Source of the DNA: Patescibacteria group bacterium
GTDB lineage: Bacteria > Patescibacteriota > Microgenomatia > UBA1400 > PJMF01
Reading direction: 5' to 3'
Assembly (NCBI GenBank): GCA_023382875.1
Contig: JAHDXH010000001.1
Span: 18,571 to 82,570 of the forward strand
Length of the DNA stretch: 64,000 nt
Shown here: in pieces, positions 1 through 64,000 of the stretch
How positions within the stretch are numbered: the stretch's first letter is position 1
Layout: every line of letters begins with the position of its first letter
Notes under the pieces: generated by a model
Seen by the model: only the letters and a program-made list of their open reading frames with translations
What the model was told of the DNA's origin: nothing
The model's database searches: none
Made by a program: the position numbers and the translations under genes

Positions 1-1
1 A

Positions 2-289
2 GGTCAGAGGAAAAAGTACGATATTGAAACTTGGTTCCCTGCTCAGAAGAAATACCGTGAAACTCACTCAGCTAGTTACTTTAACGATTTCCAAGCTCGT
101 CGTTTGAACATTCGCTATCAAGCCAAAGATGGTTCACTGAAATATGTTTATACTTTGAACAATACGATGGCTGCGTCGCCTCGTCTCTTGGCGGCAATAG
201 TTGAAAACTACCAAACCGCTGAGGGCAACATTCGTATCCCAGAGGTTTTGCAACCTTACATGGGTAAAGAGGAAATTTCAGTCAAATAA
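2..289 (+). CDS. serS: seryl-tRNA synthetase, C-terminal fragment. The gene starts upstream of the window. The track ORF 104..289 is only its last Met onward.
   Basis: Translation from position 2 reads GQRKKYDIETWFPAQKKYRETHSASYFNDFQARRLNIRYQ...RLLAAIVENYQ, the conserved class II SerRS C-terminus (motif 3 region). Confidence 0.85.
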   Translation, partial: GQRKKYDIETWFPAQKKYRETHSASYFNDFQARRLNIRYQAKDGSLKYVYTLNNTMAASPRLLAAIVENYQTAEGNIRIPEVLQPYMGKEEISVK

Positions 290-305
290 ATGGTAGACTA
301 AGTTA

Positions 306-1844
306 ATGAAAAACTTTGTCTTGAAGCGCTGGTTGAGTCTAGGTATGGTTCTAGTGGGTGTTTTCTATCTAGTGACTCATGTTTTTAACTTAGTGGCTTT
401 GCCAGTTTTTGCTGACGAATCTATTTATATTCGTTGGGCACAGTTGATTATTGATGAACCAAAGCGTTATGCGATGTTTGCGCTTAACGATGGCAAGACT
501 CCCCTCTTTATTTGGTCGATGCTGCCGTTCCAGTATTTATTTTCTGATCAACTTTTTGCCGGTCGGTTGGTGGCGGTGCTAGTGGGATTGGCACAAGTTT
601 ATGTAATAGGTTGGTTAGTGGCTTTATTGGGAGGACGAAAAAAGACTCAGTATTTGGCCATGCTTTTGACTTGTATTTTGCCATTTTGGTTTTTCCATCA
701 TCGAATGGCTTTGATGGATGGCATGATGACTTTGTGGTTGAGTATCGCTCTTGGCGGCGCAATTAAAGTGGCCAAAGCCAAAGACACTAAAGAAGCATGG
801 TGGTCGGTGGATTTGGTGGGCTTAGGTTTTGGTTTAGCGATGTTAACCAAAATTCCAGCGATCTTGTTTTTACCGGTTTTAGGCTTAGTTGGATTCTTGC
901 CAGAAAAAGCGACTTTTAAAAGTTGGTTTGGCTCATCTTTTAAAATTGGTGTGGGTGTTTTAATCGGTTTGGTAATGTTTTTGGCTTTAAAATTGAGCCC
1001 TGCTTTTGGTCAGCTCTTTAGTCGGGGTGGAGATTTCCTTTTCCCTTTGTCAGAGATTTTGGCTGGGGCTTGGAAGCAAACGATTATTAGTTTTCCTAAC
1101 TATTTCAATTACTTTGTGTACTATCTGAGTTTGCCAGCTGTCATTTTGGTTTTAGCTAGTCTTTTTTCACCTAGGGGAAAAAGGGTTCATCACTGGTTGT
1201 TTTGGTCAGGGCTGATCTTTTTGTTGCCCATTATGGTGATGGGTAAGGTAGTTTACCCTCGCTATCTATTGGCAGCATCATTATTCTTCACCCTGTCTTT
1301 GGCTTTGGCTTTTGAAAATTTTTATGCCTTTTCTTTAAAGCAAAAAAACAATTTTAAAAAATTTTTCATTCAACTGCTGTTGGTTTTGTTACTTGGAAAC
1401 ATAGTTGCAGCCAGTGGGGTGAATATGGCGATGTCTTGGTTTAGTCCAGAAAAAATTACTTTTGTTAATGCTGATAAAGTTCAATATTTGCATGAGTGGT
1501 CGTCCGGCCATGGTATTAAAGAAGCTTATGAGCTAATTACCAATATGGCGAAAACTGAAAAAATTGCTGTGGCAACTGAGGGCTATTTTGGAACTTTGCC
1601 TGATGCTCTACTGATGTACTTCCATGGTCGTGATGTAACTAACTTATATATTGAAGGCATTGGTCAGCCTGTTAGTACGATCTCAGCAAGCTTTATGGAG
1701 AGGGCAAAAGATTTTGACCGTGTTTTGTTAGTTGTTAATTCACACCGTCAAAAATTACCGACAACAGTGAAAAAGAATTTACTGCTTGAAGTTTGTAGGC
1801 CTGACAACGCCCCTTGTTTGCAAGTTTGGGAGTTATTAGATTAA
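306..1844 (+). CDS. GT-C fold glycosyltransferase, family 39/83-like (ArnT or protein O-mannosyltransferase type)
   Basis: 512 aa with about 12 predicted TM helices. N-terminal loop motif FADESIYIRWAQ matches the DE motif of PMT/ArnT-type transferases. Confidence 0.65.
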   Translation: MKNFVLKRWLSLGMVLVGVFYLVTHVFNLVALPVFADESIYIRWAQLIIDEPKRYAMFALNDGKTPLFIWSMLPFQYLFSDQLFAGRLVAVLVGLAQVYVIGWLVALLGGRKKTQYLAMLLTCILPFWFFHHRMALMDGMMTLWLSIALGGAIKVAKAKDTKEAWWSVDLVGLGFGLAMLTKIPAILFLPVLGLVGFLPEKATFKSWFGSSFKIGVGVLIGLVMFLALKLSPAFGQLFSRGGDFLFPLSEILAGAWKQTIISFPNYFNYFVYYLSLPAVILVLASLFSPRGKRVHHWLFWSGLIFLLPIMVMGKVVYPRYLLAASLFFTLSLALAFENFYAFSLKQKNNFKKFFIQLLLVLLLGNIVAASGVNMAMSWFSPEKITFVNADKVQYLHEWSSGHGIKEAYELITNMAKTEKIAVATEGYFGTLPDALLMYFHGRDVTNLYIEGIGQPVSTISASFMERAKDFDRVLLVVNSHRQKLPTTVKKNLLLEVCRPDNAPCLQVWELLD

Positions 1845-1858
1845 TCAATCAATCTAAT

Positions 1859-1887
1859 TTGACAGTTTGTTTTCCTGTGGATATAAT
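1859..1887 (+). promoter_or_regulatory. consensus sigma70 promoter TTGACA-17-TATAAT, followed by a palindrome AATTTCGT-actc-ACGAAATT (1895..1914) just before the kinase start
   Basis: TTGACA at 1859-1864, exact 17-nt spacer, TATAAT at 1882-1887. A perfect 8-bp-arm inverted repeat lies between the -10 and the GTG/ATG start at 1917/1920. Confidence 0.55.
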
Positions 1888-1916
1888 CCCCTTCAATTTC
1901 GTACTCACGAAATTTT

Positions 1917-2678
1917 GTGATGTCGACTTGGAATTCAGTTTTTAATCTAGCTTTGCCCAAATTGTTGGCCAGTTATTTGGCCAAAGGTTTTTCACCTGTA
2001 AAATTTGACTCCCGCCTCCATGGTGGGAGTTTTTTCTCACACTCAATTAAGTCTCCCATTACTACATTACAAGTTTGTTTATCTGAATTAGAGCAAATTA
2101 CAAACTCTAGTCAAAAATTAGGTGGCGATCCAGTTTTACAAAAATATTTGTCTAGTGCTTATCTAGCAACTAAACAAATTAGTTCTTTGGTGGATGGTGC
2201 AACCTCTAGTGATCCTTATCAAAAAGTTCATGCGATTAACGTTGAAGAGTTTTTTAATCAATTGCAAACTTTGTTTGGTCATCATCACAAAAGATCGAAG
2301 ATAGTTTTATCGGTTAATTTAGTTTCCGGTAAAGAAACTATTAAAATGAATAAATATTTTTTCTTTGAATTGATGCAGTGTTTAATTAATAATGCTTTGG
2401 AATCATATAAAAAAAATGACAAACAAAAATTGGTTTTTGTAACTGTTGTTTGCAAAAATAAAAAATTAGAAATTCAAGTCCAAGACTTTGGTGAAGGGGC
2501 AACTTACTTAACTACTAGATTAATGTTGAATAAAGGTTTTACAACAAAAGATAAAGGTCATGGTTTTGGTTTGTGGTTTGTCAAAGATGTCTTAGAAACT
2601 GGTGCCAAAAGTAAGTTGAAAGTTTTATCTGAAAAAGGCTATGGCACTACAATTAGATTCAGTTTGCCGCTGTCTTAA
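1917..2678 (+). CDS. short cytoplasmic sensor histidine kinase (DHp + HATPase_c, no TM or sensor domain)
   Basis: H-box FSHSIKSPITTLQ. G-boxes DKGHGFGLWFVKDVLE and YGTTIRFSLP. 253 aa with no hydrophobic segments. Confidence 0.7.
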   Translation: MMSTWNSVFNLALPKLLASYLAKGFSPVKFDSRLHGGSFFSHSIKSPITTLQVCLSELEQITNSSQKLGGDPVLQKYLSSAYLATKQISSLVDGATSSDPYQKVHAINVEEFFNQLQTLFGHHHKRSKIVLSVNLVSGKETIKMNKYFFFELMQCLINNALESYKKNDKQKLVFVTVVCKNKKLEIQVQDFGEGATYLTTRLMLNKGFTTKDKGHGFGLWFVKDVLETGAKSKLKVLSEKGYGTTIRFSLPLS

Positions 2679-3336
2679 ACTGATAGCCAAACCCTCTGAT
2701 CGTTGTTAACCTTTCTTGATATTTTCCCAAGTGTTGACGAACCCTTTTTATATAAACATCTAGTGCGGTTCGTGTGGGTGTTTCTTCTTTGCAACCCCAT
2801 AGCCAATTTTCCAGTTGTGCTCTTGTTACTACTTGATCATGGTGTGCGACTAAACATTGTAAAACTTGAATCTCTTTTTTTCTTAATTTTTTGGCTTGTT
2901 GATCAATCTCTAACAAGCTTTCATTGGGATAAATTTTGATTGAGTCGATGACTAAGATTTGTCTTTGGTGATGTTTGGTTTTGTTAGTTAGAGATTCGAT
3001 GCGAAGCTTCAGTTCTTGCGAAGAAAATGGTTTGGCTAAGTAATCATCGGCGCCCTTGCTTAAACCCTCTACCCTGCTGATGGTTTCTGACTTTTGTGAA
3101 AGAATCAAAACTTTGGTTTTGAATGAGGTTTCTTTTAAATATTCGGCAATTTCTAAGCCATCACCATCTGGTAAAACTCGATCAATAATAGCGAGATCTG
3201 GCTGATGAGATTTTAAATAATCGTATGCAGAATTAATGCGTCTACAAATTTTAGTCGTCATGCCACAGTTGTCTAAAAGTTGGCCAATGGTTTGCGCCAA
3301 AGTTAAATCGTCTTCTATGATTAGAATTTCTGACAT
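2659..3336 (-). CDS. OmpR/PhoB-family response regulator. The start is likely ATG at 3336 (MSEILIIEDD). The track ORF extends to 3393.
   Basis: Receiver motifs (IIEDD, phospho-acceptor D in LAIIDRVLPDGDG, KPF). C-terminal winged helix TIRGFGYQF. The 3' end overlaps the convergent kinase gene by 20 bp. Confidence 0.8.
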   Translation of the reverse strand: MSEILIIEDDLTLAQTIGQLLDNCGMTTKICRRINSAYDYLKSHQPDLAIIDRVLPDGDGLEIAEYLKETSFKTKVLILSQKSETISRVEGLSKGADDYLAKPFSSQELKLRIESLTNKTKHHQRQILVIDSIKIYPNESLLEIDQQAKKLRKKEIQVLQCLVAHHDQVVTRAQLENWLWGCKEETPTRTALDVYIKRVRQHLGKYQERLTTIRGFGYQFKTAAN

Positions 3337-3449
3337 ATAAAATCGCTTCGATCCTAAGGGACCGTAAATTATTTTCAAGTGCCGGTGTGGCAATAATTGG
3401 CGATTTTAAAAAAACAATCTTAAATTAATCTTTCGTTTATAATGCAAGT

Positions 3450-4130
3450 ATGGCAAAAAATACATTTGAAACTCAAGAACATCATGTTAACGTGACGAAA
3501 AGCAAAGAGTACGTGTCTGAAATATTTGTAGAAGCACTCCGTAATTTTGCTGAGAGATTTGGCGAACCAAAAGTTGTTTATTATCCGAGTTCTAGCACAG
3601 ATGTTACTCCGGCTGTTGCTTTTCCTAATGCTCGAATTATTTTTCTTGACATTGATCAAGATGCGATAAATAAGCTTAAAGAAAGTGGAAAGGAAGCGGT
3701 TGAGGCTTCAGCAATAACATATGTTCCAGATGTAAAGGTAGATTTATTGATTCTATTCAACCCAGCAATTGACGCCAAGCTTCCAGCCAGGCACGTAAAA
3801 CTAGGTGGTTTTGTTTTTTGTAATAATTGGCATGCAAGTGCTAAGCAGTTGGCAGAAAATGATGAATTTGAATTAGTCGGAATAGCCATAAATGAAAAAA
3901 ATTCAAAAATAACTTTTGTCACCGGTGAGGAATCACTAGATATTTGGTCTAGTGGTATTGCAGATGTGAATGTTGATAGTGGGTTTATTTTTCAAAGAAT
4001 TAAAGAAAGTCCTCAGTCTAATGAGGAAGCAATTAAAGAATATGAAGATTTAGTTGCAGAACGGGCTAGACAAACTGATGAGCTAATGAGTCGCTACAAA
4101 GAGGTTTCAATCAGTATTGACGATATTTAA
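3450..4130 (+). CDS. hypothetical protein (226 aa, soluble)
   Basis: Clean ORF with a TATAAT-like -10 at 3436-3442. No motif I can name. Confidence 0.4.
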   Translation: MAKNTFETQEHHVNVTKSKEYVSEIFVEALRNFAERFGEPKVVYYPSSSTDVTPAVAFPNARIIFLDIDQDAINKLKESGKEAVEASAITYVPDVKVDLLILFNPAIDAKLPARHVKLGGFVFCNNWHASAKQLAENDEFELVGIAINEKNSKITFVTGEESLDIWSSGIADVNVDSGFIFQRIKESPQSNEEAIKEYEDLVAERARQTDELMSRYKEVSISIDDI

Positions 4131-4162
4131 ACAAGCTTGTGTGATGATGTTATCATGTAGCT

Positions 4163-5332
4163 ATGAGTGATAGTGATAAAGTAAATAATCCACGATTTTT
4201 GATAGTCCAAGTGATTGATAAGCGCGCCGATGAAGTTGCTGTTGCTAATGATTTGTCAGAGACAGAGCAGTTAATTGACACTTTTGGTGGCATAGTAATT
4301 GATAAATTTATTCAGCGACGCGAACACCCTGATCCAAATTTTTACATTGGCGCTGGAAAAGTTGATGAGCTAAAAGAGGTTTGCAAGGCAGAAAAAATAG
4401 ACGTAGTTGTCATTAATGGCCAAGTCAAAAGTAGTCAGCTGTTTCGTATCGAAAAGGAGTTATGGGCAGTCTCAACTAAGATTATGGTTTGGGATCGAAT
4501 TGACTTAATCCTCAATATTTTTGATCAACATGCTTCAACGACAGAATCTAAGCTGCAGATTAAGCTTGCCCGCGCTACGCACATGGGTCCTAGGATTTAT
4601 GGTTTAGGTAAAACTGAGCTCTCTCGTCAAGGTGGTGGTGTTGGTACGCGCGGCAAAGGTGAAACCAACATTGAGTTTGAGCGTCGCCAAATCAAAATTG
4701 ATCAGCAAAAAATCAAGCAAGAACTCAAAAAATTATTAAAGCAAAAACATTCCCGACTCAAAAAAAGAAATGAATTGGGCATTGGTCCCGTGGCATTGGT
4801 TGGTTATACCAGCGCCGGTAAAACGACTTTATTTAATGCTTTGACCGGCAAGGAAAAAGAAATGAATAAGGGTTTGTTTACAACTTTGGATACCGTGGTA
4901 GGAAAGTTAAAAACTCCTGTTTTTGATCAGCCGATTTTGGTTTCTGACACAATTGGTTTTATTAATAATTTACCTCCAGTGTTGATCGATTCATTTAAGT
5001 CTACTTTGCTTGAATCACTAGAAGCTAAGCTACTTTTGCATGTGGTGGATGCTAACGATCCATTTATTTTGGAAAAAATTGCAGTTGTTGAGGATATTCT
5101 AAGTGGTTTGGGAGCGAGACAGCCGATGATTTTAGTTTTAAATAAAGTTGATTTACTCGATGAGGCAAAGCAAGATTCTTTAAAAGAGCAAGTGAACGAA
5201 TTTTTTGAAAAAAATAATGAAGAAGCTGATAAAAGTAATTTGAGATCAATTCAATTTGTCTCGGCAAAATCTGGATTTAATCTTGATGGACTTAAGGAAG
5301 AAATCGTAGGATTTTTTGAGGAGAAGAGATAA
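4163..5332 (+). CDS. hflX: GTPase HflX
   Basis: HflX N-domain followed by G-domain with G1 GYTSAGKTTLFNALTG, G3 DTIGF and G4 NKVD. 389 aa. Confidence 0.85.
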   Translation: MSDSDKVNNPRFLIVQVIDKRADEVAVANDLSETEQLIDTFGGIVIDKFIQRREHPDPNFYIGAGKVDELKEVCKAEKIDVVVINGQVKSSQLFRIEKELWAVSTKIMVWDRIDLILNIFDQHASTTESKLQIKLARATHMGPRIYGLGKTELSRQGGGVGTRGKGETNIEFERRQIKIDQQKIKQELKKLLKQKHSRLKKRNELGIGPVALVGYTSAGKTTLFNALTGKEKEMNKGLFTTLDTVVGKLKTPVFDQPILVSDTIGFINNLPPVLIDSFKSTLLESLEAKLLLHVVDANDPFILEKIAVVEDILSGLGARQPMILVLNKVDLLDEAKQDSLKEQVNEFFEKNNEEADKSNLRSIQFVSAKSGFNLDGLKEEIVGFFEEKR

Positions 5333-5337
5333 AGTGT

Positions 5338-5410
5338 TGATCCCGTGTCAGGATTCGAACCTAAGATAACTGATTCAGAGTCAGTTGTGATGCCACTTCA
5401 CTACACGGGA
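5338..5410 (-). tRNA. tRNA-Gln (anticodon CUG)
   Basis: Minus-strand read TCCCGTG-TA-GTGA-AGTGGCA-TCAC-A-ACTGA-CTCTGAA-TCAGT-TATC-TTAGGTTCGAATCCTGA-CACGGGA-T. Cloverleaf with 7-bp acceptor (U1-A72, as in bacterial tRNA-Gln), anticodon loop CT-CTG-AA and T-loop GGTTCGAATCC. CCA is not encoded. Confidence 0.7.
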
Positions 5411-5503
5411 GCGTTTCAAAGAAAATCCTTTGCTGACCTCAAGGCGTAATTATATACTCTACTGCTCCAATTTCCAAAATTAGTTTTTGCTATACTAAGC
5501 TAT

Positions 5504-5941
5504 ATGAAAAAATCCCCCTCCACCAGTAAGTCATCAGAAATGTCAGGTAAAAGAAATTTAGTCATGAGAGTTTACCTTTATATTTTCATGGGTATTGGTC
5601 TGGTGATGGTTTCAATTGGCGCTTTTGGTTTGGGTCAAAACATTTATAAATCAGCCCTCTTTCCTCGATACCCACTCGAATCATATAACGAAACCCGTTG
5701 TGACTATTTAGAAAATGGACCCTACCCAACTGACCCAGTCATGATGGGTAAAAATGATGCTGACACCAAAATGTTGATTGAACAAAACAAACAGCAAGCA
5801 GAAAAATGCCGTGCTTCTTTGGAAGAGGAACGAAAAATTAAAAAAGTGACTGATTTTTATAATTCATTAATTTTATTGGGAATTGGTTCAGTGTTGTTTG
5901 TCGGCCATTTGCTGGTCAACGTCAAAACTAATAATCGATGA
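5504..5941 (+). CDS. hypothetical membrane protein (2 TM flanking a soluble loop)
   Basis: 145 aa. Hydrophobic segments near residues 20-45 and 120-140. Stop overlaps the next start (ATGA at 5938). Confidence 0.45.
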   Translation: MKKSPSTSKSSEMSGKRNLVMRVYLYIFMGIGLVMVSIGAFGLGQNIYKSALFPRYPLESYNETRCDYLENGPYPTDPVMMGKNDADTKMLIEQNKQQAEKCRASLEEERKIKKVTDFYNSLILLGIGSVLFVGHLLVNVKTNNR

Positions 5942-6654
5942 AACATTTTGTTAATCAAGACACATATTTAACAGAGTTTAACGTTCATAAGAAGTACGCA
6001 GCGTCGGAATTGATTTTAGATTTAGTTTGGACACATTGTAATATTATTGCCGATGTCGCGATCAATTTATATCAAAAAAATAATTTAGATCCTAATGTTT
6101 ATAACCTTGGAGTAGTTGTGCAAGCGGCCTTGCTTCACGATATTGGAGTGTACGTCTGTGATGGCTATGAATTTTTGACTGATCAACCTTCATTTAATAA
6201 GCCATATGTTCAGCATACTTTAGCTGGCGCTATGATCTTGCAAAAAGAAGGCTTTAGTTCTGACGTAGTTCAATCTGCTAATGTTCATGCTGGCGTTGGT
6301 TTGACGAGTGATGATATTCATAAATTTGGTTTACAACTTCCTGATGGCGACTACGTGCCCACTACCCCTGTGCAAAGATTTATTACTTACTGTGCCAAGT
6401 TCCACTCCAAAGCACCAAAGTTTAAAACTGTTGAAGATATTCGTGAGGGTTTAGGAAAATATGGCAAGGAAAAACAAGAAGCCTTCGATGCCTTGGTAGC
6501 AGAGTATGGTTCACCTGATTTAGACGACATTAAAGAAAAATATAATTCTTGGCACCAAGGTTTTGCTTATGAAGTGGCAAAAGCTACTAATGTTGGCAAT
6601 CTCCATGAAGCTGGACCAGAGCTTAATTCGGCAGGAATCGCAGTGACCAAATAA
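5938..6654 (+). CDS. HD-domain metal-dependent phosphohydrolase
   Basis: HD motif LLHDIGVYV plus downstream His residues (HTLAGAM, NVHAGVG, KFHSKA). Translationally coupled to the upstream ORF. Confidence 0.6.
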   Translation: MKHFVNQDTYLTEFNVHKKYAASELILDLVWTHCNIIADVAINLYQKNNLDPNVYNLGVVVQAALLHDIGVYVCDGYEFLTDQPSFNKPYVQHTLAGAMILQKEGFSSDVVQSANVHAGVGLTSDDIHKFGLQLPDGDYVPTTPVQRFITYCAKFHSKAPKFKTVEDIREGLGKYGKEKQEAFDALVAEYGSPDLDDIKEKYNSWHQGFAYEVAKATNVGNLHEAGPELNSAGIAVTK

Positions 6655-6681
6655 ATTGCTTTCTTCATAATTGGAAAATTA

Positions 6682-8061
6682 TCACTCAAACATTTTTTTG
6701 GTGCGCATTAGCTTGTGTTGCTTTTGTGCAAAACGATGAGCTTCATCGCGTACTTGTCTAAGTAGGTTTAATGAGGGATGTTTGTCATCTAGCTTGAGGA
6801 TTTTCCAATCAATTTGCAATCGACCATTTTTTCCTTTGGTTACATTAATTGGCAAAACCAAGCGATCAGGATTTTTTTCTAAGCCAATTACTGGCAAGCC
6901 CCATTGCCAAACAGATAATACCGATCTGACTTGTCCTCTACCTCCGTCAATCATGACCAAACTCGGCTTACCCCATTCTGGGTGTTTTTGGCGTCTGGTC
7001 AAAGCTTCAGCTAACATTGCGAAGTCATTGGGAGTGTTGAGGCTTTTAATATTGAAAAGGCGATATTCATCGGTATCAGATTGTGCGTCAACAAAAGTCA
7101 CCATGGAAACAGCGGGGTTGGTGCCTTGAATATTACTGACGTCATAGCCTTCAATTCTAGTCATGGGCCAAGTTTTTGGCACACCCATATAATCTTGGAG
7201 AATTTTAGCTAGTCTGACTGCGCCTTCTAAATTTTGACTCAGTTGTAATTGGGGTAAAACTAAATCTGGTGAAAGGCGTTTTTTGGTGACATCGTCAATT
7301 AAATCAATTTGCTCTTTGAAAATTTGGGCTTTTTCAAATTCTTCATTTTGCGCTGCTGCGAGCATTTCTTTTTCCAAATTTATAACCACCTGTTTCTTCT
7401 TGCCGCGCAAAAATAAAATTAAATTTTTCAAATTAACTTGATAGTCTTCCTTAGAAATTTCGCCAACACAAGCTCCTGAGCACAAATCAATATGTCGATA
7501 AAAACAGGCTCGACCGCCATCGGGATTTTGACACCACTTGAAAATTTTTCTGACAATTTTCAAAACTTCTTTGGTTTTGAAAGCTGAAGGAAATGGTCCT
7601 AAAACTGTACCCTTGGGATTTTTTTTGACGACTTCTTTTTTGCGCAAAGTTAAAACGCGGGGAAATTCTTCATCGGTGATATGAATATAAAGTGGAGTTT
7701 TGTCATCTTTGAGTAAGATGTTGAATTTGGGCTGATGAGTGCGGATAAGCTCTGCTTCAACGAGCAACGCTTCTAGTTCACTTTCCAAAACTTGAAACTT
7801 TAAGGTCGCGGCACTAGTTACCAATTGTTTGATACGACTATTATGTCTACCAACTTGGGTATAAGAATGAACGCGGTTACGAAGTTTTTTGGCTTTACCG
7901 ACGTACAGGACGTCGCCGTCTTTGGACAAAAACCAGTAAACTCCCGGCAAGTAGGGCAACTGTGACCAATCCGGCTCCCAAGCCAAGCGCGACGACAGGG
8001 TTTTCGAGTCTGCTGAGCTCGTTGGGGACAACGGTGATGGCGACAGTGGTTGTTTGGTCAT
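6682..8061 (-). CDS. uvrC: excinuclease ABC subunit C, short form lacking the C-terminal (HhH)2 domain
   Basis: GIY-YIG motif YLPGVYWFLSKDGDVLYVGKAKKLRNRVHSY. Cys-rich CFYRHIDLCSGACVG. UvrB-interaction region. RNaseH-like domain start RIEGYDVSNIQG. Only 459 aa. The annotated ATG overlaps the upstream gene by about 166 bp. Confidence 0.75.
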   Translation of the reverse strand: MTKQPLSPSPLSPTSSADSKTLSSRLAWEPDWSQLPYLPGVYWFLSKDGDVLYVGKAKKLRNRVHSYTQVGRHNSRIKQLVTSAATLKFQVLESELEALLVEAELIRTHQPKFNILLKDDKTPLYIHITDEEFPRVLTLRKKEVVKKNPKGTVLGPFPSAFKTKEVLKIVRKIFKWCQNPDGGRACFYRHIDLCSGACVGEISKEDYQVNLKNLILFLRGKKKQVVINLEKEMLAAAQNEEFEKAQIFKEQIDLIDDVTKKRLSPDLVLPQLQLSQNLEGAVRLAKILQDYMGVPKTWPMTRIEGYDVSNIQGTNPAVSMVTFVDAQSDTDEYRLFNIKSLNTPNDFAMLAEALTRRQKHPEWGKPSLVMIDGGRGQVRSVLSVWQWGLPVIGLEKNPDRLVLPINVTKGKNGRLQIDWKILKLDDKHPSLNLLRQVRDEAHRFAQKQHKLMRTKKMFE

Positions 8062-9775
8062 GATAATTTAAATTTATTGTATCTCGTCGAGGCCAGAAAA
8101 AGCCGTCTGCATAAGCATTTATTTTAACTTCTTTTTTCTCAAATGGCATGATGGAATTGATCTCATAATCGTTTGGTACGCTCAACTTAGTTCGGCCATC
8201 TTGTGGCAATAGTGACAAGGTTTGATGATAAAAAGCTTGTCCCGTGCGATTAAAAATAAACAATTTAGTTGTTCCTGGAATAGGGAAACCTAATAAAGTT
8301 TGATTTTCAATTTTGAATTCAAAATCAGGTTTGGCACTGATAAACTGGTTGGCAAATTTAACCTCAATGTCTTTGGATTTGTCTTGGTTAGTAAGTTTAT
8401 ACGAACCTGCCGGATAAGGTTGCTCGCTGGAAAGACCATTGATAGCAAATACCACGTGATTTAAGTCAAATTGATTGAAATAGTCAACGCCACCAGAAGT
8501 TTTTTCCCAAGTTGGATCAACGCTTACCCAGGTATTTTTTTCTGCATCATAATACTCTGGCCAAGCATGAAGAACATCTTCTACAAAGCTTAGTGGTCTT
8601 AAAAGATCGTTCTGGGTATTGGCATAGCCAGTTAGTCGACGAGCCGGGACGTTTTTGGCCCGAGCAAAAGTGATGAAGAGATCAGTAAACTCTTGGCATA
8701 AGGCTCGATCGGGGGTTTTAAGTGCTTGTTCTGCTCCTAATCGTTCCACTTCCCCATTAATATTGTCAAAATCATAATTAAGATGTTTGACCACGTAATC
8801 ATAAGCTTCTTTGAGAGTGTCGAATTCTGGAATCAGTTTATTAATATTGCTGCTGCCGACTTGCCAATAGCTTTGTGAGCTTAGCCAATCTTGGTTGGGA
8901 CGGGTAAAGGGAGTGTTTGAATCTGGCGTTAAAGATACTTTGACTAGTATATGAGCATTCACAATCGTGGCACTGTTGGGTTCAAGTCTGTAGGTGGCAA
9001 TCCAATTGCCGTCAGCATCGGTTTTCATCACGCTTGGCGTAGGTTCTAAAAGTTTGTAGTCAACTTTCTGCCATGGTGTGTCTGGTGGCAAGGCAATTTG
9101 GCTAATCTTGGCGGTGTTGGTGGGATTGTCTAAGGAGTACTTAATATTAAATTCATAAATTTGAGTGTCACCAAAAATAAGTGAGGCGCTATTGCCGTTG
9201 AGGTTGTCGAATCTGGTCAGAATTGATTTGCCATCACTATTTAGTTGAGTCTGGTAGTTGTTGGGGTTGGCTCGAGTGGGTAAGCCAAAAGCTAAAGGCG
9301 AAATAATCTGGACGCTTTGACTATCAAATTCATCGTCACTGGCCTGCTGAGGAATAATAACCTCTAGAACCTGTCCACTGATATTAGCTACATCTGGGTT
9401 TTGGTAGGTAATGGTGAAGTCTCTGGATTTATTTTGACCAACTATTTGATCTGGGAAAGTGATGCCAATGTTGGTTTGATTATTATTTTTAACAACTTCT
9501 TTGGAAATTTCTTCGCCGGTGTTATCACGAATAACGACGTTGTCGATTTTTGATGAACTGAGCTTCAAGCCATATTGCTTGATAAATAAGGTGGGATTGA
9601 GGTTGGTAATTTGAAAGTGGTGAGAAACTTTGACATCGCCATTATTAGCAATGGTGTAGGTAGTATCGAGATCAACGGAAAAGTTTTTTTCTTGTGCCTG
9701 AATTGTGGTAGGAAAAATTATAGCAACTAAGCTTAAAAGTATTAGCCAACTTAATTTTCCAAACAAACGAAGCAT
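7895..9775 (-). CDS. secreted or surface transglutaminase-like cysteine-protease-domain protein with a C-terminal TM anchor
   Basis: Signal peptide MLRLFGKLSWLILLSLVAIIFPTTIQA. Transglutaminase-core signature CQEFTDLFITFARAKNVPARRLTGY...HAWPEYYD (Cys/His/Asp). C-terminus is a hydrophobic helix followed by QRRRRPVRR. Confidence 0.6.
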   Translation of the reverse strand: MLRLFGKLSWLILLSLVAIIFPTTIQAQEKNFSVDLDTTYTIANNGDVKVSHHFQITNLNPTLFIKQYGLKLSSSKIDNVVIRDNTGEEISKEVVKNNNQTNIGITFPDQIVGQNKSRDFTITYQNPDVANISGQVLEVIIPQQASDDEFDSQSVQIISPLAFGLPTRANPNNYQTQLNSDGKSILTRFDNLNGNSASLIFGDTQIYEFNIKYSLDNPTNTAKISQIALPPDTPWQKVDYKLLEPTPSVMKTDADGNWIATYRLEPNSATIVNAHILVKVSLTPDSNTPFTRPNQDWLSSQSYWQVGSSNINKLIPEFDTLKEAYDYVVKHLNYDFDNINGEVERLGAEQALKTPDRALCQEFTDLFITFARAKNVPARRLTGYANTQNDLLRPLSFVEDVLHAWPEYYDAEKNTWVSVDPTWEKTSGGVDYFNQFDLNHVVFAINGLSSEQPYPAGSYKLTNQDKSKDIEVKFANQFISAKPDFEFKIENQTLLGFPIPGTTKLFIFNRTGQAFYHQTLSLLPQDGRTKLSVPNDYEINSIMPFEKKEVKINAYADGFFWPRRDTINLNYHDQTTTVAITVVPNELSRLENPVVALGLGAGLVTVALLAGSLLVFVQRRRRPVRR

Positions 9776-9839
9776 ATCTTCATTTTAACGAAAAACTGCC
9801 CGTGTGTCTTGGAGAGTTCGATCTGGTAGAATGTGACTT

Positions 9840-10775
9840 ATGCAAGAATCCATCAAAAGAATTATTGTGACGGGCGGATCTGGTTTCCTAGGTCGCCATT
9901 TGCTTCGAGCTTTAACTAAAGCTGGATACCAAGTCAAAAACATTGATTTAAGACCTAATCCAGAATTTGAAACTGTAATTGCTGATGTTCGAGATAAAGA
10001 AAAAATGCTCGAAGAAATTAAAGATGCTGATTTAGTTTTTCATCTGGCTAGTTTGATTGAGGCTGGTGAATCTGTCAAAGAGCCGCAAAAATATATTGAC
10101 TACAACCTTGATGGCACTCTTAATATTTTGGAAGCTATGAGAATTAATGGCATTAAGACCATGGCCTTTTCTTCAAGCGCCGCAGTTTATGGCGAGCCAG
10201 TGCGTGTACCTATTCATGAAGATGATCGAACTATGCCCATCAATCCTTATGGCATGACTAAATTAGCTATGGAAGCTTTGCTATCTTCCTACGTCAACTC
10301 ACATGGTATGACAGGCATTGCCCTTCGCTACTTCAATCTCTATGGACCAGAGGAGCATCATGAACCAGAATCTCATGCTTTGCCAAGGTTCATTAAGCAG
10401 ATTTACAACAATGAAGAAGTGACTGTTTGGGGTAGTGGTGAACATCAACGTGACTATATTCATGTTGGTGACATTGTCGACGCCCACCTTAAAGCAATTT
10501 CCCTAGCTGAGTCACAACCAGGCAAATATCACTACTTCAATATTTCCACCGAAAAACCAGCTTCAGTAGCAGAAATTGTTGGTTTTATCGAAGAAGCGAT
10601 GGGTAAAAAAGCTAATATTAAAAATTTCCCACCAAGACCAGGAGATCCTTTGCTTTTATATGCTGATGCTTCCAAGGCAAGAGAGCAATTGGGATGGACT
10701 TCCCAAGTAGAATTGCGAGCTGGTATTAAGGAGATGGTTGAATATTTTGTTAAATATTGGCAGAAAGCAGCTTAG
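9840..10775 (+). CDS. NAD-dependent epimerase/dehydratase (UDP-sugar 4-epimerase-like SDR)
   Basis: Rossmann motif VTGGSGFLG and the extended-SDR catalytic region. 311 aa. Confidence 0.8.
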   Translation: MQESIKRIIVTGGSGFLGRHLLRALTKAGYQVKNIDLRPNPEFETVIADVRDKEKMLEEIKDADLVFHLASLIEAGESVKEPQKYIDYNLDGTLNILEAMRINGIKTMAFSSSAAVYGEPVRVPIHEDDRTMPINPYGMTKLAMEALLSSYVNSHGMTGIALRYFNLYGPEEHHEPESHALPRFIKQIYNNEEVTVWGSGEHQRDYIHVGDIVDAHLKAISLAESQPGKYHYFNISTEKPASVAEIVGFIEEAMGKKANIKNFPPRPGDPLLLYADASKAREQLGWTSQVELRAGIKEMVEYFVKYWQKAA

Positions 10776-10778
10776 TTT

Positions 10779-11360
10779 ATGGCGAGAAGAATAATCTTAG
10801 CTTCTGGTTCTAAGCAACGTAAACTACTTTTTCAAACTCTAGGATTGGAGTTTGAAATTATTCCCGCTGACATTGATGAAAAAGCAGTTCCCTACTCAGA
10901 TTTAAAATCTCGAGCTGCCAATATTGCCAGAGCTAAAGCTGAGTTAGTGGCAAAAAATAATCCTGACGCGATTGTGATCGCCGCAGATACTTATTGTGTG
11001 CAAGATGATAAGGCTTTGGAAAAGCCTCAAGATTTAGAAGAGGCTAAAAAAATGGTTCGTCTTTTGTCAGATAGTACTGCCATTGCCTACTCAGGTTATT
11101 GTTACCTTGATGCTAGTAATGGCATTGACCTCTCAGGTGTTAGTGAGACCACCGCCAAATTCCGACCGCTGTCTGAGGCGTTTATTAACCGTTATGTAGC
11201 CAACAATCCTGTTTTGAGTTGGTCGGCGGCTTTTTCTCCTGCATACCATGAAGGCATGTCTTTGGTTGATCAAATCAGTGGTTCTTTTACTAGTTTTACG
11301 CACGGTTTACCGCTCGAAGTATTGGTGCCACTTTTACAAAGGTCAGGCGTCGAAGTTTAA
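10779..11360 (+). CDS. maf: Maf-like nucleoside triphosphate pyrophosphatase
   Basis: N-terminus RIILASGSKQRKLLFQTLGLEFEIIPADIDE is typical of Maf/YhdE. 193 aa. Confidence 0.85.
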   Translation: MARRIILASGSKQRKLLFQTLGLEFEIIPADIDEKAVPYSDLKSRAANIARAKAELVAKNNPDAIVIAADTYCVQDDKALEKPQDLEEAKKMVRLLSDSTAIAYSGYCYLDASNGIDLSGVSETTAKFRPLSEAFINRYVANNPVLSWSAAFSPAYHEGMSLVDQISGSFTSFTHGLPLEVLVPLLQRSGVEV

Positions 11361-11401
11361 TATTTTCCTCGAGTACTTATCCCCTAGTTATTTATTATAG
11401 G

Positions 11402-11430
11402 TTGACTTTTTGATCTACTAATGCTATAAT
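11402..11430 (+). promoter_or_regulatory. near-consensus sigma70 promoter TTGACT-17-TATAAT, followed by operator-like inverted repeats
   Basis: TTGACT at 11402-11407 and TATAAT at 11425-11430. Downstream palindromes TCTTTTA-tatg-TAAAAGA (about 11438-11456), GTTAAAT-c-ATTTAAC and TGGCCTGGCCA in the 5' UTR of the GC-rich gene. Confidence 0.45.
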
Positions 11431-11638
11431 ATGTGTGTCTTTTATATGTAAAAGATACATTGAAAAAGGCAGTTCCTTAAAATATCCGAAGAATTTATTT
11501 TTTTGTTTTTGTGGTCACACTGAGTGTTTTTCTGTTAAATCATTTAACAGTCGAATATTGAGTGTGGCCTCAAAACCACCGTGGCCTGGCCACGTCTCGC
11601 TAAACCTCAATTTTCAATGAAAGGTCAAGGGTAAGACA

Positions 11639-12535
11639 ATGGCAGCAGCACAGAATGTTTCTTCGGAAAAACGTGAAAGTTTCGATTTCGGCAAGTTCGT
11701 GTCGGATGTGGTCAGCAAGCTCCCCGCCCGTGATAAGGTGGCGGCTCGTCTCAACAAGATTGACCTCGTTCTGACCCCCTTCTACGCAGTGCTGATGGCA
11801 TGGGCAACCTACGCCATTGGTATCAATTTTCTTCGCTTCGGTCCTACCGACGTGGAGAGCCTGAACTATTTCGTCAGCCTGTACGCTGGACTGAGCCTCG
11901 TTGCCTTCGCTATCGTTCTGGTCGCCCTCTTCGAGAGTGTGCGCCGCAATGAAATCGGAGACATGGCGAAAGTCATCGCAGCCATCGCTATCAATTATGT
12001 GGCGATGCGTTACAACGGTACATGGCTTATGATGGTGCTGGCGTATGGCTTCGGCTTCTCGCTGGCGCACTCTGCATCCCGGAACGGTAAGTTAGACTGG
12101 ACACCGTTGGTCGCGTTCAACGCTTCCTTCATCGGTCTGGCGACCCAGATTTTTGGTTTCGCCGCCGCGTCCGTAGTCTGGCCCGTGCTGGTGGGTGTCG
12201 TGTTTCAGGCAGTAGAAGTTTTCCGCAATCAGGATTACCGCGCCGTAAGGCTGGCGGTGCCGGGGATGGTTATTGCTGTTCTCGGTCTGGTCTTGACCAT
12301 GAATCCCGTGCTGTGGATTTTGCTGGGGGCTTTGGTCAGCTTCGTTGTCGCTCCAACCGCGTTCAAGCTCTATGAGAGCAAGCACGCGAAACTGGAAGAT
12401 ACGGTCAAAAGCTGTGCCACTCCCTGCGCCGATTTCGACAATGGCATGAAGAACCTGCGGACAAACGCTGAAGCAGCAATGCTGACGCTCGTTTCGTCCT
12501 GCCTGTTTATCATCGTCATGGTCATGTTCTCGTAA
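11639..12535 (+). CDS. hypothetical 7-TM membrane protein encoded in a GC-rich island (codon usage unlike its neighbours)
   Basis: 298 aa and strongly hydrophobic. GC-rich third codon positions (ctg, gcc, ttc, cgc). No recognisable family. Confidence 0.5.
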   Translation: MAAAQNVSSEKRESFDFGKFVSDVVSKLPARDKVAARLNKIDLVLTPFYAVLMAWATYAIGINFLRFGPTDVESLNYFVSLYAGLSLVAFAIVLVALFESVRRNEIGDMAKVIAAIAINYVAMRYNGTWLMMVLAYGFGFSLAHSASRNGKLDWTPLVAFNASFIGLATQIFGFAAASVVWPVLVGVVFQAVEVFRNQDYRAVRLAVPGMVIAVLGLVLTMNPVLWILLGALVSFVVAPTAFKLYESKHAKLEDTVKSCATPCADFDNGMKNLRTNAEAAMLTLVSSCLFIIVMVMFS

Positions 12536-12559
12536 TGACTTTCACGGTCAACACAACGT

Positions 12560-12590
12560 AGGGCGCCTTCAAAGCGCCCTCGTTCTGTAT
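12560..12590 (+). terminator. intrinsic terminator-like hairpin AGGGCGC-cttcaaa-GCGCCCT followed by a T-rich tract
   Basis: Perfect 7-bp GC-rich stem at 12560-12580, then cgttctgtattt. Confidence 0.5.
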
Positions 12591-12602
12591 TTAGAGACAA
12601 AT

Positions 12603-15600
12603 TTATTGAATTTTTACCTGACTATTGATGAAGTGGAAGTGGTCCAAAACAGTTTTTGTTTCTGGCAACACTCCTTTGACAATGAAATCGTTGCCAAATA
12701 ACTTTGGTAACAAATCATTTTCTTTGGAGAATAAACTCTCTTTGAACATCATTTTTGCTTCAACTGAGCCAATCCACAATGCCTTATAGGGATTATTTTC
12801 TACCACTACATTACTAAGGTTTTCCTTAGTCAAAATGTTTTTGAATTGCTCTGGAACCTGTTGTGGTTTTTGATCCAAAGTTTCAGCATTGATTTGGTAG
12901 AAAAGTTTACCCTTTTTATCAGGTCCAACGGTGGCTGATAAATCAGCTTCTTGGTTGATTAAAGCTAAAGTTGAACTATTCACAAAATGGAAATTATCAA
13001 CCATTGAGTTGGTGGGTTTGAGAATTCCTACGACTTTGACTTTTGGCAAGCCAAAAAAATTATTCAACTCGTCCCCCACTTTGTTAATTAATTTTTCTTC
13101 AATCATCATTTGCGCTTCATTGGCACCGATGATAATTTCGTTGTCATTTAAGTTTCCTTGACCTTGGTTGAATGGCAAGCTGATTAACTCTTCTTTTTCG
13201 ACCGCCAAAAATAGTTTTGGTGCTTTATCTAAGTAAGTTATTTTGCCTTGTGAATAAGCAAAAATTTGATTAGCCGCTTTGGTAATTTTAGGATTAACAA
13301 CAGCACTACTCATTTCACTACTATTCATTTGACTACTAAATTTGGCAAATTCCACAAACATTAAACTGAAAACAACAATCATGATGATTGGTGCGACCAT
13401 AGATATATAGTTTTTGCGGTTTGGCTTGTATAAGCGCAAGAGTAATGAGTTGGCCACTACTGAGACAGAACTTAATGCCATGGCTAATCCAGCTAATTCT
13501 GGTTTAAGCACTAATCCAAAGGCAACAAAGAGTCTGGCGGCAATTGGAATACCCATGACGTTATACAAAAGGGCAAAGAATAAGTTTTGTTTAATTTTGC
13601 CAATCGTTTCTTTTGACAAGTTGATGGCGTGAACAACATCATTAAGATCATTTTTAATAATGACAATGCCACCTGTCTCCATGGCTACGTCGGTGCCTGA
13701 GCCCATAGCGATACCTAGCTCGGCTTGAGCTAATGCTGGCGCGTCGTTAACGCCATCACCTACCATGGCTACTATATGTCCTTGCGATTGAAGTTTTTTT
13801 ACTTCATTGACTTTATCTTTTGGTAAGACTTCTGCTAATACATTGGTGATGCCGACTTGTTTGGCGATCGCTTCTGCTGTTCTTTTGTTATCACCGGTAA
13901 TCATATAAATGGCTAAGCCCATTTTTTGAAGTTTTTCGATGGCTGCTTTTGAGTTTGGTTTGACGGTATCGGCAACAGCGATTAAACCTTCAATTTGTTT
14001 TTTGTTGGCCAAAATCATGACGGTTTTGCCTTGATTTTCCAGTTCATGAATTTGAGCATCAATTTCTTTGGTTGAATGTTTGAGGTATTCAGCAATCAAT
14101 TTTTTATTACCAAAATAATAAGTTTGATTATCGATTTTGGCAGTGACACCATGGCCAACAATTGCTTCAAAATCAGAAACTTTTTTGAGATCTAATTTTA
14201 AGCTTTGAGTTTTTTGATAAATGGCTTCAGCCAATGGATGCTCAGATTGTTTTTCTAAACTCCCAACAATAGTTAAGAGTTGTTTTTCATCTATTTTTTC
14301 TAAACTGATGACATCGGTAACACTGGGTTTACCAACAGTAATGGTGCCAGTTTTATCAAAAATGACAGCCGTAATTTTGCAAGCTTGTTCAAGTGGTTCA
14401 CCACCTTTGACTAGAATGCCATGTTCAGCACCTTTGCCCGTGCCAACCATAATGGCCGTAGGCGTAGCTAATCCCAATGCACATGGACAGGCAATAACGA
14501 TGACAGCTGTAAAAGCCATCAATGCTGTTGATAAGGTTGCACCTAAAACAAAGAACCAAACCACAAAAGTAAGAATGGCGATGATAATAACAGCCGGAAC
14601 AAACCAAGCAGAAATTCGATCGGCCAAATCTTGAATTGGTGCTTTGGAGCCTTGGGCTTCTTCAACTAATTTAATGATTTGTGCCAAGGTAGTTTCACTA
14701 CCAACTCTCGTGGCGGTGAATTCAAAACTACCAGTTTTGTTGATGGTGCCACCAGCAACTTTGTCGCCGGCCTGTTTGGCTACCGGTAAACTTTCGCCGG
14801 TCAACATTGATTCATCGACTGACGATGAGCCTTTGGTAATTTTGCCATCGACAGGAATTTTTTCTCCCGGTCTAACCAAAATTACATCGCCAACTTTAAC
14901 TTCATCGATCGGAATATCTGTAGTTTTATTGCCTCTCACAACTCTAGCTGTTTTTGCTTGAAGTCCCATTAGTTTTTTAATGGCAGTTGAAGTTTTACCT
15001 TTGGCTTTAGCTTCCAAAAGTTTTCCCAAAATCACGAACGTGATTAGGAAAGCAGCGGTTTCAAAATATAGTTCGGGAATTTTTGCGCCTTCAATACCAA
15101 TAACCGATTCAGTGATAAAAGCATAACGAAGGAAATTGAATAAGCTATAAAAATAGGCCACCGAAGTGCCAATAGCAATCAAACTATCCATGTTAAAAGT
15201 TTTCATCCGTAAGGCAGACCACATGCCTTGGTAGAAACTTTTACCAACAATGAATTGAATTGGGGTAGTAAGGATTAAAGAAATAATGCCTACATAGGGC
15301 AAAAGCAGTTTAGCGCCAAAAAAGTTGGGCACAAAATCAAAAATCATGAAGTAAGCCATGGGCAAACTCAAAATCAAACTAAAGATAAATTTTTGCAGTT
15401 GGTTTTTTTCTTCGTGATGGTGATGGTGAGCTGAGTCAGCTTCAATTTGTTGAACGTTGTCACCTAGTTCCTGTGCATGGTAACCAGCTTTTTTGACAGC
15501 CTCAATAATCGTTTCTGAGTTGGTGTCATTTTCTGCCACAACCTGCGCTTTTTCATTAGCATAATTAACATGCGCTTCTTTAACTCCAGGAACTTTTTTA

Positions 15601-15674
15601 ATTGAAAGTTCAACTAGACTGGCACATGAAGCACAGTGCATACCGTGAATTGCATAGCGTTTGGTTGCTGGCAT
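12603..15674 (-). CDS. copA: copper-translocating P1B-type ATPase (CopA-like) with an extra C-terminal TM helix and a roughly 270-aa MacB/FtsX-like extracytoplasmic domain
   Basis: N-terminal [15 protein letters not shown]. His-rich AHHHHHEE. Ion-binding CPC in ACPCALG. Phosphorylation [13 protein letters not shown]. After the last canonical TM (..LLLRLYKP) the ORF continues for about 275 aa with one more TM and a soluble domain carrying two repeats ([20 protein letters not shown] and [20 protein letters not shown]). Confidence 0.85.
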
Positions 15675-15699
15675 AGTTTCCTTTTATATTTTTTGTTTT

Positions 15700-17121
15700 T
15701 TAATTTGTGACTTCGATAATGCCGGTGGCCATACCCATCCAGCAGCTAAAACGAAACTTGCCGGTTTTGGTTGGGGTAAAAGTTTTAACAGAAGTTTGAC
15801 CAGGACTCAGTCTAATTTCCCCGTCAAAGAAGTCTTTGGCAATCACGGCATTAGTACAGCCGGAAGCACCATTGTCGGTAATTCTCCACTCCACCGGTTG
15901 GTTAACTTTGACTTTAATGTAGTCTGGTTCGTAACCACCGGCGGTAGCGGACATTTCGACGATTTGTTTTTCACCTGCCTGTGTTGGACTGGTGAAAGTT
16001 GAATCTTGTTTGCTATTAATGAAATAGGCTGAGAAGTTTGGCCAACCTAAAACATTAAAAGCAGAATTGATATTAAAAAGTGAGAACAAAATGATAAGTA
16101 AACCAGCGACTTGTGAGAAAAATCTAGTGACGTGGGGTCGTTTATTAAACATTAAGCTAGACAAGCCGATGAATAACAAAATTGGTGCAGTACCTAAGGC
16201 AAAAGCTAACATGATCAGGGCGCCGCGGATGGGGTCGCCAGACAGTAGTGCGATTCCTTGAGTGGTGATGGTAAAACCACATGGTAGTAGAACGGTGCCG
16301 GCGCCCATCAAAGCAGGCATTAACCGACCAGAAAAGTTTCTTTGATCAGCAAGGTTGCGAGTCAAAACTTTTGGTAGTTTTGGTTGGAATTTATTGGCCC
16401 ACTCTACTCCCAACATTTGCAAAGATAAGACCACCATCAAAATAGAAACAAAAATTGTGATTAGAGCAGAAAAGGAAATAGAAATTTGGAAAACATTTCC
16501 TAATGATCCCAAAAGAAATCCTACTAAAGTGTAAGAAACTAGTCTGCCTAAATTAAATAAAATTTGTGGTTGAAGTTTTTCTGTCAGACTATTGGAAGTT
16601 TGATAGAGTTCAGCCCATTGTTTTGACATTGATAAAACAATTCCGCCAACTAAAGCTGAGCAGGTGGAAAAACCAGCAATTACACCAAAGGCGATAAATG
16701 CAAACAGTGAAGATTCGGCATTTACACTAAGTGCAATTGCTCCTGAGCTAGAAAATTTCAAAAAAGCACCAAAAATAATTGCCACAATAGTGAGGGCTGG
16801 CAACAACTGCAGCATTCGACTAAAGTTCCAAATGATTTCTCCATCACTTGTGACTTGGAAAAATGGTTCAGCTTTTTGTGTTCTTTCATCTTTAGAATCA
16901 TAAAAAGTGTAACCATCTTTTTTGAATAATTTGTTTAGCTTATTTGGGTTTGGAGCATCTCCGGTAAATTCAATTAAGACTGATTTATCTTTTTGTGAAA
17001 CTTCAACTGATTTAATATTTTCTTTTTCTAGAAGTTTATTTTCAATCAAAAGTTCGCATGATGCGCAGTGCATGCCTTCAACAAAGTACTGTTTTTCTGA
17101 GCAGAGGTTTTTTTCTGACAT
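15700..17121 (-). CDS. HMA-domain membrane permease (DsbD_2/TauE-like multi-TM core) with a C-terminal cupredoxin-like domain. Probable copper binding or transport.
   Basis: N-terminal GMHCASCE metal-binding motif. About 8 TM segments. C-terminal domain KVNQPVEWRITDNGASGCTNAVIAKD...FRFSCWMGM resembles cupredoxin_1-type domains found with heavy-metal transporters. Confidence 0.6.
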   Translation of the reverse strand: MSEKNLCSEKQYFVEGMHCASCELLIENKLLEKENIKSVEVSQKDKSVLIEFTGDAPNPNKLNKLFKKDGYTFYDSKDERTQKAEPFFQVTSDGEIIWNFSRMLQLLPALTIVAIIFGAFLKFSSSGAIALSVNAESSLFAFIAFGVIAGFSTCSALVGGIVLSMSKQWAELYQTSNSLTEKLQPQILFNLGRLVSYTLVGFLLGSLGNVFQISISFSALITIFVSILMVVLSLQMLGVEWANKFQPKLPKVLTRNLADQRNFSGRLMPALMGAGTVLLPCGFTITTQGIALLSGDPIRGALIMLAFALGTAPILLFIGLSSLMFNKRPHVTRFFSQVAGLLIILFSLFNINSAFNVLGWPNFSAYFINSKQDSTFTSPTQAGEKQIVEMSATAGGYEPDYIKVKVNQPVEWRITDNGASGCTNAVIAKDFFDGEIRLSPGQTSVKTFTPTKTGKFRFSCWMGMATGIIEVTN

Positions 17122-17126
17122 GGGAA

Positions 17127-17609
17127 TTAATTGCTGTATTTCTCAGGATTGTCTTTGAATCTGTGCAGGCATCCTTCAGCGCAAAAGTAATAATTAATAT
17201 TTTTATAATTAGTTGAATAACTGGCAATTTTGGGTGAAAGTCTCATGCGGCAAACTGGATCTTGAACGATGGGTAAAAGTTTTTCAAAGTCATCACACAT
17301 GGCTTTGGCGGTTTTTTTGTCAGAAATATCTTTAATCAAAACTTCTCTGATTAAATCAGAGGCTAATAAATAATTGGGATGAGTGATGTGATAGAAAACT
17401 TCTTTGCCTTCTTTTTTGGTACAGACAATTTTGGCTGCACGAAGTATAGAAAGGTGCTGACTCAAATTGGCTTGGGGCAAATTTAACATCTCAATCATTT
17501 GATTGACGTTAACTGTTTGGTCGCGAAGTAAATTAAGAATTTCCAGCCTTTTGGGATTGGCTAGGGCTTTAAGAACGTTGGCGTGAATTTCAAAAATCTG
17601 AGAATACAT
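17127..17609 (-). CDS. ArsR/SmtB-family metal-responsive repressor with a C-terminal TRASH/YHS-type Cys-rich metal-binding domain
   Basis: wHTH LKALANPKRLEILNLLRDQTVNVNQMIEMLNLPQANLSQHLSILRAAKIV. C-terminal PVCRMRL...YFCAEGCLHRFKDNPEKY. Confidence 0.75.
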   Translation of the reverse strand: MYSQIFEIHANVLKALANPKRLEILNLLRDQTVNVNQMIEMLNLPQANLSQHLSILRAAKIVCTKKEGKEVFYHITHPNYLLASDLIREVLIKDISDKKTAKAMCDDFEKLLPIVQDPVCRMRLSPKIASYSTNYKNINYYFCAEGCLHRFKDNPEKYSN

Positions 17610-17635
17610 ATTCGATATATTGAATATATTCTCTT
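17610..17635. promoter_or_regulatory. AT-rich palindromes at the ArsR-like gene start (candidate autoregulatory operator)
   Basis: TATATTgAATATA (13-bp palindrome) overlapping the perfect 10-bp palindrome GAATATATTC, immediately at or upstream of the ATG at 17609. Confidence 0.3.
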
Positions 17636-17721
17636 GTTAATAAAAAAGCAAGGGTGATTTTTTGATCTAGTAATTTGCTGATTCTCCGGTTAAAATAGCG
17701 TTCTTGTTAAGCTAAAGCAAA

Positions 17722-18522
17722 TTGATGACCGAGTTGATCATAACTTTTAGAGAAACTTTAGAAGCCTCATTAATCGTAGGAATCGTTTTAGCATATCTTT
17801 CCCAAACAAATAGACAGTTTTATAACAAAATAGTTTTCTTGGCCGTTGGCGCTGCTTCTTTGCTTAGTGCAATTTTGGCTATTATTTTCAATAATTTTTT
17901 AGGTGGTTTTACTGGCCGCACTGAGGAGATCTTTGAGGGTTTAATCATGATTGCTGCTTCTATTATGGTTTCTACAATTGTGATTTGGATGATGAGGCAA
18001 AGTCATAGTTCAGGGCAGATTAAAAAACAAGTAGATTCTCATCTGGAAAAAAGCCAAGCGTTTGGTTTATTTGGTTTGGTATTTTTATCAGTTTTAAGAG
18101 AAGGTGTAGAGGTGGTTTTGTTCTTGGGAGCCAAAAGTTTGATGAGTACAGAAAATTTTGGCTTTGCCTTATTAGGCATGTTGGTGGCAATTATAATTGG
18201 CTTGCTGATTTTTAAAGTCGGTGTCAAAATTAGCTTGAAACCTTTCTTTATGTTTTCAAGTATTTTTCTTATTTTGTTTGGAGCAGGTTTATTTGCTCAT
18301 GGCATTCACGAATTAGAAGAAGCAAAGCTGGTTAATCCTGTAGTCGAACACGTTTGGGACATTGGTAGATTTTTGAGCGAAAGTAAAGGTTTTGGTTTGT
18401 TCTTGAAAGATATTTTTGGCTATAACGCCAACCCTTCGCTTACGGAAGTTGGCTCTTATATTTTTTATCTTAATGCTCTTTATCTTTATTACCTATTAAT
18501 TAGTAAAAGAACATCACTATGA
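17722..18522 (+). CDS. FTR1/EfeU-family iron (or lead) permease-like membrane protein
   Basis: Two RExxE motifs in TM helices (FRETLEASL near the N-terminus and LREGVEVVLFLGA mid-protein). 266 aa with about 7 TM. Confidence 0.6.
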   Translation: MMTELIITFRETLEASLIVGIVLAYLSQTNRQFYNKIVFLAVGAASLLSAILAIIFNNFLGGFTGRTEEIFEGLIMIAASIMVSTIVIWMMRQSHSSGQIKKQVDSHLEKSQAFGLFGLVFLSVLREGVEVVLFLGAKSLMSTENFGFALLGMLVAIIIGLLIFKVGVKISLKPFFMFSSIFLILFGAGLFAHGIHELEEAKLVNPVVEHVWDIGRFLSESKGFGLFLKDIFGYNANPSLTEVGSYIFYLNALYLYYLLISKRTSL

Positions 18523-19346
18523 ATGATCAAAAAGTTCTTCTTCATGTAGTTTGTGACTATGCCCCAGCTGGCATGGAATTTGGTGAGATTACCACTCGCT
18601 TGGATCACGATTTGGCTAATCCAAGTAACGTGAGAATTCATACAACTTCAGTTCCATCTTTGGATACGATGGCCGTAGGTTTTGTGACCGCGCAATATGC
18701 TTTGGCACCATACAATGGCCGTATGGTTATTTATGGCAACGCTGCTCCTCGCCGTAGTTCTGATAAAGCTACCACCAATAATATTGACCACGGTATTAAA
18801 TACGCTAAATTGAAAAATGGCGTGGAAATTATTAACGTTAACTCAGAATTTGCTTTCGGTTTCATGAAAGATCAGATTGTTGAGTTTTATAACATTGATT
18901 GTCCAAATAGTGGATCTCAGTTCCGCTCTCGTGATTTTTTCCCAGAAAGAGTGGCTAAATTAATCAATGGCGACAGAAGTGTCTTAACTGAAAAACTTAA
19001 TATTGATGATATTCCTGAGGTACCCAATAACTTAGTTGCTTGGACTGACGGTTTTGGTAATATTAAAACCTCCATGAGACTTTCTGATTTGCAAAAACTT
19101 GGTTTTGAATCGGGCGAAAGTGTTCAAGTGATTTTGAACGGTGTTTCTATGGTTGGTGTAGTTGGGGTTGGCGGCTTCAGTGTTGATCGCGGTGTTTTGG
19201 CTGTTAACATCGGCTCTTCTGGTTACGATGATCCATTCATTGAACTCTTCCTTCGTGTTCACCACATTAGTGAACAAGCTGCCGCAGTAAGATTTAATTA
19301 TCCAGAGGGTGGTACGCCATTTGAGCTAAAAAAATTAGCTAGATAA
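18519..19346 (+). CDS. DUF62 family protein (SAM hydroxide adenosyltransferase / halogenase-like fold)
   Basis: Recalled similarity to archaeal DUF62 proteins: HTTSVPSLDTMAVGFVTAQ, GRMVIYGNAAPRR, RDFFPERVAKL, TDGFGNIKTSM and LAVNIGSSG. The ATG overlaps the stop of the FTR1-like gene (ATGA). Confidence 0.5.
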   Translation: MNDQKVLLHVVCDYAPAGMEFGEITTRLDHDLANPSNVRIHTTSVPSLDTMAVGFVTAQYALAPYNGRMVIYGNAAPRRSSDKATTNNIDHGIKYAKLKNGVEIINVNSEFAFGFMKDQIVEFYNIDCPNSGSQFRSRDFFPERVAKLINGDRSVLTEKLNIDDIPEVPNNLVAWTDGFGNIKTSMRLSDLQKLGFESGESVQVILNGVSMVGVVGVGGFSVDRGVLAVNIGSSGYDDPFIELFLRVHHISEQAAAVRFNYPEGGTPFELKKLAR

Positions 19347-19359
19347 TTTTAAGTTGAAA

Positions 19360-20541
19360 TTAATGATGATGCCCGCCGTGATGGTGGGCATCTTTTTTTG
19401 ACTCATCTTCAGGATCAAGTTTAGTTTTAGTGAAAACATAGGCGGCTAAGGCAGTTGCGAGTGGTGCAGCAAAAATCAAACCAATACTGCCAACCAGCAT
19501 TTTGACAATTTCCTCTGCCACCAATTCAAATTCTAAAATATCAATGAAGCCTTTGTTTGAGCCAAAGAAAAGTAAAAGCAGCGGCAATGAGGCTCCGGCA
19601 TAAACTAAAACTAAAGTATTAACCATTGATGAAATATGATCTTGGCCGACCTTCATACCTTTTTGGAAAAGTTTTAAAAAGCCAATGGCAGGATTGGTTC
19701 TTTTGATTTGTTCGACAACGGAAGCTTGACCAATGGTCACGTCATCTAAAATACCTAGTGTGCCAATGATAATTCCGGCCAATAGTAAGCCCTTAATATC
19801 AATCGTGCCATGTCTTTCGATTTGTAGGAATCCTGCTTCCTCGCTGGCAAAGCCGGTCAAATAGGTCTGTTTGATAAAAATGAGAGCTAAGGTGCCAGTA
19901 AAAGCCAAAGAAATTAGGGTGGTAATAACACCGACATGAGTCTTTTTGTTAATACCGTGAGAAACGTAAAAAGTGGCGGGGATAATGACGGCTGCACCGA
20001 TGAGTGTAGAAATAACCGGATTGTAACCATTAATAATCATAGGAATAATCTGGTAAAAAATTACCAAAAATGAAATACAAAGTCCCACTAAAGACATCAT
20101 GCCCCAAATTTTTCCGATGGCTAAAACAGCGATAATAAAAAGAAGTGTTAATCTAATTAGTCCATGTCTCTTGATTTTCCCTTGAATAATAAACTCTGGT
20201 TGTTCACTTCCATCGAAGTAGCTTAAACGAATTTTATCGTTGGTTTTGTAGTTTTCATATTGAGCGGTAATATCCACACCTGCGCTCGAATTTTTAACCA
20301 AGAACACTTGGTCTTTGTATTCTGAGTTGGTTAATTTCACTTCTAATTGCTGATATGGAACCAGTTCGCCATTAAACGATTCTTTGCCTGTTTCTTTGAC
20401 CTTAATGACCACGCCTTCTGCACTCACAGGTTCTGCTAAAGGCTCTGTGGTTTGTGCAAATGCCTGACTTTTGAAGCCAATTAATATGGCTACACAAGTG
20501 AAAAAAATAAATAGGTTTTTTTTGAAACTTTGAAAAGTCAT
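19360..20541 (-). CDS. YibE/F-family membrane protein with signal peptide, extracytoplasmic N-domain and a C-terminal His-rich tail
   Basis: Signal peptide ending AFAQ. Roughly 130-aa soluble domain, then multiple TM helices. C-terminus DAHHHGGHHH. Confidence 0.55.
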   Translation of the reverse strand: MTFQSFKKNLFIFFTCVAILIGFKSQAFAQTTEPLAEPVSAEGVVIKVKETGKESFNGELVPYQQLEVKLTNSEYKDQVFLVKNSSAGVDITAQYENYKTNDKIRLSYFDGSEQPEFIIQGKIKRHGLIRLTLLFIIAVLAIGKIWGMMSLVGLCISFLVIFYQIIPMIINGYNPVISTLIGAAVIIPATFYVSHGINKKTHVGVITTLISLAFTGTLALIFIKQTYLTGFASEEAGFLQIERHGTIDIKGLLLAGIIIGTLGILDDVTIGQASVVEQIKRTNPAIGFLKLFQKGMKVGQDHISSMVNTLVLVYAGASLPLLLLFFGSNKGFIDILEFELVAEEIVKMLVGSIGLIFAAPLATALAAYVFTKTKLDPEDESKKDAHHHGGHHH

Positions 20542-20569
20542 GCTTTATTTATTTTAACATTTGCCAAAC

Positions 20570-21217
20570 TTATAGCCAGTTAAGTAGTTTTTGAACGATT
20601 TTGGTTTGTTTTTGCAAGCGCTTTTTTGTCCAGACGAATTGACTGTTTTTATATGCAGAAGGTCTGGTTTGAAAAAATAAAAATGCCTTGCCTAATTTTT
20701 TAGTCAAAGTGCTGACATAGCGTCTTTTTGCTAAGAGTGGTTTTAATCTTTTGGCGCTTAGAATATCCAAGTCATCAATGTCTCGAAGGATCTTAGCTTC
20801 AATTGTTTTTAAGGGAAAAAATTGAAATTGTGAATGCTTGCGAATGGCGTAGCCAATTTTTTTAAGGGTTGCTGAAGGCAGGTGATGTTTGTTGTGGTGG
20901 TAAAAAATTTTGAGGGAACCAATACCTTCATAAACCTGATAATAAAATAGTTTGATTGGGTTGAGTGATTGGCGTCTCCCCTTCCAAACATCATGCCAAC
21001 AAATGGCCGGCAAAAGAATAGAAAAATCAATTTTTTCTTGGTGCTTTTTTAAAAATATTTCTAAATGTTTGAGGAGCCTGCCGATATGATGGTGGTCATG
21101 AATTGGATCGGGGCTTTGTGCCATTAACTTTTCTCCAGTTTTACAAATGGCAATAATTTTTTTGGACAGTTTGATTTGGGGATGGTTTTGTAAAAACTTT
21201 TCTATATACATCAACAA
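20570..21217 (-). CDS. hypothetical protein, possible HD-type metal-dependent hydrolase
   Basis: His-rich stretches PDPIHDHHHIGR and ICWHDVWK. Weak call. Confidence 0.35.
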   Translation of the reverse strand: MLMYIEKFLQNHPQIKLSKKIIAICKTGEKLMAQSPDPIHDHHHIGRLLKHLEIFLKKHQEKIDFSILLPAICWHDVWKGRRQSLNPIKLFYYQVYEGIGSLKIFYHHNKHHLPSATLKKIGYAIRKHSQFQFFPLKTIEAKILRDIDDLDILSAKRLKPLLAKRRYVSTLTKKLGKAFLFFQTRPSAYKNSQFVWTKKRLQKQTKIVQKLLNWL

Positions 21218-21259
21218 ACCATATCTTAAGTGAAATTATCAAAAATAGCAAAACCTGCA

Positions 21260-21291
21260 AAAAGAGGGTCGTTGATAGACCCTCTTTTTTC
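21260..21291 (-). terminator. bidirectional intrinsic terminator AGAGGGTC-gttgata-GACCCTCT flanked by an A-tract and a T-tract
   Basis: Perfect 8-bp stem at 21263-21285, then TTTTTT. Serves the minus-strand ORF ending at 21302. Confidence 0.6.
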
Positions 21292-21301
21292 GTAATGAAT
21301 G

Positions 21302-21649
21302 CTACTTCAATTTTTCCGGTGGGAAGCGTTGGTCGAGGCTGCCTCTGCCTCTAGTATTGAGGGTAATACCCCCATTTTCCGCATAAGCTGTCATCACTTG
21401 CCACACGCTCTTCGCTTTGCTCAGAGATTCAATCGGATATGACAGTCGCCAAACAGTTATTGTGTGTTCAAAGTTGGCAACGCCACTCGTAATCAAATTC
21501 TGCAAAACCAGAATTTTGAAGTTGAGATATTTCTTCTCTCGTTCTGATTTCCCTGCCTTTCTTGCTTGGTATTCGTCCATCAGCAATTTGAGTTGCTTGA
21601 CGCGATACGCCGGCACTCTGGGCAGGACGATATCTGGATACGCGACCAT
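21302..21649 (-). CDS. orphan hypothetical protein (115 aa) with locally elevated GC
   Basis: ORF with its own terminator. About 45% GC versus about 36% around it. No recognisable motif. Confidence 0.35.
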   Translation of the reverse strand: MVAYPDIVLPRVPAYRVKQLKLLMDEYQARKAGKSEREKKYLNFKILVLQNLITSGVANFEHTITVWRLSYPIESLSKAKSVWQVMTAYAENGGITLNTRGRGSLDQRFPPEKLK

Positions 21650-21736
21650 GTCAAAAATCTCCTTAAATGACTATTCGGTCGAAGCATTCAGTACTGATTA
21701 TAGGCTTTATCTTGAGTAAAGTCAAATGTTATAGGA

Positions 21737-22996
21737 TTAGAGTGGCTGAGACCCGGCAATTTCTTCCATGCCCTTAAGATCCATTCTTATTTTTCTAGGA
21801 GTAACCATCAAAACGATAATAGAAACTACCATCAAAATCATCGCAAACAGCCCCATTGTTCTTCCATAGCCAAGAATATCAGCGGTAAATCCAGCAAGGA
21901 TTGGGCCTATGATGTAGGCAATACTAGATGCTGAACTTCTTAGTCCAACTAAATCGTTTTCATAGCCATCAATCCTAGCAATATAATCTTCGAAAACAGC
22001 TTCAATTTCTGGGTAATCAATGGAAATAAATAGAGCGCCAATCAAAACGAAGATGGTTAGTAATGGACTGCCTTCCCCCAAAATGAAAGCACCTCCGCCC
22101 ATAATGGCAGAGCCAATGACGGCAGAGACAAAGGCAATTCTTTTTTTGCTGACTTTGGGACTAATTTTTTGAATGATGAAAGGTGTTAAAAGCGAAGGTA
22201 ATGTATAAGCAGGGAGCAACAGAGCTCCTAGCCAACTATGCTCGACAATTTCTTCTGAAATCAAAGGGCCAACAGTCCAAAAAGATGTATCTAAAATTAC
22301 GAGCGCTAAGAAAAAAATGTAAACTGGCCAGATTCTCTTTAATAAAAGTTTCCATAAACGAAGCTCTACTTTGAAAGTCCGGCCAGCTAGGATTTCGGTT
22401 GGTCGCTCATGTTTTTTACTGATGAATTGTAGGATCAAAAAGAAAACTCCTGCCACCATCAAACTAGCAATGACTGCTCCAAGCATCAAGCCTCGAGAGT
22501 GACTAAGAAAAATGCCTGCTGCAACTGGACCAACCATAAATGCAAAAGCATGAACTGCACTAACTACACTCCACGCTCTGGCGTGCTGGTGAGTATCGAC
22601 GGTTTGATGAATAAAGTTGAATTGGGAAAAAGCAGAAAACTCATAATAAACTCCCCAAATAGCCATGGCCGCAAAATAAGTTAAAGTCATTGCTGGCAGC
22701 ATCAAAAAAGTGAGCGGGAAAAGTGTGGCTAAAATAATCAGCCATTTTACAAAGAAGCGATAGTCGTAGTGTGGAAAAAACTTAGAAATTAGCAGATCTG
22801 CAACTAAACCAACTGCAGATGAGCTACTCAAAACCAATCCCATTAAAAAAGCATCTTGGAAGTGATTTTCAATTTCCACAGGTGAGAAATAAGACATGAT
22901 GGCGTCACTAAAGGAGAAGAAGAAAACAATCATGCCAAAACAAAGCATATAAATCGATTGTTTTGACCATGAAGAGCGAACAAAAGGATTTGCCAT
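21737..22996 (-). CDS. MFS transporter
   Basis: 419 aa, 12 TM. Loop motifs typical of the major facilitator superfamily. Confidence 0.75.
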   Translation of the reverse strand: MANPFVRSSWSKQSIYMLCFGMIVFFFSFSDAIMSYFSPVEIENHFQDAFLMGLVLSSSSAVGLVADLLISKFFPHYDYRFFVKWLIILATLFPLTFLMLPAMTLTYFAAMAIWGVYYEFSAFSQFNFIHQTVDTHQHARAWSVVSAVHAFAFMVGPVAAGIFLSHSRGLMLGAVIASLMVAGVFFLILQFISKKHERPTEILAGRTFKVELRLWKLLLKRIWPVYIFFLALVILDTSFWTVGPLISEEIVEHSWLGALLLPAYTLPSLLTPFIIQKISPKVSKKRIAFVSAVIGSAIMGGGAFILGEGSPLLTIFVLIGALFISIDYPEIEAVFEDYIARIDGYENDLVGLRSSASSIAYIIGPILAGFTADILGYGRTMGLFAMILMVVSIIVLMVTPRKIRMDLKGMEEIAGSQPL

Positions 22997-23010
22997 AGGA
23001 TAAGAATATC

Positions 23011-23628
23011 CTATGCTAGTTCTTTGACGCGAGCAAGAAGGAGGTCAAGCGCAACGTTGTTATGACCGCCTTCGGGCACAATAATATCTGCATAGCGCTT
23101 ACTAGGTTCGACAAATTCTAAGTGCATTGGTCTGGTGAATTTTTTGTATTGATCAACGGTAAACTCAAAAGTTCTGCCTCTTTCTTTGATGTCTCTTTCA
23201 ATTCTTCTTAAAACTCTAATGTCTGGATCGGTATCAACAAAAACTTTTAAATCTAGCATATCTCTTAGTTCTTTGTTTTCAAAAAGTAAGATTCCTTCAA
23301 TGATGACGACTTTAGCTGGGGTAATATTTTCGGTTGTTTTTAACCTAGTATGGTGAGAGAAGTCATAGGTTGGCTTTTGTACGCTCTGGTTTTTGGCCAA
23401 CTCTTTGAGATGTTTGACTAATAAATCAGTTTCTAAAGAATCAGGATGATCGTAATTGGTCTTCTCTCTTTCACTCATCGGCAAATGGTCTTGATCTCGG
23501 TAGTAATCATCATGAGAGATACATAAAACGGAGTGGTTTTTTAAAACCTTGGTGAGATTGGCTACCACGGTGGTTTTACCAGAACCACTGCCACCTGTTA
23601 CACCAATGAAGAAAGGCTTTGACATCAA
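23011..23628 (-). CDS. udk: uridine kinase
   Basis: P-loop FFIGVTGGSGSGKTT at the N-terminus and uridine/cytidine kinase family layout. 205 aa. Confidence 0.85.
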   Translation of the reverse strand: MMSKPFFIGVTGGSGSGKTTVVANLTKVLKNHSVLCISHDDYYRDQDHLPMSEREKTNYDHPDSLETDLLVKHLKELAKNQSVQKPTYDFSHHTRLKTTENITPAKVVIIEGILLFENKELRDMLDLKVFVDTDPDIRVLRRIERDIKERGRTFEFTVDQYKKFTRPMHLEFVEPSKRYADIIVPEGGHNNVALDLLLARVKELA

Positions 23629-23739
23629 AGCATTTTAGCACGATCAAAACTGGCGGTAAATTTACCTATTTACTGATACTTTTTCTAAGTAAAAATAGCT
23701 CTTTATCATACTTCGTCATACCAAATGACTTGAAATTTT

Positions 23740-24987
23740 ATGTTAAAAAATGTTGAAAAATATCAGGGACATAGTCTGGAAAAAACAACGGCTTATCCAT
23801 TCAAAGAAATTATTAAAAACTCTGAAACTTTGCCAAATGGAGTAATTATTTCTAGGATGCCAGCCGAAGTTAGTGCTCCTCATCGGGTGTTTATGGCTCA
23901 GATGGTAGCGGCTCAACTTGGTCCATCCGTTTTGACATATCCGAATATTCCGATTAAGGCAGTGCATGAGGCTTTGCTTCAAACTGGAGTGGAGGGTCTA
24001 CCCTACTATGTTAATTCTTGTCCAGAAATTGACGATTTATTGCTGGGACGTCATGCAGATCATAGAACAGAGGCAGATCATGTTGGTGACACTTATTATT
24101 TTGATGTGAGTAGGGCAGGTATTTACGGCGCATTCAATCGAAGTTTGGGGTACATTGCTCATGCTGAAAAAAAAGTCAGAAATAGCTTTGATGATGTTAA
24201 CCAAAGTTGGGTGAAACAATATGGGGTAGGAGTTTGTGCTCCACTAATTTCATTTGAAAACTTAGTCAAATATGCGCGTGATAATGAGGCGAGAGCTTAC
24301 GCAATTCCAGTCACTTCAATTGCAGAATCTTTGCAAGTTGTTTCGGCAATGTTCCCTTTGGCAGCTTTAGAAATCATGAAAGTTTTGCAAAATGATTCGT
24401 GGGTTGGCGGCAATGGCTCTTTACGAGCTAAAAAATCATCACGACTTTACGAGTCGTTAGCCAAATTTATTAGAGAGAAAAATAGTGCCTATGCACTTAA
24501 TCAATTAATTTTTGGCCAAGCTGGATTAGACCAATTGATTAACTATTATATGGAAAATGTTGAAGAGAATTTTTACCTTGGGAGTAGCGCTGATGAAATT
24601 ACAAGAAACTTCGTGGAGCGAACACTGATTAGCCGCTCTCCCCATTCCCACCCATCCAATGGTCATCAGGCGGACGTTTCTGAAGTTGTGGTTAGGAGTT
24701 TAGATCGTCGTCTTAGTCCTATTCCTTGGGAAGCAATGGTTATTTTGGGTGACGGACAATCGACCTTTGAGCAATTGGTAAAAACTGCCAATTTACTAAA
24801 GTCAGCCCAGCCAATGATGGAGGTGGTGCTTATTTGCAACAACCAAGGTGATCCACTTAAATTAGACCATGTTGAAGGCATGGTTCCGTCATTGGCTGAA
24901 TATGCAGTGATGGGTTGGAGCAACCACTTTCTTGGTAGAAAATGTGCCCAGTTTGTTAATAAAGCTTCCAGTTACCAAATTACCTAG
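23740..24987 (+). CDS. hypothetical protein (415 aa, soluble, no recognisable domain)
   Basis: Long clean ORF. His/Asp-rich segment LGRHADHRTEADHVGDTYYFD. No family identified. Confidence 0.4.
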   Translation: MLKNVEKYQGHSLEKTTAYPFKEIIKNSETLPNGVIISRMPAEVSAPHRVFMAQMVAAQLGPSVLTYPNIPIKAVHEALLQTGVEGLPYYVNSCPEIDDLLLGRHADHRTEADHVGDTYYFDVSRAGIYGAFNRSLGYIAHAEKKVRNSFDDVNQSWVKQYGVGVCAPLISFENLVKYARDNEARAYAIPVTSIAESLQVVSAMFPLAALEIMKVLQNDSWVGGNGSLRAKKSSRLYESLAKFIREKNSAYALNQLIFGQAGLDQLINYYMENVEENFYLGSSADEITRNFVERTLISRSPHSHPSNGHQADVSEVVVRSLDRRLSPIPWEAMVILGDGQSTFEQLVKTANLLKSAQPMMEVVLICNNQGDPLKLDHVEGMVPSLAEYAVMGWSNHFLGRKCAQFVNKASSYQIT

Positions 24988-26021
24988 AATGAAATTTTGC
25001 CAGCATCAAACCAATAAAGCACAAAGTATCCAATCAGTAAAATAAGCCAGCCGACAATCTGCACTAAGTCTAAAAATCTACTCCAAGACATAGTTAAATT
25101 TTGACGGATAGTTTCATCGATTGAACTTAAGGAGCTGAGCTTATTTTTTACAACCTCTTGCCACTCATCGATATAAAACTCTTCGACAATAGTGCGATAA
25201 ATTTGCGATGAATACCAATCGCCAATTAGCAAAATTGATTGACTAGTATTTTCAAAATCTAAAAGTAATGATAATTGTGTTTTTACGACTTGGGTCAGGT
25301 TGGCTTGGTCATTGTTAATGAATTTGAATCCAGTTTGATTGAGTGTTTGGCGAAGCTTAGCGAGTGATTTGTCTATTTGAGCATCTAGCATACGATAACG
25401 AAGGATTTGATAATTACCGATGGTAAAAAGTTCAATATCTTCTTCGATTGTATGGCCAGAACTTAAAATAAAACTACCTTCCCAATCAATAATTGTTAGT
25501 TCTGATTCTGAATAATGAATTTTAGAAATTAGAGTGTTATCAATTTCTGATTGATCGAGTGGTTTGTGATATGTACGAATAAATTGAGCAATTATTCTGT
25601 CATTTTTTTTGACAAATTCAGCAAAGGGTTTATTGGCTTCAGGTAAGAGAACAATGCTGTATTCCTCTTCTATTACTTCATCATCAAGTTTGTAGCGTTC
25701 ATGCAGTAATTTTTTAATTTCTGTTTGAATCAAATTTTTCTTAGCAACATTTTGCTCTGATAGTTCAGTTGGCAGTTGGTAGCGGCATTCTACGGAAATT
25801 ACTTTGGAGTCAAAAAGTTTGCTAGAAAATTGAATAGCTATTGAGTCAATTTCTTCTCTCCACGCTTCAATTAAATTGACTTCGATATCTAAATCATAAA
25901 AATAAGGAGCATCTTTCGGTTTCGACTCAGGAACAGCCCACCCTTTTTTGTTTTGAGTGGTAGCTGGGAACATTAATAAAAATAGACAATCAAAATTGCT
26001 CATATGGTGATTATACTCCAA
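24984..26021 (-). CDS. hypothetical protein with a C-terminal TM helix, possibly DUF155/RMD1-like
   Basis: 345 aa. Single C-terminal TM (IVGWLILLIGYFVLYWF). Weak resemblance to DUF155. The true start may be an internal Met. Confidence 0.35.
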   Translation of the reverse strand: MEYNHHMSNFDCLFLLMFPATTQNKKGWAVPESKPKDAPYFYDLDIEVNLIEAWREEIDSIAIQFSSKLFDSKVISVECRYQLPTELSEQNVAKKNLIQTEIKKLLHERYKLDDEVIEEEYSIVLLPEANKPFAEFVKKNDRIIAQFIRTYHKPLDQSEIDNTLISKIHYSESELTIIDWEGSFILSSGHTIEEDIELFTIGNYQILRYRMLDAQIDKSLAKLRQTLNQTGFKFINNDQANLTQVVKTQLSLLLDFENTSQSILLIGDWYSSQIYRTIVEEFYIDEWQEVVKNKLSSLSSIDETIRQNLTMSWSRFLDLVQIVGWLILLIGYFVLYWFDAGKISF

Positions 26022-26024
26022 GGA

Positions 26025-26996
26025 TTACTTCAAAATTAATTGAAACAACAATCTAAGCCAAAGATAGTGTGACAAATAAATTTGGTATGAATATTTACCT
26101 AGCCAAATCAGTGGTGAAGGGAATGATTTAATTTTGGCAAAAGACCAAGTGACAAAAACAATGCCAATTGTGGCAAAAACCATGGTTGGATACTGAGTGA
26201 AGCGCAAAACATTAAGGGCATTCATGCCATCTTTTAATTTTTCCAAACTATAAAAACTAAGCCACAACCATGATGTTAATGTGGCGATAAATAGTGAAGA
26301 TTTGAAAAAAAGTTTTTGCTTATCAATCCAGGTGATAATTTTTGGTATATGGAAGCCCAGCACAAAATACCAAATCCAGTTTGGACTCCAAAAATATTGC
26401 TCGACGTCGTTGATGAAATATTTAAGATTGAGTGGAGCTTGATTGTGATAGCTAAAAAACCATAGCCAAGTTGTTTGAAAAATTAAGGCCGAGATTAAAG
26501 TTAATGTGGGAGCTTTTTTCCAGAGGAAAAAAAGCGCAGGAAAAATAATATAGAGTTGAAAAATCATGGGTATAAAATAAAGGTGATAATCAACTCTGCC
26601 CAAAATTAACAGTTCAATAAAACCACTAATGCTGCCAGTCATTTGCCAGCCATAGTAAAACCAAGCAAAGAAAAAATAAAAAACTGACCAAACAAGATAA
26701 GGTGGTAATAATTTGAATAATCTATTTTTGACAAATTCGCTCAAGTTTAGGTTTTTAAAATACTTTTGACTTAAGCCATAACCAGAAAGGGCAACAAAAA
26801 GCGGAACACTTAGACGGGTGAAGCGGTCAATGAAAACTGCTTGCCATTGCCAATCAGAATTATTCCAAAATGGTGACTGCTTGATCAATGAAAAGTAATG
26901 AATGACTACAACGGCAACGATAGCTAAGCCTTTGAGAACTGTGGTGGCCACAGAGTTTAGTAATAATTGTTTGGTCGGGTGATTTTTTGCAGGCAC
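26025..26996 (-). CDS. acyltransferase family 3 (membrane O-acyltransferase, OatA-like)
   Basis: 323 aa, about 10 TM. N-terminal conserved His in VVVIHYF. Aromatic-rich TM pattern typical of acyltransferase_3. Confidence 0.55.
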   Translation of the reverse strand: MPAKNHPTKQLLLNSVATTVLKGLAIVAVVVIHYFSLIKQSPFWNNSDWQWQAVFIDRFTRLSVPLFVALSGYGLSQKYFKNLNLSEFVKNRLFKLLPPYLVWSVFYFFFAWFYYGWQMTGSISGFIELLILGRVDYHLYFIPMIFQLYIIFPALFFLWKKAPTLTLISALIFQTTWLWFFSYHNQAPLNLKYFINDVEQYFWSPNWIWYFVLGFHIPKIITWIDKQKLFFKSSLFIATLTSWLWLSFYSLEKLKDGMNALNVLRFTQYPTMVFATIGIVFVTWSFAKIKSFPSPLIWLGKYSYQIYLSHYLWLRLLFQLILK

Positions 26997-27028
26997 ACTT
27001 TAATTATATTTGAGTTACAGTAAAAAGC

Positions 27029-28786
27029 CTAGGAGTGACGCTTTTCTTTGAGCAGTAGTTCCATCGCGTGTTTTAGCGATCCAGCTTTGGTAACATTTCC
27101 TGCGTTAACAAAAAAGATTTCGTCTGCATTTTCAATAGTATTAAAGCGATGAGCAATAATCACTTTGGTTGTCGTTTGTGGCAATTTGGTTAAGATCTCG
27201 TCTAAAAGTTTTTCCGTAACGGTGTCGACATTAGCTGAAGCTTCATCCAAAATCAGTAATTCTGGTTTTCTTAAAATTGCTCTAATAAAGGCAATTAATT
27301 GTTGTTGGCCGAGGCTTAGTTGACCTTTGGTGGAAACTTTAGTTTCAAGACCTTGGGGAAATCTGTTTAGCAATTTATCTAGACCAAATTCTGCTAGTAC
27401 TTTTTCTAACTCAGTTATAGAAAGCGACTGGCATTTGGGATTGCCGTAAAGAATGTTTTCGGCAATGGTGGCTGAAAACAAAAATGGTTCTTGTAGGATA
27501 AAGCCAATTTTTTGAGTTCTCTCCTTTTCCGGAAAACTTTTAATATCTTGACCATTTAAATAAATTTCACCGCTTGTTGGGTCAAAAAGACGAGACATTA
27601 ATGATGCAATGGTAGTTTTTCCACCCCCCGTAGGTCCTACAAAAGCGTAGGTTTTACCCATTTCTAAATCGAAGGAAATATTGTGTAAAACATTTTTACC
27701 TTCTTGGTAGGCAAAGTTGACTTTGGAAAACTCTAATAACGAGTTAGTTTTCTTGGATTTTTTGTTTTCTACCTCTGTAATCTTAAGTTCGGACTTTAAG
27801 TTTAAAATTTCTGAAATTCTGTCCCAACCAGCCAAGGCAATCTGAAAAGTAGACCAGATGCTAGCAACATGTCTAATCGGGTCATAAAATCTACCAACAT
27901 AACTTACGTAGCTGACTAATAAACCTACGGTTAAGTTGCCATTGATGATTAAAGAAACTCCATAAAATAAAACAATGGCTTGGGCAATATTGGAAGCAAG
28001 ACTATAAATTGGAATTAGAGTATTGTTGGCCACGCCCGCAGCCAATGAACTTTGATAGTTAACTTCATTAACTTCATTAAATCTATTTCTAAAATAATCT
28101 CGACGATTAAAAACAGCGACAAGCTTGAAGTTTTCCAAAGCTTCAGAAATCTCCGCGCTTAAGTTGCCAGTCGCTTTGAGATTGGTGTTATTTTTTTGTT
28201 TAATCCAGCTCGAAAGAGCTTTGGTAATGATTAGTAAAGCAAAGGCTGGGACTAATGATGCGATGCCAAGCTTGAGATTGAGCATGACAAGGAAAATAGC
28301 TGCGCCCACCATCATAAAACTGTTGCTAATGAATTGAACAAGAGCCTGTGAGAAAAATTGATTGAGCTTGTCAGTATCGTTATTGATTCTTGAAATCAAA
28401 TCACCAACTTTATTTTGGTTGAAAAATGCCAATGGTAAAGATTGAAGCTTGTTAAATATTTCACTACGCAAACTAAATAAGAGTTTTTGACCAACGGTGC
28501 CCATCAATTTGGTTTGGAAGTAGGTGGCGATGGCGCTTAGGGCATAAACTAAAAATAAGACAGCTCCCCAGCTTAAGACGCCACTTATTTGTTTGGTGGC
28601 AATAAATTTATCGACAATCAAACCGATGATTAAGGGCCCAACAAGACTGGCTATTGAACTAAAAATCACTGCCACAAATGCCAAAAAAATTTCTCTTTTT
28701 TGATTTCTCAAAAGCGGCCAAAACTTTTTGATGGCTGCGAAGGCCGATTCTGTTTGGTGAGAAGTGTTAGTCAGTCGATAGTTCAT
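27029..28786 (-). CDS. ABC exporter, fused permease-ATPase (MsbA/multidrug type), heterodimer partner 1
   Basis: 6-TM domain plus Walker A GPTGGGKTT, signature LSLGQQQ and Walker B LILDEA. Confidence 0.85.
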   Translation of the reverse strand: MNYRLTNTSHQTESAFAAIKKFWPLLRNQKREIFLAFVAVIFSSIASLVGPLIIGLIVDKFIATKQISGVLSWGAVLFLVYALSAIATYFQTKLMGTVGQKLLFSLRSEIFNKLQSLPLAFFNQNKVGDLISRINNDTDKLNQFFSQALVQFISNSFMMVGAAIFLVMLNLKLGIASLVPAFALLIITKALSSWIKQKNNTNLKATGNLSAEISEALENFKLVAVFNRRDYFRNRFNEVNEVNYQSSLAAGVANNTLIPIYSLASNIAQAIVLFYGVSLIINGNLTVGLLVSYVSYVGRFYDPIRHVASIWSTFQIALAGWDRISEILNLKSELKITEVENKKSKKTNSLLEFSKVNFAYQEGKNVLHNISFDLEMGKTYAFVGPTGGGKTTIASLMSRLFDPTSGEIYLNGQDIKSFPEKERTQKIGFILQEPFLFSATIAENILYGNPKCQSLSITELEKVLAEFGLDKLLNRFPQGLETKVSTKGQLSLGQQQLIAFIRAILRKPELLILDEASANVDTVTEKLLDEILTKLPQTTTKVIIAHRFNTIENADEIFFVNAGNVTKAGSLKHAMELLLKEKRHS

Positions 28787-30515
28787 ATTGATTAGTGCTT
28801 TTTTGTGATTCGTACATTTGGATATATTCTGGAGAACTTTTTAGTAATTGTTCATGGGTGCCTTTGGCAATTACATCTCCCTCCATCAAAACTAAGATTT
28901 GGTCATAATCTATGACAGAAGAAATTTTTTGAGTAATCGAAATCAGGGTGATGTTGGGGTAATTTTTTTTGATATTATTCAAAATATTTTTTTCAGTGTT
29001 TAGGTCGACTCTGGCAGTAAAATCATCCAAGAGTAAAACTTGTGGATTCAGTGCTAAAGCACGCGCCAACATTAGACGTTGTTTTTGACCACCTGACAAG
29101 CTTGTTCCTCTTTCAGAAACAATAGTTTTAAGTCCATCAGGTAAAGTTGAAATAAGATTTTCGAGCTCGGCAGTGGCAATGGCTTTATTGATATTTTCTG
29201 AATTGGCACTGTCGCTGAAGCCAATATTTTCTTCGATGGTTGTGTTAAATAAAACACTTTCTTGGAAAACCAAGCCAACTTTATTGAAGAAAGAGTTTTG
29301 ATCATAATCTTTTATTTTTTTGCCATCAAATAAAATTTGACCACTGGTTGGTTCTGTTAAGCCAACAATCAGTGATAAAAGCTGAGTTTTTCCTGCTGCA
29401 GTTGGTCCGATGATCGCAGTTCTGGTGCCAGCTTTGATTTTGAACGTGGTTTTGTTTAAAATGTTTTTTGTACCAATAACTAAACTTAAATCTTTTGCTT
29501 CAATAGCACCACTTAAATTCTCGGCACTTAATTTCCCGCTCTCAGTTGGGTTGGGATGATCGAAGATTTGTTGAATACGTCCATAGGATGCAGCTGATCT
29601 AGCAATAACATTGCTCATGAAACCCATCATGATGATTGGAAAAATGAGAATTCCAACGTAACTATTGAAAGCAGTGAAACTACCTAAAGTCATTTCGCCT
29701 TTAATAACAAAGTAGCCACCCAAAACAACAATCACTAAAACTGCCATTCCAGAAACAAAAGTAATTACTGGAATTAAACTGGAAAAATAGCTCAATATTT
29801 TAAGTCCAGTGTTAGTGGCTGTTTCGTTGGCTTGTTTGAATTTTTCTTTTTCTCTATCCTCTGAGTTTAGAATTCTAACAGTCGCTGATCCCAAAATACT
29901 TTCATTAATAACTTTGTTAAGCCAGTCAATAACTTCCTGACCTTTAATAAAAAGTACCTGGACTTTGCCAAAAATCACTTTAAAAGTAATGCCGATAATT
30001 GGAATGATCAAAAGTACGACTAAGGCTAATTTCCAGTCCGTAATCAAAAGTAAAATGCTAGAGCCGATAATTAAAAGCAGTGATGACACAATTCCGGCGA
30101 CTGCTTGAGCAATAAAAGTTTTGACTGCATCAATGTCTGAGGTTAGATTGGTCAGCAAAACAGCTGGGGTGAATTTTTCGATGGTGGCATTATTTTGCAA
30201 AGATATTTTTTGGGTTAGCTGTTTTCTAAGATCCAGGGCAACTCTTTCTGAGGCAATAGTTTGCATTAGGTTTTGAGCAAAAGAAAAAATAAAGATGCCA
30301 GTAATAATTAAAAAGGTTGGCAGAATTAAGTGACTAGGAAAAACACCACTGCTGGTGAAACTATCAATGCCAATGGCAATGAGTTTGGGGATGATTAGAC
30401 CTAGACCATTAGCTAAAAAAGCAAAGGCAACTAAAAGTAAACTATGTTTGGGATACTTTTTTAATAGAACAAAAACGTTTGCTGATGGTGTGGCTGGTCC
30501 GGCAGGTTTTGACAT
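28767..30515 (-). CDS. ABC exporter, fused permease-ATPase, heterodimer partner 2
   Basis: Walker A GPTAAGKTQL, signature LSGGQKQR and Walker B LLLDD. Overlaps partner 1 by 20 bp. Confidence 0.85.
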   Translation of the reverse strand: MSKPAGPATPSANVFVLLKKYPKHSLLLVAFAFLANGLGLIIPKLIAIGIDSFTSSGVFPSHLILPTFLIITGIFIFSFAQNLMQTIASERVALDLRKQLTQKISLQNNATIEKFTPAVLLTNLTSDIDAVKTFIAQAVAGIVSSLLLIIGSSILLLITDWKLALVVLLIIPIIGITFKVIFGKVQVLFIKGQEVIDWLNKVINESILGSATVRILNSEDREKEKFKQANETATNTGLKILSYFSSLIPVITFVSGMAVLVIVVLGGYFVIKGEMTLGSFTAFNSYVGILIFPIIMMGFMSNVIARSAASYGRIQQIFDHPNPTESGKLSAENLSGAIEAKDLSLVIGTKNILNKTTFKIKAGTRTAIIGPTAAGKTQLLSLIVGLTEPTSGQILFDGKKIKDYDQNSFFNKVGLVFQESVLFNTTIEENIGFSDSANSENINKAIATAELENLISTLPDGLKTIVSERGTSLSGGQKQRLMLARALALNPQVLLLDDFTARVDLNTEKNILNNIKKNYPNITLISITQKISSVIDYDQILVLMEGDVIAKGTHEQLLKSSPEYIQMYESQKSTNQYELSTD

Positions 30516-30577
30516 GGGAAATGCTAAGTCTTACGTCGGTGATTATACGCAAAATATTTATATTATGATAGATAATG

Positions 30578-31360
30578 TTAAGATTGATCGTTCAATTTTT
30601 CTTGGCTAGCGTGTCTATGCAGTTCTAAAAGTTTCCATTCAACAAAACAATGATAAAGCATGAGGTTGAGGGTTAAAAATAAGCCTCTTTTTCCATCCAG
30701 AAAACCCCTGTGTTTGATATACCTCGCTAAGAATTCTCGTAGAGGTTGATAGAAGAATGAGCGATAAGAAAATCTGTGTCCAGCTCTGTATTTTTCTCTT
30801 GCTCTAATAGATGAATAGCGGTTTTGCCTTTCAATAAAGTCAAAAAAGTTATCATAACCAAAATGAAAAATAGAATATCTAGTTTTAGAAGGAACTTGAA
30901 TTGGCTGATATTTGGTTTGTGGATAGCTGTGAATTTCTTCATGCCATTTGACATCACCTCGACTAAAAAACCTAATTTGTTTGTCTGGCCAAAAGTTTGT
31001 ATGTTTAATCCAGCGTCCGAAAAAATAATTCATTCGAGGAATATTTAAAATACCTCGACGGTGAGAGCGCGCATACCTCTTCAAATTTATTTTTAAAGTT
31101 TTGGGCAATCTTTCATCGGGATCAAGTACAAGTATCCAATCTCCAGCACACTGAGAGATGGCAAAATTTCTCACCAGTTCAACATAGGGAACAAACTTAT
31201 GCTTGATAAATTTGCATTTGAATTGACTAACTACAGACTGAGTATTGTCTGTCGATTCTAAATCGACAACCACAACTTCATCTGCCCAATTAACAACATT
31301 TCTAAGACATTTTTTGAGTTTTTTGGCTTCATTGTGAGAAACAATTACGGCTGAAATCAT
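30578..31360 (-). CDS. family 2 glycosyltransferase
   Basis: N-terminus MISAVIVSHNEAKKL...VVVVDLESTDNT (GT-A fold with DxD region). Confidence 0.75.
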   Translation of the reverse strand: MISAVIVSHNEAKKLKKCLRNVVNWADEVVVVDLESTDNTQSVVSQFKCKFIKHKFVPYVELVRNFAISQCAGDWILVLDPDERLPKTLKINLKRYARSHRRGILNIPRMNYFFGRWIKHTNFWPDKQIRFFSRGDVKWHEEIHSYPQTKYQPIQVPSKTRYSIFHFGYDNFFDFIERQNRYSSIRAREKYRAGHRFSYRSFFYQPLREFLARYIKHRGFLDGKRGLFLTLNLMLYHCFVEWKLLELHRHASQEKLNDQS

Positions 31361-31363
31361 AAA

Positions 31364-32623
31364 TTAATCATCAAAAGAAAGTTTTTCCATAACTGAATTC
31401 AGCGTATTTTCACTAGAGAATTTTTTTTCATTTATTTTTGCTAGTTTAGCTTTTTCTTGAAAATTGTTTCTCAATAATTGATCACATTTTGCAAACATAT
31501 TCAACAAGGCATTTTCATCTTTGAGTTCAATTGAATAATTTTGTGGATTACTATCATAAATCATTTCCAAAATACCGTTGTTTTTTATTTGATAGTAGCG
31601 ATCATAATTTAATGCAATTGCGGGAACATTTTGTGATAAGGCAAATACCAAGCCATGGTAGCGACTGGTAATTAGTAGATCGATTCTGGAAGTAATGCTT
31701 TTGATTAAATTAGCTGGAACTGTATGTTTTGAAATTTTTCGACAGAATAAATTCCAAGTTTTTTGATTATTTTTTGCTGATGAAAGCATTTTGCTCATGA
31801 AAGTCACATCATCCCCTACCCCATTTGTTGTTAGATGATGTGGAATCAAAATGATTCTAATTTGATATTTTTTTCTTATTTTTTGGATTAATGAATTAAT
31901 CAGTTGGTGAGTTTCTTTTGAAGAATTTTTCCATTCATGAATGCTTAGTCCAATCAAAAAATAATTTCTAGGTTTCTTTTTATTCTTGTTCTTTTGTTTT
32001 GTGTAGGCACTATCCAACATTGAAATTAATTTTGATTGAGAGAGGTTTAGATCATTAAAAAACTCTCGACGATTTATTTTTGAGCGAATGCCTATGATGC
32101 TTGCCTGATTGAGCAAAACTTTGGCGATTTGTAGATCAATTTTATTGAAGGGGCCAATGGTTTGACTGGTTAAAATTACTTTTTTATTGAAAACTTTGGC
32201 TATCAGCAATACTAAAAAACAATAATATAACCATTTTCTGAAATTTGAACTTAAGTTCCCCCCGCCCGTAAAGTGGATGACGTCATTGCTGATGACTGTG
32301 GAAAGCCAAGAAAATTCTGAAGCTGAAAGCAAAGATAAATTAAAGACTTTATAAATAAAAACTTTAACCACAAAAAACAAAAAAAATGCCCAACTAGGTC
32401 TTTGTGACCAAAGTAAGTGTGGTGCAAAGTTTATGTAATGATCGTTGTTTTTGAACCAAGTGAGCGCACTAATTTCCCAGTCAGGATGATTGTCTTTGTA
32501 CCAAAGATATGTTTCATAAAACATTGCTTCGTCACCAACATGATAATATCGTTCCTGCTCGTGCCCACCAATATCTGCAAACAAAAGAATTTTTTTCATA
32601 TGAGAGTGCAAAGTAATGGCCAC
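31364..32623 (-). CDS. polysaccharide pyruvyl transferase family protein (CsaB-like)
   Basis: C-terminal motif LLITSRYHGLVFALSQNVPAIAL resembles the PS_pyruv_trans signature. 419 aa. Confidence 0.5.
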   Translation of the reverse strand: MAITLHSHMKKILLFADIGGHEQERYYHVGDEAMFYETYLWYKDNHPDWEISALTWFKNNDHYINFAPHLLWSQRPSWAFFLFFVVKVFIYKVFNLSLLSASEFSWLSTVISNDVIHFTGGGNLSSNFRKWLYYCFLVLLIAKVFNKKVILTSQTIGPFNKIDLQIAKVLLNQASIIGIRSKINRREFFNDLNLSQSKLISMLDSAYTKQKNKNKKKPRNYFLIGLSIHEWKNSSKETHQLINSLIQKIRKKYQIRIILIPHHLTTNGVGDDVTFMSKMLSSAKNNQKTWNLFCRKISKHTVPANLIKSITSRIDLLITSRYHGLVFALSQNVPAIALNYDRYYQIKNNGILEMIYDSNPQNYSIELKDENALLNMFAKCDQLLRNNFQEKAKLAKINEKKFSSENTLNSVMEKLSFDD

Positions 32624-32663
32624 TATACTGAAAATGTTATTAATCTGGTAGAGTCAAGTAGTT

Positions 32664-33179
32664 ATGAAATTTGATGCGGTTATTGTTTTGGCGGGAGGAA
32701 TTCAAAAGAATGGTGCTTTGCCAATGACGGTCAAGCAAAGAATTGACTTGGCTTATCAACTTTTTAGAATGAATGTTGCTGACAAATTTGTTTTTTCTGG
32801 AAAATGGAGCGTGTATTGGGATCATTTTCCACCGTCAAGGACAGAGGCTCAATTGATGAAAAACTACGCCGTAAAACTTGGCTTTAACTCAGAATCTATT
32901 TTTGTCGAAGAACACTCTCAAAATACTTTTGAGAATGCTTTTTATGCGATTAAGTTGTTTACCGAACCAAATAAATGGAAAAAAGTCTTAGTCATTACCT
33001 CCGACTTTCATTTGCAAAGATGTAAGAAGATTTTTAACTATTTGGGTAGTTCGAATGAGCATTTCTACTTTTTGGGGGCAAAAACAGATGCAAACCTTTT
33101 TAAGAAAACAAAATGGACCATCAAAGAAAAATTTTTATCAAACACGCAGTGGCTTTTCCAATACTTTCTTGATCGCTGA
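32664..33179 (+). CDS. DUF218 (YdcF/SanA/ElyC-like) domain protein
   Basis: VIVLAGGIQKNGALP...QRIDLAYQLF matches the DUF218 core. 171 aa. Confidence 0.55.
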   Translation: MKFDAVIVLAGGIQKNGALPMTVKQRIDLAYQLFRMNVADKFVFSGKWSVYWDHFPPSRTEAQLMKNYAVKLGFNSESIFVEEHSQNTFENAFYAIKLFTEPNKWKKVLVITSDFHLQRCKKIFNYLGSSNEHFYFLGAKTDANLFKKTKWTIKEKFLSNTQWLFQYFLDR

Positions 33180-34313
33180 TAAAATTTCTAAATCAACTTT
33201 TTTCATATTTTTTAAGCTTTTGTAAAGGTGTTGCCATTCTTCATAAACATGTCCAACCAATCTGATTTTTTCTAAATCATTGATTTGGATTGGTAAAAAT
33301 GTGGGAGTTTCATCAATGTTTAGTGCGGTTAGGTTTAGTTTGGTTTTCAAACACTTTTGACATTTTGAGCAGTTATAAATTAATTCTTTACTTCTAACAT
33401 TTTCCCAACAAACTCGAACGTTATCTAAAAATAATTGTTTATGGTTGGTTTTAATAATTTGAGCCAGCTTTTTCTCTCTGGATAAATTATGACCGACGAG
33501 TTCAACTAGTTTGTCTTTGGTTGAGTAAAGTTTATCTACGCCAAATCTTAGTCCCCAATCCGCAGCCTCAAAAGACTCGCCACTAATAAAAATAAGGTTT
33601 GTCTTTAAAAGATGATGAACAGCGACTAGAGCTGACACATGAAACCTACCCCAGCCAATTACTGAATCAGAAGTAAGACGTAAGTTTGTTGAAGCAAAAA
33701 TTGGGACAGTTTTTGTTTCCTTTGAAACATTGGTGATTTTTTGATGAACATTGTTTAGAAAGTTTTTTTGGTAAAAAGGAATATCGTAGCCATCGATATA
33801 AATAAGTCGCTTCACTTTTTCTGACGATTTGTGACAAAGCAATGTATAAAAAGAATCAACCCCTAGGGTGAAGAACTGAGCTGCGCCTTCATAATCAGTA
33901 TAGTCTTTGACGGAGTTTTTTTGGACTTTAGTAAATATTTTTAATTTTCTCTTAGAAATTTCATGGTAATACTTTTCGATCTCTCTGGTTTTTTTAAGTA
34001 TTTCTGGATTAACTTTTCCTTTGAAAACTAAGTCTTCGTTGGTAGCAATGGCCATCGGCAAGGCAATCAAATAAAAAGCATCAAAGGCATTCTGCGGTTC
34101 AGAATGTTCGATTGGTATTTCAAACCAAATTCTTTTTCTTGTAGTAAAGCCAAAGCGCCAAGCTTGGTATGGGTTAGTTAAAGCTTTGTAAAACCACTTG
34201 CACCAAAAAATAATTTTTTCTCTTCTACCTCCATATGGGTTATCAAAAATGAAATCTGCTGAAAACTTATAAGAGTGGGAATTTTTAGTGGTAGTGATTT
34301 GTGTGACGAGCAT
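33138..34313 (-). CDS. hypothetical protein in the polysaccharide cluster. Possibly a divergent PP-loop-type enzyme (WbpG-like N-acetyl-sugar amidotransferase)? Weak.
   Basis: 391 aa. FFTLGVDSFYTLL (degenerate SGGxDS-like) and a C-terminal Cys cluster CSKCQKCLKTK. Confidence 0.3.
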   Translation of the reverse strand: MLVTQITTTKNSHSYKFSADFIFDNPYGGRREKIIFWCKWFYKALTNPYQAWRFGFTTRKRIWFEIPIEHSEPQNAFDAFYLIALPMAIATNEDLVFKGKVNPEILKKTREIEKYYHEISKRKLKIFTKVQKNSVKDYTDYEGAAQFFTLGVDSFYTLLCHKSSEKVKRLIYIDGYDIPFYQKNFLNNVHQKITNVSKETKTVPIFASTNLRLTSDSVIGWGRFHVSALVAVHHLLKTNLIFISGESFEAADWGLRFGVDKLYSTKDKLVELVGHNLSREKKLAQIIKTNHKQLFLDNVRVCWENVRSKELIYNCSKCQKCLKTKLNLTALNIDETPTFLPIQINDLEKIRLVGHVYEEWQHLYKSLKNMKKVDLEILSAIKKVLEKPLRV

Positions 34314-34339
34314 GGCTGGATATCTGATATTCTATCAGT

Positions 34340-35095
34340 ATGAATTGGGAGTTATTAATTGAGTTAACTAAGCGAGAAATAAAACAGCGTTATAAGCAAT
34401 CTGTCCTTGGTTATGCGTGGGTTATTTTGAATCCGTTAGCACAAATGCTAGCCATGGCTTTTGTTTTTTCTAGAATTTTGCCGGTTTCAAATCTTAGTGT
34501 TCCTTACCCTATTTTTTTGTATGTCGGTTTATTGCCGTGGACATTGCTAAGTGGCACTTTGGTTGCTAGTGCAAACTCATTAATTGGAAATGGTAAGTTG
34601 CTAACAAAAATCTATCTACCCAGAAAAGTTTTTATTCAAAGTACAATCTTAGCTAAGATGGTCGATTTTTTTCTTGCTGCTTTGCTTTTGGTGATATTCA
34701 TGGTGTTTTTCAAAGTACAAATTAAGCCAACTATTGTTTGGTTTTTTCCCATATTTTTTATCCAATCACTTTTTACTTATGGTGTGTCAATTTTAATTGC
34801 AACGTTCAATCTTTTTTATCGCGACGTTCAGTATTTACTCAATTTTTTAATTATGATTTGGATGTACTTAACCCCAATAATTTATCCTCAGTCATTTTTC
34901 CCTAGCCACTATCACTGGCTTTTTGCGATTAATCCAATGGCAGTTTTTATTACATCCTATCGCAGAGTAATTTTCGAAGGATTGTCGCCCGACCTATGGA
35001 GTTTGTTAACAAGCTTAGTCGTCTCATTGGTCATTTTTGGATTGGCCAATTTGGTATTCAAAAAACTAGAAGGGAGATTTGCCGATGCCCTCTAA
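34340..35095 (+). CDS. ABC-2 type polysaccharide/teichoic-acid export permease (Wzm/TagG-like)
   Basis: 251 aa, 6 TM, ABC-2 family topology. Overlaps the downstream ATPase gene. Confidence 0.75.
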   Translation: MNWELLIELTKREIKQRYKQSVLGYAWVILNPLAQMLAMAFVFSRILPVSNLSVPYPIFLYVGLLPWTLLSGTLVASANSLIGNGKLLTKIYLPRKVFIQSTILAKMVDFFLAALLLVIFMVFFKVQIKPTIVWFFPIFFIQSLFTYGVSILIATFNLFYRDVQYLLNFLIMIWMYLTPIIYPQSFFPSHYHWLFAINPMAVFITSYRRVIFEGLSPDLWSLLTSLVVSLVIFGLANLVFKKLEGRFADAL

Positions 35096-35831
35096 ATTTT
35101 CGATAAAAATCACCAATGTTTCAAAGCTCTTTCATCGTCAAAATCAGTATACGATTAAGGAGCTATTGCCAGCTTTTTTGAGAGGAAAACAAACTAGAAA
35201 AAGTTTTTGGGCTTTAAACAAAATTAATATAAAAATTGCGCAAGGTGAAAGTTTTGGCATTGTTGGTCTCAATGGTTCTGGCAAGTCAACTTTGTTGAAA
35301 ATGATTGCGGGTGTGAGTGAACAAACAGAAGGTAGCATAGAAGTTAACGGCAGAATTGCGCCACTGATTGAACTGGGAGCTGGTTTTCATCCAGAACTTA
35401 CTGGCCGTGAAAATATTTTTTTGAACGGAATTATTTTGGGCTTAAAGAGAAAAGAAATAAAAGAAAGGTTCGACAAGATTGTAGAATTTTCTGAATTGGA
35501 TAAGTTTATCGATCAGCCCGTCAAACATTATTCTTCTGGAATGTATTTACGACTGGCCTACTCTGTGGCTATTCATACTGATCCAGATATTTTATTGATT
35601 GATGAAATTTTAGCTGTAGGTGATGAAGCCTTTCAAAAAAAATGTCTTAATAAAGTTCGTGATTTACAAAAACAGGGCGTGTCAATAGTAATTGTTTCCC
35701 ACGATCAAAAAATTATTAGAGACTTTACAACCAGAGTTTTGTTGTTGGAAAAGGGCGAGCAAATTTTTGTAGGGCCAACTAAACAGGCGTTGGAAAAATA
35801 CTCACGATCTATTGAATCTGGTGTAAAATAA
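35079..35831 (+). CDS. ABC transporter ATP-binding protein (Wzt/TagH-like)
   Basis: Walker A GLNGSGKSTLLK, signature YSSGMYLRL and Walker B LLIDEIL. Confidence 0.85.
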   Translation: MPMPSKFSIKITNVSKLFHRQNQYTIKELLPAFLRGKQTRKSFWALNKINIKIAQGESFGIVGLNGSGKSTLLKMIAGVSEQTEGSIEVNGRIAPLIELGAGFHPELTGRENIFLNGIILGLKRKEIKERFDKIVEFSELDKFIDQPVKHYSSGMYLRLAYSVAIHTDPDILLIDEILAVGDEAFQKKCLNKVRDLQKQGVSIVIVSHDQKIIRDFTTRVLLLEKGEQIFVGPTKQALEKYSRSIESGVK

Positions 35832-35837
35832 ACACAT

Positions 35838-36602
35838 ATGTATGGATTAAAAGTTTTAAGTAAGTTAAATCAAAAAAAATACCGACAAGAGTTTGGTTGT
35901 TTCATTGTAGAAGGAAAAAAGGGAGTTTTTGATGCGGTGGTTTCAGATGCTGTTGTTGTTCAATTGGTTACATCCGAAGCTTTTGTAAGACAGCAAAAAG
36001 AATATTGTCTTCAGTCGGAAATTAAATCTTTTTTTGATCAAAAAAAAGTTCTTTTTGTTTCTGATTCTGAGTTTGCTCATTTAGTAGAAACTGTTACTCC
36101 ACAAGGTGTGGCGGCAGTTGTTGAAATTAAAGAATCTAAAATTGATGATTTTAAAAATGGTAGTTTGCTGGTTTTACTTGAAGACGTCAGAGATCCTGGC
36201 AACGTAGGAACAATGATTAGAACGGCAGATTGGTTTGGTGTTGATGGCGTGATTTTTGTTGGTGGTGCTGATCCATATCAACCAAAGGTTGTTCGTTCTA
36301 GCATGGGCTCAATTTTTCACGTCCCAATTTTTATTTCTCAAAATATTGAGGCAGAAGTTGTTAAATTAAAAGAACTAGGCTTCGAATTAGTCGTTACAAG
36401 ACCAGAAGTTGCTGATGCTCAATTGTCCCCCACATTATCAGAACAAAAATTATGCATTGCCTTTGGCAGCGAAGCTCATGGTACGTCTGCTAAATTGGAT
36501 AATTTGGCCGACCGTGCTTTGAGTATCAAAAAATTTGGTCAAGCTGAGTCACTTAATGTGGCTGTTAGTTTTGGGATTGTTTTAAATGATTTAAGAAAAT
36601 AA
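35838..36602 (+). CDS. SpoU/TrmH-family RNA 2'-O-methyltransferase (RlmB-like)
   Basis: N-terminal substrate-binding domain plus SPOUT motifs LEDVRDPGNVGTMIRTADWFGV and GSEAHG. Confidence 0.8.
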   Translation: MYGLKVLSKLNQKKYRQEFGCFIVEGKKGVFDAVVSDAVVVQLVTSEAFVRQQKEYCLQSEIKSFFDQKKVLFVSDSEFAHLVETVTPQGVAAVVEIKESKIDDFKNGSLLVLLEDVRDPGNVGTMIRTADWFGVDGVIFVGGADPYQPKVVRSSMGSIFHVPIFISQNIEAEVVKLKELGFELVVTRPEVADAQLSPTLSEQKLCIAFGSEAHGTSAKLDNLADRALSIKKFGQAESLNVAVSFGIVLNDLRK

Positions 36603-36624
36603 ATTATCGAAAGACTATGGTGTT

Positions 36625-36843
36625 ATGAGTAATTTTCAAACTGGAACCTACCAACATTACAAAGGTAATAAATATTTGGTGCTAGGTGTCGCAAAGCACA
36701 GTGAAACTTTGGAGGATTTAGTTGTTTATATTTCACTTTATGAAAATGATTTGGCCAGCATGTGGGTTAGGCCACTAAAAATGTTCACCGAAAATGTTGT
36801 GGTTGATGGCAAAAGTGTGCCGAGGTTTAGAAAGTTGGACTAA
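36625..36843 (+). CDS. DUF1653 family small protein
   Basis: YQHYKGNKYLVLGVAKHSETLEDLVVY matches the DUF1653 signature. 72 aa. Confidence 0.55.
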   Translation: MSNFQTGTYQHYKGNKYLVLGVAKHSETLEDLVVYISLYENDLASMWVRPLKMFTENVVVDGKSVPRFRKLD

Positions 36844-36853
36844 TTTTAATAAA

Positions 36854-37477
36854 ATGAGAAGACTTTTATTAGCATCGTATGCAGCTTATACATTAGATTT
36901 GATTAGTGAATGGTTTTCAAAGCCAGTAAGTGAGCTAACTGCTGCAGTTATTACGACCGCAGCCGATCCATACAATGATAAAAGCTTTGTTGACGTCGAT
37001 CGAAATAAATTAGTAAAAATGGGTTTTGAAGTCGTCAACATTGATTTGAAAAATAAAACCTTGTCTGATTTGAAAAGTGAGTTGGAAAATATCGACTTAA
37101 TTTTGATGGCTGGTGGCAATACTTTTTACTTACTAGATCATATAAGGAAAAGTGGTTTTGATGTTTTATTGCCCGATTTATTGGATAAAGGTGTAATTTA
37201 TGTTGGCTCCAGTGCTGGCTCGTTGGTTTGTTGTTCGACTATTGAAAGTGCCAAGAGATTTGATGACACAACTATAGCGCCTGATTTAAAAAATTATATT
37301 GGTTTGGGTTTTTTTGATAAAGCAATTATTCCTCACGCTCAGAAAGAAAAATATTTCGAAAGAATCGAGTTAACTAAAAATGAGATGAAGGAAGTTGGAC
37401 AAGAAGTTGTTATTTTGACCGACGATGAAGCGATTATGATTACTGGTGACGAAGTTAAAAAAGTTGCGAAAATGTAG
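36854..37477 (+). CDS. peptidase E-like, S51 family (type 1 glutamine amidotransferase-like fold). The track ORF begins at 36794, but ATG 36854 (MRRLLL) avoids overlap.
   Basis: LILMAGGNTFYLL and YVGSSAGS (nucleophile Ser) are typical of PepE/cyanophycinase-like S51 peptidases. Confidence 0.7.
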   Translation: MRRLLLASYAAYTLDLISEWFSKPVSELTAAVITTAADPYNDKSFVDVDRNKLVKMGFEVVNIDLKNKTLSDLKSELENIDLILMAGGNTFYLLDHIRKSGFDVLLPDLLDKGVIYVGSSAGSLVCCSTIESAKRFDDTTIAPDLKNYIGLGFFDKAIIPHAQKEKYFERIELTKNEMKEVGQEVVILTDDEAIMITGDEVKKVAKM

Positions 37478-37478
37478 T

Positions 37479-37566
37479 TGGCGGAGGGGGCGGGATTCGA
37501 ACCCGCGGCAGCTTTCACCGCGGCGGTTTAGTAAACCGCTGCACTAGGCCACTATGCGACCCCTCC
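37479..37566 (-). tRNA. class II (long variable arm) tRNA, Ser-type, with anticodon loop TT-ACT-AA (apparent anticodon ACU)
   Basis: Minus-strand read GGAGGGG-TC-GCA-TAGTGGCCTAG-TGC-A-GCGGT-TTACTAA-ACCGC-[16-nt variable arm]-GCGGGTTCGAATCCCGC-CCCCTCC-G-CCA. Perfect acceptor and T stems, CCA encoded. One nucleotide away from a canonical tRNA-Ser(GCU) loop. Confidence 0.7.
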
Positions 37567-37669
37567 TGAAGTAGGCTGAAGATATATTTTATCACGTTTC
37601 CCCCATCTTATTGCTTGATCTTGATCGATCTATTTGCAGGTCTATGTTGCTGTCTGCTACTATTAATAC

Positions 37670-38128
37670 GTGCTAATCAAAGAAATTTACAAAAAGAATC
37701 CCAAAACAGTTTCCTCTTCAGCCACTATAGAAGAAGTGATTGACTCATTAATTAAAAATGACATTAACGGTTTAATCGTGGTTAATGATAATGGTGTAGT
37801 GAAAGGCGTCGTTTCTTTGCAAGATATTGCCGCCGCCACCATTCCCCGTCAGTTCAAAAATAACATTCGGATGGCGGCGGCCATGTACAAAAAAGGCTTC
37901 TTTACTGAAATGTGCCAAGGTCTCATGCATAAGACTGTAGCCACCGTTATGAGAAAAGAGTTTGTGGCTGTTGGATTGGAAGATAATATTATGGCTGTGA
38001 CTGCTGATTTTTTGAAAAACGATCTTTATATCGTTCCGGTTATCGAAGATAAAAAGTTATTAGGAGTTGTGACTCGTACTGAGATTAAACATGCCATCGC
38101 ATACGGCATGAGATCGATGCATAAATAA
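37670..38128 (+). CDS. CBS-domain pair protein (GTG start)
   Basis: Two CBS motifs (VVNDNGVVKGVVSLQDI and IVPVIEDKKLLGVVTRTEI). 152 aa. Confidence 0.75.
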   Translation: MLIKEIYKKNPKTVSSSATIEEVIDSLIKNDINGLIVVNDNGVVKGVVSLQDIAAATIPRQFKNNIRMAAAMYKKGFFTEMCQGLMHKTVATVMRKEFVAVGLEDNIMAVTADFLKNDLYIVPVIEDKKLLGVVTRTEIKHAIAYGMRSMHK

Positions 38129-38132
38129 ATAT

Positions 38133-39461
38133 ATGTTAGGCCACTTAACCATTTTCTCTATTATTTCTCTAGTTGTCTTGATGGTTGTTTACTATTTTTT
38201 GATCAGCGAAAAGCTGCCCAAAGCTTTAGTCGCTGTTTTAGGCGGCGTGACTTTGATTTTAATGCAGGTTTTTAGATCGGGAGAGGCATCGTCGCAAGAG
38301 AATGCTTTTCACTTTATTAGTCATAATTTAGATATTTTGGGTTTTGTGATCGGGATGATGATTCTGGTTGGTATCGTCAGAGAATCTGGTGTTTTTGAAG
38401 CAGTGGCGATTGGACTAGTCAAACTAGTTAAAGGCAAGCCGAGAATGTTGTTGATCGCGCTTGGTTACTTGACCTTATTCATGACAGCTTTTTTCTCCAA
38501 TATTCCCACTATTTTGATTTTGGCCCCAGTGGTTTTGGTCTTAATTAAGCAATTGAATTTGCCACCTCTCCCCTTCTTATTTATTGTGGTGACAATGGCT
38601 AACCTTGGCGGTGCTATGACGCCTATTTCTGATCCTACTACTTACTATCAGGCAAAAACTGTTGGTTTGTCGTTTTCTGAAGTGGTGTCTAATTCTGGTG
38701 TAATCGTCTTAGTTTTAAGTGTAGTTAGTACTTTGTATGTTTTGTTAGCTTTTAATAAAGATCTTAATTCTGCCAAAGTTAATCCTAAAGATGTAGCGCT
38801 TTTTGATCCCAAAAAAGCTATCCAAGATAAATATATTTTGCGTGTAGGTTTGCCGATCGCCTTGGTTAGTATTTTAGTGATGGTCTTTAAAGAAAAAATT
38901 TATACTGCCACAGGTATCTCTTTGGATAATGCTACTGTTACCATTGCTGCTTCATTTTTATCAATTTTAATTTTCCACAAAAAGCCACGCCAAGTTTTCC
39001 GCAACTTAATCGATTGGGAAATAATTTTCTTCTTTATTGGATTATTTGTGGTCGTTGGAGCTTTGGAATTCACCAATCTTATTTCTTTGTTGGCTAAGTC
39101 TTTGGTTGATGTGACAGGTGGAAATCTCAAGATGCTGTTGGGGCTAGTTACCATTGGTTCTGGTTTTATCTCAACCTTTATTGATAACGTGCCATACAAC
39201 ATCACTATGGTTAGCGCTATTCAAGAAATGCAAAGATCTGGTATTTGGGTTTATCCATTGTGGTGGGCACTCAACTTAGGTACTTCAATTGGTGGCGCTG
39301 GTTCACCAATCGCTGCTGCTTGTAACGTGATTGTTTTTGGTCAGGCAGAAAAAGAAAAAATCCACGTTAACTTTTTGAAGTATTTAATGGTCGCCTTGCC
39401 TCTAGTTTTAATTAATGGTTTGGTGACTTTTGGAATTATTTGGTTGAAGTTTTTGCGCTGA
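38133..39461 (+). CDS. anion permease of the ArsB/NhaD (CitMHS-like) superfamily
   Basis: 442 aa and about 12 TM with the internal duplication typical of this permease superfamily. Directly follows the CBS gene. Confidence 0.5.
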   Translation: MLGHLTIFSIISLVVLMVVYYFLISEKLPKALVAVLGGVTLILMQVFRSGEASSQENAFHFISHNLDILGFVIGMMILVGIVRESGVFEAVAIGLVKLVKGKPRMLLIALGYLTLFMTAFFSNIPTILILAPVVLVLIKQLNLPPLPFLFIVVTMANLGGAMTPISDPTTYYQAKTVGLSFSEVVSNSGVIVLVLSVVSTLYVLLAFNKDLNSAKVNPKDVALFDPKKAIQDKYILRVGLPIALVSILVMVFKEKIYTATGISLDNATVTIAASFLSILIFHKKPRQVFRNLIDWEIIFFFIGLFVVVGALEFTNLISLLAKSLVDVTGGNLKMLLGLVTIGSGFISTFIDNVPYNITMVSAIQEMQRSGIWVYPLWWALNLGTSIGGAGSPIAAACNVIVFGQAEKEKIHVNFLKYLMVALPLVLINGLVTFGIIWLKFLR

Positions 39462-39803
39462 GTGTTTGCCGCCCCACTTTTCCAATTCAGCAATTACAGG
39501 CTGCAGAGCATGGCCAATTTCAGTCAAAGAATATTCGACCTTAGGTGGAATTTCCGGATAAACTTTTCTAGTAACCACTAGGTCGTTTTCTAATTCACGT
39601 AGTTGCTTGGTGAGCATTCTTTGGGTAATGCCGTCCAATTCTCTGAATAGTTCGTTATAGCGTTTGGTGCCGCTGGTTAGTTGTTTGATTAAGGGTAGCT
39701 TCCATTTGCCGCCCAAAACCGCCAAAGCTTTGGCCACTTGGCATTCCTCATGGTTTATTTGCTTAGTCAATTTCATAGTATCAACAATGTATGTATACAA
39801 CAC
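39408..39803 (-). CDS. HxlR-type winged-helix transcriptional regulator. The start is possibly the internal Met at 39776.
   Basis: CQVAKALAVLGGKWKLPLIKQL...RYNELFRELDGITQRMLTKQLRELE matches the HxlR/MarR-like HTH. Divergent from the flavin reductase gene. Confidence 0.7.
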   Translation of the reverse strand: MLYTYIVDTMKLTKQINHEECQVAKALAVLGGKWKLPLIKQLTSGTKRYNELFRELDGITQRMLTKQLRELENDLVVTRKVYPEIPPKVEYSLTEIGHALQPVIAELEKWGGKHSAQKLQPNNSKSHQTIN

Positions 39804-39875
39804 ATTAGTATGTACTTGTTAATGTGTTTGTGTGAGGTATTATAAAACCTCTTATAATAAAGTAAAGCTAAGGAG

Positions 39876-40442
39876 TTGCTTATGAAAAAAAAGATCTTAG
39901 TTGTCTTAGGAACAACCAGGCAAAATCGAGCTGGCGAAGGTGTAGCCAACTGGGTAATGAAAAACTTACCAAAAACCAAAAACACTGAATACGAATTAGT
40001 TGACTTGCGCGATTGGCCACTGCCTTTCTTTGATGAAGCGATGCCTCCACTCGCATCTCAAGGAAACTATGAAAACGAATTAGGTAAAAAATGGTTAGAA
40101 AAAGCCAAATCAGCTGACGGATTTTTACTTGTAACTGCCGAATATAACCATAGTGTGCCAGCGGTTTTGAAAAACGCTTTGGACTACTGGTATTCTGGTT
40201 GGATGCAGCACAAACCAGTGGCTTTTGTTAGTTACGGCGCTACCTCTGGTGGAATTAGGGCAGTCGAGCACTTACGCCAAATTGGCTTAGAATTACGCTT
40301 GTTGCCTATTCACAACGAAGTAAACATTCCTTTCATTTGGGAAGCTTTTAATGAAGACGGTACAATTAAAAGAGAAAGTCAGGTTGGCCAGCTTCACTCG
40401 GTCATTGCTGAATTAGACGCTTGGTTCGACTTAGTTAAATAA
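39876..40442 (+). CDS. NADPH-dependent FMN reductase (flavodoxin-like fold)
   Basis: KILVVLGTTRQNRAGEGVANWV at the N-terminus plus the flavodoxin-like fold. 188 aa. Confidence 0.75.
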   Translation: MLMKKKILVVLGTTRQNRAGEGVANWVMKNLPKTKNTEYELVDLRDWPLPFFDEAMPPLASQGNYENELGKKWLEKAKSADGFLLVTAEYNHSVPAVLKNALDYWYSGWMQHKPVAFVSYGATSGGIRAVEHLRQIGLELRLLPIHNEVNIPFIWEAFNEDGTIKRESQVGQLHSVIAELDAWFDLVK

Positions 40443-40461
40443 GGCTAAATAACGTTAAAAA

Positions 40462-41391
40462 GTGCAAAAAATAATATTGCTGGCACTAGTTTTAATAATT
40501 GGTGCCACAATTTTTTTGACCATGCAAAAACAAACACCCCATACCCAGACAGAATCCAAACTTACTTCTCATCTGGAGATGGGGGTGGTTGAGTTGCTAG
40601 TTAATGATTTGAGTAGACAGCGACATTTTTATCAAGATTTGGTTGGGTTGGCTGTTTTAGATGAAGCTAGTGGGAGTGCCGTTTTGGGATATGAAGATCG
40701 GCCGATACTTAAATTAGTTGAGGACAAAAACAAACCCTTTCCTGCTACTCATAGCGCTGGTCTTTATCACTCAGCGACTGTTTTTGAGACGCGCTCAGCT
40801 TTGGCTCAAGCCTTACTAAGGATTTTGACTGATTCTCCACAACTTTATACGGGTAGTGCTGATCATTTGGTGAGTGAAGCCTTTTATTTTAATGATCCTG
40901 AAGGCAATGGTGTGGAATTATATTTTGACAAAGACCCAGCCACTTGGATTTGGAACAACGGCCAGATCGAAATGGATTCTGTCTATATTGATGTCAAAGA
41001 ATATATTTTGACGCATGGTCAAACTTCAGCGACTCAAGCTAAAAAAATGGGTCATGTTCATTTGAAAGTTGGTTCTATCGCTGAAGCTAAAAGATTTTAT
41101 GTGGAGGTGCTTGGTTTTAGAGTGACAGCAGAAATGCCGACAGCGCTTTTTATTTCCGATGGTCAATACCACCATCATTTGGGGATGAATGTTTGGGAAA
41201 GTAATGGTGCTGGCCAAAGACAGTCGACATTGGGTTTGAGTAGTTTTGTCATGATGCTTGATAAAAAAAGTGATTTGGAAAAATTAGAAGCAAGATTAAA
41301 TAAATTTGGCGTAGATTTCAAAAAAAATAGTGATCAAATAATAGTCTTTGATCCGTGGCTAAATCAATTAATTTTTGAGGCAGCTGAGTAA
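40462..41391 (+). CDS. VOC-family (glyoxalase/extradiol dioxygenase fold) two-domain protein with an N-terminal TM
   Basis: Two tandem VOC modules (LEMGVVELLVNDLSRQRHFYQDLVGL and MGHVHLKVGSIAEAKRFYVEVLGFRV). Confidence 0.7.
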   Translation: MQKIILLALVLIIGATIFLTMQKQTPHTQTESKLTSHLEMGVVELLVNDLSRQRHFYQDLVGLAVLDEASGSAVLGYEDRPILKLVEDKNKPFPATHSAGLYHSATVFETRSALAQALLRILTDSPQLYTGSADHLVSEAFYFNDPEGNGVELYFDKDPATWIWNNGQIEMDSVYIDVKEYILTHGQTSATQAKKMGHVHLKVGSIAEAKRFYVEVLGFRVTAEMPTALFISDGQYHHHLGMNVWESNGAGQRQSTLGLSSFVMMLDKKSDLEKLEARLNKFGVDFKKNSDQIIVFDPWLNQLIFEAAE

Positions 41392-41438
41392 GCTTTGGGG
41401 CTGATTTTAATCATAAATTCTTGGTATATTGATAGGGT

Positions 41439-42398
41439 ATGCCCAGTTTTTTTTCATATCAGGTTATCATCTATGTTGCTTGTTTTGTTGTAGTCTGGCT
41501 TGGTGCTGGTTTGGTTGTATCCTCGATTTCCGAATTGGCTAAATCATGGCGCCTGCCTTCATTCATCATTTCCTTTTTCTTATTGGGAATTTTGACCTCA
41601 CTGCCCGAAATTACCATTAGTACTATTTCAATTTTCAATGACGATCCTGCTATCATGGCGGGCAATTTATTGGGTGGTGTGATTGTGATGTTTTTGGGTG
41701 TCATTCCCCTACTTGGAGTGATTGGCAATGGGGTGAGGATGCCGACTAAATTTGACCAAAAACAACTAATTTTGACTTTGATCGTGGTAGTTGCGCCGGC
41801 ATTTCTAACTTCTGACCAAAGGATAAATAAGTGGGAAGCTATTTTTCTTATCATTCTTTATTTGTCGTTATTTATTTTCTTTTCTTTTAAGCAATCATTT
41901 TGGGAAAGAGTTGGCAGTAATTTGGCCAATAAAAAAAGATGGAATGTTCGTATTTTGGTCAAAACGGTAATGGGTGTCTTGGCTTTGATTTTGGCTAGCA
42001 ATCAGATTGTTAACTCTACGATTTATTTCGCCAATGTAGCGGGAATTTCGCCATTTTTCATTAGTTTAATTGTGGTGGCACTGGGAACCAATATTCCAGA
42101 AATTTCTATTATTTTTAGATCAGTTTTAAGTAAGAAAAAGGATATTGCCTTGGCTGACTACTTGGGCTCTGCTAGCGCCAATACTCTACTCCTTGGTATT
42201 TTTACTTTGCTTTACGGAAAAACTATCCAGCTCCCCAATCATTTTTTCCAAAGATTTTCCTTTTTGGCGGTTGGTTTAGTGTCTTTTTACTTTTTCGCTC
42301 GATCTAAAAACACACTTTCACGGGGCGAGAGTTTGGTTTTGTTGATGCTTTATCTTGGGTTTATCGGATTTGAGTTGGTATTTTTAGCTAATACCTAG
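41439..42398 (+). CDS. Ca2+/Na+ (CaCA-family, YrbG-like) cation antiporter
   Basis: Two alpha-repeat regions (GNLLGGVIVMFLGV and LGTNIPEISIIF). 10 TM. Confidence 0.75.
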   Translation: MPSFFSYQVIIYVACFVVVWLGAGLVVSSISELAKSWRLPSFIISFFLLGILTSLPEITISTISIFNDDPAIMAGNLLGGVIVMFLGVIPLLGVIGNGVRMPTKFDQKQLILTLIVVVAPAFLTSDQRINKWEAIFLIILYLSLFIFFSFKQSFWERVGSNLANKKRWNVRILVKTVMGVLALILASNQIVNSTIYFANVAGISPFFISLIVVALGTNIPEISIIFRSVLSKKKDIALADYLGSASANTLLLGIFTLLYGKTIQLPNHFFQRFSFLAVGLVSFYFFARSKNTLSRGESLVLLMLYLGFIGFELVFLANT

Positions 42399-42415
42399 TA
42401 TTTTATTGTTGATAG

Positions 42416-43630
42416 ATGAATAAAAAAATAATTGTCATTTTTCTGATTTTAGCTGTTTTGATTTTTGGTGGTTGGTGGTTTGTCAAAGATTACTTAGCTG
42501 TTGGTAGTAATGACTTTTCTTCGTTCAATATAAACGATGATTCTAATAACGAAGATTTTAAACAGAAAATCTCCCCAAGCACGGTGTCAGGAAATGCTCA
42601 AATAGTTAATTATAAAACCGAGTCAGTGGCGCAAGGTTTGCAAGTACCTTGGAGTTTGGTTTTCACTTCTAAAAATAGGATTTTAGTGACAGAGCGTCCT
42701 GGCAGGATTCGTGTAATTGAAAATGGTAACTTATTGCCTCAGCCCATTAGAACTTTTACAGTTTCCAATCAATCTGAAGAAGGTTTGATGGGAATGACCA
42801 CTGATCCTGATTATGATAAAAATAAATACATTTATTTGTGTATGGCTTATGGTGAGAGTGAGCCAATTTTTGACAAAGTAATGAGAGTGACAGATAAAGG
42901 TAGTGAGCTCAGCGATGACTTGGTTATCATTGATAAAATTCCAGCAGCTGAATTCCATGCTGGTTGCAGATTGCGCTTTGGTCCTGATAGTAAGTTGTAC
43001 GTGAGTACTGGCGATGCTAGGCAAAAAGAAAGGGCTCAAGATTTGGATTTTTTGGGCGGAAAAATTTTAAGATTGAATGCTGATGGAACAATTCCTGCTG
43101 ATAATCCCACTGCTGGTTCGCCTGTTTATAGCTATGGTCATCGCAATCCCCAAGGTTTTGATTGGCATCCTGTGACAGGCATGTTGGTAGCTACTGAACA
43201 TGGCCCATCTGGCAATGACGGCCCAGGTGGTGGCGATGAGTTAAATATTATCAAATCAAACCAAAACTACGGTTGGCCAGAAATATCACATCAGAAAACT
43301 AAAGCGGGCATGATTAGTCCTCTGCTTGAATGGACACCAGCCATTGCTCCGGCTTCAGGAATGTTTTATAAGGGGTTGGTTTTCCCCCAATTTACTAATA
43401 ACTATTTCTTTGGCATGTTGAGGGGCACCGGTATTGTAAGAGTGGTTTTTGATGAACAAAGTCCAGAAAAAGTTTTGAAAACAGAAAAGCTACCTGATGT
43501 TAATGTGGGCAGAGTTAGAGACATAGTTGAAGGGCCTGATGGCTTTATCTACTTTACTACTAGTAACAAAGATGGCCGTGGTAAGGCCAATGATGGCGAT
43601 GACCATATTTTCCGATTGGTTCCTGAGTAA
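42416..43630 (+). CDS. PQQ-dependent soluble sugar (glucose/sorbosone) dehydrogenase-like beta-propeller
   Basis: Signal/TM at the N-terminus. GDH/6PGL-family blocks GLMGMTTDPDY, HAGCRLRFGPD, HRNPQGFDW and HGPSGNDGPGGGDELN. Confidence 0.75.
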   Translation: MNKKIIVIFLILAVLIFGGWWFVKDYLAVGSNDFSSFNINDDSNNEDFKQKISPSTVSGNAQIVNYKTESVAQGLQVPWSLVFTSKNRILVTERPGRIRVIENGNLLPQPIRTFTVSNQSEEGLMGMTTDPDYDKNKYIYLCMAYGESEPIFDKVMRVTDKGSELSDDLVIIDKIPAAEFHAGCRLRFGPDSKLYVSTGDARQKERAQDLDFLGGKILRLNADGTIPADNPTAGSPVYSYGHRNPQGFDWHPVTGMLVATEHGPSGNDGPGGGDELNIIKSNQNYGWPEISHQKTKAGMISPLLEWTPAIAPASGMFYKGLVFPQFTNNYFFGMLRGTGIVRVVFDEQSPEKVLKTEKLPDVNVGRVRDIVEGPDGFIYFTTSNKDGRGKANDGDDHIFRLVPE

Positions 43631-43650
43631 TAATTTCCCTCAAGTAAATC

Positions 43651-43679
43651 TTGACAAAATGGCTTTTTAGGCCTATAAT
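43651..43679 (+). promoter_or_regulatory. perfect consensus sigma70 promoter TTGACA-17-TATAAT
   Basis: TTGACA at 43651-43656, 17-nt spacer, TATAAT at 43674-43679. Sits 37 nt upstream of the small ORF at 43716. Confidence 0.6.
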
Positions 43680-43715
43680 ATATTTAGTGTTAGCTCTTAA
43701 TGATCGGAGAAGACA

Positions 43716-43898
43716 ATGAGCGCACAAGATATTTTGAACGCGATGGATAAGGTTCGCCCAAATCATGGTTTGAAACTGCGGGACATTCAGTATTTCTTGA
43801 ACAACTCCGCTAACGTCAAACTCATGGAAGGGAAAACTGTTGAAGAAGTCGCCCGCTACATTTGTTCAGTTTATCTGGACATAGCTGGCACTTACTAA
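43716..43898 (+). CDS. small hypothetical protein (60 aa) with its own consensus promoter and terminator
   Basis: ORF MSAQDILNAMDKVRPNHGLKLRDIQYFLNNSANVKLMEGKTVEEVARYICSVYLDIAGTY. GC is higher than in the flanks. Confidence 0.45.
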   Translation: MSAQDILNAMDKVRPNHGLKLRDIQYFLNNSANVKLMEGKTVEEVARYICSVYLDIAGTY

Positions 43899-43920
43899 GC
43901 CATTAGCGTCATTGACAATA

Positions 43921-43953
43921 AAAAGCCAGCTGCATCACGCGCTGGCTTTTTTA
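43921..43953. terminator. bidirectional intrinsic terminator (AGCCAGC...GCTGGCT, A-tract upstream, T-tract downstream)
   Basis: 7-bp stem at 43924-43947 followed by TTTTTT. Shared by convergent genes. Confidence 0.6.
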
Positions 43954-44454
43954 CATCTTTCGACTGTCATAGGCCCAATGCAAAAGCGCTTGTCGTTGTT
44001 TTGGACGACAGGCTAAATCTCGAGTTCGACAGGCCTTTTTGAGTTGCGCGATGTGCCTCGAAATAGCTTTCCATCTTTTGATTTGTCTCTTATCATCTTC
44101 ATGTCGTCTGCCTAGGTAATACCGACAATACCATTGAAACCAACCTCGTGGGTCATCTGGATGAATCCAACCATTTCTCTTCCATATTGATAATGGCTGA
44201 CTTGCTTTAATGTGAAAGAAATTTAATTTGGAGTCTGGCTTTTGTGGTGAAAGCTTGGCATGATCAAACCAATCTTTGGGGAATTCGCTTTGGCAATCGG
44301 TTAGATAATGACCACCAAATACGCCTAGTTCTAGCATTTCTTTGGGGGTTAATTCCGGCTTGAATTCTTCGTCAAAATTTTCACCGATCGGCTCTGATAA
44401 TTCATACCAATAATTTTGCTGCATCTTGTCGTTAACAATAACGGTTGTGCTCAT
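43951..44454 (-). CDS. hypothetical protein (168 aa from ATG at 44454; the track ORF extends to 44532)
   Basis: Trp/Arg-rich C-half WFQWYCRYYLGRRHEDDKRQIKRW. No family recognised. Confidence 0.4.
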   Translation of the reverse strand: MSTTVIVNDKMQQNYWYELSEPIGENFDEEFKPELTPKEMLELGVFGGHYLTDCQSEFPKDWFDHAKLSPQKPDSKLNFFHIKASQPLSIWKRNGWIHPDDPRGWFQWYCRYYLGRRHEDDKRQIKRWKAISRHIAQLKKACRTRDLACRPKQRQALLHWAYDSRKM

Positions 44455-44462
44455 AATAAATA

Positions 44463-44858
44463 TTATGATTTTAGCTTGCCAACAACTATCGCAGTTATTG
44501 ATGATACTAAACTGCCAATGGTTGTTCCCCAAATCAAGTCAATTATAGTAATACTGAGTGGCCAGTTTTTTAATGTAGCTAAGTTAGTAAGATCATATGT
44601 TGCATAAGTAACAAGGCCAAAGAAGCCGCCCATTATAGCTGTCGATATTAAAGTTTTTTCTTGTTTTAAGGCAGGATTTATGACAAAAAAAGTTAATCCA
44701 GCAATAAATAATAAGTAAAAAATAATTGCCGCAATCCAATTAACTTCTGTTTTAAGTAAAAAGCCAATTTGCTTGTTGTAAATATCTCTGGCAATTATGC
44801 CTAGCCAAAGCATATCAATAACAAAGAACATAATGGTCGCAATTAAATAAGTTTTCAT
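44463..44858 (-). CDS. small integral membrane protein (DUF2177-like, 4 TM)
   Basis: 131 aa with four hydrophobic helices. Pattern resembles DUF2177. Confidence 0.45.
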   Translation of the reverse strand: MKTYLIATIMFFVIDMLWLGIIARDIYNKQIGFLLKTEVNWIAAIIFYLLFIAGLTFFVINPALKQEKTLISTAIMGGFFGLVTYATYDLTNLATLKNWPLSITIIDLIWGTTIGSLVSSITAIVVGKLKS

Positions 44859-45003
44859 AAATTTAATTCTATTCTTTTTTAATCTTAAAAATAAGTATTC
44901 TTTCTCTTTTCTTACATCATTTTAAGTGTGCGCTTGTTTTAAAAAACTATATTCAAATCATCTCATAGAGTGAGATTTTAAAAATTATTAAGGAACAAAG
45001 ACT

Positions 45004-46113
45004 ATGAAAATTGCTCAAATTGCTCCGATCGTTGAAAGAGTTCCGCCAAAAAAATATGGTGGTACGGAAAGAGTTGTCCACGTTCTGACTGAGGAGTTGG
45101 TAAAACTTGGACATGAGGTAACATTATTTGCGACTGCCGACTCAATAACATCGGCCAAACTAGTAGGAACCGTTGATAAAGGTTTGCGAGAAAAAAACAT
45201 TACCGATAGTTATACAAAAAATGGTTATACACTTTCCCATGTAGGTAAAGCCTATGATCGTTATAAAGAATTCGACATTATTCACGACCATGTCGGGGCT
45301 CTAAGTTTGCCAACAGCGAATATTTGTCCTAAGCCAGTTATTTCTACACTCCATGGTGCATTTTTTGATCATAATAAAAAACTTTATGAGAGTTTAAACA
45401 ATCCATATTTTGTAACAATTTCTGATGCTCAGGGTGAGCCTGTCCCCGATTTACACAAAGTAGCAACTGTTTACAACGGTTTAAACATGAGTCATTACCC
45501 TTTCGAAGATGAGCCAGAGGATTATCTTTTATATGTTGGCAGAATCGCGCCCATTAAAGGTACTCATCTTGCCGTGCAAATTGCCCATGAATTAGGTTTG
45601 CCGCTGATTATTGCTGCTAAGTTGGAAGAAGAAAACAAGGAGTACTTTGACAAAGAAGTTAAGCCATATCTTTCCTCTACTATTAGATGGGTGGGTGAAG
45701 TTGATGAAGAAGAAAGAAACAGATTAATGAGTAAGGCTAAGTGTTTTTTACACCCAGCGACGTGGGAAGAGCCTTTTGGTTTAACACTCATTGAAGCAAT
45801 GGCTTGTGGCTGTCCAGTAGTTGCTTTTAGCAAAGGTTCGATTCCCGAAATTATTGAAGATAAAAAAACCGGTTTTGTGGTCAAAGATCTTAAAGAAATG
45901 GCAACTGCTATTTTATCGATTGAACAAATTGATCGTTGGTATTGCCGTGAATATGCTTTGACTAAGTTTAATGCTCAAAAAATGGCTGAACAATACGAAA
46001 GTCTATATTACTTAATCTTAGGTCAGACAGTTAAGGACTTTGAGCCTGACTATGATTATGTGCAATCAATTAGACCAAGGCTTAGTGCTTATAGAGAATT
46101 AATGTTTACTTAA
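45004..46113 (+). CDS. family 4 glycosyltransferase (GT-B)
   Basis: C-terminal GT4 signature EPFGLTLIEAMACGCPVVAF...GFVV. 369 aa. Confidence 0.8.
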   Translation: MKIAQIAPIVERVPPKKYGGTERVVHVLTEELVKLGHEVTLFATADSITSAKLVGTVDKGLREKNITDSYTKNGYTLSHVGKAYDRYKEFDIIHDHVGALSLPTANICPKPVISTLHGAFFDHNKKLYESLNNPYFVTISDAQGEPVPDLHKVATVYNGLNMSHYPFEDEPEDYLLYVGRIAPIKGTHLAVQIAHELGLPLIIAAKLEEENKEYFDKEVKPYLSSTIRWVGEVDEEERNRLMSKAKCFLHPATWEEPFGLTLIEAMACGCPVVAFSKGSIPEIIEDKKTGFVVKDLKEMATAILSIEQIDRWYCREYALTKFNAQKMAEQYESLYYLILGQTVKDFEPDYDYVQSIRPRLSAYRELMFT

Positions 46114-46192
46114 TTCTTACAAGAATTTGTCGAAAAATTATTGACTCAATTTATAAACTAAGTTGAACATTAAAAAATAAAGAAAGGAAATC

Positions 46193-46447
46193 ATGAATAT
46201 ACTTTTATGGTTAATTCTTGGAGCAGTGTCGGGTTGGATTGCTTCAATGATTATGAAAACTGATCAACAGCAAGGAATATTCCTCGATGTCGTTTTAGGC
46301 ATCGTAGGGGCAGTAATCGGCGGAACTTTAATGAGCTTCTTTGGACAACCAGGAGCAACAGGTTTCAACTTTTACAGTCTCTTTGTCTCAGTTTTAGGCG
46401 CCGTGGCCTTGCTTTCACTGGGAAAATTTTTCTCAAGATCTCACTAA
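46193..46447 (+). CDS. GlsB/YeaQ/YmgE-family stress membrane protein
   Basis: WLILGAVSGWIASMIM...DVVLGIVGAVIGG is the characteristic transglycosylase-associated protein motif. 84 aa. Confidence 0.75.
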   Translation: MNILLWLILGAVSGWIASMIMKTDQQQGIFLDVVLGIVGAVIGGTLMSFFGQPGATGFNFYSLFVSVLGAVALLSLGKFFSRSH

Positions 46448-46470
46448 TTATTAGTTGCTAGTTGAGATGG

Positions 46471-46508
46471 TTGGGCCGGGGTGAATCGCCCCGGCCCAAT
46501 TTGATTTG
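46471..46508 (+). terminator. intrinsic terminator GGGCCGGGG-tgaatc-GCCCCGGCCC followed by a T-rich run
   Basis: 10-bp GC stem at 46471-46499, then AATTTGATTTG. Confidence 0.65.
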
Positions 46509-46542
46509 CTAAAATCAAAACAGACTTTATGATATTAAAGAA

Positions 46543-47109
46543 ATGAAAGATCAATCTTTAAGGGAAATTATTAGCGATGTTTCTCACGACCTCCAGTCAA
46601 AAATAATGTCGATTAAAGCTCAAGTTTATTTGGCTAGACATGGCAAAGGAGACTTGGAAAAAGTGGAAACTGAATTGCAACAATTAAGCCGTTTACTTGA
46701 TGACTTAACTTCATTGCTAGTTATTAATGGCAGCCATAATAATATTCAAAAAAAGGAAATAAAGTTGGAAAATTTTTTTGGTTTTCTTTCACAAAATTTT
46801 TCTTTGACACTAAAAATAGATCCAAATTTAATTCAAAATTATTCCATGTCGACCAATGAAGATTTGTTGAATTGGTTTTTTAAAATGTTTGAAAAATATC
46901 TAGTTTTAAAAAAATACTCGCAAAAAGTTAAGATAGTTGTTTCTCAAAAGAAAAACAAAGTAGAGATTAAATATTATTTTGATAAATCAACAAAACAAGA
47001 AAATAAGCCAAGGCTAATAAATTTTTATTTATTTGCTTTGAAAACTGCAGCGACGGTTTTAAACATTTCTTTTTCTATGGAAGAAGACGTTTATTCTTTG
47101 ATTGTGTAA
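46543..47109 (+). CDS. histidine-kinase-like protein with a DHp (HisKA) domain but degenerate or absent ATP-binding G-boxes
   Basis: H-box VSHDLQSKIMSIKAQ, but no recognisable N, G1 or G2 boxes downstream. 188 aa. 3' end overlaps the convergent regulator by 19 bp. Confidence 0.5.
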   Translation: MKDQSLREIISDVSHDLQSKIMSIKAQVYLARHGKGDLEKVETELQQLSRLLDDLTSLLVINGSHNNIQKKEIKLENFFGFLSQNFSLTLKIDPNLIQNYSMSTNEDLLNWFFKMFEKYLVLKKYSQKVKIVVSQKKNKVEIKYYFDKSTKQENKPRLINFYLFALKTAATVLNISFSMEEDVYSLIV

Positions 47110-47762
47110 CCAAAGCCGCGTACTGATTTGATCAATTTGTCTTTGTGGTCACGGTCAATTTTTTTTCTTAAATAGCCCATATAAACATCTACGACTCTAC
47201 TCTCAACCTCAAACGAGTATGCCCAAATTTTATTAAGAATCATATCTCTAGAAATTACTTTTCTTGAATTTTGCATTAGGTACTGCAAAAGCTCGAATTC
47301 TCTTGGGGTGAGATTGATAGTTTTTCCTGCTCTTTTGACTTCAATTTTTTCACTATCAAGTTCGAGGTCTCCAATTTTCAAAATACTATTGGAAATATTT
47401 TTTTGTCTTAAACGAGCTTTAATTCTGACTAATAATTCTTCTGTTTCAAATGGTTTGGTAACATAATCATCTGCCCCAAGATCAAAGCCTTGAATTTTGG
47501 CATTCAAAGAATTTTTGGCCGTTAACATAATGACTGGCAAACTGGCAAACTGTTTTTTGATTTGAGCGCAAACACTTTCACCATTAATATCGGGAAGTTC
47601 TAAATCTAGTAAAACTAAGTCGGGAGTAATTTCGTTGAGAATCTGCAAACCGCTAGTGCCTTTTGGTGTGCTTTTGACAATATAACCTTGATCAGTCAAT
47701 ATATTTTCTAAAAATGACCGAGTAGAATTATCGTCTTCTATCACCAATACGATTGGATGCAT
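47091..47762 (-). CDS. OmpR/PhoB-family response regulator
   Basis: Receiver (VLVIEDD, D in LVLLDLELPDING, TAK, KPF) plus winged helix (VDVYMGYLRKKID...SVRGFGYTI). Confidence 0.85.
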   Translation of the reverse strand: MHPIVLVIEDDNSTRSFLENILTDQGYIVKSTPKGTSGLQILNEITPDLVLLDLELPDINGESVCAQIKKQFASLPVIMLTAKNSLNAKIQGFDLGADDYVTKPFETEELLVRIKARLRQKNISNSILKIGDLELDSEKIEVKRAGKTINLTPREFELLQYLMQNSRKVISRDMILNKIWAYSFEVESRVVDVYMGYLRKKIDRDHKDKLIKSVRGFGYTIKE

Positions 47763-47821
47763 AGCCAGATTATACCCTATGATTAAAAATCATATGTACT
47801 ATAATCGCACTCAACTTCATT

Positions 47822-50359
47822 ATGAGACCACTGTTTTTACAGCGCATCATAGATCGGCTGGTTACAGCAATACCGGTTACTATTTTAATTTTAGGTCTCT
47901 CTCTCACATTAATTTCCGCTTATTACATTGATAGATCTAGTCAAGAAAAAGAGTTAAAAGATTTCACTAATTCCACAAAAATGGTGGAAAAGAGAATTAA
48001 GGATGCAGCTTCGTTTTATAGTACTTTGCTTTTTTCAACTAGATCGTATCTTTATAGTGATGAGTATGTAACTCAAGAATCATTTGGAAAATTTGCCAAA
48101 AATCTTCATTCTGGAAAAGCTTACTTAGGTATTGATGGTGTTGGTTTTGTTTCGACAGTTCCCTATTCTCAAAAAAGCAATTTTATTAATGAACTTAGGA
48201 CCAATGGTGCTGTAGTTGATTTGGATAACGACATCAATGAAGAAGAGCCGAGTCAAATTGTCGCCTATCTAGAACCTCAGGACTTAAGAAATCAAGCCAT
48301 GATTGGTTTGGATTTTTCTCACCAAGAAACCTTTAGACAAGCTATGAATAAATCTAAAGCAGACGGGGTAGTTGCTAGTAGTGGCCGAGTGTTAATGCAA
48401 CAACCGATGGGAGATCAGTCTGATGCCGGCTTTGTTTCTTTCCTGCCAGTCTATAGTTCATCTAGTTTGCCAAATGTACAGGAAGATAGATTAAAAGAAA
48501 CAAAAGGTTTTGTTTTCATTATTTTCAACGTTAGGGATTTTTTTGGTCAAATATTTTCTGAAAATAGTACTGCGCCAGTTAATTTTAGTATTTTTGAGTC
48601 AACTGGTGAAAATGAACAACGACTTTTGTATACATCAGAAGCTGATGATCAATATAAACCTAGGTTAAAACTTTCAGAAAAAATTGATATTTTAGGCAAG
48701 TCGTGGACAATTAATTACACCAACAAAGCATCGAGTGATATTACTTCGGTTCGTCACTCTGTGCCAATGTTGGTAATCATTGGTTTATTGTTAACAGCAA
48801 TTATCTATGTCATTACTGAATCGCAAATTAAAGCTCGCTTCACTGCAGAAAAAACTCAGCGAGAACTTTTTGAAGCAAAATCATCAGTTCAAGCTAGCGA
48901 AGAAAAATTAAGACTTTTGATTCAAGAATCAAAAGAATATGCCATTGTGATGCTAAGCAAAACCGGCCGAATTATTAGTTGGAATTCTGGAGCTGAGCAG
49001 CTATTTGGATTCACAGAGGTTGAAGTATTGAACAAAGACTATGCCGCACTTTTTTCTGATAAAGAAAGAAAAAAAAGAATACCAAAAAAAGAATTATCAG
49101 CAGCTTTACAAAAAAATATACATAAATTTGAAAGACACTTTGCTACCAAAAATGGAACTGTTTTTTGGTTAAGCGGGGTTCTTAATACTGTTTATGATAA
49201 TGACCATTTGTTAAAAGGTTACGCACTAATTGCTAGAGATGTCTCAGATAGAAAAAAGTGGGAGGAAGCAGTGGTTAAAAACCAACAACAAACACAGGCC
49301 ATTTTAGACTCATTGAGGTCTGGAGTGGTAGTGATTAACCGCTTGGGACAAGTGATCGCCTTCAATCAAGTTTGGGAAAAAATGAGAGAACATAACTTGG
49401 CAAATGTGAAAAAGAAATTAGCCTTGGGTGAAAATTTGCTGGAAGCATTGCAAAAATCAGAAAGTGTTAATAACGAAGATTCACAGTTAGCCTTGAAAGG
49501 TATTCAGAAAGTTATTAATAAAACAGCCAAGCACTTTTGGCATGAGTATCAAATTTTTGATGCTAACAATGATGAGAGATGGTACCACTTGCAAGTTACG
49601 CCTTTAAAACAAGAAGAAGACCGGGTGGTGATTGCCTATACCAACATTACCGAAAGAAAAAAGCTAGAAAAACAAAAAGATGACTTTTTAAGAATTGCCA
49701 GCCACGAGCTCAAGACCCCAATTACTTCTACTAAGGCCTACGCTCAAGTTTTGATTAAAATGCTGAATGATAAGAAAAGCGAGAATAACACAGTTAGGTT
49801 ATTAACCAAAATGGATCAGCAGCTGAATAAAGTGACAAAGTTAATTAATGATTTGCTTGATGTTTCTAAAATTGAAGCCGGTCTGTTAAAGCTTAACAAC
49901 CAATATTTTGAATTTGATATTCTCGTTAATGAAATTGTTGAGGCTGTTCAGCTGACGAATGGTGACCACCAGATTGTGGTTAAAGGTAAAACCAAAAAAA
50001 GACTTTATTCTGATCCAGAAAGGTTGGGTCAAGTTTTAACCAACTTGTTGATTAATGCAATTAAGTTTTCTACCAAAAAAAGACGAATTTATTTGATCTG
50101 TGAAGTTAAGAGTGGAGATATTTTAGTTGAAGTCAAAGATTCTGGAGTTGGTATTAGTGAAGACGATCAGAAAAACCTATTCCAAAGATTTTTCAGAGTC
50201 CAAGCTCCTGAATTTCAAGGTCAATCGGGCTTAGGTTTGGGACTTTATATTTCTGCGGAAATTATTAAGCGGCTTGGAGGTGAAATTGGTGTAAAAAGTG
50301 AATTAGGTAAGGGTTCTACTTTCTACTTTTCATTGCCAATCGAAAATGAAAAAAAATAA
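47822..50359 (+). CDS. membrane sensor histidine kinase with a periplasmic sensor domain, two PAS domains, HisKA and HATPase_c
   Basis: TM at residues about 13-35 and about 314-334 flanking a roughly 270-aa extracytoplasmic domain. Two PAS domains. H-box RIASHELKTPITS. N-box NLLINAIKFS. G-boxes DSGVGIS and GLGLGL. Confidence 0.85.
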   Translation: MRPLFLQRIIDRLVTAIPVTILILGLSLTLISAYYIDRSSQEKELKDFTNSTKMVEKRIKDAASFYSTLLFSTRSYLYSDEYVTQESFGKFAKNLHSGKAYLGIDGVGFVSTVPYSQKSNFINELRTNGAVVDLDNDINEEEPSQIVAYLEPQDLRNQAMIGLDFSHQETFRQAMNKSKADGVVASSGRVLMQQPMGDQSDAGFVSFLPVYSSSSLPNVQEDRLKETKGFVFIIFNVRDFFGQIFSENSTAPVNFSIFESTGENEQRLLYTSEADDQYKPRLKLSEKIDILGKSWTINYTNKASSDITSVRHSVPMLVIIGLLLTAIIYVITESQIKARFTAEKTQRELFEAKSSVQASEEKLRLLIQESKEYAIVMLSKTGRIISWNSGAEQLFGFTEVEVLNKDYAALFSDKERKKRIPKKELSAALQKNIHKFERHFATKNGTVFWLSGVLNTVYDNDHLLKGYALIARDVSDRKKWEEAVVKNQQQTQAILDSLRSGVVVINRLGQVIAFNQVWEKMREHNLANVKKKLALGENLLEALQKSESVNNEDSQLALKGIQKVINKTAKHFWHEYQIFDANNDERWYHLQVTPLKQEEDRVVIAYTNITERKKLEKQKDDFLRIASHELKTPITSTKAYAQVLIKMLNDKKSENNTVRLLTKMDQQLNKVTKLINDLLDVSKIEAGLLKLNNQYFEFDILVNEIVEAVQLTNGDHQIVVKGKTKKRLYSDPERLGQVLTNLLINAIKFSTKKRRIYLICEVKSGDILVEVKDSGVGISEDDQKNLFQRFFRVQAPEFQGQSGLGLGLYISAEIIKRLGGEIGVKSELGKGSTFYFSLPIENEKK

Positions 50360-50720
50360 TCAGTATAAAATTCTAGTAATTGATGATGATAGCGCCATTG
50401 TTGACGCTACCAAAATGATTTTGGAATTGGAAGGGTATTTAGTTCAGGGGCAAACTGATGGTCATTCGGTCAAAAAAATTATTCAATATAAACCAGATTT
50501 AATCTTTTTAGATTTGTGGTTGTCCAATATAGATGGTCGAGAATTTTGTCAGAAGTTAAAAGCTAACCCTAAGACAAAAAATATTCCTGTTTTATTTTTC
50601 AGTGCTAGTAGAAGTATTGAATTGAATGCCCAACAAGCTCAAGCAGATGCCTATCTTTCCAAACCTTTCGAGATGGATTTATTGTTGGAAAAAGTTAGAG
50701 AGTTATTGAAAATAGACTAA
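50346..50720 (+). CDS. single-domain response regulator (CheY-like receiver)
   Basis: ILVIDDD, phospho-acceptor D in LIFLDLWLSNIDG, SAS and KPF. Overlaps the kinase stop by 14 nt. Confidence 0.8.
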   Translation: MKKNNQYKILVIDDDSAIVDATKMILELEGYLVQGQTDGHSVKKIIQYKPDLIFLDLWLSNIDGREFCQKLKANPKTKNIPVLFFSASRSIELNAQQAQADAYLSKPFEMDLLLEKVRELLKID

Positions 50721-51151
50721 AGTTCTAGTTCTTCGATTTTAGTAGAACCAATCTTTTTCATAGGATCAACTAATTCTTCACTGGTGATTTTAGTAACGTC
50801 TGTTTTAGTTTCGTAAGCAATCATTAACCCCTGAATAATTTCTACCACTTCCCTAGCCTCTCGCGAAGGTAAATAGGGTATGACAATTTTAGGTGAATAC
50901 GGAATATTGTTGACAATTTCTATGGAACTAAGGAAGTAGGCATTTTCTAATTTGACACTAGAAATATTATTGATCAGCATCGATTCTGCATGGTGTCCTA
51001 AAAAGAAGTACCTAATAAAAATAATTTTAGTTTTTTCAACACTTAGGACAGAAGGAAATATTTGAAAAGGAAAAACTGTTTTGACGGAGCAAATAATGTT
51101 GTCACTGTCTGCTGCTAGTGATTCAAGTTTATCATTTTCCATACGAAACAA
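50717..51151 (-). CDS. hypothetical protein (144 aa)
   Basis: No recognisable motif. Convergent to the receiver gene. Confidence 0.35.
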   Translation of the reverse strand: MFRMENDKLESLAADSDNIICSVKTVFPFQIFPSVLSVEKTKIIFIRYFFLGHHAESMLINNISSVKLENAYFLSSIEIVNNIPYSPKIVIPYLPSREAREVVEIIQGLMIAYETKTDVTKITSEELVDPMKKIGSTKIEELEL

Positions 51152-51314
51152 TTATTCATTTTTAGTGTGTGAAATTAGAGTTGTTTTTTGTGTGAATTTG
51201 GTAATAAAAACAGCTCTTACAAAATTCTAACTTTTAACTTGTTAAGTTTTTATATTGGTTTTATATATTGATATTAGTTTGAGTCAAAAGTATTAAATAA
51301 AATAGAAAGGGATT

Positions 51315-51818
51315 ATGAAAGCAGTTTTACTTGGACTATTTGCAGACAGCAAAAATGCAGGCTTAGCGGTAGCAGAACTAAAAGAAAAAGGTTATACCAA
51401 GGAAATTTCAGTCTTAGCTCGCAACAGCAAAACAGACACCGATGTCTATGAAGTTAAACAAGATGTCACTGAGGGTGCTGCAGTAGGTGCCACGGTTGGT
51501 GTTGCCACTGGTTTACTTGCAGGACTTTTTAGTGGCATTTCTATGATTGCTGTTCCTGGTCTTGGTTTGCTCGTTGGTGGTCCACTGGCGGCACTTTTAG
51601 GGCTTGCTGGTGGTGTAGTTGGATCAGTGGGCGGCGGTTTACTGGGAGCTTTGATTGATTTTGGAGTCAACGAAGCAACAGCGGAAGTTTATGACAAGGC
51701 TATTCAGCGAAATGAAGTTTTGATCGGAGTTACTACCGAAGAAAGTACAGTGGCTTCAGTCACTGACATTATGAATAAGCATTCTGCAAATAATATTTCT
51801 ATAGTACATAAAGGCTAA
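51315..51818 (+). CDS. general-stress-protein-like protein: YflT-type N-domain fused to a glycine-zipper membrane segment
   Basis: N-terminus VLLGLFADSKNAGLAVAELKEKGY resembles the YflT (GSP17M) domain. Gly-zipper GAAVGATVGVATGLLAGLFSGISMIAVPGLGLLVGG. Confidence 0.5.
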   Translation: MKAVLLGLFADSKNAGLAVAELKEKGYTKEISVLARNSKTDTDVYEVKQDVTEGAAVGATVGVATGLLAGLFSGISMIAVPGLGLLVGGPLAALLGLAGGVVGSVGGGLLGALIDFGVNEATAEVYDKAIQRNEVLIGVTTEESTVASVTDIMNKHSANNISIVHKG

Positions 51819-51839
51819 ATATTGTAGAATCAATCTAAT

Positions 51840-52157
51840 ATGCAATTAAATATTCTCTCCTCTGTTATTAATATATTTTTAATGATCGTTGAAGTGTTGC
51901 TCTCTTTGAGATTTTTACTGAAGTTTTTTGGTGCTAATGTTTCTGCTCCTTTTACTCAGTGGATTTATAACAACACTGAGCCACTCTTGGCACCATTTGC
52001 TAACATCTTCCCTGCTCCAAGAATTGATGGAACTTTTACAATCGAATTTACTTCGCTATTTGCCATCATTATTTATATGATCATTGGCCATATGTTGATT
52101 GAAGCGCTCGAATTTATTTCGTACAACGCAACTCGCAGTTCCTCAAAGAGGAACTAG
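51840..52157 (+). CDS. YggT-family membrane protein
   Basis: LRFLLKFFGANVSAPFTQWIYNNTEPLLAPF matches the YggT/Ycf19 signature. 105 aa. Confidence 0.6.
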   Translation: MQLNILSSVINIFLMIVEVLLSLRFLLKFFGANVSAPFTQWIYNNTEPLLAPFANIFPAPRIDGTFTIEFTSLFAIIIYMIIGHMLIEALEFISYNATRSSSKRN

Positions 52158-52180
52158 TTTAATAAAAATATAAAGGAATT

Positions 52181-52525
52181 ATGAAACAACTTTTCCATCT
52201 CATTTTAAGTATGCTGGCTTTGTTGATCACTTCATATTTAGTGCCAGGTTTTGAAGTAGAAAGTTTTTGGGCAACGCTAGCAACGGTAGTCGTGCTTAGT
52301 ATTGTTAATATTTTGGTCAAGCCGATTATGATGTTAATTACTTTGCCGCTTAATATTTTGACTTTAGGTCTATTCACCTTTGTTATCAATGGTTTGATGT
52401 TAAAAATTGCTTCATCAGTTGTACCTGGCTTTGTTGTGATAGGTTGGATGCCAGCGATTATTGGTGGTATCGTATTGGGCTTGGTGTCCGCGGTACTTTT
52501 TGGAATGGCTGGCGAAGATCGCTAA
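52181..52525 (+). CDS. DUF360 / phage-holin-4-like small membrane protein
   Basis: 114 aa with 3-4 TM. Pattern VPGFEVESFW...VNGLMLKIAS..VPGFVVIGW is typical of Phage_holin_4_2/YvlD-like proteins. Confidence 0.55.
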   Translation: MKQLFHLILSMLALLITSYLVPGFEVESFWATLATVVVLSIVNILVKPIMMLITLPLNILTLGLFTFVINGLMLKIASSVVPGFVVIGWMPAIIGGIVLGLVSAVLFGMAGEDR

Positions 52526-52546
52526 AAATAAGTTCAAAGAAATAAG

Positions 52547-52975
52547 TTAAAGGAAGCGCGCGAGCGCTTCTTTTAGTTCTGCTAATTCTGATTGAGTTGG
52601 TTGATATGATCTTTCTTCTTTAGCTACTGCCCAAATGGCGGTATGTGCCAATTTATCTGTTTTATTTCTGGGAATAAGGTGCCAATGGGCGTGTGCATCA
52701 GTATTACCAAGCATTTCGTAATTTAATTTGTCAGGTGTGAATGCCTGATAGACAGCGTGAGCCACTTGAGCCATTTCCTCAAGGTATTTTTCCCTAAAAC
52801 CACTCTCCAATTCATGAAGCTCGTGGACGTGCATTTTGCACAAAAATAAAGTATAGCCACGATAGCTTTGATGATCAGCTAAAACTACATAGCCAGTTTC
52901 TAACTCTTTGACGAAATAAGGATTTTGTTCTTTTTTGATTAACTCAATTCGTTCACAAACAAGACAATTATTCAT
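52547..52975 (-). CDS. HIT-family hydrolase. The preferred start is ATG 52975 (MNNCLVCERIE). The track ORF uses TTG at 53011.
   Basis: N-terminal CxxC zinc motif and histidine triad DAHAHWHLIPR. Confidence 0.7.
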   Translation of the reverse strand: MNNCLVCERIELIKKEQNPYFVKELETGYVVLADHQSYRGYTLFLCKMHVHELHELESGFREKYLEEMAQVAHAVYQAFTPDKLNYEMLGNTDAHAHWHLIPRNKTDKLAHTAIWAVAKEERSYQPTQSELAELKEALARFL

Positions 52976-53019
52976 TTGATGTAATTTTAGACTACGATAA
53001 ACTCGTATCAACTAGTAGA

Positions 53020-53517
53020 ATGAGCACAATGAAAAGTAATAAAAACATGGATTATATTTGTCCTATCTGTCTGGGTAATAGTGGTGTCGAAAGCACCGAT
53101 ACTTTACTGAAGCAAAATGATCTAGTTTTTCGAGATGACTTAGTGAGTGTTTGGATTAATTCTTTTTGGGTTGGAAAAAACAAGGGTCATTTGATAGTTG
53201 TTCCCAATCAACACTTTGTTACACTTTGGGATTTGCCCACGGAAGTTGGTCATAGAATTTTTGAAGTTTCGAAATTGATGGCGGTGGCTTTAAAAGAAGT
53301 TTATAAGTGTGATGGGGTTACTCTTCGTCAAAACAACGAGTCAGCTGGTGATCAACACGCTTTCCATTATCATCAACATATTTTTCCTCGTTATATTAAT
53401 GACGATTTCAATCAAAAATTGGTTGAAAAAAGTACTCTTTCTGATCCACAAGAAAGAATTGTTTACGTAAAAAAGCTGCGTAGGTATTTAGAAGAAAGCG
53501 TTGATATTAAGATCTGA
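53020..53517 (+). CDS. HIT-family hydrolase (second, divergent copy). An alternative start is the internal Met at 53047 (MDYICPICLG).
   Basis: CPICLGN zinc motif and histidine triad HAFHYHQHIFPR. Confidence 0.7.
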   Translation: MSTMKSNKNMDYICPICLGNSGVESTDTLLKQNDLVFRDDLVSVWINSFWVGKNKGHLIVVPNQHFVTLWDLPTEVGHRIFEVSKLMAVALKEVYKCDGVTLRQNNESAGDQHAFHYHQHIFPRYINDDFNQKLVEKSTLSDPQERIVYVKKLRRYLEESVDIKI

Positions 53518-53533
53518 TTGATATGGTTTGTGC

Positions 53534-53562
53534 TTGACATCTTACATGCTCAAAAATATAAT
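53534..53562 (+). promoter_or_regulatory. perfect consensus sigma70 promoter TTGACA-17-TATAAT driving the T-box-like leader
   Basis: TTGACA at 53534-53539, 17-nt spacer, TATAAT at 53557-53562. Confidence 0.65.
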
Positions 53563-53569
53563 CCCATGA

Positions 53570-53816
53570 CTGAGAGTCAATGAAATTCGGTTGAGTGGAA
53601 GTCGCGCTCCACGAGTCTTCTTTGTAAATATAGAGAAGAACGAAGCTTGGCAAAATCCAAGCCGGAAAACCCGTCATAGTTAAGTTGTTTGCACTAGAAA
53701 TGCAAACAAAATTAAGGCACTTAAGATGTTAATTGAGTGCGAAGAAGGATGGTACCGCGTTGTAAAAACGCTCCTTCAACTATTGATAATAAACAATGGT
53801 TGGAAGAGCGTTTTTT
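53570..53816 (+). promoter_or_regulatory. candidate T-box riboswitch leader (antiterminator and terminator) upstream of an uncharacterised three-gene operon
   Basis: AGGATGGTACCGCG at 53746-53759 (T-box consensus AGGGUGGNACCGCG). Antiterminator GAAGGA-[UGGUACC]-GCG-loop-CGC-UCCUUC. Competing 15-bp terminator AAACGCTCCTTCAAC / GTTGGAAGAGCGTTT plus TTTTTT (53766-53816). AGAGA box near 53632. CCGTCA at 53670-53675. Confidence 0.55.
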
Positions 53817-53860
53817 AGTATCAAGAATTAATTTAAAAATTTGTAAAGATTATTCGTATT

Positions 53861-55051
53861 ATGTTAAGCACCAGAAAAGATGACGAGCATTTAGTAGACA
53901 CAGAACAATTGTGGTCTGAGCGATTTGATTTTAGCGACACAGCTCAATTTCCTTTGATTGCTCTGGAAATATTGGCGGCAATTCCAACTGACGGAACTGA
54001 AGAAGAGAGATTGGTTGGCCAGTTCGCAGATACACTGAGAGCTATGGTTGCTGATCCAGAAAAACAAACATTGTTATTTGCCAAGCTGTTAGAAATAAAT
54101 CCAAATTACCAGCCAAAATTGTATAGTCAAGATGCCAAGGCTAATGTTTTAGCTAATGTTGTGGCCGCTATTTATGCTCCATTAATCCATGCTTTTACAG
54201 GTAGTGTTTTGAAAAATATTCAGGCAGGAATTTTATCTCCAGTGGTGATTGCGCCACCACGTGATGGAATCCCTTTTGCCAATTCAATTAAGGCACAAGC
54301 TGATTTAAAAGGTGTCGCAATCAAAGTCATTGATTTACAAGTTACCAGAAAAGTAGCTGGTATCAGTAATCAACAAGGCCAAAATGGTCATGTGTCCAAC
54401 CCCGATCCATTGTTAGAGGAATATATTGCACAAGAATTAGGTCCATATTTTGAACAAGGTTTTACCGAAATTGAACCAGGAATTTATTCAACTACTAGTA
54501 TGGTGACAGCAGGTTTGGCATCTAAAATGGGTAATGAAAAATATACAGCGCTTAAACTTTATGGACTCGGACCAAACCTTAGCTTTGTTCACGCAATTTT
54601 AAGTGGTGGACAAGAATGGGTCGCAGAAAGAGCCGAGTCTCAAGGCTTAGTCGATCCAGGAAAAATTGCCAACTTGATGACACTTTTGGATTCTACTGAG
54701 GAATTCGGAATGCAACATATGCATGCCTCAGTTTCTAGTTTAAAAAGAAATGAGCAGGGTTTGGTTAAGCCAGATATTAGAGAATCAGAACCAGAAAACT
54801 TAGCAATCGCTATCGCTTCAAATTTAGCTATTACAGATACTGCGGAAATGTATTCAAATAATGAGTTGGCGTTACAAACTGCAACAAGTATTATTGATCA
54901 ATTTGACGAAATTGTGGCTTTGGCAAATCAAGGATTTCCTCTTTGTTTGACTAGCTTGATCCCACCGGGGAAAATTGATAATAAAATTACATTATTTGAA
55001 AAAATAAGAAGTAGCAAGTTACTCAACTTGCCATCAGGTTTAAACTTATAA
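53861..55051 (+). CDS. hypothetical protein (396 aa, soluble), first gene of the T-box-controlled operon
   Basis: Clean ORF starting 45 nt after the leader terminator. No family recognised. Confidence 0.4.
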   Translation: MLSTRKDDEHLVDTEQLWSERFDFSDTAQFPLIALEILAAIPTDGTEEERLVGQFADTLRAMVADPEKQTLLFAKLLEINPNYQPKLYSQDAKANVLANVVAAIYAPLIHAFTGSVLKNIQAGILSPVVIAPPRDGIPFANSIKAQADLKGVAIKVIDLQVTRKVAGISNQQGQNGHVSNPDPLLEEYIAQELGPYFEQGFTEIEPGIYSTTSMVTAGLASKMGNEKYTALKLYGLGPNLSFVHAILSGGQEWVAERAESQGLVDPGKIANLMTLLDSTEEFGMQHMHASVSSLKRNEQGLVKPDIRESEPENLAIAIASNLAITDTAEMYSNNELALQTATSIIDQFDEIVALANQGFPLCLTSLIPPGKIDNKITLFEKIRSSKLLNLPSGLNL

Positions 55052-55067
55052 TTAATTATCTGCCCAT

Positions 55068-55865
55068 ATGAAAAATAATTTTTTATCACTGTTCAAAAGC
55101 CAGAAGCCAATTATTGGTATGGTTCATCTTTTGGCCATGCCAAACTCAAACGGCTATGTTGGATTTGAGGCAACACTCCAGCATGCTCTTAATGAGTTGG
55201 ACAGTTTGGAAAAAGGTGGAATTGACGGCGTTCTGATTGAGAATGACAATGATTCGCCGTATACCTTATTAGCTGATCCAGCTACCGTTGCGGTAATGAC
55301 CGCAATAACTGCCAAAATTGTTGAAAAATCTAGTGTACCTGTTGGTGTAGAAGTATTATTGAATGATCCAAAGGCATCTTTGTCGATTGCAGTTGCTGGA
55401 GGTGCTCAATTTATTAGAACTGATTACTTTGTGGACAGAATGTCTAGGCCAGAATACGGTGGTGAAATATCTATAAACCCACAAGAGATTTTAGATTTTC
55501 GTTCAAAATTAAAGGCAGAAGATATTTTTATTTTAGCTGACGTTCAAGTTAAGCATGCACAATTGCTAGAAGTTGGAAAAACAATTTCTAGTTCAGTCAA
55601 GCAAGCTGAGCAGGCTGGCGCAGATGGGGTTATAGTTTCTGGCAATTTCACTGGAGAACAGCCTGTCGTTGATGATTTAAAAGAGGCTATGGAGGCGGTC
55701 GAGAATATTCCGGTTTTAATTGGCAGTGGTTTTTCATTGCAAAACTCAACTCAGCTTTTGCCTCATACAAATGGCGTAATAGTTGGATCTTCAATTAAAG
55801 AAAATGGAAAAGTTAGTTTGCAAAAAACTAGTGAATTGATGAGTGAAGTGAGAAGCTTTTTATAA
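55068..55865 (+). CDS. BtpA/SgcQ-family TIM-barrel protein
   Basis: N-terminal block KPIIGMVHLLAMPNSNGYVG...GGIDGVLIEND is characteristic of the BtpA family (PF03437-like). 265 aa. Confidence 0.65.
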   Translation: MKNNFLSLFKSQKPIIGMVHLLAMPNSNGYVGFEATLQHALNELDSLEKGGIDGVLIENDNDSPYTLLADPATVAVMTAITAKIVEKSSVPVGVEVLLNDPKASLSIAVAGGAQFIRTDYFVDRMSRPEYGGEISINPQEILDFRSKLKAEDIFILADVQVKHAQLLEVGKTISSSVKQAEQAGADGVIVSGNFTGEQPVVDDLKEAMEAVENIPVLIGSGFSLQNSTQLLPHTNGVIVGSSIKENGKVSLQKTSELMSEVRSFL

Positions 55866-56705
55866 ATGTTGCAGTTTTTGAATAGCCGATCCGATTCGCC
55901 AAAATTTATTTATGTTGGTGATTGTGGGGTTGATTTAATCGATAAAAAAATACGACCCGGTGGTTGTGCCCTAAATGTTAGTTACCACTTACATTCATTA
56001 AAACAAAATATTGATGTTTTAACTTGGATTGGCAATGATGATCGCTCTGGAATAGTGGTGAAAAAATTGAGCGAGATTGGTGCAAGCAAAAACAGAGTTC
56101 ACCAAACCTCAGGAAAAACTCCTGCACAATTTGTTAGTATTCAGCCCAGTGGTGAAAAAAAGTTTGAGAGCTATGAAGCTGGAGTTTTGTCGAGCGCAAA
56201 ACTAACTACAGCTGATAAAGATTTTATAAATCAGCACCATATTTTAATTACTCTTTGTTATTCGCAAATTGCAGATTTATTTGATCAAGTGACTCATGTC
56301 AAATTTGATGGACTTAAGGTTGTGGATTTTATGAGTTTGGCAGATTTTAATTTTGATCTTAACTTTGTCAAAAAATATTTAAATTGGTTTGATATTGTTT
56401 TATTTGGTTTAGATGAAAATCAGACTGAGCTCATTGATCAAATAAAAACCATGGCTCTACAGCATAAAAAATTATGTATTGTGACTTTGGGCAGTGCTGG
56501 TAGTAAGGTGTTTTGGGGTGAGAGTGAATATTTCCAGCCAACAAGGGCAACCAAAGTTGTTGACACAACTGGCTGTGGTGACGCATACCTAGCAGGCTTC
56601 CTGAGCGAATTCGTTCAAAGTCAGAATGTTGAACAAGCAATGAGCTCTGGTTCAAACTTGGCTGCTCAGGCAAGCACCTATTTAGGCGCTATACCTGAGC
56701 AATAA
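55866..56705 (+). CDS. PfkB-family (ribokinase-like) carbohydrate/nucleoside kinase
   Basis: C-terminal signature VVDTTGCGDAYLAGFL (anion hole / catalytic Asp). 279 aa. Start is contiguous with the BtpA stop. Confidence 0.75.
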   Translation: MLQFLNSRSDSPKFIYVGDCGVDLIDKKIRPGGCALNVSYHLHSLKQNIDVLTWIGNDDRSGIVVKKLSEIGASKNRVHQTSGKTPAQFVSIQPSGEKKFESYEAGVLSSAKLTTADKDFINQHHILITLCYSQIADLFDQVTHVKFDGLKVVDFMSLADFNFDLNFVKKYLNWFDIVLFGLDENQTELIDQIKTMALQHKKLCIVTLGSAGSKVFWGESEYFQPTRATKVVDTTGCGDAYLAGFLSEFVQSQNVEQAMSSGSNLAAQASTYLGAIPEQ

Positions 56706-56718
56706 ATTAGTCGTAAAT

Positions 56719-57708
56719 TTAGACGAATACTTCAGCCATCATACAGCGTGCGCTTCCGCCACCTGTTCTTTCGATTTGGTCAATTTCAACAACTACGAGT
56801 TTACCGTATTGTTCCATAATTGCTCTTTGTTCCGGTGTGAAGCCATTATATGCAGTTTTGGACATCACAATTTTTTGACCCTCAGCTGAATTAACTTGCA
56901 AAATATTGCCACACATTTGACTCATTTGCTCAAGAGTAATGGCGATGACTTCTTTGCCGTTTTCGATTAGTTTTGTTTCAACTGCTTGTTTGTCTTTATC
57001 TTCTGGGATAGCTTCAAAACAAACGACTGCGAATTGTTCTCCAACGCTCATGACGACATTGGTGTGATAAATTTCATTACCTTGGGCGTCATTGGCGCGG
57101 AAAAAGACTGGCTCATAGCCGGTGGCTTCTCCGAAGTGGTTTACCCCGTCAACAGTAGTTCTTTGTGATAATGAAGCAAAAGCCAGTGCGTTTTGTCTGT
57201 CCAAAACTAAACTACCAGTTCCTTCTACAAATGAACCCTCTTTTTCTAGTTCGGTAAGGTCAACTACTGGCTTTTGAAGTACTATTCCAGCTTCTGCCAG
57301 AACCTCCATTGCTCTATTCAGCTGTCTTTCTTCGCGACGGTTTTTTGCCTTCATTGGGTAAAGGACAATTTTTGAATCGTGGAAAGAAATCCAGTTGTTT
57401 GGAAAGACTGCATCTGGAGTAGCAGCATAATCTCCAGCTTCATTGGTTCGATTGTCTAGGACAACAACTTTAATACCTTCATCTCTTAATTGGTTAACCA
57501 TCTCTACAAATTCTGTAAGCGCTCTATCTCTAATAATAGCTTCGCTAGCATTGGGTTCTCGGTGTTGGAAAAGGTTGTCAGGAGTGCCGGATTGATCATC
57601 GTAGGCAGTTTGTTCATTGAAGCCAAACATTGATGGGGTGATCATCATAATGATGTCAGTTATTTGTTTTTGTTCACGACCTTCAAGTTCTTGTGGTGTA
57701 CTTGACAT
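56719..57708 (-). CDS. amidinotransferase-superfamily hydrolase (CtlX/DDAH/arginine-deiminase-like)
   Basis: C-terminal catalytic-Cys motif ERTGGGSARCMMAEV. Conserved HTN in the mid region. 329 aa. Confidence 0.6.
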   Translation of the reverse strand: MSSTPQELEGREQKQITDIIMMITPSMFGFNEQTAYDDQSGTPDNLFQHREPNASEAIIRDRALTEFVEMVNQLRDEGIKVVVLDNRTNEAGDYAATPDAVFPNNWISFHDSKIVLYPMKAKNRREERQLNRAMEVLAEAGIVLQKPVVDLTELEKEGSFVEGTGSLVLDRQNALAFASLSQRTTVDGVNHFGEATGYEPVFFRANDAQGNEIYHTNVVMSVGEQFAVVCFEAIPEDKDKQAVETKLIENGKEVIAITLEQMSQMCGNILQVNSAEGQKIVMSKTAYNGFTPEQRAIMEQYGKLVVVEIDQIERTGGGSARCMMAEVFV

Positions 57709-57827
57709 ACTGTCTCCTTTGGGCGGCTAACTAAAAATTAGATAATTGTACAATGGGAATTAGTATCGTGAAAGTCTTACTTATCCGTTACACCATCGTG
57801 ATACAATTGGGTGTAATTTAAGTAACA

Positions 57828-58847
57828 GTGGATAGGACATTTGGTATGATATCACAACAAAATTCCCATGAATTGCTTATTAAGCTTATAGATATTCCAT
57901 CAATTAGTAGCGATGAAAATGCGGTTTGTACTTTTGTTTTTGACTTACTAAAGACAATGTCTTTTGATACTGTTCAAAGAATTCCCGTCGATGAACATGG
58001 CTTTAACATCTTTGCAACGAAAGGTGTACCTAAAGTTCTTTTGCAGGCTCATTTGGATGTGGTGCCTCCACATATTCCCTCTCGCGTTGATGAAACAAAA
58101 ATTTATGGTCGTGGTAGCTGTGACACTAAGGCCTCGGCGGCTTGCATGATTGTGGCAGCCCAACAAGCTTTAGCCGATGGCCTGACAAATTTTGGTGTGG
58201 TTTTCACAGTCAGAGAAGAAACAAGTATGGTTGGAATTAAAAAGCTAGTTTCGGCATTGCCTCAAATTCCTTTTACTATTGTTGGTGAACCTTCAAAGTT
58301 GCAACCCGTGACTAGTCACTTTGGGATGTTAACTTTGAATTTGGAAACTAAGGGAAAAGCTGCTCATACTAGCCAAGCTGGCGAAGGCGTTAACGCTATA
58401 GACGCACTTATCAAAGCTGCCGCTGATCTTCAAAAAATTACCATTCATCCAGACTCGATGCTTTCAGTTGTCAAAATTGAAGGGGGCGTGGCTTCAAACA
58501 TTGTGCCACCGCTTGCCAAAGCTCGCTACAGTTTTAGGATTTCACCAGATGACAAAAATGATTACTTGGAAATGTTCACCAAAGTTTTAAAAAATCATCC
58601 CTTAGCAACAGTCACCAAGGGTTTCGAAGCTGGCGCTGTGAAATCTAAATTACCTAGTGAGTTATCATTTTTAGGTAAAGGTCAGACAGTTAAATATTTC
58701 ACTGAGCTATCATTTTTACAATCTGGTGTTATTTTAGGACCTGGCGACATCATTCACGCTCACACCGACATCGAGCAAGTACAAAAAAAAGAATTAGACG
58801 AAGCGGTTCTTTTGTACGGCAAGATTTTGGTTGCTATGGCTAATTAA
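57828..58847 (+). CDS. M20-family metallohydrolase (ArgE/DapE-like deacylase)
   Basis: LQAHLDVVPP and GRGSCDTKAS motifs (metal-binding His/Asp, GxGxxDxK) of acetylornithine deacetylase / succinyl-DAP desuccinylase. Confidence 0.75.
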   Translation: MDRTFGMISQQNSHELLIKLIDIPSISSDENAVCTFVFDLLKTMSFDTVQRIPVDEHGFNIFATKGVPKVLLQAHLDVVPPHIPSRVDETKIYGRGSCDTKASAACMIVAAQQALADGLTNFGVVFTVREETSMVGIKKLVSALPQIPFTIVGEPSKLQPVTSHFGMLTLNLETKGKAAHTSQAGEGVNAIDALIKAAADLQKITIHPDSMLSVVKIEGGVASNIVPPLAKARYSFRISPDDKNDYLEMFTKVLKNHPLATVTKGFEAGAVKSKLPSELSFLGKGQTVKYFTELSFLQSGVILGPGDIIHAHTDIEQVQKKELDEAVLLYGKILVAMAN

Positions 58848-59422
58848 ACGTCGGTGATATCAATAACCACGACATCGGCATTGCCATCTTGCAAAACAAT
58901 TTCTAAATTGCTTGGCCATTGTTCTGGATGCAGAAGTTTGCCTCCATTTGCTAACATGACTTGTTGCGACTTTAGATTATTGTGTTCGGCTACGCCAATA
59001 ATTTGAGCATTAGGTTTGGCAATTTTGCCTTTTTTGACTGTGTCTAACATAACTCTTGTCCCCCAGCCTTGACCCATATAATTTGAGGCAACTAGCCAGC
59101 TACCTAGCTCAAACAGTGGTGCGCCTTGGGCGGTTGTTCCTGGCCACTGCATGAGTTTGGCAAAAGCTACGATTTCAAAATCCTTGTCTTCATTCACAAA
59201 AATAGTGCCCATGCCTTTGGCGACAAAATCCATAATTTGATGAGGTGAAAATTGCAGCATCGAGTCAGGATACTGGCCTAATAAATCGGTTACTTGGCAA
59301 CACAGCTCGTATAAAAGTTTTGCTTCAAAATCTGGTAGCTCTTCAACTTCTTTATTTTGAAGATGAGATAGTGGGTTGAATTCAACAATACTGGAAGGCA
59401 TATTACTCCTTTTTAGTGGCAT
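58844..59422 (-). CDS. hypothetical protein, possibly GNAT-like acyltransferase fold
   Basis: GQGWGTRVM resembles GNAT motif A. Weak. 192 aa. Confidence 0.35.
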   Translation of the reverse strand: MPLKRSNMPSSIVEFNPLSHLQNKEVEELPDFEAKLLYELCCQVTDLLGQYPDSMLQFSPHQIMDFVAKGMGTIFVNEDKDFEIVAFAKLMQWPGTTAQGAPLFELGSWLVASNYMGQGWGTRVMLDTVKKGKIAKPNAQIIGVAEHNNLKSQQVMLANGGKLLHPEQWPSNLEIVLQDGNADVVVIDITDV

Positions 59423-60596
59423 GAACTACGGCGGCAATTTTTCCTTGAAGTCCATATAGCTTGATAAATCCATCAGCCTCAACCGCAGACCAACTACTGC
59501 TTTGGGCGTAGCTAGCGATGTCAGGTTTGATCAGGGTGAAAGGAGAAGAAATTGCGACTGGCAAAACTTGGTTGGGTTGAACTTTGAGTTTCACTTCCCC
59601 ACTCACAACACTCTGTTCAGCATCAAAGAATGACTTCAGGTTAGCAACAACTGGTTCAAAAAACTTGCCAGTATAAAATAGGTCGGTTAAATGTTGTCCA
59701 AGCTCTGCGCCAATAGTTTGTTGTGGTTTGGTCAGAACTAATTGTTCCAAAGCTTTGTGAGCTGTTATTAATGCTAAAACACCTGGAGCTTCAAAGACGA
59801 TATGACCTTTGATACCAATCACACAGTCGCCAGTGTAATAACCTCGGCCATATCCATACTGACCTATCAGCTTGTTAAGTTTTTGCAGGATTGTTTCGCC
59901 CGACATCTTAACACCGTCAAGTGCGCAGGGAACGCCTTTGTCAAATTTAATAGTAATGTAGATGGGTTTGGTGGCAGTTGGTTTGGTCCAAATGAACATT
60001 GATTCGTCTGGTTCTTTGAGTTCATCGATTTCGCTGCCTGAGTAAGTAATGCCTAAGACATTTTGGTTAACAGAATATTTCTTGTGAAGGTTTGGGACTT
60101 CAAAACCTTTTTCTTTCAAAAATTCCATTTCTTTTTGTCTGTTACCGCCCATTTCTTTGATTGGTGAGTGAATGGTGATGTTGGGATCGAGAGTCATTAA
60201 AGCAACGTCAAACCTGACCTGATCGTTTCCCATTGCACTTGATCCATGAGCGACGTGGTTGACTTTTAGTTTATGAGCAACTTTTAAAACTTCCTCAGCA
60301 ATGATGTATCTATCGGTACACATGTTGGGATATGAACCTTGATATAGACCATTGGTTTTAATGATATATTCGACAACTGAATTAAACATTGAATTCATGC
60401 CATCAACTTGAATGTGTTTGATCGCACCAAATTTTTTTGATTTTTCAGCTATAGCTTTAAGTTCTTCTTTTGTGTAACCACCGGTTTCCACAGTCACGGT
60501 GATGACTTCGAAGCCTTGTTCTTGTAAATATGGAATTGAGAATGATGTATCAAGGCCGCCTGAAAATGCCAAGATAATTTGTTTTCCTTTTTTCAT
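59403..60596 (-). CDS. argG: argininosuccinate synthase
   Basis: PP-loop AFSGGLDTS at the N-terminus and the full-length ArgG architecture (397 aa). Confidence 0.9.
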   Translation of the reverse strand: MKKGKQIILAFSGGLDTSFSIPYLQEQGFEVITVTVETGGYTKEELKAIAEKSKKFGAIKHIQVDGMNSMFNSVVEYIIKTNGLYQGSYPNMCTDRYIIAEEVLKVAHKLKVNHVAHGSSAMGNDQVRFDVALMTLDPNITIHSPIKEMGGNRQKEMEFLKEKGFEVPNLHKKYSVNQNVLGITYSGSEIDELKEPDESMFIWTKPTATKPIYITIKFDKGVPCALDGVKMSGETILQKLNKLIGQYGYGRGYYTGDCVIGIKGHIVFEAPGVLALITAHKALEQLVLTKPQQTIGAELGQHLTDLFYTGKFFEPVVANLKSFFDAEQSVVSGEVKLKVQPNQVLPVAISSPFTLIKPDIASYAQSSSWSAVEADGFIKLYGLQGKIAAVVHATKKE

Positions 60597-60905
60597 ATGT
60601 CCTTTCTGTGTGACATTAATTGTTTTTTAAATACAAAAAAACAACTTGATTAAAAATTACAGAAAGGGACGTTGAAAACGTGGTACCACCCTTTTTCCTC
60701 ACTTAAGTTGCCCTAAGTGAGCTCAGTCTATTTGCTCCGTTGCTCTAAACGAGTGACACAAATATGTGGCTATAACGGGCCCTGCCGTCTTAGATTTTGC
60801 TAAGCTCCTCAGCTTGAGAGTAGATCTCAAGCACTAAGAATCGCGACTTCTTAATTAGGATTTGTGGTTATTAAGATACAACATCAATCATTGCTGATGA
60901 CGTTA
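60597..60905 (-). promoter_or_regulatory. candidate T-box leader RNA of argG (minus strand) with antiterminator-like element and possible SD-sequestering helix
   Basis: Minus-strand AAAAAGGGTGGTACCACG (plus 60679-60696), which is the T-box core GGGUGGUACC. CCCGTTATA (F-box-like CCGUUA). Antiterminator-like AAAGGG-[UGGUACC]-ACGUU-uuc-AACGU-CCCUUU. GUCCCUUUCUG can pair with CAGAAAGGAC, which covers the argG SD GAAAGGA. Promoter TTGCAA-17-TATTAT at 60912-60940. Confidence 0.5.
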
Positions 60906-60911
60906 AGCGAT

Positions 60912-60940
60912 ATAATACACAATAGTTTTTTTATTTGCAA
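60912..60940 (-). promoter_or_regulatory. sigma70-like promoter (minus strand) TTGCAA-17-TATTAT for the argG leader
   Basis: Minus-strand -35 TTGCAA (plus 60935-60940), 17-nt spacer, -10 TATTAT (plus 60912-60917). Confidence 0.45.
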
Positions 60941-60958
60941 GATCGGAGAATGCAAGTT

Positions 60959-61879
60959 CTACTTTCTGACGAGTGGCAAAGTTAAACAATGCGGACCACC
61001 GCCTTGCGTAAGGATATCAGATAGTTCGACTTCAATAACTTCGATTCCACCCTCTCTCATTCTTTGATTAGTTTGTTTGTTTTCTGCTGCTGAAATAACT
61101 TTTCTGTCAGCAATTGCCAAAACATTAGTGCAACAAGTAGTATATTCATCTTTACTGGCTTCGATCAATTGGTACCCTTTGGTTTGCAAAAGTCTAATGA
61201 CATCATCAGGAATCCATTCCGGAATACAAACAATAGATTTGTTTCCCAAAATACCCATGACAGTATCGATATGAAATGCTTTATCTTCAAAAACTGGATA
61301 AACAGGAACAAACTGTGTGCCTGGGAAATGATCGCGCAACACTTCTAAACTTATCTCATTTGTTCGTGGTCCGATGCCCACTAAAGCCAGTTCTGAATTG
61401 AGCAAAGCAAAGTCTCCACCTTCAATTGTATAAGGTCTCGAATCTTCAATAATATTTTTGGCAGCTATATTCTGATAAATACCATCAACTTCACCTTTTC
61501 GATAATCATATTTCATGACTGATGGCAAAACTTTTCCTCCAATAATTACCCCCACATCTCTGGTAAACAAAGGGGTATGACCCACTCTACCAGGCTCAAC
61601 ATCAGAGTAAACTAACTCTATGCCTTGGCTTTCTAGTGTATCCATTAGTCCGCGAAATTGCCTGGTGGCAATCGGTTTTGACTCCAGAGCGACTGGGTTT
61701 CCTTGAGCATGGAAAGCTTGAACCGGGTTAACAATCAAATCATTAAACGAAGTAATCTCTTGAGGTGGTCTAACAACCATGACTTTGACTAAGGGTGAAA
61801 ATTCATTGTTTAGATGAGGGGTTATTTTTGGGCGATCATCTAGCTCATAATCAGGGTTAAGTTCAGGATTTCTTCGCAT
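60959..61879 (-). CDS. amidinotransferase-superfamily hydrolase (DDAH / arginine-deiminase-type, 306 aa)
   Basis: C-terminal catalytic motif LTQGGGPHCLTLPL. Mid-region conserved His/Asp. Confidence 0.55.
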   Translation of the reverse strand: MRRNPELNPDYELDDRPKITPHLNNEFSPLVKVMVVRPPQEITSFNDLIVNPVQAFHAQGNPVALESKPIATRQFRGLMDTLESQGIELVYSDVEPGRVGHTPLFTRDVGVIIGGKVLPSVMKYDYRKGEVDGIYQNIAAKNIIEDSRPYTIEGGDFALLNSELALVGIGPRTNEISLEVLRDHFPGTQFVPVYPVFEDKAFHIDTVMGILGNKSIVCIPEWIPDDVIRLLQTKGYQLIEASKDEYTTCCTNVLAIADRKVISAAENKQTNQRMREGGIEVIEVELSDILTQGGGPHCLTLPLVRK

Positions 61880-61932
61880 ATTGTTAGCGAGTATAATGAG
61901 TGCGCAATCACATGTAAATACTCAATGGAATT

Positions 61933-62358
61933 ATGAAAACTCATCAACAACCCGTCGGTGTCTGTGTAATTCTTCTCAATTCACAAGGTCAAATTTTATT
62001 GGGTAGGCGCAAAAATGGCTATAAATCAGGTGAGTATGGTTTGCCCGGTGGACATGTTGATGTCGATGAATTGACTGAACAGGCAGCAATAAGGGAAGTT
62101 CTGGAAGAAACTGGAATTAAAGGACTTAATTTTACTTTTTTAGGGTTGGTGCGCGAAAACCAAGGCGAATATGATTTCATTCACTTTGTTTATGTGGCCA
62201 AGTTGACTGACCAAGAGCCAAAATTAACTGAGCCTAATAAGTGTGAAGGTTGGGAGTGGTTCGATCAAAACAGTAAGTTTGATAATGTTTTGCGAGGTCA
62301 TTACGCAGCGATTAAATTATTTTTGGATAAAAAGACTTTAGCTGATTTGCCAAAATAA
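61933..62358 (+). CDS. NUDIX hydrolase
   Basis: Nudix box GLPGGHVDVDELTEQAAIREVLEETG. Confidence 0.8.
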   Translation: MKTHQQPVGVCVILLNSQGQILLGRRKNGYKSGEYGLPGGHVDVDELTEQAAIREVLEETGIKGLNFTFLGLVRENQGEYDFIHFVYVAKLTDQEPKLTEPNKCEGWEWFDQNSKFDNVLRGHYAAIKLFLDKKTLADLPK

Positions 62359-62360
62359 AT

Positions 62361-62849
62361 TTACAAATAGAGTTCCATTAAATATTCGTCGTAAAATTTG
62401 TCATCAACTTTGAGGGCCATTTTTTGTTCGCCAATTATTACGAAGCCGATTGATTTATAAAGTTCGATGGCTGGCTTTTGTGTTGTGATAACACCAAGTT
62501 GAACTTTCTCAATTTCTTTTTTAGTTTTGGCAAAATCGATGGCAGTTTTAATTAATTCTCTGCCTAAACCTTGGTGACGAAATTTTGGACTAATGTAAAA
62601 ACTGACAATATTGGCAATATGCTTTTGTTTGGTTAGTTTTTCTTGGTAGCAGCCGATCATGCCAACTAAATTATCTTTTTCATCAATGGCAAAAAACATA
62701 TTTTCGATTTTGTTTTTCCACTCGGCTTGAGTTTCATTGTTGGTTTCTTCTGCGGTAGCGAGAAAAGATTGTGGCGAATTTTCAACTGCTTCTAAGCGAA
62801 GTCTTTTGTAATCTTGCCAACGGGATGGTGGAAGTTTGGCGATGGTCAT
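62361..62849 (-). CDS. GNAT-family N-acetyltransferase
   Basis: Motif A FRHQGLGRELI and GNAT fold layout. 162 aa. Confidence 0.8.
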   Translation of the reverse strand: MTIAKLPPSRWQDYKRLRLEAVENSPQSFLATAEETNNETQAEWKNKIENMFFAIDEKDNLVGMIGCYQEKLTKQKHIANIVSFYISPKFRHQGLGRELIKTAIDFAKTKKEIEKVQLGVITTQKPAIELYKSIGFVIIGEQKMALKVDDKFYDEYLMELYL

Positions 62850-62945
62850 GTTCTAATTATACTCGTATGAATATGGACAGGGATACAGTTTTAAAATTAG
62901 TTAAATCAGCACTCCAAGAAAGTTGAGCCGAAGTTGAATTTGTTT

Positions 62946-63977
62946 TTAATACTTGTCGATTACATTCAATAACTTTGTTTGTCCCGTACTCTCAGTTTTG
63001 ATAGGAATCTCAGTAAATTCCATACTTCCATCTTCAAAAATGTCTACTGCAACTAATAATCCCTTTTGGAAACGTTCATCAAAGTATTGATCAAAGACAA
63101 AATTGCCCAAGGAGTAGTAAATGGTTTTGCCAAGATACTCTTCTTTTTGTTGAACAATATGAGGATGGCTACCGATGATCAAATCAGTGCCTGCCTCTAT
63201 GAGCTGGTGAGCTTCACTGACGATGATTTGATTGGCTGTTGGTTTGTATTCTGGTCCCCAATGAGGCATGACGATGACTAAATCGGCAGCGGTAGTGGCA
63301 AACTGAATATCTTTGATAGCGGTTTCTAAACCATTGGTTACAAATTGATTGTAGCCAACAAAAGCCAAGCTTGGTTTTAGTTCGCTTTTGATAAAAACGC
63401 GCTCCTCTGGTTGTTTTTCAAAACCAGTATTGCCAAAAAAATCTATTTTTGCTTCTGATAAGTATTTTTTAGTTTGGGTTACGCCCTCTAGACCCAAATC
63501 TTCACTGTGGTTATTGGCCAAAGAAACAATTTGAAAGTTATTGCGCTTAAGCATTGGCGCAACGCTTGGGTCGAAGGTGAAAGTAAAGTGATTGGGGTCG
63601 TCGACTGCTGTATTAACACTGCGAGTTGGGTAGGTAGTAATTGTTCCTTCTAGATTGGCCACAACCAAATCATATTGATAGAACGTTGGTGTTAATTCGG
63701 CAAGGATAAAATCAACTCCATTTTTTTCCATACTTGTGCGGATTGATCTATCTAACATTACATCACCGCCAAAAAGTATTCGGTACTTGGGCTTTATTGG
63801 TTTGGGGTTAGGTTGGAGTTTGAGAAAGTTGAGTTGAGTGACCGTAGGTGGTTTGTCAGAATTTTTTTCACCGTCAAATAATTTAGTTTTATTAATTATG
63901 GCAAATAAAGAAAAAACTATTAAAAGTATTGCAAACGTTGTTTTAAAATATTTATGTATAGAAAGATTTTTTGGCAA
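62946..63977 (-). CDS. CapA/PgsA-like metallophosphoesterase (poly-gamma-glutamate capsule synthesis family) with an N-terminal TM
   Basis: ILFGGDVMLDRSIR, ANNHSEDLG and GSHPH blocks of the PGA_cap/metallophosphatase family. Confidence 0.7.
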   Translation of the reverse strand: MPKNLSIHKYFKTTFAILLIVFSLFAIINKTKLFDGEKNSDKPPTVTQLNFLKLQPNPKPIKPKYRILFGGDVMLDRSIRTSMEKNGVDFILAELTPTFYQYDLVVANLEGTITTYPTRSVNTAVDDPNHFTFTFDPSVAPMLKRNNFQIVSLANNHSEDLGLEGVTQTKKYLSEAKIDFFGNTGFEKQPEERVFIKSELKPSLAFVGYNQFVTNGLETAIKDIQFATTAADLVIVMPHWGPEYKPTANQIIVSEAHQLIEAGTDLIIGSHPHIVQQKEEYLGKTIYYSLGNFVFDQYFDERFQKGLLVAVDIFEDGSMEFTEIPIKTESTGQTKLLNVIDKY

Positions 63978-64000
63978 TTTATTTTGGCAGCATTAAAGAA

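Follow-up and report, generated by a model that had tools for sequence, protein, structure and literature searches.

The window analysed here is a 64,000-nt (64 kb) stretch of DNA from a member of the Patescibacteria, in which two minus-strand genes for OmpR-type response regulators are each arranged convergently with a plus-strand gene whose 3′ end overlaps their own. At the first locus, kinase 1 (1917–2678, plus strand) encodes a 253-aa soluble histidine kinase made up of a transmitter only (DHp and CA domains), with the codon for His42 at 2040–2042, and regulator 1 (2659–3336, minus strand) encodes a 225-aa OmpR/PhoB-type response regulator (Response_reg, 1e-23; Trans_reg_C, 2e-17). The open reading frame of the latter spans 2659–3393 on the minus strand, and its start is the ATG at 3336, which is kept in all relatives. 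The two genes share their last 20 bp (2659–2678, both strands). A first-pass annotation of this DNA had noted the soluble kinase, its OmpR-family neighbor, and the 20-bp overlap, and our analysis bears it out: the plus-strand product ends at 2678, contains no TM segment and matches Pfam HATPase_c above the gathering score (E = 7e-11), and its minus-strand neighbor has both domains of the OmpR family. In both regulators of the window, Response_reg and Trans_reg_C are found above the gathering cut-off, and the full-length NCBIfam alignments are to PhoB and MtrA models, at scores below the equivalog cut-offs.

Alignments of kinase 1 to NCBIfam models, including AtoS, PhoR, and CreC, run from about residue 41 to the C-terminus, and a PDB search matches its CA domain to FixL and KinB. 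The H box, NNAxE, and DFGxG are present in all nine sequences of the family, as is GxGFGL; GHGFG occurs in seven of the nine and RGFGL in the other two. The H box reads SHSIKSPIT, of which H42-S-I-K-S-P is invariant and resembles H-E-L-R-T-P, and the N, G1, and G2 boxes of the GHKL ATP-binding domain are all in place. By its intact H, N, G1, and G2 boxes, the predicted product looks like a genuine histidine kinase, soluble and devoid of a sensor. Its autokinase competence is nevertheless not assured, because the position next to the phospho-His (H+1) is Ser/Thr instead of the usual Glu/Asp, the DHp domain is not recognized by Pfam HisKA and, searched alone against PDB sequences, matches no kinase, and the AF2 model (pLDDT 40) is unusable.

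The first-pass annotation had also placed a perfect consensus promoter before kinase 1, which we recover at 1859–1887 of the plus strand as TTGACA-17 nt-TATAAT, which matches at 12/12 positions. The 64 kb contain three perfect matches in total, this one included, compared with 0.84 expected at no more than one mismatch, and all eight loci of the kinase 1 family preserve both TTGACA and GATATAATCCC. Eight nucleotides past the −10 hexamer begins the palindrome AATTTCGT-ACTC-ACGAAATT (1895–1914, plus strand; single copy in the window), where the kinase 1 mRNA is predicted to start. The palindrome had been pointed out before and does exist, but it is not conserved: only loci at 82% identity or more retain it, a deletion has removed it from the four that are more distant (L011, L012, L001, and L004), and with a deletion in 4/8 loci we reject it as a conserved operator. 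Regulator 1 has a weaker putative promoter on the minus strand (3351–3378; TTGAAA-16-TAGGAT, 9/12), in which CTTGAAAATAATTA...TTAGGAT is conserved across the eight loci. Upstream of it lies, on the same strand, the direct repeat AAGATT-N5-AAGATT with an 11-bp period (3416–3432), whose AAG...AAG columns are invariant in the eight loci and which is a candidate OmpR-type binding site. Neither the kinase 1 promoter nor any other place in the window, where the motif is uninformative, has a convincing second copy. The promoters, like the 3′ ends, the read-through, and the attenuation considered below, are predictions from sequence.

Relatives of kinase 1 were found at eight loci (52–96% aa identity), and these 8 are the family's only relatives among 5.8e9 proteins. 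An exact look-up of kinase 1 gave no record, and a scan of the GTDB representative genomes with the kinase 1 alignment gave no relative. HflX of the window is 73–75% identical to that of Patescibacteria, Woesebacteria, and Pacebacteria MAGs, and in the GTDB genomes closest by this measure, the 5 kb to either side of hflX contain neither kinase 1 nor regulator 1 nor PMT. A metagenome scan with P0013 returned no match, and one with the kinase 1 alignment returned solely an unrelated 557-aa membrane kinase. Each conservation argument made here stands on only 5–8 fairly close sequences. Within this set the convergent layout is universal (8/8 loci), and the order serS-PMT-kinase followed by the opposing regulator is kept in the eight loci, whereas the gene past the regulator varies.

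Two-component partners are normally co-transcribed. Kinase 1 and regulator 1 would instead be transcribed separately, from a conserved sigma-70-like promoter of their own in each case, and one may ask whether they are partners at all or merely neighbors by descent, each with an unlinked partner elsewhere. The absence of co-transcription, the atypical H box with Ser/Thr at H+1, and a view limited to 64 kb of the genome would all be in keeping with that. Against it, the adjacency is held in 8/8 loci although the genes past regulator 1 change, the only other two-component genes of the window make up a module of their own, and calling two-component genes partners when they are separated by under 200 bp gives a false-positive rate of less than 2.5% (PMC3018481). 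We therefore consider it very unlikely that the two proteins are not partners. Kinase 1 would autophosphorylate on His42 and then phosphorylate its neighbor, the OmpR-type regulator 1, steps that we read from the motifs and the conserved adjacency; locus 1 would then be a minimal two-component system of ordinary chemistry. Lacking an input domain, kinase 1 probably owes its level of activity in large part to the amount in which it is made.

How that amount might be controlled is suggested by two hairpins at the beginning of the kinase 1 coding sequence. The first, h1 (1965–1992, plus strand; codons 17–26), pairs 1965–1970 with 1979–1984 and ends in a T5 run; the second, h2 (2007–2035, plus strand; codons 31–40), pairs 2007–2016 with 2022–2031, ends in a T6 run, and directly precedes the His42 codon. 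Both were called terminator-like in a sequence scan, consisting as they do of a GC-rich stem-loop and a U-run. Indeed, h2 is the second strongest terminator-like site in the first 60 kb, and its core, CCCGCC-N5-GGTGGG, is that of the window's strongest terminator (19368), which lies at a gene end. Across the eight loci the T5–T6 runs are invariant, and the predicted energies are −5.4 to −11.4 kcal/mol for h1 (7/8 loci) and −12.5 to −18.2 kcal/mol for h2 (8/8 loci).

The structure is under selection, as both covariation and nucleotide-level constraint attest. In h1, five of the six pairs have changed on both sides across the eight loci; over the 5′ element as a whole, 95% of cells are paired compared to 28–56% in slid controls, six pairs show double changes, and the observed covariation was reached by none of 500 shuffles. 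The compensation even runs through non-synonymous codon changes (Ala to Val with Ala to Thr). The 152-nt RNA of the 5′ element folds at z = −5.3. In kinase 1, synonymous divergence drops to 0.11–0.20 over codons 16–40 against a gene mean of 0.43, and in regulator 1 it never falls below 0.29. The 5′ element is unlikely to be an sRNA that extends from the promoter to h1/h2 and carries a conserved seed, given the ordinary synonymous divergence of codons 1–15 (0.38–0.44). A translation start past the hairpins was likewise rejected: no start is conserved there, and conservation at the protein level extends to the residues that precede His42 (KFDSRLHGGSFF). At the gathering threshold, Rfam finds only two tRNAs in the window, and in 1840–2100 it gives only sub-threshold, generic "hairpins plus terminator" matches; no antiterminator or alternative pairing was found for h1/h2.

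We propose that h1/h2 would act as an intragenic attenuator or insulator in kinase 1. The hairpins would terminate RNA that is not being translated, among it transcripts reading through from serS-PMT upstream, and would be bypassed when a ribosome that has started near the 5′ end trails the polymerase closely; they would also limit the number of polymerases that run antisense into the regulator 1 gene. An objection to such a function is that two efficient terminators 50–120 nt into the open reading frame would kill kinase 1's own mRNA as well. The hairpins may also be non-regulatory for kinase 1, being either displaced terminators of serS-PMT or structures that stabilize the mRNA or pause translation. 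The gap between PMT and kinase 1 is only 72 bp and is taken up by the promoter, the serS-PMT-kinase synteny is invariant, and other strong terminator-like hairpins lie within neighboring coding regions (19368–19392 and 58621–58599), all of which would suit such a reading. However, h1/h2 are downstream of kinase 1's own consensus promoter and so act on kinase transcripts too, such that the terminator and attenuator readings overlap rather than exclude each other. A purely non-regulatory role is, in our judgment, unlikely, if far from negligible.

The second locus was previously described as a further kinase/regulator pair, at 46543–47762. Its convergent geometry and 19-bp overlap (47091–47109, both strands) stand, but the plus-strand partner lacks ATP-binding boxes, is predicted not to bind ATP, and is not the kinase of the pair. 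Regulator 2 (47091–47762, minus strand) is a 223-aa protein of the OmpR type (Response_reg, 3e-30; Trans_reg_C, 2e-27). The gene facing it (46543–47109, plus strand) is preceded by a promoter-like site (46506–46533, plus strand; TTGCTA-16-TATGAT) that ends 9 nt before the ATG, and encodes a protein of 188 aa that has the fold of a kinase core and an invariant His15 but is devoid of ATP-binding motifs. On the other side of regulator 2 is a divergent control region of 59 bp (47763–47821, both strands), with a mean column identity of 86% over four loci. On its minus strand, a TATAAT (47774–47769) is only 6 nt from the ATG of regulator 2, whose mRNA is therefore probably leaderless; on its plus strand, a second TATAAT (47800–47805) serves the gene of an 845-aa sensor kinase (47822–50359, plus strand; CHASE-PAS-PAS-HisKA-HATPase_c, without a receiver domain). 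The stop of the latter is overlapped by 14 bp by the gene of a 124-aa single-domain receiver (50346–50720, plus strand; Response_reg, 2e-21), which suggests translational coupling; the best NCBIfam match of this receiver is the DVU0259/DivK-like family.

The 188-aa protein has no Pfam match, HATPase_c included, and its sequence matches to CpxA-type DHp domains are marginal (E ~0.02). No similarity to kinase 1 is detected by BLASTP, and hhalign finds no significant relation between the two families (probability 0.4%). Its AF2 model (pLDDT 76) consists of helices 6–32 and 38–63 followed by an alpha/beta domain, and with Foldseek this model matches histidine kinase DHp+CA cores (E ~5e-8), ChpT (4fmt, E = 2.4e-6), and also DivL (4q20) and RetS (6dk8). 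The ATP-binding elements are missing throughout: none of the seven family members has DxGxG or GxGxG, and the protein itself has no Gly in its last 90 aa, Met/Ile at the position of the N-box Asn, and, in the model, a 9-residue loop where the ATP lid is expected. SH[DE]xQ is invariant in the family, and His15 is unchanged down to 27% identity. The family is tiny, with three cluster representatives among 1.84e9 proteins. In all relatives (five loci) the gene is convergent with that of regulator 2, and the order of 188-aa gene, opposing regulator, divergent CHASE-PAS kinase, and receiver is kept in L007 and also in L034, where identity is down to 27%.

The 188-aa protein was thus mis-assigned as the kinase of regulator 2, and the probable kinase is the divergent 845-aa CHASE-PAS protein. 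Taken together, the four genes suggest a Spo0-like phosphorelay, in which the 845-aa kinase would phosphorylate the 124-aa receiver, the receiver would pass the phosphoryl group to the 188-aa pseudo-kinase acting through its His as a dimeric phosphotransferase, and the latter would pass it on to the OmpR-type regulator 2. A helical hairpin bearing the His and a degenerate Bergerat-fold domain without ATP motifs fit the architecture of Spo0B and ChpT, and the model makes the 188-aa protein a candidate histidine phosphotransferase of this kind, although neither Pfam nor NCBIfam gives a match to the Spo0B (SPOB_a/SPOB_ab) or ChpT families. The phosphotransfer steps at both loci are all ones that we infer. 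Equally compatible with the gene content is a two-component scheme in which the 845-aa kinase acts on regulator 2 directly and the receiver serves as a sink. Such direct phosphorylation would leave the 188-aa protein as a pseudo-kinase modulator, which binds the phosphorylated receiver or the 845-aa kinase, or as a dedicated phosphatase of regulator 2. The presence of DivL and RetS among the structural matches and the DivK-like assignment of the receiver point in this direction, as does the adjacency of the 845-aa kinase and regulator 2 on either side of a common conserved control region, like that of ordinary pairs. DivL, however, has replaced its phospho-acceptor His, whereas in the 188-aa family the His is at the canonical DHp position and invariant to 27% identity. 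The HisKA phosphatase motif, H-E/D-x-x-T/N, is lost in the family, where H+4 is S, S, A, or N, a further point against this reading. Furthermore, a stand-alone receiver that seems translationally coupled to a non-hybrid kinase, together with an output regulator and a kinase-like protein that carries a His, matches the Spo0 parts list exactly. A modulator or phosphatase, the two taken jointly, is in our view unlikely, if far from negligible.

With both loci in view, the meaning of the convergent overlaps can be addressed. The first-pass annotation regarded two independent pairs of this layout as a lineage-specific arrangement, and this view is upheld: the two regulators are 28% identical, their plus-strand partners have no detectable similarity, and the convergent arrangement is kept in every relative found (eight and five loci), with no case of unlinked or co-directional genes. 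It further called the arrangement unusual and saw in it room for antisense or transcriptional-interference coupling; the overlap itself, however, is not special. It is commonplace, since 7 of the 16 convergent junctions in the window (44%) overlap, by 4–54 bp, and most of the others leave gaps of at most 21 bp at a coding density of 0.92. Its length drifts, from 20 bp in seven relatives of locus 1 to 47 bp in L004, and from 19 bp in L007, L009, and L010 at locus 2 to a 43-bp gap in L034. Synonymous sites within it are free: a Pro codon of kinase 1 in the overlap is represented by all four synonymous codons across the relatives, and synonymous divergence at codons 240–249 is 0.55, meaning that the 3′ end is unconstrained. 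An inverted repeat across both stop codons (2659–2665/2677–2683) was rejected as a terminator, being AU-rich, 7 bp long with an 11-nt loop, and absent from L011.

The overlap could nonetheless have been selected for mutual repression, by polymerase collision or antisense RNA, so that kinase and regulator control each other reciprocally. Besides the conservation of the layout, no terminator-like site is present on either strand in ~2100–4000 or 46000–48200, which makes read-through of each locus 1 gene into its partner plausible; the kinase 1 promoter (12/12) is far stronger than that of regulator 1 (9/12); and trans-encoded adjacent two-component genes are generally rare, with a cis:trans ratio above 15:1 at less than 200 bp (PMC3018481). 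But unrelated convergent genes here commonly overlap as well, the length of the overlap is not conserved, and it shows no excess nucleotide constraint. The hairpins at the 5′ end of kinase 1 would sharply cut the transcription that reaches regulator 1, the plus-strand gene of the second pair is not the kinase, and an order shared by close relatives may be mere inheritance. We regard a selected interference device as rather unlikely, and any antisense effect as conjectural. As 44% of the convergent junctions overlap in a window that is 92% coding, the overlap is not evidence of special coupling, and the 20 bp shared by kinase 1 and regulator 1 would be a side effect of genome compaction, not a dedicated device. 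With moderate confidence, we favor the explanation that combines overlap by compaction, an attenuator at locus 1, and a phosphorelay at locus 2.

To our knowledge, signaling in CPR/Patescibacteria is almost unstudied. The strongest joint reading of the two loci would be that of a sensor-less CPR kinase set by its own synthesis, with covarying terminators that only a closely coupled ribosome overrides and a regulator gene that is insulated thereby, next to a Spo0-like relay at locus 2. It is improbable that all of this holds at once, but if it does, a "coding-sequence attenuator" insulates a convergent regulator gene from collision with transcription from a consensus-strength promoter, and an unrecognized family of minimal His-bearing pseudo-kinases completes a four-step phosphorelay in Patescibacteria. 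Reduced genomes would then retain both a kinase consisting of the transmitter only, for which the level of expression probably serves as input, and a compact phosphorelay of four genes, at whose center is a new and tiny family of phosphotransferases with a kinase fold. The embedded hairpins indicate that, within a kinase gene, the choice of amino acid can give way to selection on RNA structure, and offer a testable case of termination signals inside coding sequence where intergenic space is scarce. The analysis also calls for caution: where genomes are compact, an overlap between the 3′ ends of convergent genes should not be taken as a regulatory device.

Among known systems, locus 1 most resembles the classical pairs of a HisKA kinase and an OmpR/PhoB regulator (EnvZ/OmpR and PhoR/PhoB): regulator 1 combines REC with a winged-helix Trans_reg_C domain, kinase 1 has the H, N, G1, and G2 boxes, with a CA domain closest to those of FixL and KinB, and the genes are adjacent. 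It differs in that kinase 1, at 253 aa, is without a sensor or TM domain and has Ser/Thr at H+1, and in that the two genes face each other, each under its own promoter, rather than sharing an operon. Adjacent two-component genes on opposite strands and less than 200 bp apart are a recognized minority class (Williams and Whitworth 2010, PMC3018481), to which locus 1 conforms in both respects; that survey gives frequencies only, whereas here we find a clade-wide convergent form with overlapping 3′ ends. The putative attenuator recalls the trp and pheA leaders in its strong promoter, in its GC-rich hairpins with U-runs within ~150 nt, and in the overlap of these hairpins with a translated frame, such that ribosome position could decide termination. 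Unlike in those leaders, h1/h2 are within kinase 1's own codons 17–40 and not in a leader peptide, no antiterminator pairing accompanies them, and no Rfam family matches above threshold.

For locus 2, the closest parallels are Spo0B of Bacillus and ChpT of the Caulobacter CckA-ChpT-CtrA pathway, which share with the 188-aa protein an N-terminal His hairpin and a Bergerat-like domain without ATP elements; ChpT has a kinase-like architecture and does not autophosphorylate (PMC3433190). As in KinA-Spo0F-Spo0B-Spo0A, there is also a kinase, a stand-alone receiver, and an output regulator. The likeness of the 188-aa protein to Spo0B and ChpT is one of fold and architecture, in the absence of detectable sequence homology, and the proposed system differs from theirs in its four clustered genes, its OmpR-type output, and its CPR lineage. 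DivL and RetS resemble the 188-aa protein in having a kinase-core fold without normal autokinase function; they are, however, large, partly retain the CA motifs, and act through protein–protein modulation, whereas the 188-aa protein is minimal and has kept its His.

The two convergent gene pairs singled out in the first-pass annotation are largely as described there. In pair 1, a plus-strand kinase ORF with a GTG/ATG start (kinase 1; 1917..2678, 253 aa) meets a minus-strand regulator of 225 aa (regulator 1), which runs from a conserved ATG at 3336 to a 3' end at 2659, and in pair 2 a plus-strand gene for a 188-aa protein (46543..47109) meets a minus-strand regulator of 223 aa (regulator 2; 47091..47762). 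The coordinates are confirmed, with 3' overlaps of 20 bp and 19 bp, respectively, and both regulators are of the OmpR type as claimed, each having Response_reg and Trans_reg_C domains. The regulators are 28% identical and their plus-strand partners show no sequence relationship, which indicates that the pairs are not mutual duplicates and agrees with their earlier description as independent.

Kinase 1 was correctly described as a soluble kinase, since it matches HATPase_c at E=7e-11 and no membrane-spanning hydrophobic segment was found in it. The H box F-[FL]-x-H42-[ST]-[IV]-x-[ST]-P-[IL]-T-T-L, the N box NNAxE, and the G1 motif DFGxG are kept in all nine sequences of the family, and G2 reads GHGFGL in seven and RGFGL in two of them. 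The NCBIfam models AtoS, PhoR, and CreC align from about residue 41 to the C-terminus, and the ATP-binding (CA) domain matches the solved structures of FixL and KinB. The putative phospho-acceptor, His42, is followed by Ser/Thr throughout the family, whereas Glu or Asp is usual, and the helical-hairpin part (DHp) was recognized neither by Pfam HisKA nor by a PDB sequence search; the AF2 model (pLDDT 40) was unusable. With just 40 residues ahead of His42, kinase 1 has no sensor domain.

A search of 5.8 billion proteins yielded just eight relatives of kinase 1 (52–96% identity). None was found in the GTDB representative genomes, and no kinase–regulator pair adjoins hflX in the nearest of the GTDB genomes. 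HflX itself (gene at 4163-5332) is 73–75% identical to proteins in Patescibacteria, Woesebacteria, and Pacebacteria MAGs, which assigns the window to a CPR bacterium. The order serS, PMT-family glycosyltransferase, kinase (+), regulator (-) is retained in all eight loci examined. Past regulator 1 the loci diverge, with hflX, a Bax1-I gene, or a 226-aa ORF coming next, so that the conserved unit is the kinase–regulator pair itself. In the window, the 226-aa ORF (3450-4130, +) lies between regulator 1 and hflX and has no Pfam or NCBIfam match; it is found in one related locus (L014) and is missing at that position in two others (L005 and L013), marking a variable insertion point. Four close relatives of the 188-aa gene were found; three of their loci were examined, and each has the 19-bp overlap with an OmpR-type regulator. 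In a locus at 27% identity (L034), the two genes are separated by a 43-bp gap instead. The proposed conservation of a lineage-specific convergent layout is thus supported by eight kinase 1 loci, three close pair 2 loci, and L034.

Overlapping 3' ends are nevertheless the rule for convergent genes in the window, about 92% of which is taken up by a simple set of non-overlapping ORFs, and are no oddity of signalling genes: seven of 16 convergent junctions overlap (by 4, 4, 4, 19, 20, 42, and 54 bp), and most of the others have gaps of at most 21 bp. Three observations argue that the overlap itself is non-functional. Its length drifts, from 20 bp in seven pair 1 loci to 47 bp in the remotest of the eight, and in pair 2 from 19 bp to the gap of L034; a kinase 1 Pro codon within it occurs in all four synonymous forms among the relatives; and synonymous divergence (the fraction with different codons among sequence pairs sharing an amino acid) is 0.55 near the kinase 1 3' end, no lower than the gene-wide mean of 0.43. 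No terminator-like hairpin was found on either strand at about 2100-4000 or in 46000-48200, so that each transcript would have to enter its partner gene in antisense, in agreement with the read-through originally proposed; the same would have to hold equally for the other overlapping convergent pairs. The further suggestion, that the overlap is a sign of antisense coupling, gained no support from any sequence-level test available and is weakened by how frequent such overlaps are across the window.

The most interesting results lie beside the original claim, namely two covarying hairpins in kinase 1 and a candidate four-gene phosphorelay. The hairpins, both on the plus strand and flagged by a terminator scan, are h1, in which 1965-1970 pairs with 1979-1984 ahead of a T5 run, and h2, in which 2007-2016 pairs with 2022-2031 ahead of a T6 run. 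Both fall within codons 17–40 (region 1965-2035), with h2 ending four bases ahead of the His42 codon. Across eight loci, 95% of pair cells hold standard pairs, compared to 28–56% after displacement of the 3' partners by 1–3 columns; five of the six h1 pairs have changed on both sides, and none of 500 shuffles reached the observed covariation. Compensation in h1 proceeds through substitutions that alter the protein; in one example, GCC to GTC (Ala to Val) on one side of the stem is matched by GCC to ACC (Ala to Thr) on the other. Predicted stabilities are −12.5 to −18.2 kcal/mol for h2 (8/8 loci) and −5.4 to −11.4 kcal/mol for h1 (7/8 loci), and the 152-nt 5' RNA folds 5.3 SD better than shuffles. 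Synonymous divergence is 0.11–0.20 in codons 16–40 compared to 0.43 gene-wide, a drop put at three- to four-fold at 1965-2035, and returns to 0.5–0.6 just downstream; the minimum in regulator 1 is 0.29. No Rfam family matched the region. By strength, h2 ranks second among the terminator-like sites in the first 60 kb of the window, and its core, CCCGCC-N5-GGTGGG, recurs in the strongest, 19368-19392, which sits at a gene end within the neighbour's coding sequence.

The reading frame through the hairpins is nevertheless translated: none of the nine sequences interrupts the ORF, and KFDSRLHGGSFF is conserved at the protein level. The kinase 1 leader is 10–27 nt long, with no Shine–Dalgarno sequence. 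We read h1 and h2 as intrinsic terminators housed in coding sequence, which would stop untranslated RNA, including read-through from serS–PMT, might be bypassed if a ribosome that has loaded close to the 5' end trails the polymerase, and would also restrict convergent transcription into the regulator 1 gene. Such control of synthesis is a plausible regulatory point for a kinase without an input domain. Strong intrinsic-terminator-like hairpins at 19368-19392 (+) and 58621-58599 (-) likewise fall within the coding sequence of the convergent neighbour, which suggests that terminators are commonly so housed in this genome. A further terminator-like hairpin with a T7 run (40481-40507, +) is located some 20 nt inside the ORF 40462..41391, immediately downstream of the co-directional gene 39876..40442. 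This could be one more case of a terminator embedded in a 5' coding region, or it could reflect a wrongly chosen ORF start.

The consensus promoter reported before kinase 1 is indeed perfect (TTGACA-17-TATAAT, 1859-1887, +; 12/12 positions), one of three such matches in the window, and its hexamers are conserved in 8/8 loci. The reported palindrome, AATTTCGT-ACTC-ACGAAATT (1895-1914), is present right at the predicted transcript start, but it is deleted outside the four closest loci and was therefore rejected as a conserved operator. Regulator 1 has a conserved promoter (TTGAAA-16-TAGGAT, 3378-3351, -) with a conserved direct repeat of 11-bp period upstream, AAGATT-N5-AAGATT (3416-3432, -), whose AAG triplets are invariant in eight loci, making it a candidate autoregulatory OmpR-type site. 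A conserved inverted repeat, TGCC-ACACC-GGCA, adjoins this repeat just upstream of the −35 element. Elsewhere, the window carries a copper or heavy-metal cluster (12603-17609, -), in which a P-type ATPase with an HMA domain (1022 aa) adjoins a DsbD_2/cupredoxin/HMA protein (472 aa), and a tRNA-Ser (37479-37566, -) called by ARAGORN and confirmed as a tRNA by Rfam; its ACT anticodon is unusual, and the anticodon loop may be mis-called.

The claim that pair 2 is a kinase/regulator pair stands for the OmpR-type regulator and the overlap, but not for the 188-aa protein, which has a kinase fold without ATP-binding motifs. Pfam gave no match for this protein, and neither BLASTP nor hhalign related it to kinase 1. 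Its AF2 model (pLDDT 76) contains a helical hairpin (6-32/38-63) followed by an alpha/beta domain, and Foldseek matches the model to histidine-kinase DHp+CA cores at E of about 5e-8, and also to the phosphotransferase ChpT (4fmt) and the pseudo-kinases DivL and RetS. All seven members of the family keep His15, set in the motif S-H-[DE]-x-Q. Neither DxGxG nor GxGxG occurs in any of them, Met or Ile stands where the N-box Asn would be, the last 90 residues of the window's protein include no glycine, and a 9-residue loop takes the place of the ATP lid in the model. The missing glycine motifs, replaced Asn, and lost lid indicate that the protein cannot be an ATP-dependent autokinase. The family is tiny, with three clusters in a profile search of 1.84 billion representatives. 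The gene has a very short leader and no Shine–Dalgarno sequence; just upstream of its promoter, after a Transgly_assoc gene, lies a GC-rich hairpin (46471-46499, +; TTGGGCCGGGG...CCCCGGCCCAA), conserved with compensatory-looking changes in two related loci (L007 and L010).

Pair 2 belongs to a four-gene module (46543-50720) comprising the His-bearing pseudo-kinase (188 aa), the OmpR-type regulator, a kinase of 845 aa (CHASE-PAS-PAS-HisKA-HATPase_c, without a receiver domain), and a single-domain receiver of 124 aa that overlaps the kinase stop codon. Regulator 2 and the 845-aa kinase diverge from a highly conserved 59-bp control region (47763-47821) serving both strands, in which only 6 nt separate a minus-strand TATAAT from the ATG of regulator 2, whose mRNA is therefore probably leaderless. 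All four genes have identical order and orientation in L034, from a Patescibacteria MAG (P0014; 27% identity). By analogy, the locus may be a Spo0-like phosphorelay, a tentative assignment that we place slightly short of an even chance. Its main rival, which we rate lower and consider rather unlikely, is that the 845-aa kinase passes phosphate straight to regulator 2 while the 188-aa protein serves as a DivL-like modulator or phosphatase; the invariance of His15 speaks against it, as does the family's failure to conserve an H-[ED]-x-x-[TN] phosphatase motif.

Compared with known systems, locus 1 appears to be a very narrowly distributed new member of the ordinary HisKA/OmpR class, in a convergent arrangement that is known but uncommon: two-component genes that adjoin each other but lie on opposite strands form a minority, with a cis:trans ratio above 15:1 at <200 bp (PMC3018481). 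The 188-aa protein of locus 2 shares the architecture described for ChpT and Spo0B, a kinase fold without ATP-dependent autokinase activity (PMC3433190), which makes it a candidate new variant of the kinase-fold phosphotransferase idea. With the Spo0 phosphorelay, the locus has a common parts list: a kinase, a stand-alone receiver, a His-bearing kinase-fold protein, and an output regulator.

What the first reader, a model, noticed from the sequence alone, without database searches (positions are those of the whole stretch)
11361..12600. About 1 kb GC-rich island (about 55-58% GC) encoding a 7-TM membrane protein, inserted between maf and the copper locus
Seen in sequence:
- Base composition switches abruptly near 11600, from about 36% GC to a GC-rich sequence with GC-biased third codon positions (ctg, gcc, cgc, ttc). 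It returns to AT-rich after a GC-rich terminator hairpin (AGGGCGC..GCGCCCT, 12560-12580).
- The island carries one ORF (298 aa, 7 TM, no recognisable family).
- Its promoter is near-consensus (TTGACT-17-TATAAT, 11402-11430).
- The 5' UTR is about 190 nt and studded with palindromes (TCTTTTA-tatg-TAAAAGA, GTTAAATcATTTAAC, TGGCCTGGCCA), suggesting tight regulation.

Inference: horizontal acquisition from a high-GC donor (or, less likely, an assembly chimera). It is placed next to metal-resistance genes. No integrase or repeats flank it.
Basis: partly seen in the sequence, partly recalled or inferred. Interest (0 to 1): 0.65.

Follow-up and report, generated by a model that had tools for sequence, protein, structure and literature searches.

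The report
Riboregulated GC-rich membrane-protein gene, not foreign
The GC-rich "island" is a gene native to one small clade of ultrasmall (CPR/Paceibacterota) bacteria: an orphan 9-helix membrane protein, always at this spot, driven by a conserved strong promoter and a previously undescribed structured leader RNA, with its coding part swapped between relatives by recombination yet staying oddly GC-rich.

Summary
ORF 11639-12535 has 54.5% GC and GC3 0.68, against a window GC3 of 0.33 ± 0.05 (z = 7). The promoter, terminator hairpin and lack of any protein family are also confirmed.

The interpretation (recent transfer from a high-GC donor, or a chimera) is not supported. An exhaustive profile search of 1.84 billion proteins finds only about 20 relatives. 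Every one with readable context lies directly after maf in the same Paceibacterota synteny. Almost all carry the same GC3 excess (+7 to +35 points).

The locus is one conserved transcription unit:
- a near-consensus promoter;
- a roughly 200-nt leader RNA with strong covariation (27 of 37 pairs compensatory; no Rfam family), plus a linker-to-codons 7-10 helix;
- the coding sequence;
- a covarying terminator.

The coding block is discordant with its flanks (44-83% identity where neighbours are 93-100%; in one case more similar than its flanks). It is mosaic and under purifying selection, so old alleles are being exchanged by homologous recombination.

The CDS folds more stably than synonymous permutations in 11 of 11 alleles. 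The cause of the GC3 excess and the protein's function remain unresolved.

The parts
11402..11430 (+). Sigma-70-type promoter TTGACT-17-TATAAT with an extended -10 TG. It is conserved in all 13 leaders, including alleles whose protein is about 20% identical.
   Evidence: DNA identity over 11376-11466 is 92-98% where maf synonymous sites are saturated.
11437..11470 (+). Leader helix P1 (11437-11443/11464-11470 outer, 11446-11449/11457-11460 inner). It starts at the inferred transcription start, so it is a 5'-terminal stem-loop.
   Evidence: RNAalifold. Pair counts: helices 1-2 are 93-100% paired, and 7 of 11 pairs show double-sided changes. The single-sequence MFE reproduces it. The TSS position is inferred from the -10 element.
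11472..11482 (+). Invariant unpaired linker motif G..C.TTAA.A (GTTCCTTAAAA in the window).
   Evidence: Invariant columns in the 13-leader alignments.
11485..11493 (+). 5' strand (UCCGAAGAA) of a long-range helix that pairs with codons 7-10 of X.
   Evidence: cognate versus deranged duplex energies, p = 5e-5; held-out L013.
11505..11577 (+). Leader helix P2, a 26-bp hairpin (11505-11531/11551-11577) with a variable tip. Its lower stem includes part of the T-run.
   Evidence: 20 of 26 pairs with double-sided change; 91.7% of cells paired. Conserved G.U pairs indicate a sense-strand RNA. CM scores are 92-132 bits on the + strand and at most 30 bits on the - strand.
11580..11594 (+). P3, a short GC-rich hairpin CGTGGCC-T-GGCCACG. 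A hairpin occurs at this position in several alleles but its sequence and length are not conserved.
11619..11631 (+). Ribosome-binding region (GAAAGG..AAGGG, 7 nt before the ATG).
   Evidence: Read directly from the sequence. GAAAGG is conserved in the leader alignment.
11639..12535 (+). CDS of X: 298 aa, 9 TM helices, N-terminus in and C-terminus out. It belongs to an orphan family with conserved cytoplasmic motifs ESxRRNE and HSASRxGKLDWTP. GC3 is 0.68.
11659..11667 (+). 3' strand (UUCUUCGGA, CDS nt +21..+29) of the long-range helix.
12553..12592 (+). Intrinsic terminator: stem 12560-12566/12574-12580 with flanking extension, then a U-rich tract. It is shared with the convergent copA. The stem covaries across the family.
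11495..12610 (.). Divergent, recombining block. Its identity to relatives is decoupled from the flanks in both directions.

Best explanation
This is not a foreign insertion. It is a clade-specific, self-contained transcription unit of a sub-lineage of Candidatus Paceibacterota (CPR), held at one chromosomal position directly after maf.

A near-consensus promoter transcribes a leader of about 200 nt. The leader folds into a 5'-terminal stem-loop (P1), an invariant single-stranded motif and a 26-bp hairpin (P2). A long-range helix joins the linker to codons 7-10 and encloses the ribosome-binding site and the start codon. Downstream lie the gene for an orphan 9-TM inner-membrane protein, whose conserved residues line the cytoplasmic face, and a strong terminator.

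Shown:
- conserved synteny;
- the covarying leader and terminator;
- purifying selection on the protein;
- old alleles of the block 11495-12610 being exchanged and mosaicised between relatives by homologous recombination, using the conserved promoter/leader on one side and copA on the other.

Inferred: the unit is built for abundant, long-lived and translationally gated mRNA. The evidence for this design is the strong promoter, the 5' stem-loop at +1, the start region enclosed by RNA pairing, an over-structured CDS and a strong terminator. On this reading the family-wide GC3 excess is maintained in place by selection acting on the mRNA (folding or stability), not by foreign origin. The protein's biochemical role is unknown. 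My best guess is an abundant envelope or transport component whose cytoplasmic loops bind a partner or substrate.
For: Lineage and exclusivity:
- Maf-based loci name Ca. Paceibacterota/Parcubacteria.
- The word-indexed search finds 13 homologs. Exhaustive HMMER over 1.84e9 representatives finds 12 clusters. None are in viral contigs, phages or plasmids.

Synteny:
- The order tgl-epimerase-maf-X is seen in every context read.
- More distant CPR genomes with 44-48% Maf identity lack both the synteny and X.

Composition:
- X GC3 exceeds maf GC3 by 7-35 points in all lineages.
- The shift is to both G- and C-ending codons.
- It is flat along the gene and uncorrelated with residue conservation.
- It is confined to the CDS, while the non-coding part of the same divergent block stays at 0.25-0.47 GC.

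Recombination:
- X versus neighbour identity is 83 vs 97-100, 72 vs 97-99, 44 vs 93-96 and 93 vs 93.
- L005 vs L015: maf dS 0.008 and X dS 0.92. Window vs L001: X dS 0.49, below the neighbours' 1.1-1.9. Omega is 0.12-0.19.
- Quartet topology switches along X and copA.
- X is the divergence extreme within 20 kb.

Leader RNA:
- 37 pairs, 92.9% of cells paired (shuffles 77%, slid partners 40-56%).
- 27 pairs with double-sided change (shuffles 17; 0 of 500 reach the observed value).
- The CM finds one hit per locus, always upstream of X. The held-out L013 scores 77 bits.
- No Rfam family matches.
- MFE z = -5.1.
- Long-range helix: cognate -11.45 versus deranged -8.39 +/- 0.68 kcal/mol, p = 5e-5, at CDS +15..+21 in 8 of 10 groups. 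The held-out L013 agrees.

Terminator: the stem covaries across the family.

mRNA structure: CDS MFE versus synonymous permutations gives z = -2.4 to -5.4 in 11 of 11 alleles (mean -3.7), against a mean of -1.2 for 10 control genes (MWU p = 3e-4).

Topology: 19 K+R residues lie on the N-terminus and even-numbered loops, and none on the odd-numbered loops.
Against: The mRNA-level explanation of the high GC3 is inferred, not shown.
- No specific base pairs are conserved inside the CDS.
- Two of the ten control genes also reach z of about -2.5 to -3.1.
- The window holds no ribosomal-protein or other clearly high-expression genes, so codon usage cannot be compared with them.
- Polarised synonymous changes in the closest alleles run 33 GC->AT to 16 AT->GC. 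The neighbours' per-site rates predict exactly this (0.71 expected, 0.67 observed), so GC3 may be decaying and not at equilibrium. Parsimony bias makes this test unreliable.
- The L018/L022 sub-family has only a small GC3 excess and lacks the T-run and the long-range helix.
- A second fast-evolving gene (21302-21649) also has raised GC3. That hints at a general link between recombination or import and GC, not something specific to this mRNA.
- RNAalifold did not recover the long-range helix, because the alignment is out of register there.
- The TSS, expression level and protein function are untested.
Confidence: 0.6

Rival explanations
1. The GC3 excess is a by-product of the locus being a recombination hotspot. 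GC-biased gene conversion, or more effective selection for GC in highly recombining DNA, raises GC wherever alleles are repeatedly exchanged.
For: X is mosaic and discordant with its flanks. GC3 is uniform along the gene and independent of residue conservation, as expected for a regional, codon-blind force. Both G- and C-ending codons rise. A second discordant gene (21302-21649) also has raised GC3. A positive correlation between recombination rate and genic GC is reported for most bacteria (PMC11879095).
Against: GC is not raised in the non-coding part of the same divergent block (leader 0.29-0.37; P2 to ATG 0.25-0.47), nor in the copA 3' end that also recombines. Reported bacterial effects are a few points, not 20-35, and PMC11879095 argues for selection over gBGC. 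It does not explain the excess folding stability found even in low-GC3 alleles.
Confidence: 0.2
2. Source-sink import. X is compositionally native in unsampled, higher-GC relatives. Alleles are repeatedly imported into low-GC genomes through the conserved flanks and then decay towards AT.
For: Alleles clearly move between lineages. There is a net GC->AT flux of 33:16 in the closest alleles, matching the neighbours' per-site rates. GC3 differs among close alleles (0.58-0.70). The clade includes genomes with up to 45% GC (L007). The L018/L022 alleles look ameliorated.
Against: Every context read (14 proteins from more than 12 projects) is a low-GC contig (0.32-0.45). Even in the most GC-rich genome (L007), X exceeds its host's GC3 (0.58 versus 0.48) and is below the window's 0.68. 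No homolog turned up elsewhere in about 15 billion proteins. The flux test is biased by parsimony.
Confidence: 0.13
3. Rare-codon throttle. G/C-ending codons are rare in this genome and are kept in X to slow translation of a polytopic or potentially toxic membrane protein. This would mirror the rare-codon-rich wzx/wzy genes of O-antigen loci (from my own knowledge).
For: X uses the codons least used by the other 63 ORFs in the window: CTG 55% vs 6%, AAG 67% vs 19%, AGA 0% vs 44%. It is a 9-TM protein.
Against: This is at odds with a near-consensus promoter and features that would stabilise the mRNA. A dedicated tRNA-Gln(CUG) exists in the window, so G-ending codons have cognate tRNAs. The low-GC3 alleles L018/L022 function without it.
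Confidence: 0.05
4. One reading: a recent horizontal acquisition from a distant high-GC donor, or an assembly chimera.
For: Atypical composition with sharp borders. Codon usage resembles that of a genome of about 55% GC.
Against: X is present at the same locus with the same composition in all relatives that share the synteny. There is no homolog outside the clade or on mobile elements. There is no integrase, tRNA target or flanking repeat. Promoter, leader and terminator co-evolve with the gene. The junctions are reproduced in independent assemblies from more than 12 projects.
Confidence: 0.02

Closest known systems
Replacement-type hypervariable loci exchanged through conserved flanks (for example O-antigen wzx/wzy regions, or 'replacement flexible genomic islands'); comparison from my own knowledge
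   Same: The chromosomal position is fixed in all strains. Alleles are far more divergent than the flanks. History is mosaic and discordant. Composition deviates from the genome. The product is a polytopic membrane protein with no detectable family.
   Different: It is a single gene, not a glycan cluster. Its composition deviates upward in an AT-rich genome. External loops are only 2-6 residues and the conserved face is cytoplasmic, so a role as a phage or immune target is doubtful. It carries its own conserved leader RNA.
5'-UTR stabiliser and regulator elements of abundant envelope-protein mRNAs (for example the E. coli ompA 5' UTR, or 5'-terminal stem-loops that protect against RNase E/J); from my own knowledge
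   Same: A long leader lies ahead of a membrane-protein gene. There is a stem-loop at the extreme 5' end, a strong promoter and a strong terminator.
   Different: The sequence and fold are unrelated and match no Rfam family. It has a 26-bp second hairpin, an invariant 11-nt single-stranded motif and a UTR-to-codon 7-10 helix enclosing the start site. Any effect on mRNA stability is untested.
Riboswitches, RNA thermometers and other cis-acting leaders that occlude the initiation region
   Same: It is a sense-strand 5' leader with covarying helices, conserved unpaired nucleotides and a helix that encloses the SD and AUG.
   Different: There is no known aptamer fold, no ligand clue from the downstream gene (an orphan protein) and no terminator-type expression platform. 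L018/L022 lack the long-range helix.
Borrelia vls locus (a GC-rich antigenic-variation locus in an AT-rich genome); from my own knowledge
   Same: It is a variable gene whose GC content is far above the genome's, and it is associated with recombination.
   Different: There are no silent cassettes or partial copies in the 64-kb window. Variation is between genomes, not within a clone. The product is an integral membrane protein, not a surface lipoprotein.
Classical horizontally acquired genomic island
   Same: Atypical GC content and codon usage with sharp borders.
   Different: There is no patchy distribution among relatives that share the synteny, no mobility genes or att repeats, and no donor homologs.

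Membership tests
Recently acquired genomic island (HGT) | Atypical base composition or codon usage relative to the host | tested here: met
   GC 0.545 versus 0.372. GC3 z = 7.1.
Recently acquired genomic island (HGT) | Patchy presence or absence among close relatives at that locus | tested here: not met
   X is present after maf in every syntenic relative, down to 68-73% Maf identity.
Recently acquired genomic island (HGT) | Mobility signatures (integrase, tRNA target, flanking direct repeats) | tested here: not met
   No repeats of note. The bracketing inverted repeat is not conserved. The neighbours are maf and copA. The nearest tRNA is 6 kb away.
Recently acquired genomic island (HGT) | Homologs in a plausible donor lineage or on mobile elements | tested here: not met
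   Only about 20 clade-restricted homologs in 1.84e9 representatives. None in viral contigs, phages or plasmids.
Replacement-type hypervariable locus (allele exchange via conserved flanks) | Same position in all genomes, with alleles much more divergent than the flanks | tested here: met
   X 44-83% identical where flanks are 93-100%. No blastn alignment to L011 inside an 80-95% background.
Replacement-type hypervariable locus (allele exchange via conserved flanks) | Phylogenetic discordance or mosaicism showing recombination | tested here: met
   dS is decoupled in both directions. Quartet topology switches along the region.
Replacement-type hypervariable locus (allele exchange via conserved flanks) | The product is surface-exposed and variation concentrates in the exposed parts | tested here: not met
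   External loops are 2-6 residues and fairly conserved. The most variable part is the cytoplasmic N-terminus. The topology rests on the positive-inside rule, so it is an inference.
Cis-regulatory structured leader RNA (riboswitch-like) | Conserved secondary structure supported by compensatory changes | tested here: met
   27 of 37 pairs show double-sided changes. 0 of 500 shuffles reach the observed value, and slid controls give 6-11.
Cis-regulatory structured leader RNA (riboswitch-like) | Located in the 5' UTR in sense orientation, and always linked to the same gene | tested here: met
   The CM finds one hit per locus, directly upstream of X. Scores are 92-132 bits on the + strand and at most 30 bits on the - strand.
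Cis-regulatory structured leader RNA (riboswitch-like) | An expression platform coupling the fold to the start site or to a terminator | tested here: inconclusive
   A linker-CDS helix encloses the SD and AUG (p = 5e-5). It was not recovered column-wise and is absent in L018/L022. No terminator follows P2.
Cis-regulatory structured leader RNA (riboswitch-like) | Specific ligand or signal binding | not testable with these tools
   Needs in-line probing, SHAPE or reporter assays.
Cis-regulatory structured leader RNA (riboswitch-like) | Match to a described RNA family | tested here: not met
   Rfam 15 at gathering threshold and at E <= 10 gives only chance miRNA-like hits on the hairpin.
Diversity-generating retroelement target, or vls-like cassette system | A template repeat or silent partial copies of the variable gene nearby | tested here: not met
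   blastn and tblastn of X against the 64-kb window find no other copy. The divergence spans the whole gene, not one short variable region.
Integron gene cassette | An integrase next to the array, and an attC hairpin 3' of the ORF | tested here: not met
   No integrase in the neighbourhood. The covarying hairpin is 5' of the ORF, and its G.U pairs fit sense-strand RNA.
Known membrane-protein families and folds | Significant sequence-profile or fold similarity | tested here: not met

The most novel reading that the evidence does not exclude
The leader is a new class of sensing RNA (a riboswitch or thermosensor) specific to a CPR clade. It gates translation of an abundant, clade-defining envelope protein through a UTR-to-coding-region helix. 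Selection on the mRNA itself (folding and longevity), not on the protein or on codon translation, holds a hyper-allelic gene 20-35 GC3 points above its genome over long evolutionary time. That would be a clean natural case of RNA-level selection overriding genomic mutation bias.
Probability: 0.15. Interest if true: 0.8.

Novelty: new variant of a known kind. Interest (0 to 1): 0.62.

Why it matters
Atypical GC with sharp borders is routinely taken as proof of horizontal transfer. Here that reading is wrong: the anomaly belongs to a native, syntenic gene and persists across alleles that are saturated at synonymous sites.

The locus offers three things:
- A new, well-supported structured leader RNA in the Candidate Phyla Radiation, a group with very few described RNA regulators.
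- An orphan membrane-protein family that marks one Paceibacterota sub-clade and appears built for strong, controlled expression. That makes it a candidate for the poorly understood envelope biology of these episymbionts.
- A compact natural test case for what maintains GC content in bacteria (selection on mRNA, biased gene conversion or repeated import). Coding and non-coding parts of the same recombining block behave differently here.

Tried and rejected
- Overlapping antisense gene as the cause of the high GC. Antisense stop-free runs are no longer than in synonymous-codon shuffles, across 13 alleles.
- A conserved RNA structure inside the CDS. Alifold on a codon alignment gives 62 weak pairs, and compensatory counts are no better than codon-periodic slides.
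- A shared regulon with the copper genes. The leader palindrome and the CM motif occur nowhere else in the window.
- The 19-nt inverted repeat bracketing the unit (10945/12790) as a recombination site. It is not conserved.
- A conserved functional partner in the convergent ~130-aa gene. It is absent from the window's sub-clade and unrelated to CopA's C-terminal extension.
- A DGR or silent-cassette mechanism. There are no extra copies of X.
- A phage or plasmid reservoir. None found.
- Polarised substitution test of amelioration versus equilibrium. It was confounded first by the higher-GC outgroup and then by parsimony bias, so it is inconclusive.
- Column-wise covariation for the long-range helix. 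MAFFT could not keep the strands in register, so I relied on the cognate/non-cognate test.
- The metagenome scan added only one locus.
- The first 280-s folding job timed out.
Full report
OBSERVATION

The compositional island is real. In 200-nt windows, GC rises from 0.34-0.42 to 0.50-0.59 between about 11600 and 12600, then falls back to about 0.33. The richest 900-nt window has GC 0.549, against a background of 0.372 ± 0.027. The anomaly coincides with one ORF, 11639-12535 (+), 298 aa, here called X. Its GC1/2/3 values are 0.57/0.39/0.68. The other 63 ORFs of the window have GC3 0.327 ± 0.049, so X is a 7-SD outlier.

The shift is towards both G- and C-ending codons. CTG is 55% in X against 6% in the rest of the window, AAG 67% against 19%, TTC 82% against 25%, and AGA 0% against 44%. 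At four-fold sites, G is 0.33 against 0.11.

The promoter TTGACT-17-TATAAT (11402-11430, 11 of 12 matches, extended -10 TG) and the hairpin at 12560-12580 are present. X matches no Pfam, NCBIfam, PADLOC or PHROG model.

One correction: the protein has nine, not seven, membrane helices (AF2 model with pLDDT 78 and pTM 0.76; hydropathy).

IT IS NOT A FOREIGN INSERTION

A word-indexed search of 5.8 billion clusters found 13 homologs, all unnamed metagenome proteins. An exhaustive HMMER profile search of 1.84 billion representatives found only 12 clusters.

I read the genomic context of 14 family proteins, from more than 12 independent sequencing projects. In every case the gene lies directly after maf in the order transglutaminase-like / epimerase / maf / X. 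It is usually followed by the convergent copA-cupredoxin-ArsR/YHS-FTR1 block. One 660-kb contig has X without an adjacent copA.

A Maf-based scan of GTDB species genomes names the lineage as Candidatus Paceibacterota/Parcubacteria (CPR). The closest named MAG (L022) again has X after maf. CPR genomes with only 44-48% Maf identity lack both the synteny and X. No relative occurs in viral contigs, phage genomes or plasmids. There are no flanking repeats, integrase or tRNA target. One bracketing inverted repeat is not conserved.

The GC anomaly is a property of the family. X exceeds the GC3 of the adjacent maf by 7-35 points in every lineage. For example, L019 has 0.52 against 0.19, L016 0.58 against 0.28 and L021 0.49 against 0.25. 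The excess is weakest in L018/L022, whose X has GC3 0.35-0.38. The repeated independent assembly of both junctions also excludes a chimera.

THE CODING BLOCK IS SHUFFLED BETWEEN RELATIVES

Protein identity of X is decoupled from its neighbours:

| Comparison with window | X identity | Neighbour identity |
|---|---|---|
| L015 | 83% | 97-100% |
| L005 | 72% | 97-99% |
| L011/L012 | 44% | 93-96% |
| L001 | 93% | 93% |

At DNA level the divergent block runs from about 11495, inside the leader, to about 12610, the copA stop. The promoter and the first 60 nt of the leader are 92-98% identical.

Between L005 and L015, maf and the epimerase are almost identical (dS 0.008-0.015), but X has dS 0.92. 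Between the window and L001, X has lower dS (0.49) than its neighbours (1.1-1.9). Omega for X is 0.12-0.19, which is purifying selection but weaker than in the neighbours (0.02-0.06). dS values above 1 are saturated and only indicative.

Quartet-informative sites switch topology along X and on into copA. Over 20 kb, X is the extreme of discordance in both directions. There are no partial copies or template repeats of X in the window.

The pattern is therefore exchange and mosaicism of old alleles by homologous recombination. It is not in-situ positive selection, a DGR or a cassette system.

A NEW STRUCTURED LEADER RNA

Aligning the maf-X spacer from 13 distinct loci shows that several features are conserved even where X is only about 20% identical: the -35 element, the extended -10 element, an 11-nt motif G..C.TTAA.A (11472-11482) and a T-run.

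RNAalifold predicts two helices. P1 is 11437-11443/11464-11470 with an inner stem at 11446-11449/11457-11460. P2 is a 26-bp hairpin, 11505-11531/11551-11577.

Controlled pair counting gives the following:

| Measure | Observed | Shuffles | Slid partners |
|---|---|---|---|
| Cells paired | 92.9% | 77.2% (0/500 reach observed) | 40-56% |
| Pairs with double-sided change (of 37) | 27 | 17.2 (0/500 reach observed) | 6-11 |
| Covariation score | 0.577 | 0.278 | ≤0.174 |

Conserved G·U pairs indicate an RNA read in the sense of X. So does the asymmetry of covariance-model scores, 92-132 bits on the + strand against at most 30 bits on the - strand. The model finds exactly one hit per locus, always just upstream of X. 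It also recovers L013, which was not in the seed, at 77 bits. It finds nothing else in the 64-kb window.

Rfam has no matching family. The window's own leader folds into P1, P2 and P3 with z = -5.1. P1 begins at the inferred +1 position, but the TSS is inferred from the -10 element.

A third, long-range helix links the linker just 5' of the T-run to codons 7-10. In the window this is 11485-11493 UCCGAAGAA pairing with 11659-11667 UUCUUCGGA. Other alleles use different complementary pairs at the same place:

| Allele | Linker strand | CDS strand |
|---|---|---|
| L001 | CUGCAGGC | GCCCGCAG |
| L011 | GUCUGUG | CACAGAC |
| L014 | UUCUGUGG | CCACAGGA |
| L016 | CCCUGUG | CGCAGGG |
| L041 | UUACAGCAG | CUGUUGUAA |

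Each allele's linker binds its own early CDS better than other alleles' CDS. Mean energy is -11.45 kcal/mol, against -8.39 ± 0.68 for deranged pairings (p = 5e-5, 10 allele groups). The CDS strand starts at +15..+21 in 8 of the 10 groups. The held-out L013 fits, at -12.2 kcal/mol and position +20.

RNAalifold did not recover this helix, because MAFFT loses register in the indel-rich N-terminal region. L018/L022 lack it. I therefore rate it as supported but not proven. It would close a domain containing P2, P3, the Shine-Dalgarno sequence and the AUG, which is a plausible translational gate.

The terminator stem downstream of X also covaries across the family and is followed by GUUUUG.

THE PROTEIN

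The family shows invariant or near-invariant polar motifs: ESxRRNE, AYGFGFxLAHSASRxGKLDWTP, RLAVPG and EAAMLTL.

Positive-inside counting puts 19 K+R residues on the N-terminus and the even-numbered loops, and none on the other four loops. This gives a topology of 9 TM helices with the N-terminus in and the C-terminus out. External loops are only 2-6 residues, and the most conserved segments are on the cytoplasmic face. That fits poorly with a variable surface antigen or phage receptor.

No sequence or fold relative was found. The afdb50 library was unavailable. Function remains unknown. I infer an abundant envelope or transport component whose cytoplasmic loops engage a partner or substrate.

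WHY IS IT GC-RICH?

Rejected:
- An antisense overlapping gene.
- Translational-accuracy selection. GC3 is flat along the gene and uncorrelated with conservation, rho = -0.02.
- Recent HGT (see above).

In favour of selection at the mRNA level:
- The GC rise is confined to the CDS. The non-coding part of the same recombining block stays AT-rich.
- The native CDS folds more stably than synonymous-codon permutations in 11 of 11 alleles (z = -2.4 to -5.4, mean -3.7). This includes the low-GC3 alleles. Ten control genes have a mean of -1.2 (p = 3e-4).
- The rest of the unit also looks designed for a stable, abundant transcript.

Against, or unresolved:
- No specific CDS structure is conserved.
- Two of the ten controls are also fairly negative.
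- A second discordant gene has raised GC3.
- Polarised synonymous changes run 33 GC→AT to 16 AT→GC. That fits decay after import, but it is also what parsimony bias produces.

Recombination-associated GC enrichment is a documented correlation in bacteria, although its cause is debated and its effects are small (PMC11879095). I therefore keep gBGC or hotspot effects (0.20) and source-sink import from unsampled GC-richer relatives (0.13) as live rivals.

VERDICT

The HGT and chimera interpretation is not supported. What is there is a native, clade-specific, riboregulated membrane-protein transcription unit. Its coding block is hyper-allelic and persistently GC-rich. The leader RNA and the protein family are undescribed.

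Noticed in passing
window 21302-21649 (-): A 115-aa gene with no Pfam family is the second GC3 outlier of the window (0.53). It is only 77-78% identical to its orthologs in L001/L005, while its neighbours are 99% identical to L005. It is missing or replaced in L007 and L012. So a second fast or discordant gene also has raised GC3.
   Followed up: partly
window ~3300-4100 (ORF 3450-4130, 226 aa): Another low-identity spot against L005 (0.67-0.70 in a 0.9-1.0 background). It does not align to L001 or L011, so it is a further variable locus in the same 20 kb.
   Followed up: no
window 12603-13400 (-), C-terminus of the 1023-aa CopA: CopA carries a C-terminal extension of about 250 aa made of two ~125-aa repeats (..IGxxEAxMM..VxGxL..hFHFxNS), with no Pfam hit. 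In more distant relatives CopA is 754-791 aa and lacks it.
   Followed up: partly
L013 1114-1506, L014 1484-1876, L016 2658-3050, L018 5121-5531, L019 2121-2513, L022 7798-8208 (all -): A well-conserved gene of about 130 aa (one TM helix plus an SCIYCGYANG...YSCAIKH Cys/His motif, no Pfam family) lies convergent to X in these lineages, and in the copA-less 660-kb contig. It is absent from the window's sub-clade.
   Followed up: partly
window ~12600 and ~13400 (within copA): Quartet-informative sites switch from grouping window+L015 to grouping window+L005. Recombination breakpoints therefore extend into copA, and X is not the only mosaic segment.
   Followed up: partly
L011 9962-10003 and L012 (same allele, two JGI samples): The ATG that aligns with the start codon of the other alleles (MSDNKTPQ...) is out of frame with the annotated 279-aa product, which starts 39 nt downstream. 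This is either a real frameshift or uORF arrangement, or a shared sequencing error.
   Followed up: no
L011, L014, L016, L021, L007 leaders (equivalent to window ~11485-11515 and ~11575-11590): Two copies of C(C/U)CUGUG (one in the linker, one just after P2) and two of CACAG/CGCAGG (at the base of P2 and in the early CDS) allow mutually exclusive pairings. This is a possible switch. The window's own group does not have it.
   Followed up: no
window 37479-37566 (-): ARAGORN calls an 88-nt tRNA-Ser with anticodon ACT. An unmodified A34 would be unusual for a bacterial tRNA-Ser.
   Followed up: no
L041 (= L040) ~306-320: An in-frame ATG four codons upstream (MSEYMKQ...) resembles the MSE... N-termini of other alleles, so the annotated start of P0015 may be too far downstream.
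   Followed up: no

Follow-up and report, generated by a model that had tools for sequence, protein, structure and literature searches.

A CopA-type copper ATPase of a Patescibacteria bacterium extended by a ninth transmembrane helix and a tandem Sabre-like domain predicted to be extracytoplasmic

In the P1B pumps known to date, the chain stays in the cytoplasm once M6 has been passed, and any terminal extension is a metal-binding domain in the cytosol (PMC11970713, PMC7558416). In the window analyzed here (i.e., a 64,000-nucleotide stretch of DNA from a Patescibacteria group bacterium), a copA-like reading frame continues in frame past residue 747 for another 276 residues (12603-13433, coordinates verified), which raises the question of whether a copper pump can carry a domain on the other side of the membrane and what such a domain might do there. 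A sequence-only reading of the window had described this extension as one extra transmembrane (TM) helix, followed by a MacB/FtsX-like domain outside the cytoplasm with an internal DxFHF repeat, which could serve in metal hand-off or sensing for the adjacent HMA-permease-cupredoxin protein. The features of the locus are listed in Table 1.

Table 1. Features of the cop locus, with positions counted from the first letter of the window
Feature	Residues	Position	Strand	Evidence or remark
ArsR-type HTH regulator with C-terminal YHS metal-binding domain, first gene of the cluster	160 aa	17127..17609	-	PF01022 2.6e-11, PF04945 1.3e-14
Partner gene: HMA, DsbD_2 membrane domain and extracytoplasmic cupredoxin	473 aa	15700..17121	-	Pfam; 25 nt upstream of copA
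CopA-TM-tandem ectodomain fusion gene	1023 aa	12603..15674	-	Uninterrupted single ORF; stop codon 12603-12605
Complete P1B-1 Cu+ ATPase core	1-747	13434..15674	-	TIGR01511, TIGR01525, motifs, hydropathy, AF2 helices
Cytoplasmic N-terminal HMA metal-binding domain, CASC motif	7-66	15477..15656	-	PF00403, E 1.3e-16
Extra (ninth) TM helix	754-782	13329..13415	-	KD 2.48; flank charges; AF2 helix
Juxtamembrane Ser/Met-rich linker	783-794	13293..13328	-	Predicted flexible; low pLDDT
Ectodomain repeat 1, Sabre-like alpha/beta module	795-905	12960..13292	-	BLASTP, domain model, HHalign
Repeat 1 E-A-x-M-M motif, EAQMM	853-857	13104..13118	-	Family: E 94%, A 90%, M 88%, M857 97%
Repeat 1 T-x-[TS]-x-x-D-x-x-H motif, TNSMVDNFH	888-896	12987..13013	-	T 97%, D893 99%, H896 93%
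Ectodomain repeat 2, second copy of the module	906-1023	12606..12959	-	BLASTP, domain model, HHalign
Repeat 2 E-A-x-M-M motif, EAKMM	972-976	12747..12761	-	E 93%, A 95%, M 70%, M976 96%
Repeat 2 T-x-T-x-x-D-x-x-H motif, TKTVLDHFH	1006-1014	12633..12659	-	T 92%, D1011 100%, H1014 90%
GC-rich hairpin AGGGCGCC-TTCAA-AGCGCCCT		12560..12580	.	23 nt past the copA stop, between convergent gene ends

Judged by its sequence, the part of the protein encompassing residues 1-747 is a full copper pump of the P1B-1 (CopA) type. The Pfam scan recovered the HMA, E1-E2_ATPase and Hydrolase domains (PF00122, E 1.5e-64; PF00702, E 4.4e-38), and the catalytic motifs are present as TGE292 in the actuator, DKTGT440 at the phosphorylation site and GDGVND639 in the hinge. 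The signature of the transmembrane Cu+ site is also complete (CPC396 in M4, YN704 in M5 and MALSS732, an MxxSS motif, in M6), and a run of five histidines (HHHHH) is found at residue 83, after the HMA domain. Eight canonical TM helices were located by hydropathy and in the AF2 model. The protein scored 633.3 bits against TIGR01511 (cutoff 397), with an alignment reaching residue 747, and 674.8 bits against TIGR01525 (cutoff 346); the equivalog model for E. coli CopA, NF007952, remained below its cutoff in the NCBIfam scan (673.9 vs 1316 bits). The hairpin behind the gene is terminator-like and would close the cop operon, and the gene end thus appears to be real.

The rule that P1B ATPases have eight TM helices and two cytoplasmic termini is broken by the ninth helix at residues 754-782, which begins only 6 residues after M6. 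Its hydropathy is the highest peak after M3/M4, its flanks carry a charge of +4 on the cytoplasmic side and 0 outside, and the full-length AF2 model has a helix at 756-790 with a pLDDT of about 83-85. Because there is a single extra TM helix with a positive-inside charge bias, the C-terminus and the ectodomain are predicted to be extracytoplasmic, as the sequence-only reading had argued. The linker that follows has a pLDDT below 50, at 787-792 in the full-length AF2 model and at 38-42 in the domain model, which suits a tethered acceptor more than a rigid mechanical coupler. Among 63 linkers of the family, 52 carry at least one Met and 29 at least two. The full-length model, with a pTM of 0.69, gave no confident inter-domain docking of the ectodomain on the pump.

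The soluble ectodomain (residues 795-1023) consists of 229 residues with 0 Cys, 3 His and 5 Met. The duplication seen earlier around DxFHF is real and well beyond chance, with the two copies aligned by BLASTP at 43% identity over 54 aa (E 2e-11). Its unit is much larger than the 20-residue stretch first quoted; at the level of HHalign profiles (probability 99.9%, E 9.5e-34, 95 columns), an entire module of approximately 100 residues that includes DxFHF occurs twice in tandem. In the domain model, both repeats are built from one main helix and seven strands each. Conservation of the motifs was counted over about 150 representatives that are mutually less than 50% identical, and the motifs of both repeats were found to be near-invariant, as at M857, D893 and H896 in repeat 1 and M976, D1011 and H1014 in repeat 2, with the frequencies given in Table 1. 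The conserved His is replaced by Tyr in 3-6% of the representatives and the conserved Met by Leu, Ile or Val in 1-6%, substitutions that make these positions look more structural than ligand. Cys accounts for 0.02% of the residues in the ectodomain family (108 of 111 modules have none), as compared to 0.84% in the ATPase part, and this near-absence fits a location outside the cytoplasm, where Met and His serve as the ligands of Cu(I) sites. With only 3 His and 5 Met, the ectodomain is not a Met/His-rich sponge, and the extension did not match any of the known copper-binding families (CusF, CopC/PcoC, cupredoxin, DUF1541/CopL, YHS and HMA) in Pfam, in NCBIfam or in the PDB profile searches. Metal binding by the conserved His residues of the ectodomain is nevertheless plausible.

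With regard to the origin of this module, the MacB-like part of the sequence-only reading was borne out to a limited extent and the FtsX-like part was not. The Pfam match to MacB_PCD (PF12704) or FtsX (PF02687) that had been expected was absent from the extension in the window (E <= 1), from 15 family members (E <= 10) and from further members, and the NCBIfam scan of the extension matched no family. Searches of the PDB were equally negative, as the two-repeat profile found unrelated proteins at best (E 0.14) with no MacB or Lol entry, and the single-repeat profile had 0 matches at E <= 10. On the other hand, the top 17 Foldseek hits (best E 4.4e-4) pointed to a Sabre-type alpha/beta fold of the ectodomain. 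A weak HHalign match of the repeat profile to a 5-sequence profile of the periplasmic core domain (P 1.3e-4) mapped to residues 382-443 of E. coli MacB, which lie in the Sabre subdomain, and withstood a shuffle control (score 29.5 observed vs a shuffled maximum of 18.3). This signal arose only with the 5-sequence profile; against the single periplasmic sequences of E. coli MacB, LolC and LolE the best P was 0.065, which is not significant, and in a forced global alignment to LolE the motifs run parallel, without statistical support. The module and MacB Sabre have a common register (…EG…vIIG..A…L…GD.i…V.GIL…), and each repeat aligns over about 100-125 residues, approximately half of the MacB periplasmic domain, which fits the Sabre part. 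FtsX lacks a Sabre subdomain, its ectodomain being Porter-only (PMC5985334), and FtsX ectodomains were missing from the lists of fold matches; the label "FtsX-like" is thus wrong. Indirect evidence further suggests that the ectodomain is without a Porter subdomain (i.e., two beta-alpha-beta motifs flanking Sabre) and without the two-stalk insertion topology, as one TM helix adjoins it, none follows it and the ORF ends at residue 1023. The fused protein has neither a 4-TM FtsX permease nor an ABC ATPase, the attached motor being a P-type ATPase, and no MacB-type permease was found among the ten scanned ORFs of the window. The phmmer matches in the window were to ABC ATPase domains only.

A survey of the family, with representatives taken at 50% identity, retrieved 196 sequences, and for 175 of these E was below 1e-10. 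Its consensus is a module of about 100 residues (EAxMM ... GD ... FFG ... GIL.xTxTxxDxxH), usually duplicated and preceded by a TM anchor, and the protein in the window aligns to the family profile over its full length (positions 2-225). The sequence-only reading had suggested that related CopA genes be surveyed for the same extension or a separate gene, and both forms were found. In 66 of 80 species-representative genomes the module lies within the CopA ORF; in 8, all archaeal, it is a separate TM-anchored gene adjoining CopA, predicted to encode a type II single-pass membrane protein, and at the remaining 6 the contig breaks off within the locus. CopA was present at every informative locus, and four further loci (L003, L005, L006 and L007) are also CopA-associated. 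The tandem Sabre-like ectodomain is, on these sequence comparisons, a new family of CPR and DPANN that is unannotated and unnamed, and it appears to be confined to ultra-small CPR bacteria and DPANN archaea. Since the module is exclusively coupled to CopA, copper pumps probably have in it a partner on the exit side that is new. Literature searches found no earlier CopA with an extracytoplasmic C-terminal domain and nothing relevant on copper ATPases in CPR.

This distribution also bears on whether the fusion is genuine. CopA could have become merged with a separate downstream gene through a frameshift, an overlooked stop codon or chimeric assembly, and the module is truly a separate gene beside copA in some archaea and on some metagenome contigs. 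However, the in-frame junction (...SLLL..KP.+KN..S..AP..M...F) recurs in dozens of independent metagenome assemblies at 33-47% identity, it is also kept in high-GC and UGA-recoded lineages, and in the fused forms no separate N-terminal cytoplasmic segment or start codon context is seen. Taken together with the predominance of the fused form among the species representatives, the conservation of this junction leaves an artefact with next to no probability, and this explanation was rejected as refuted for practical purposes; the fusion noted earlier is genuine.

The genes around copA show a similar association. Of 55 informative fused loci, 48 have a DsbD_2 gene immediately upstream of copA and in the same orientation, with a cupredoxin in the same ORF in 40, which upholds the previously noted link to the adjacent HMA-permease-cupredoxin gene. 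Cupredoxin genes were found at 41 of the 55 fused loci and at all 8 split loci; 14 of the 55 had no cupredoxin within 6 kb and 4 had no DsbD_2. The regulators vary, with an ArsR-YHS gene at 7 of 55 related loci and CsoR at L006.

The explanation that we favor, with confidence evenly balanced for and against it, is that the ectodomain is tethered on the exit side of the pump and accepts Cu(I) there or hands it off. The chain would run past M6 into the ninth TM helix and then into paired Sabre-like modules on the outer face of the membrane, which a short, flexible, Met-bearing linker would hold beside the pump exit. Cu(I) leaving the pump would be taken up by Met, His, Asp and Glu of the EAxMM and TxTxxDxxH motifs and/or by the Met-rich linker, which may stop its re-entry or damage to the envelope in a cell without an outer membrane, and the ion would then be freed or passed to the cupredoxin domain of the co-transcribed HMA-DsbD_2-cupredoxin protein. 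As the module of DPANN archaea is encoded separately beside copA, it would work there as a type II membrane protein and a subunit of the pump. A precedent is found in E. coli, where CopA passes Cu(I) directly to the extracytoplasmic chaperone CusF (PMC7558416). The complete pump, the ninth helix, the flexible, Met-rich linker, the Cys-free ectodomain, the conserved motifs, the coupling to CopA and the co-occurrence of cupredoxins count in favor of an acceptor. Counting against it are the missing match to any copper family, the Tyr, Leu, Ile and Val substitutions, the scarcity of His and Met, the lack of confident docking (pTM 0.69) and the fact that related Sabre subdomains in MacB and LolC bind proteins or substrates rather than metals (PMC5985334). 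What is established here is how the protein is built, its topology with the domain outside (as a prediction), its fold and duplication, a genomic association with CopA alone and the conservation of the motifs; contact of the ectodomain with the pump exit, copper binding and hand-off to a cupredoxin are inferred. A more far-reaching version, in which the ectodomain is an obligate extracytoplasmic component of CPR/DPANN copper pumps, fused in bacteria and separate and beta-subunit-like in archaea, derived from the Sabre domain of MacB-type transporters, with a new Met/His/Asp copper site that receives Cu(I) at the pump exit and feeds the partner cupredoxin, is put forward tentatively and is rather doubtful.

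It is unlikely, but deserves serious weight, that the ectodomain is a structural or regulatory subunit that binds no metal, like the beta-subunit of the Na,K-ATPase, KdpC or the CDC50 proteins of P4-ATPases. Such a subunit could keep the membrane-embedded pump stable, act as a shield or gate at the exit funnel or adjust the rate of turnover, with the motifs representing residues of the fold or of an interface. The split archaeal form, a single-pass protein beside the pump as in known P-type ATPase subunits, would be consistent with this, as would the tolerance of His to Tyr and Met to Leu/Ile substitutions in a minority of sequences, the low content of His and Met and a motif register that is common to the non-metal-binding Sabre domains of MacB and LolE. 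By contrast, the invariance of Asp (99-100%) and of Met, in place of just any hydrophobic residue (96-97%), among sequences less than 50% identical exceeds what positions with a purely structural role normally show, the predictions for the linker indicate flexibility and not docking, and ordinary eight-TM CopA pumps function without such a subunit (PMC7558416, PMC11970713). An improbable explanation is that the module serves docking and maturation, not detoxification, and recruits a cupredoxin, either that of the HMA-DsbD_2-cupredoxin protein or one of the separate archaeal cupredoxins, to the pump exit for metallation, in the role of CopA2/CcoI-type pumps. CopA2-type pumps for cuproprotein assembly do exist (PMC7558416), and the Sabre subdomains of LolC and MacB are protein-docking surfaces (PMC5985334); the tight two-gene cassette and the cupredoxin genes at every split archaeal locus also point in this direction. 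The loci without cupredoxin or DsbD_2 do not, and the ArsR-YHS regulator here, CsoR at L006 and the CopZ-like HMA genes resemble a detoxification operon.

Mechanotransmission in the manner of MacB is highly improbable. In this reading, the ninth helix would relay the E1/E2 motion of M5/M6 to the Sabre-like ectodomain, which would perform mechanical work outside the membrane (e.g., driving copper or another substrate from the wall zone). Even though mechanotransmitting type VII ABC transporters have periplasmic domains of a related fold and the ninth helix follows M6 almost immediately, a Porter subdomain and a pair of rigid stalk helices, which are considered intrinsic to that mechanism (PMC5985334), appear to be absent here. 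In addition, the domain hangs on one helix by a linker with a pLDDT below 50, and the archaeal module is a separate polypeptide, for which rigid coupling to M6 is impossible. On these three grounds, mechanotransmission was given little weight.

The exit of Cu(I) from a P1B pump and its receiver outside represent one of the less settled steps in copper export, for which soluble CusF in E. coli is the only well-documented acceptor. The locus described here offers a candidate acceptor that is covalently tied to the pump exit, along with a split archaeal version for comparison, and with the fused natural construct and the split form the exit step would become directly testable. It also places an unannotated family, with about 200 clusters at 50% identity, in a genomic context and points to its likely role, and it suggests reuse of the MacB-type Sabre fold beyond ABC systems, in a protein that departs from the textbook P1B topology. 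If the far-reaching version above held, no P1B ATPase would have been known before with a built-in metallochaperone on its exit side or with an accessory subunit.

Comparison with known systems places the pump itself among the P1B-1 CopA proteins of Legionella pneumophila, Archaeoglobus fulgidus and E. coli, with which residues 1-747 have all signatures in common (an HMA domain with CxxC, TGE, CPC in M4, DKTGT, YN in M5, MxxSS in M6 and eight TM helices). Unlike these pumps, the fused CopA has a ninth helix and a 229-residue extracytoplasmic domain. The Sabre domains of the type VII transporters MacB, LolC/LolE, YknZ, YbbP, HrtB and YtrF are likewise extracytoplasmic and preceded by a TM helix; the module differs from them in being present as two tandem copies, in being terminal without a return to the membrane rather than inserted between TM1 and TM2 of an FtsX-type permease, and in having its own invariant EAxMM and TxTxxDxxH motifs.

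As a proposed extracytoplasmic Cu(I) acceptor at the exit of CopA with Met/His ligands, the module resembles E. coli CusF (PMC7558416). CusF, by contrast, is soluble, has an OB fold and supplies CusCBA in diderm bacteria, and the module is unrelated to it in fold and sequence, is fused or membrane-anchored and occurs in lineages without Cus systems. CopL, from the copBL operon of Staphylococcus aureus, belongs with other copper-binding proteins that monoderm bacteria anchor in the membrane at their surface; it is encoded in one operon with a copper P1B ATPase and is a surface-exposed lipoprotein of DUF1541 domains that is not fused to the pump. The module is similarly membrane-anchored, predicted to be surface-exposed and encoded with a copper P1B ATPase; unlike CopL, it has no match to DUF1541 or any other Pfam family and is fused to its pump. 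The beta-subunit of the Na,K-ATPase, KdpC and CDC50 are single-pass accessory subunits of other P-type ATPases, and no subunit of this kind has been described for P1B pumps in the literature examined. These proteins have no tie to the module in sequence or fold (no Pfam match, and none among the fold matches), yet the archaeal split form is like them in being a type II membrane protein that bears an ectodomain and whose gene lies beside that of its pump.

The copA-module gene is a single unbroken ORF of 1023 aa, whose first 747 residues make up an entire copper P1B ATPase. NCBIfam TIGR01511 (copper-translocating P-type ATPase) matched with 633 bits (cutoff 397), in an alignment reaching residue 747, and the frame continues for 276 further codons, at the position where the sequence-only reading had placed a complete CopA followed by about 275 in-frame residues. 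The transcription unit ends at a GC-rich hairpin, which lies between convergent genes 23 nt beyond the copA stop codon. The convergent gene encodes a 298-aa polytopic membrane protein without a significant Pfam match; three ORFs that overlap it on the minus strand (11600-12070, 12092-12385 and 12370-12600) look spurious.

Features of the copA-module gene, its product and the surrounding region (nt, window positions; aa, residues of the window protein)
Feature	Location	Strand	Basis or remark
ArsR-type regulator + YHS domain	nt 17127-17609	-	first of three co-directional genes; Pfam
HMA-DsbD_2-cupredoxin membrane protein	nt 15700-17121	-	second gene, upstream of copA-module; Pfam
copA-module	nt 12603..15674	-	last of three co-directional genes
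Codons past the CopA core	nt 12603-13433	-	276 codons
HMA domain	aa 7-66		Pfam domain scan
E1-E2_ATPase	aa 238-418		Pfam domain scan
HAD hydrolase domain	aa 434-651		Pfam domain scan
P1B-1 Cu+/Ag+ signature	TGE292, CPC396, DKTGT440, GDGVND639, YN704, MALSS732		motif scan
Ninth TM helix	aa 754-782		hydropathy
Ser/Met-rich linker	aa 783-794		
Module 1	aa 795-905		E853 94%, A854 90%, M856 88%, M857 97%, T888 97%, D893 99%, H896 93% (conservation, ~150 representatives)
Module 2	aa 906-1023		E972 93%, A973 95%, M975 70%, M976 96%, T1006 92%, D1011 100%, H1014 90% (conservation, ~150 representatives)
GC-rich hairpin	nt 12560-12580		
298-aa polytopic membrane protein	nt 11639-12535	+	
FTR1-family iron permease	nt 17722-18522	+	E 6.5e-47
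275-aa ORF	nt 18519-19346	+	overlaps FTR1 gene; no Pfam match
tRNA gene	nt 5340-5410	-	Rfam gathering score
tRNA gene	nt 37482-37566	-	Rfam gathering score

Hydropathy analysis revealed a single additional strong TM segment, with a net charge of +4 over the 15 residues before it and 0 over the 15 residues after it. Given eight canonical helices, a cytoplasmic N-terminus and one extra helix, the C-terminal 241 residues are predicted to be extracytoplasmic, as had been proposed earlier. The 276-aa extension was modeled by AF2 with a mean pLDDT of 92 and a pTM of 0.80, each module consisting of a main helix, some short ones and about seven strands. When the whole protein was modeled (pLDDT 87.5, pTM 0.69), the ninth helix was predicted with confidence (~83-85) and the linker fell below 50 at residues 787-792; the ectodomain is thus well folded and sits on a low-confidence, probably flexible tether.

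This ectodomain had been likened to the MacB/FtsX periplasmic domain, with a Pfam MacB_PCD or FtsX match expected. Pfam and NCBIfam contained no curated family for the window extension, none of 15 family members had a Pfam match at E <= 10, and neither the two-repeat nor the single-repeat alignment gave a PDB sequence-profile match. The fold, by contrast, was clear: the top 17 Foldseek matches formed one group, type VII ABC periplasmic domains with a Sabre-type fold (best E 4.4e-4), and the alignments spanned one module, about as long as the Sabre subdomain of A. actinomycetemcomitans MacB (~119 residues, 347-465; PMC5985334). FtsX, which has the Porter subdomain and lacks Sabre (PMC5985334), was not among the fold matches. 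HHalign comparison of module profiles with a profile of five type VII permeases (E. coli MacB, LolC and LolE, and two from CPR/DPANN loci) gave weak, consistent matches in one register throughout (P 1.3e-4 to 1e-3, probability 20-54%, 51-63 columns). The match covered residues 382-443 of E. coli MacB, between Porter strands ~310-315 and ~468-476, and scored 29.5, compared to 10.5 +/- 2.1 (maximum 18.3) for 60 column-shuffled controls. Judging from these alignments and the predicted fold, we regard each module as remotely related to the Sabre subdomain. Unlike the MacB family, however, the window protein appears to have no Porter subdomain or stalk helix pair, its ectodomain is not set between TM1 and TM2 of a four-TM FtsX permease, and there is no ABC ATPase. 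Since it shares the Sabre fold and differs in profile, topology and partner, the window protein is not a MacB_PCD member and is probably derived from that family; the MacB likeness thus holds for the Sabre-like fold and is not supported for the remaining parts, including FtsX.

The two halves of the ectodomain aligned over 54 residues by BLASTP (43% identity, E 2e-11), and their family profiles over 95 columns by HHalign (probability 99.9%, E 9.5e-34). By this alignment, the 20-residue DxFHF repeat noted previously is the tail of a far larger duplication, so that the duplication stands and its extent is revised. Common to both modules among ~150 representatives with <50% mutual identity are E-A-x-M-M and T-x-T-x-x-D-x-x-H; structural Gly/Phe positions and one GD loop are also conserved. 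Cys accounts for 0.02% of the family ectodomain (none in 108 of 111 modules) versus 0.84% of the ATPase parts. The 22 residues past the TM anchor are enriched in Met (6.4%), with at least one Met in 52 of 63 family linkers and at least two in 29 of 63, often as SSxMxxxxM. A few fused proteins (at loci L072, L080, L082 and L086, and protein P0157) carry a single module, indicating that one module is a viable unit. The metagenomic fused homologue P0147 has a further ~265-aa C-terminal domain beyond the tandem module (residues ~374-638), with His/Met-containing stretches (…VMHTHPMTE…) and no Pfam match; this could be one more metal-binding domain outside the cytoplasm.

Used by itself as the query, the extension returned 14 proteins at E <= 0.001 (JGI, ENA, Logan and NCBI metagenomes), six of which (P0001-P0004, P0008 and P0009) show the last CopA helices followed by the same helix and domain at 33-45% identity. 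Exhaustive profile searching extended the family to 196 representatives at 50% identity (E < 1e-10 in 175), with full-length fusions of 954-1125 aa in low-GC, high-GC and UGA-recoded lineages. When 80 loci from species-representative genomes were surveyed, counting as fused a module and ATPase in one stop-to-stop ORF, 66 were fused, 8 had a separate gene in the same-strand cluster of the ATPase gene, and 6 were cut by contig ends and uninformative; the survey of related copA genes proposed earlier therefore favors the shared ORF. No informative locus lacked CopA. This rules out that the architecture arose from a frameshift or a chimeric join. Some fused genes (loci L055, L060, L061, L063, L067, L076, L079, L081 and L085, and proteins P0060 and P0112) are open only if UGA encodes an amino acid (table 25), and database translations give Trp at conserved Gly (e.g., WDWINDSPAL); the fusion is thus also found in Gracilibacteria/Absconditabacteria-type recoded lineages, and these particular public sequences are mistranslated.

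All 8 split loci are labelled archaeal (Woesearchaeota and unclassified archaea). Their stand-alone module has its own N-terminal anchor and is encoded beside the ATPase gene or parted from it by a small HMA gene alone. Its gene either immediately precedes a CopZ-like HMA gene and copA or immediately follows copA, with cupredoxin genes on the same strand. At L005 a 741-aa CopA precedes the module, on a contig that also has eIF-6, and at L007 the copA stop overlaps the module gene start; L003 and L006 have HMA-DsbD_2 neighbours. L006 (5770-8372 of a Patescibacteria MAG) has a CopA called at 716 aa, with no Pfam match on record, and, 80 nt past it, a 123-aa single-module gene without a TM anchor (P0036); here a fused gene may have been disrupted recently, or the frame may have been miscalled.

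The upstream neighbour in the window encodes a 473-aa protein with a cytoplasmic HMA domain, a six-helix DsbD_2-type membrane domain and a C-terminal cupredoxin (Cupredoxin_1), which may serve as a copper or electron conduit and is a conserved partner of the fused CopA. Among 55 fused loci with sufficient upstream sequence, a DsbD_2-type gene was present in 51 and directly upstream on the same strand in 48, bearing out the suggested link to this neighbour; in 40 of the 55 a cupredoxin shared the DsbD_2 ORF. The ArsR-family HTH with a C-terminal YHS (TRASH-like) metal-binding domain is unusual in its architecture and a candidate repressor that senses copper; 7 of 55 related loci have it, and L006 has a CsoR-type regulator in its place. 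Divergent from the cop cluster, the FTR1 gene and its overlapping ORF may form another unit for metal transport that has the intergenic control region 17610-17721 in common with the cluster. The 64-kb window contains two tRNA genes and no rRNA, with a GC content of 33-42% throughout.

Hosts, as labelled, are DPANN archaea and many CPR/Patescibacteria lineages (among them Parcubacteria, Saccharibacteria, Peregrinibacteria, Gracilibacteria, Absconditabacteria/SR1, Microgenomates, Berkelbacteria, Falkowbacteria, Doudnabacteria and Moranbacteria). Some TPA MAGs with a fused gene of the CPR/DPANN type bear such labels as Pseudomonadales, Gammaproteobacteria, Bdellovibrionales, Actinomycetota or Methanosarcinales (L011-L014, L016, L028, L036, L042, L045, L047, L058, L072, L080, L084 and L086); either these labels are wrong or the host range is wider than apparent.

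E. coli CopA passes Cu(I) to the extracytoplasmic chaperone CusF rather than simply releasing it (PMC7558416). The ectodomain family is coupled to CopA exclusively, is predicted to lie outside, lacks Cys, has invariant Met/Asp/His/Glu positions, and is joined by a probably flexible tether whose Met-bearing linker lies at the membrane surface. Together these features suggest a tethered exit-side copper-handling module, which would contact the pump exit, take Cu(I) from the pump, and then release it or pass it to the partner cupredoxin; we give this reading about an even chance of being correct. The analysis establishes the architecture, predicted topology, fold, duplication, conservation and gene linkage, while exit contact, metal binding and transfer are inferred. 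Counting against it are the replacement of the conserved His by Tyr in 3-6% of representatives and of the conserved Met by Leu/Ile/Val in 1-6%, the presence of only 3 His and 5 Met in the window ectodomain, and the binding of proteins or organic substrates by Sabre domains elsewhere (PMC5985334). By analogy with the Na,K-ATPase beta-subunit, KdpC or CDC50, the ectodomain could instead be a stabilising or gating subunit that binds no metal, a rather unlikely reading. A docking device for cupredoxin metallation would be improbable. MacB-style mechanotransmission would draw on the Sabre relationship, but the predicted flexibility of the linker, the apparent lack of Porter and stalk, and the existence of a split form in archaea count against it and leave it very little chance of being right.

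Every database name seen for family members was 'hypothetical protein', and no description of the module family, or of a P1B ATPase with an extracytoplasmic C-terminal domain, was found in the literature. The architecture is real, unannotated, and widespread in two major uncultivated radiations; the observation made in the sequence-only reading is confirmed and its interpretation partly supported. While we infer the mechanism, fused CopA gives natural access to the step at which copper leaves such pumps, which is poorly understood. We see in the protein a known pump joined to an accessory ectodomain whose family is lineage-restricted and had not been described before. No known family of extracytoplasmic copper proteins matches its extension. 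P1B pumps are eight-helix proteins whose terminal domains lie in the cytosol (PMC11970713, PMC7558416); by comparison, the window protein has every catalytic and metal-site feature of P1B-1 ATPases but departs from their eight-helix topology.
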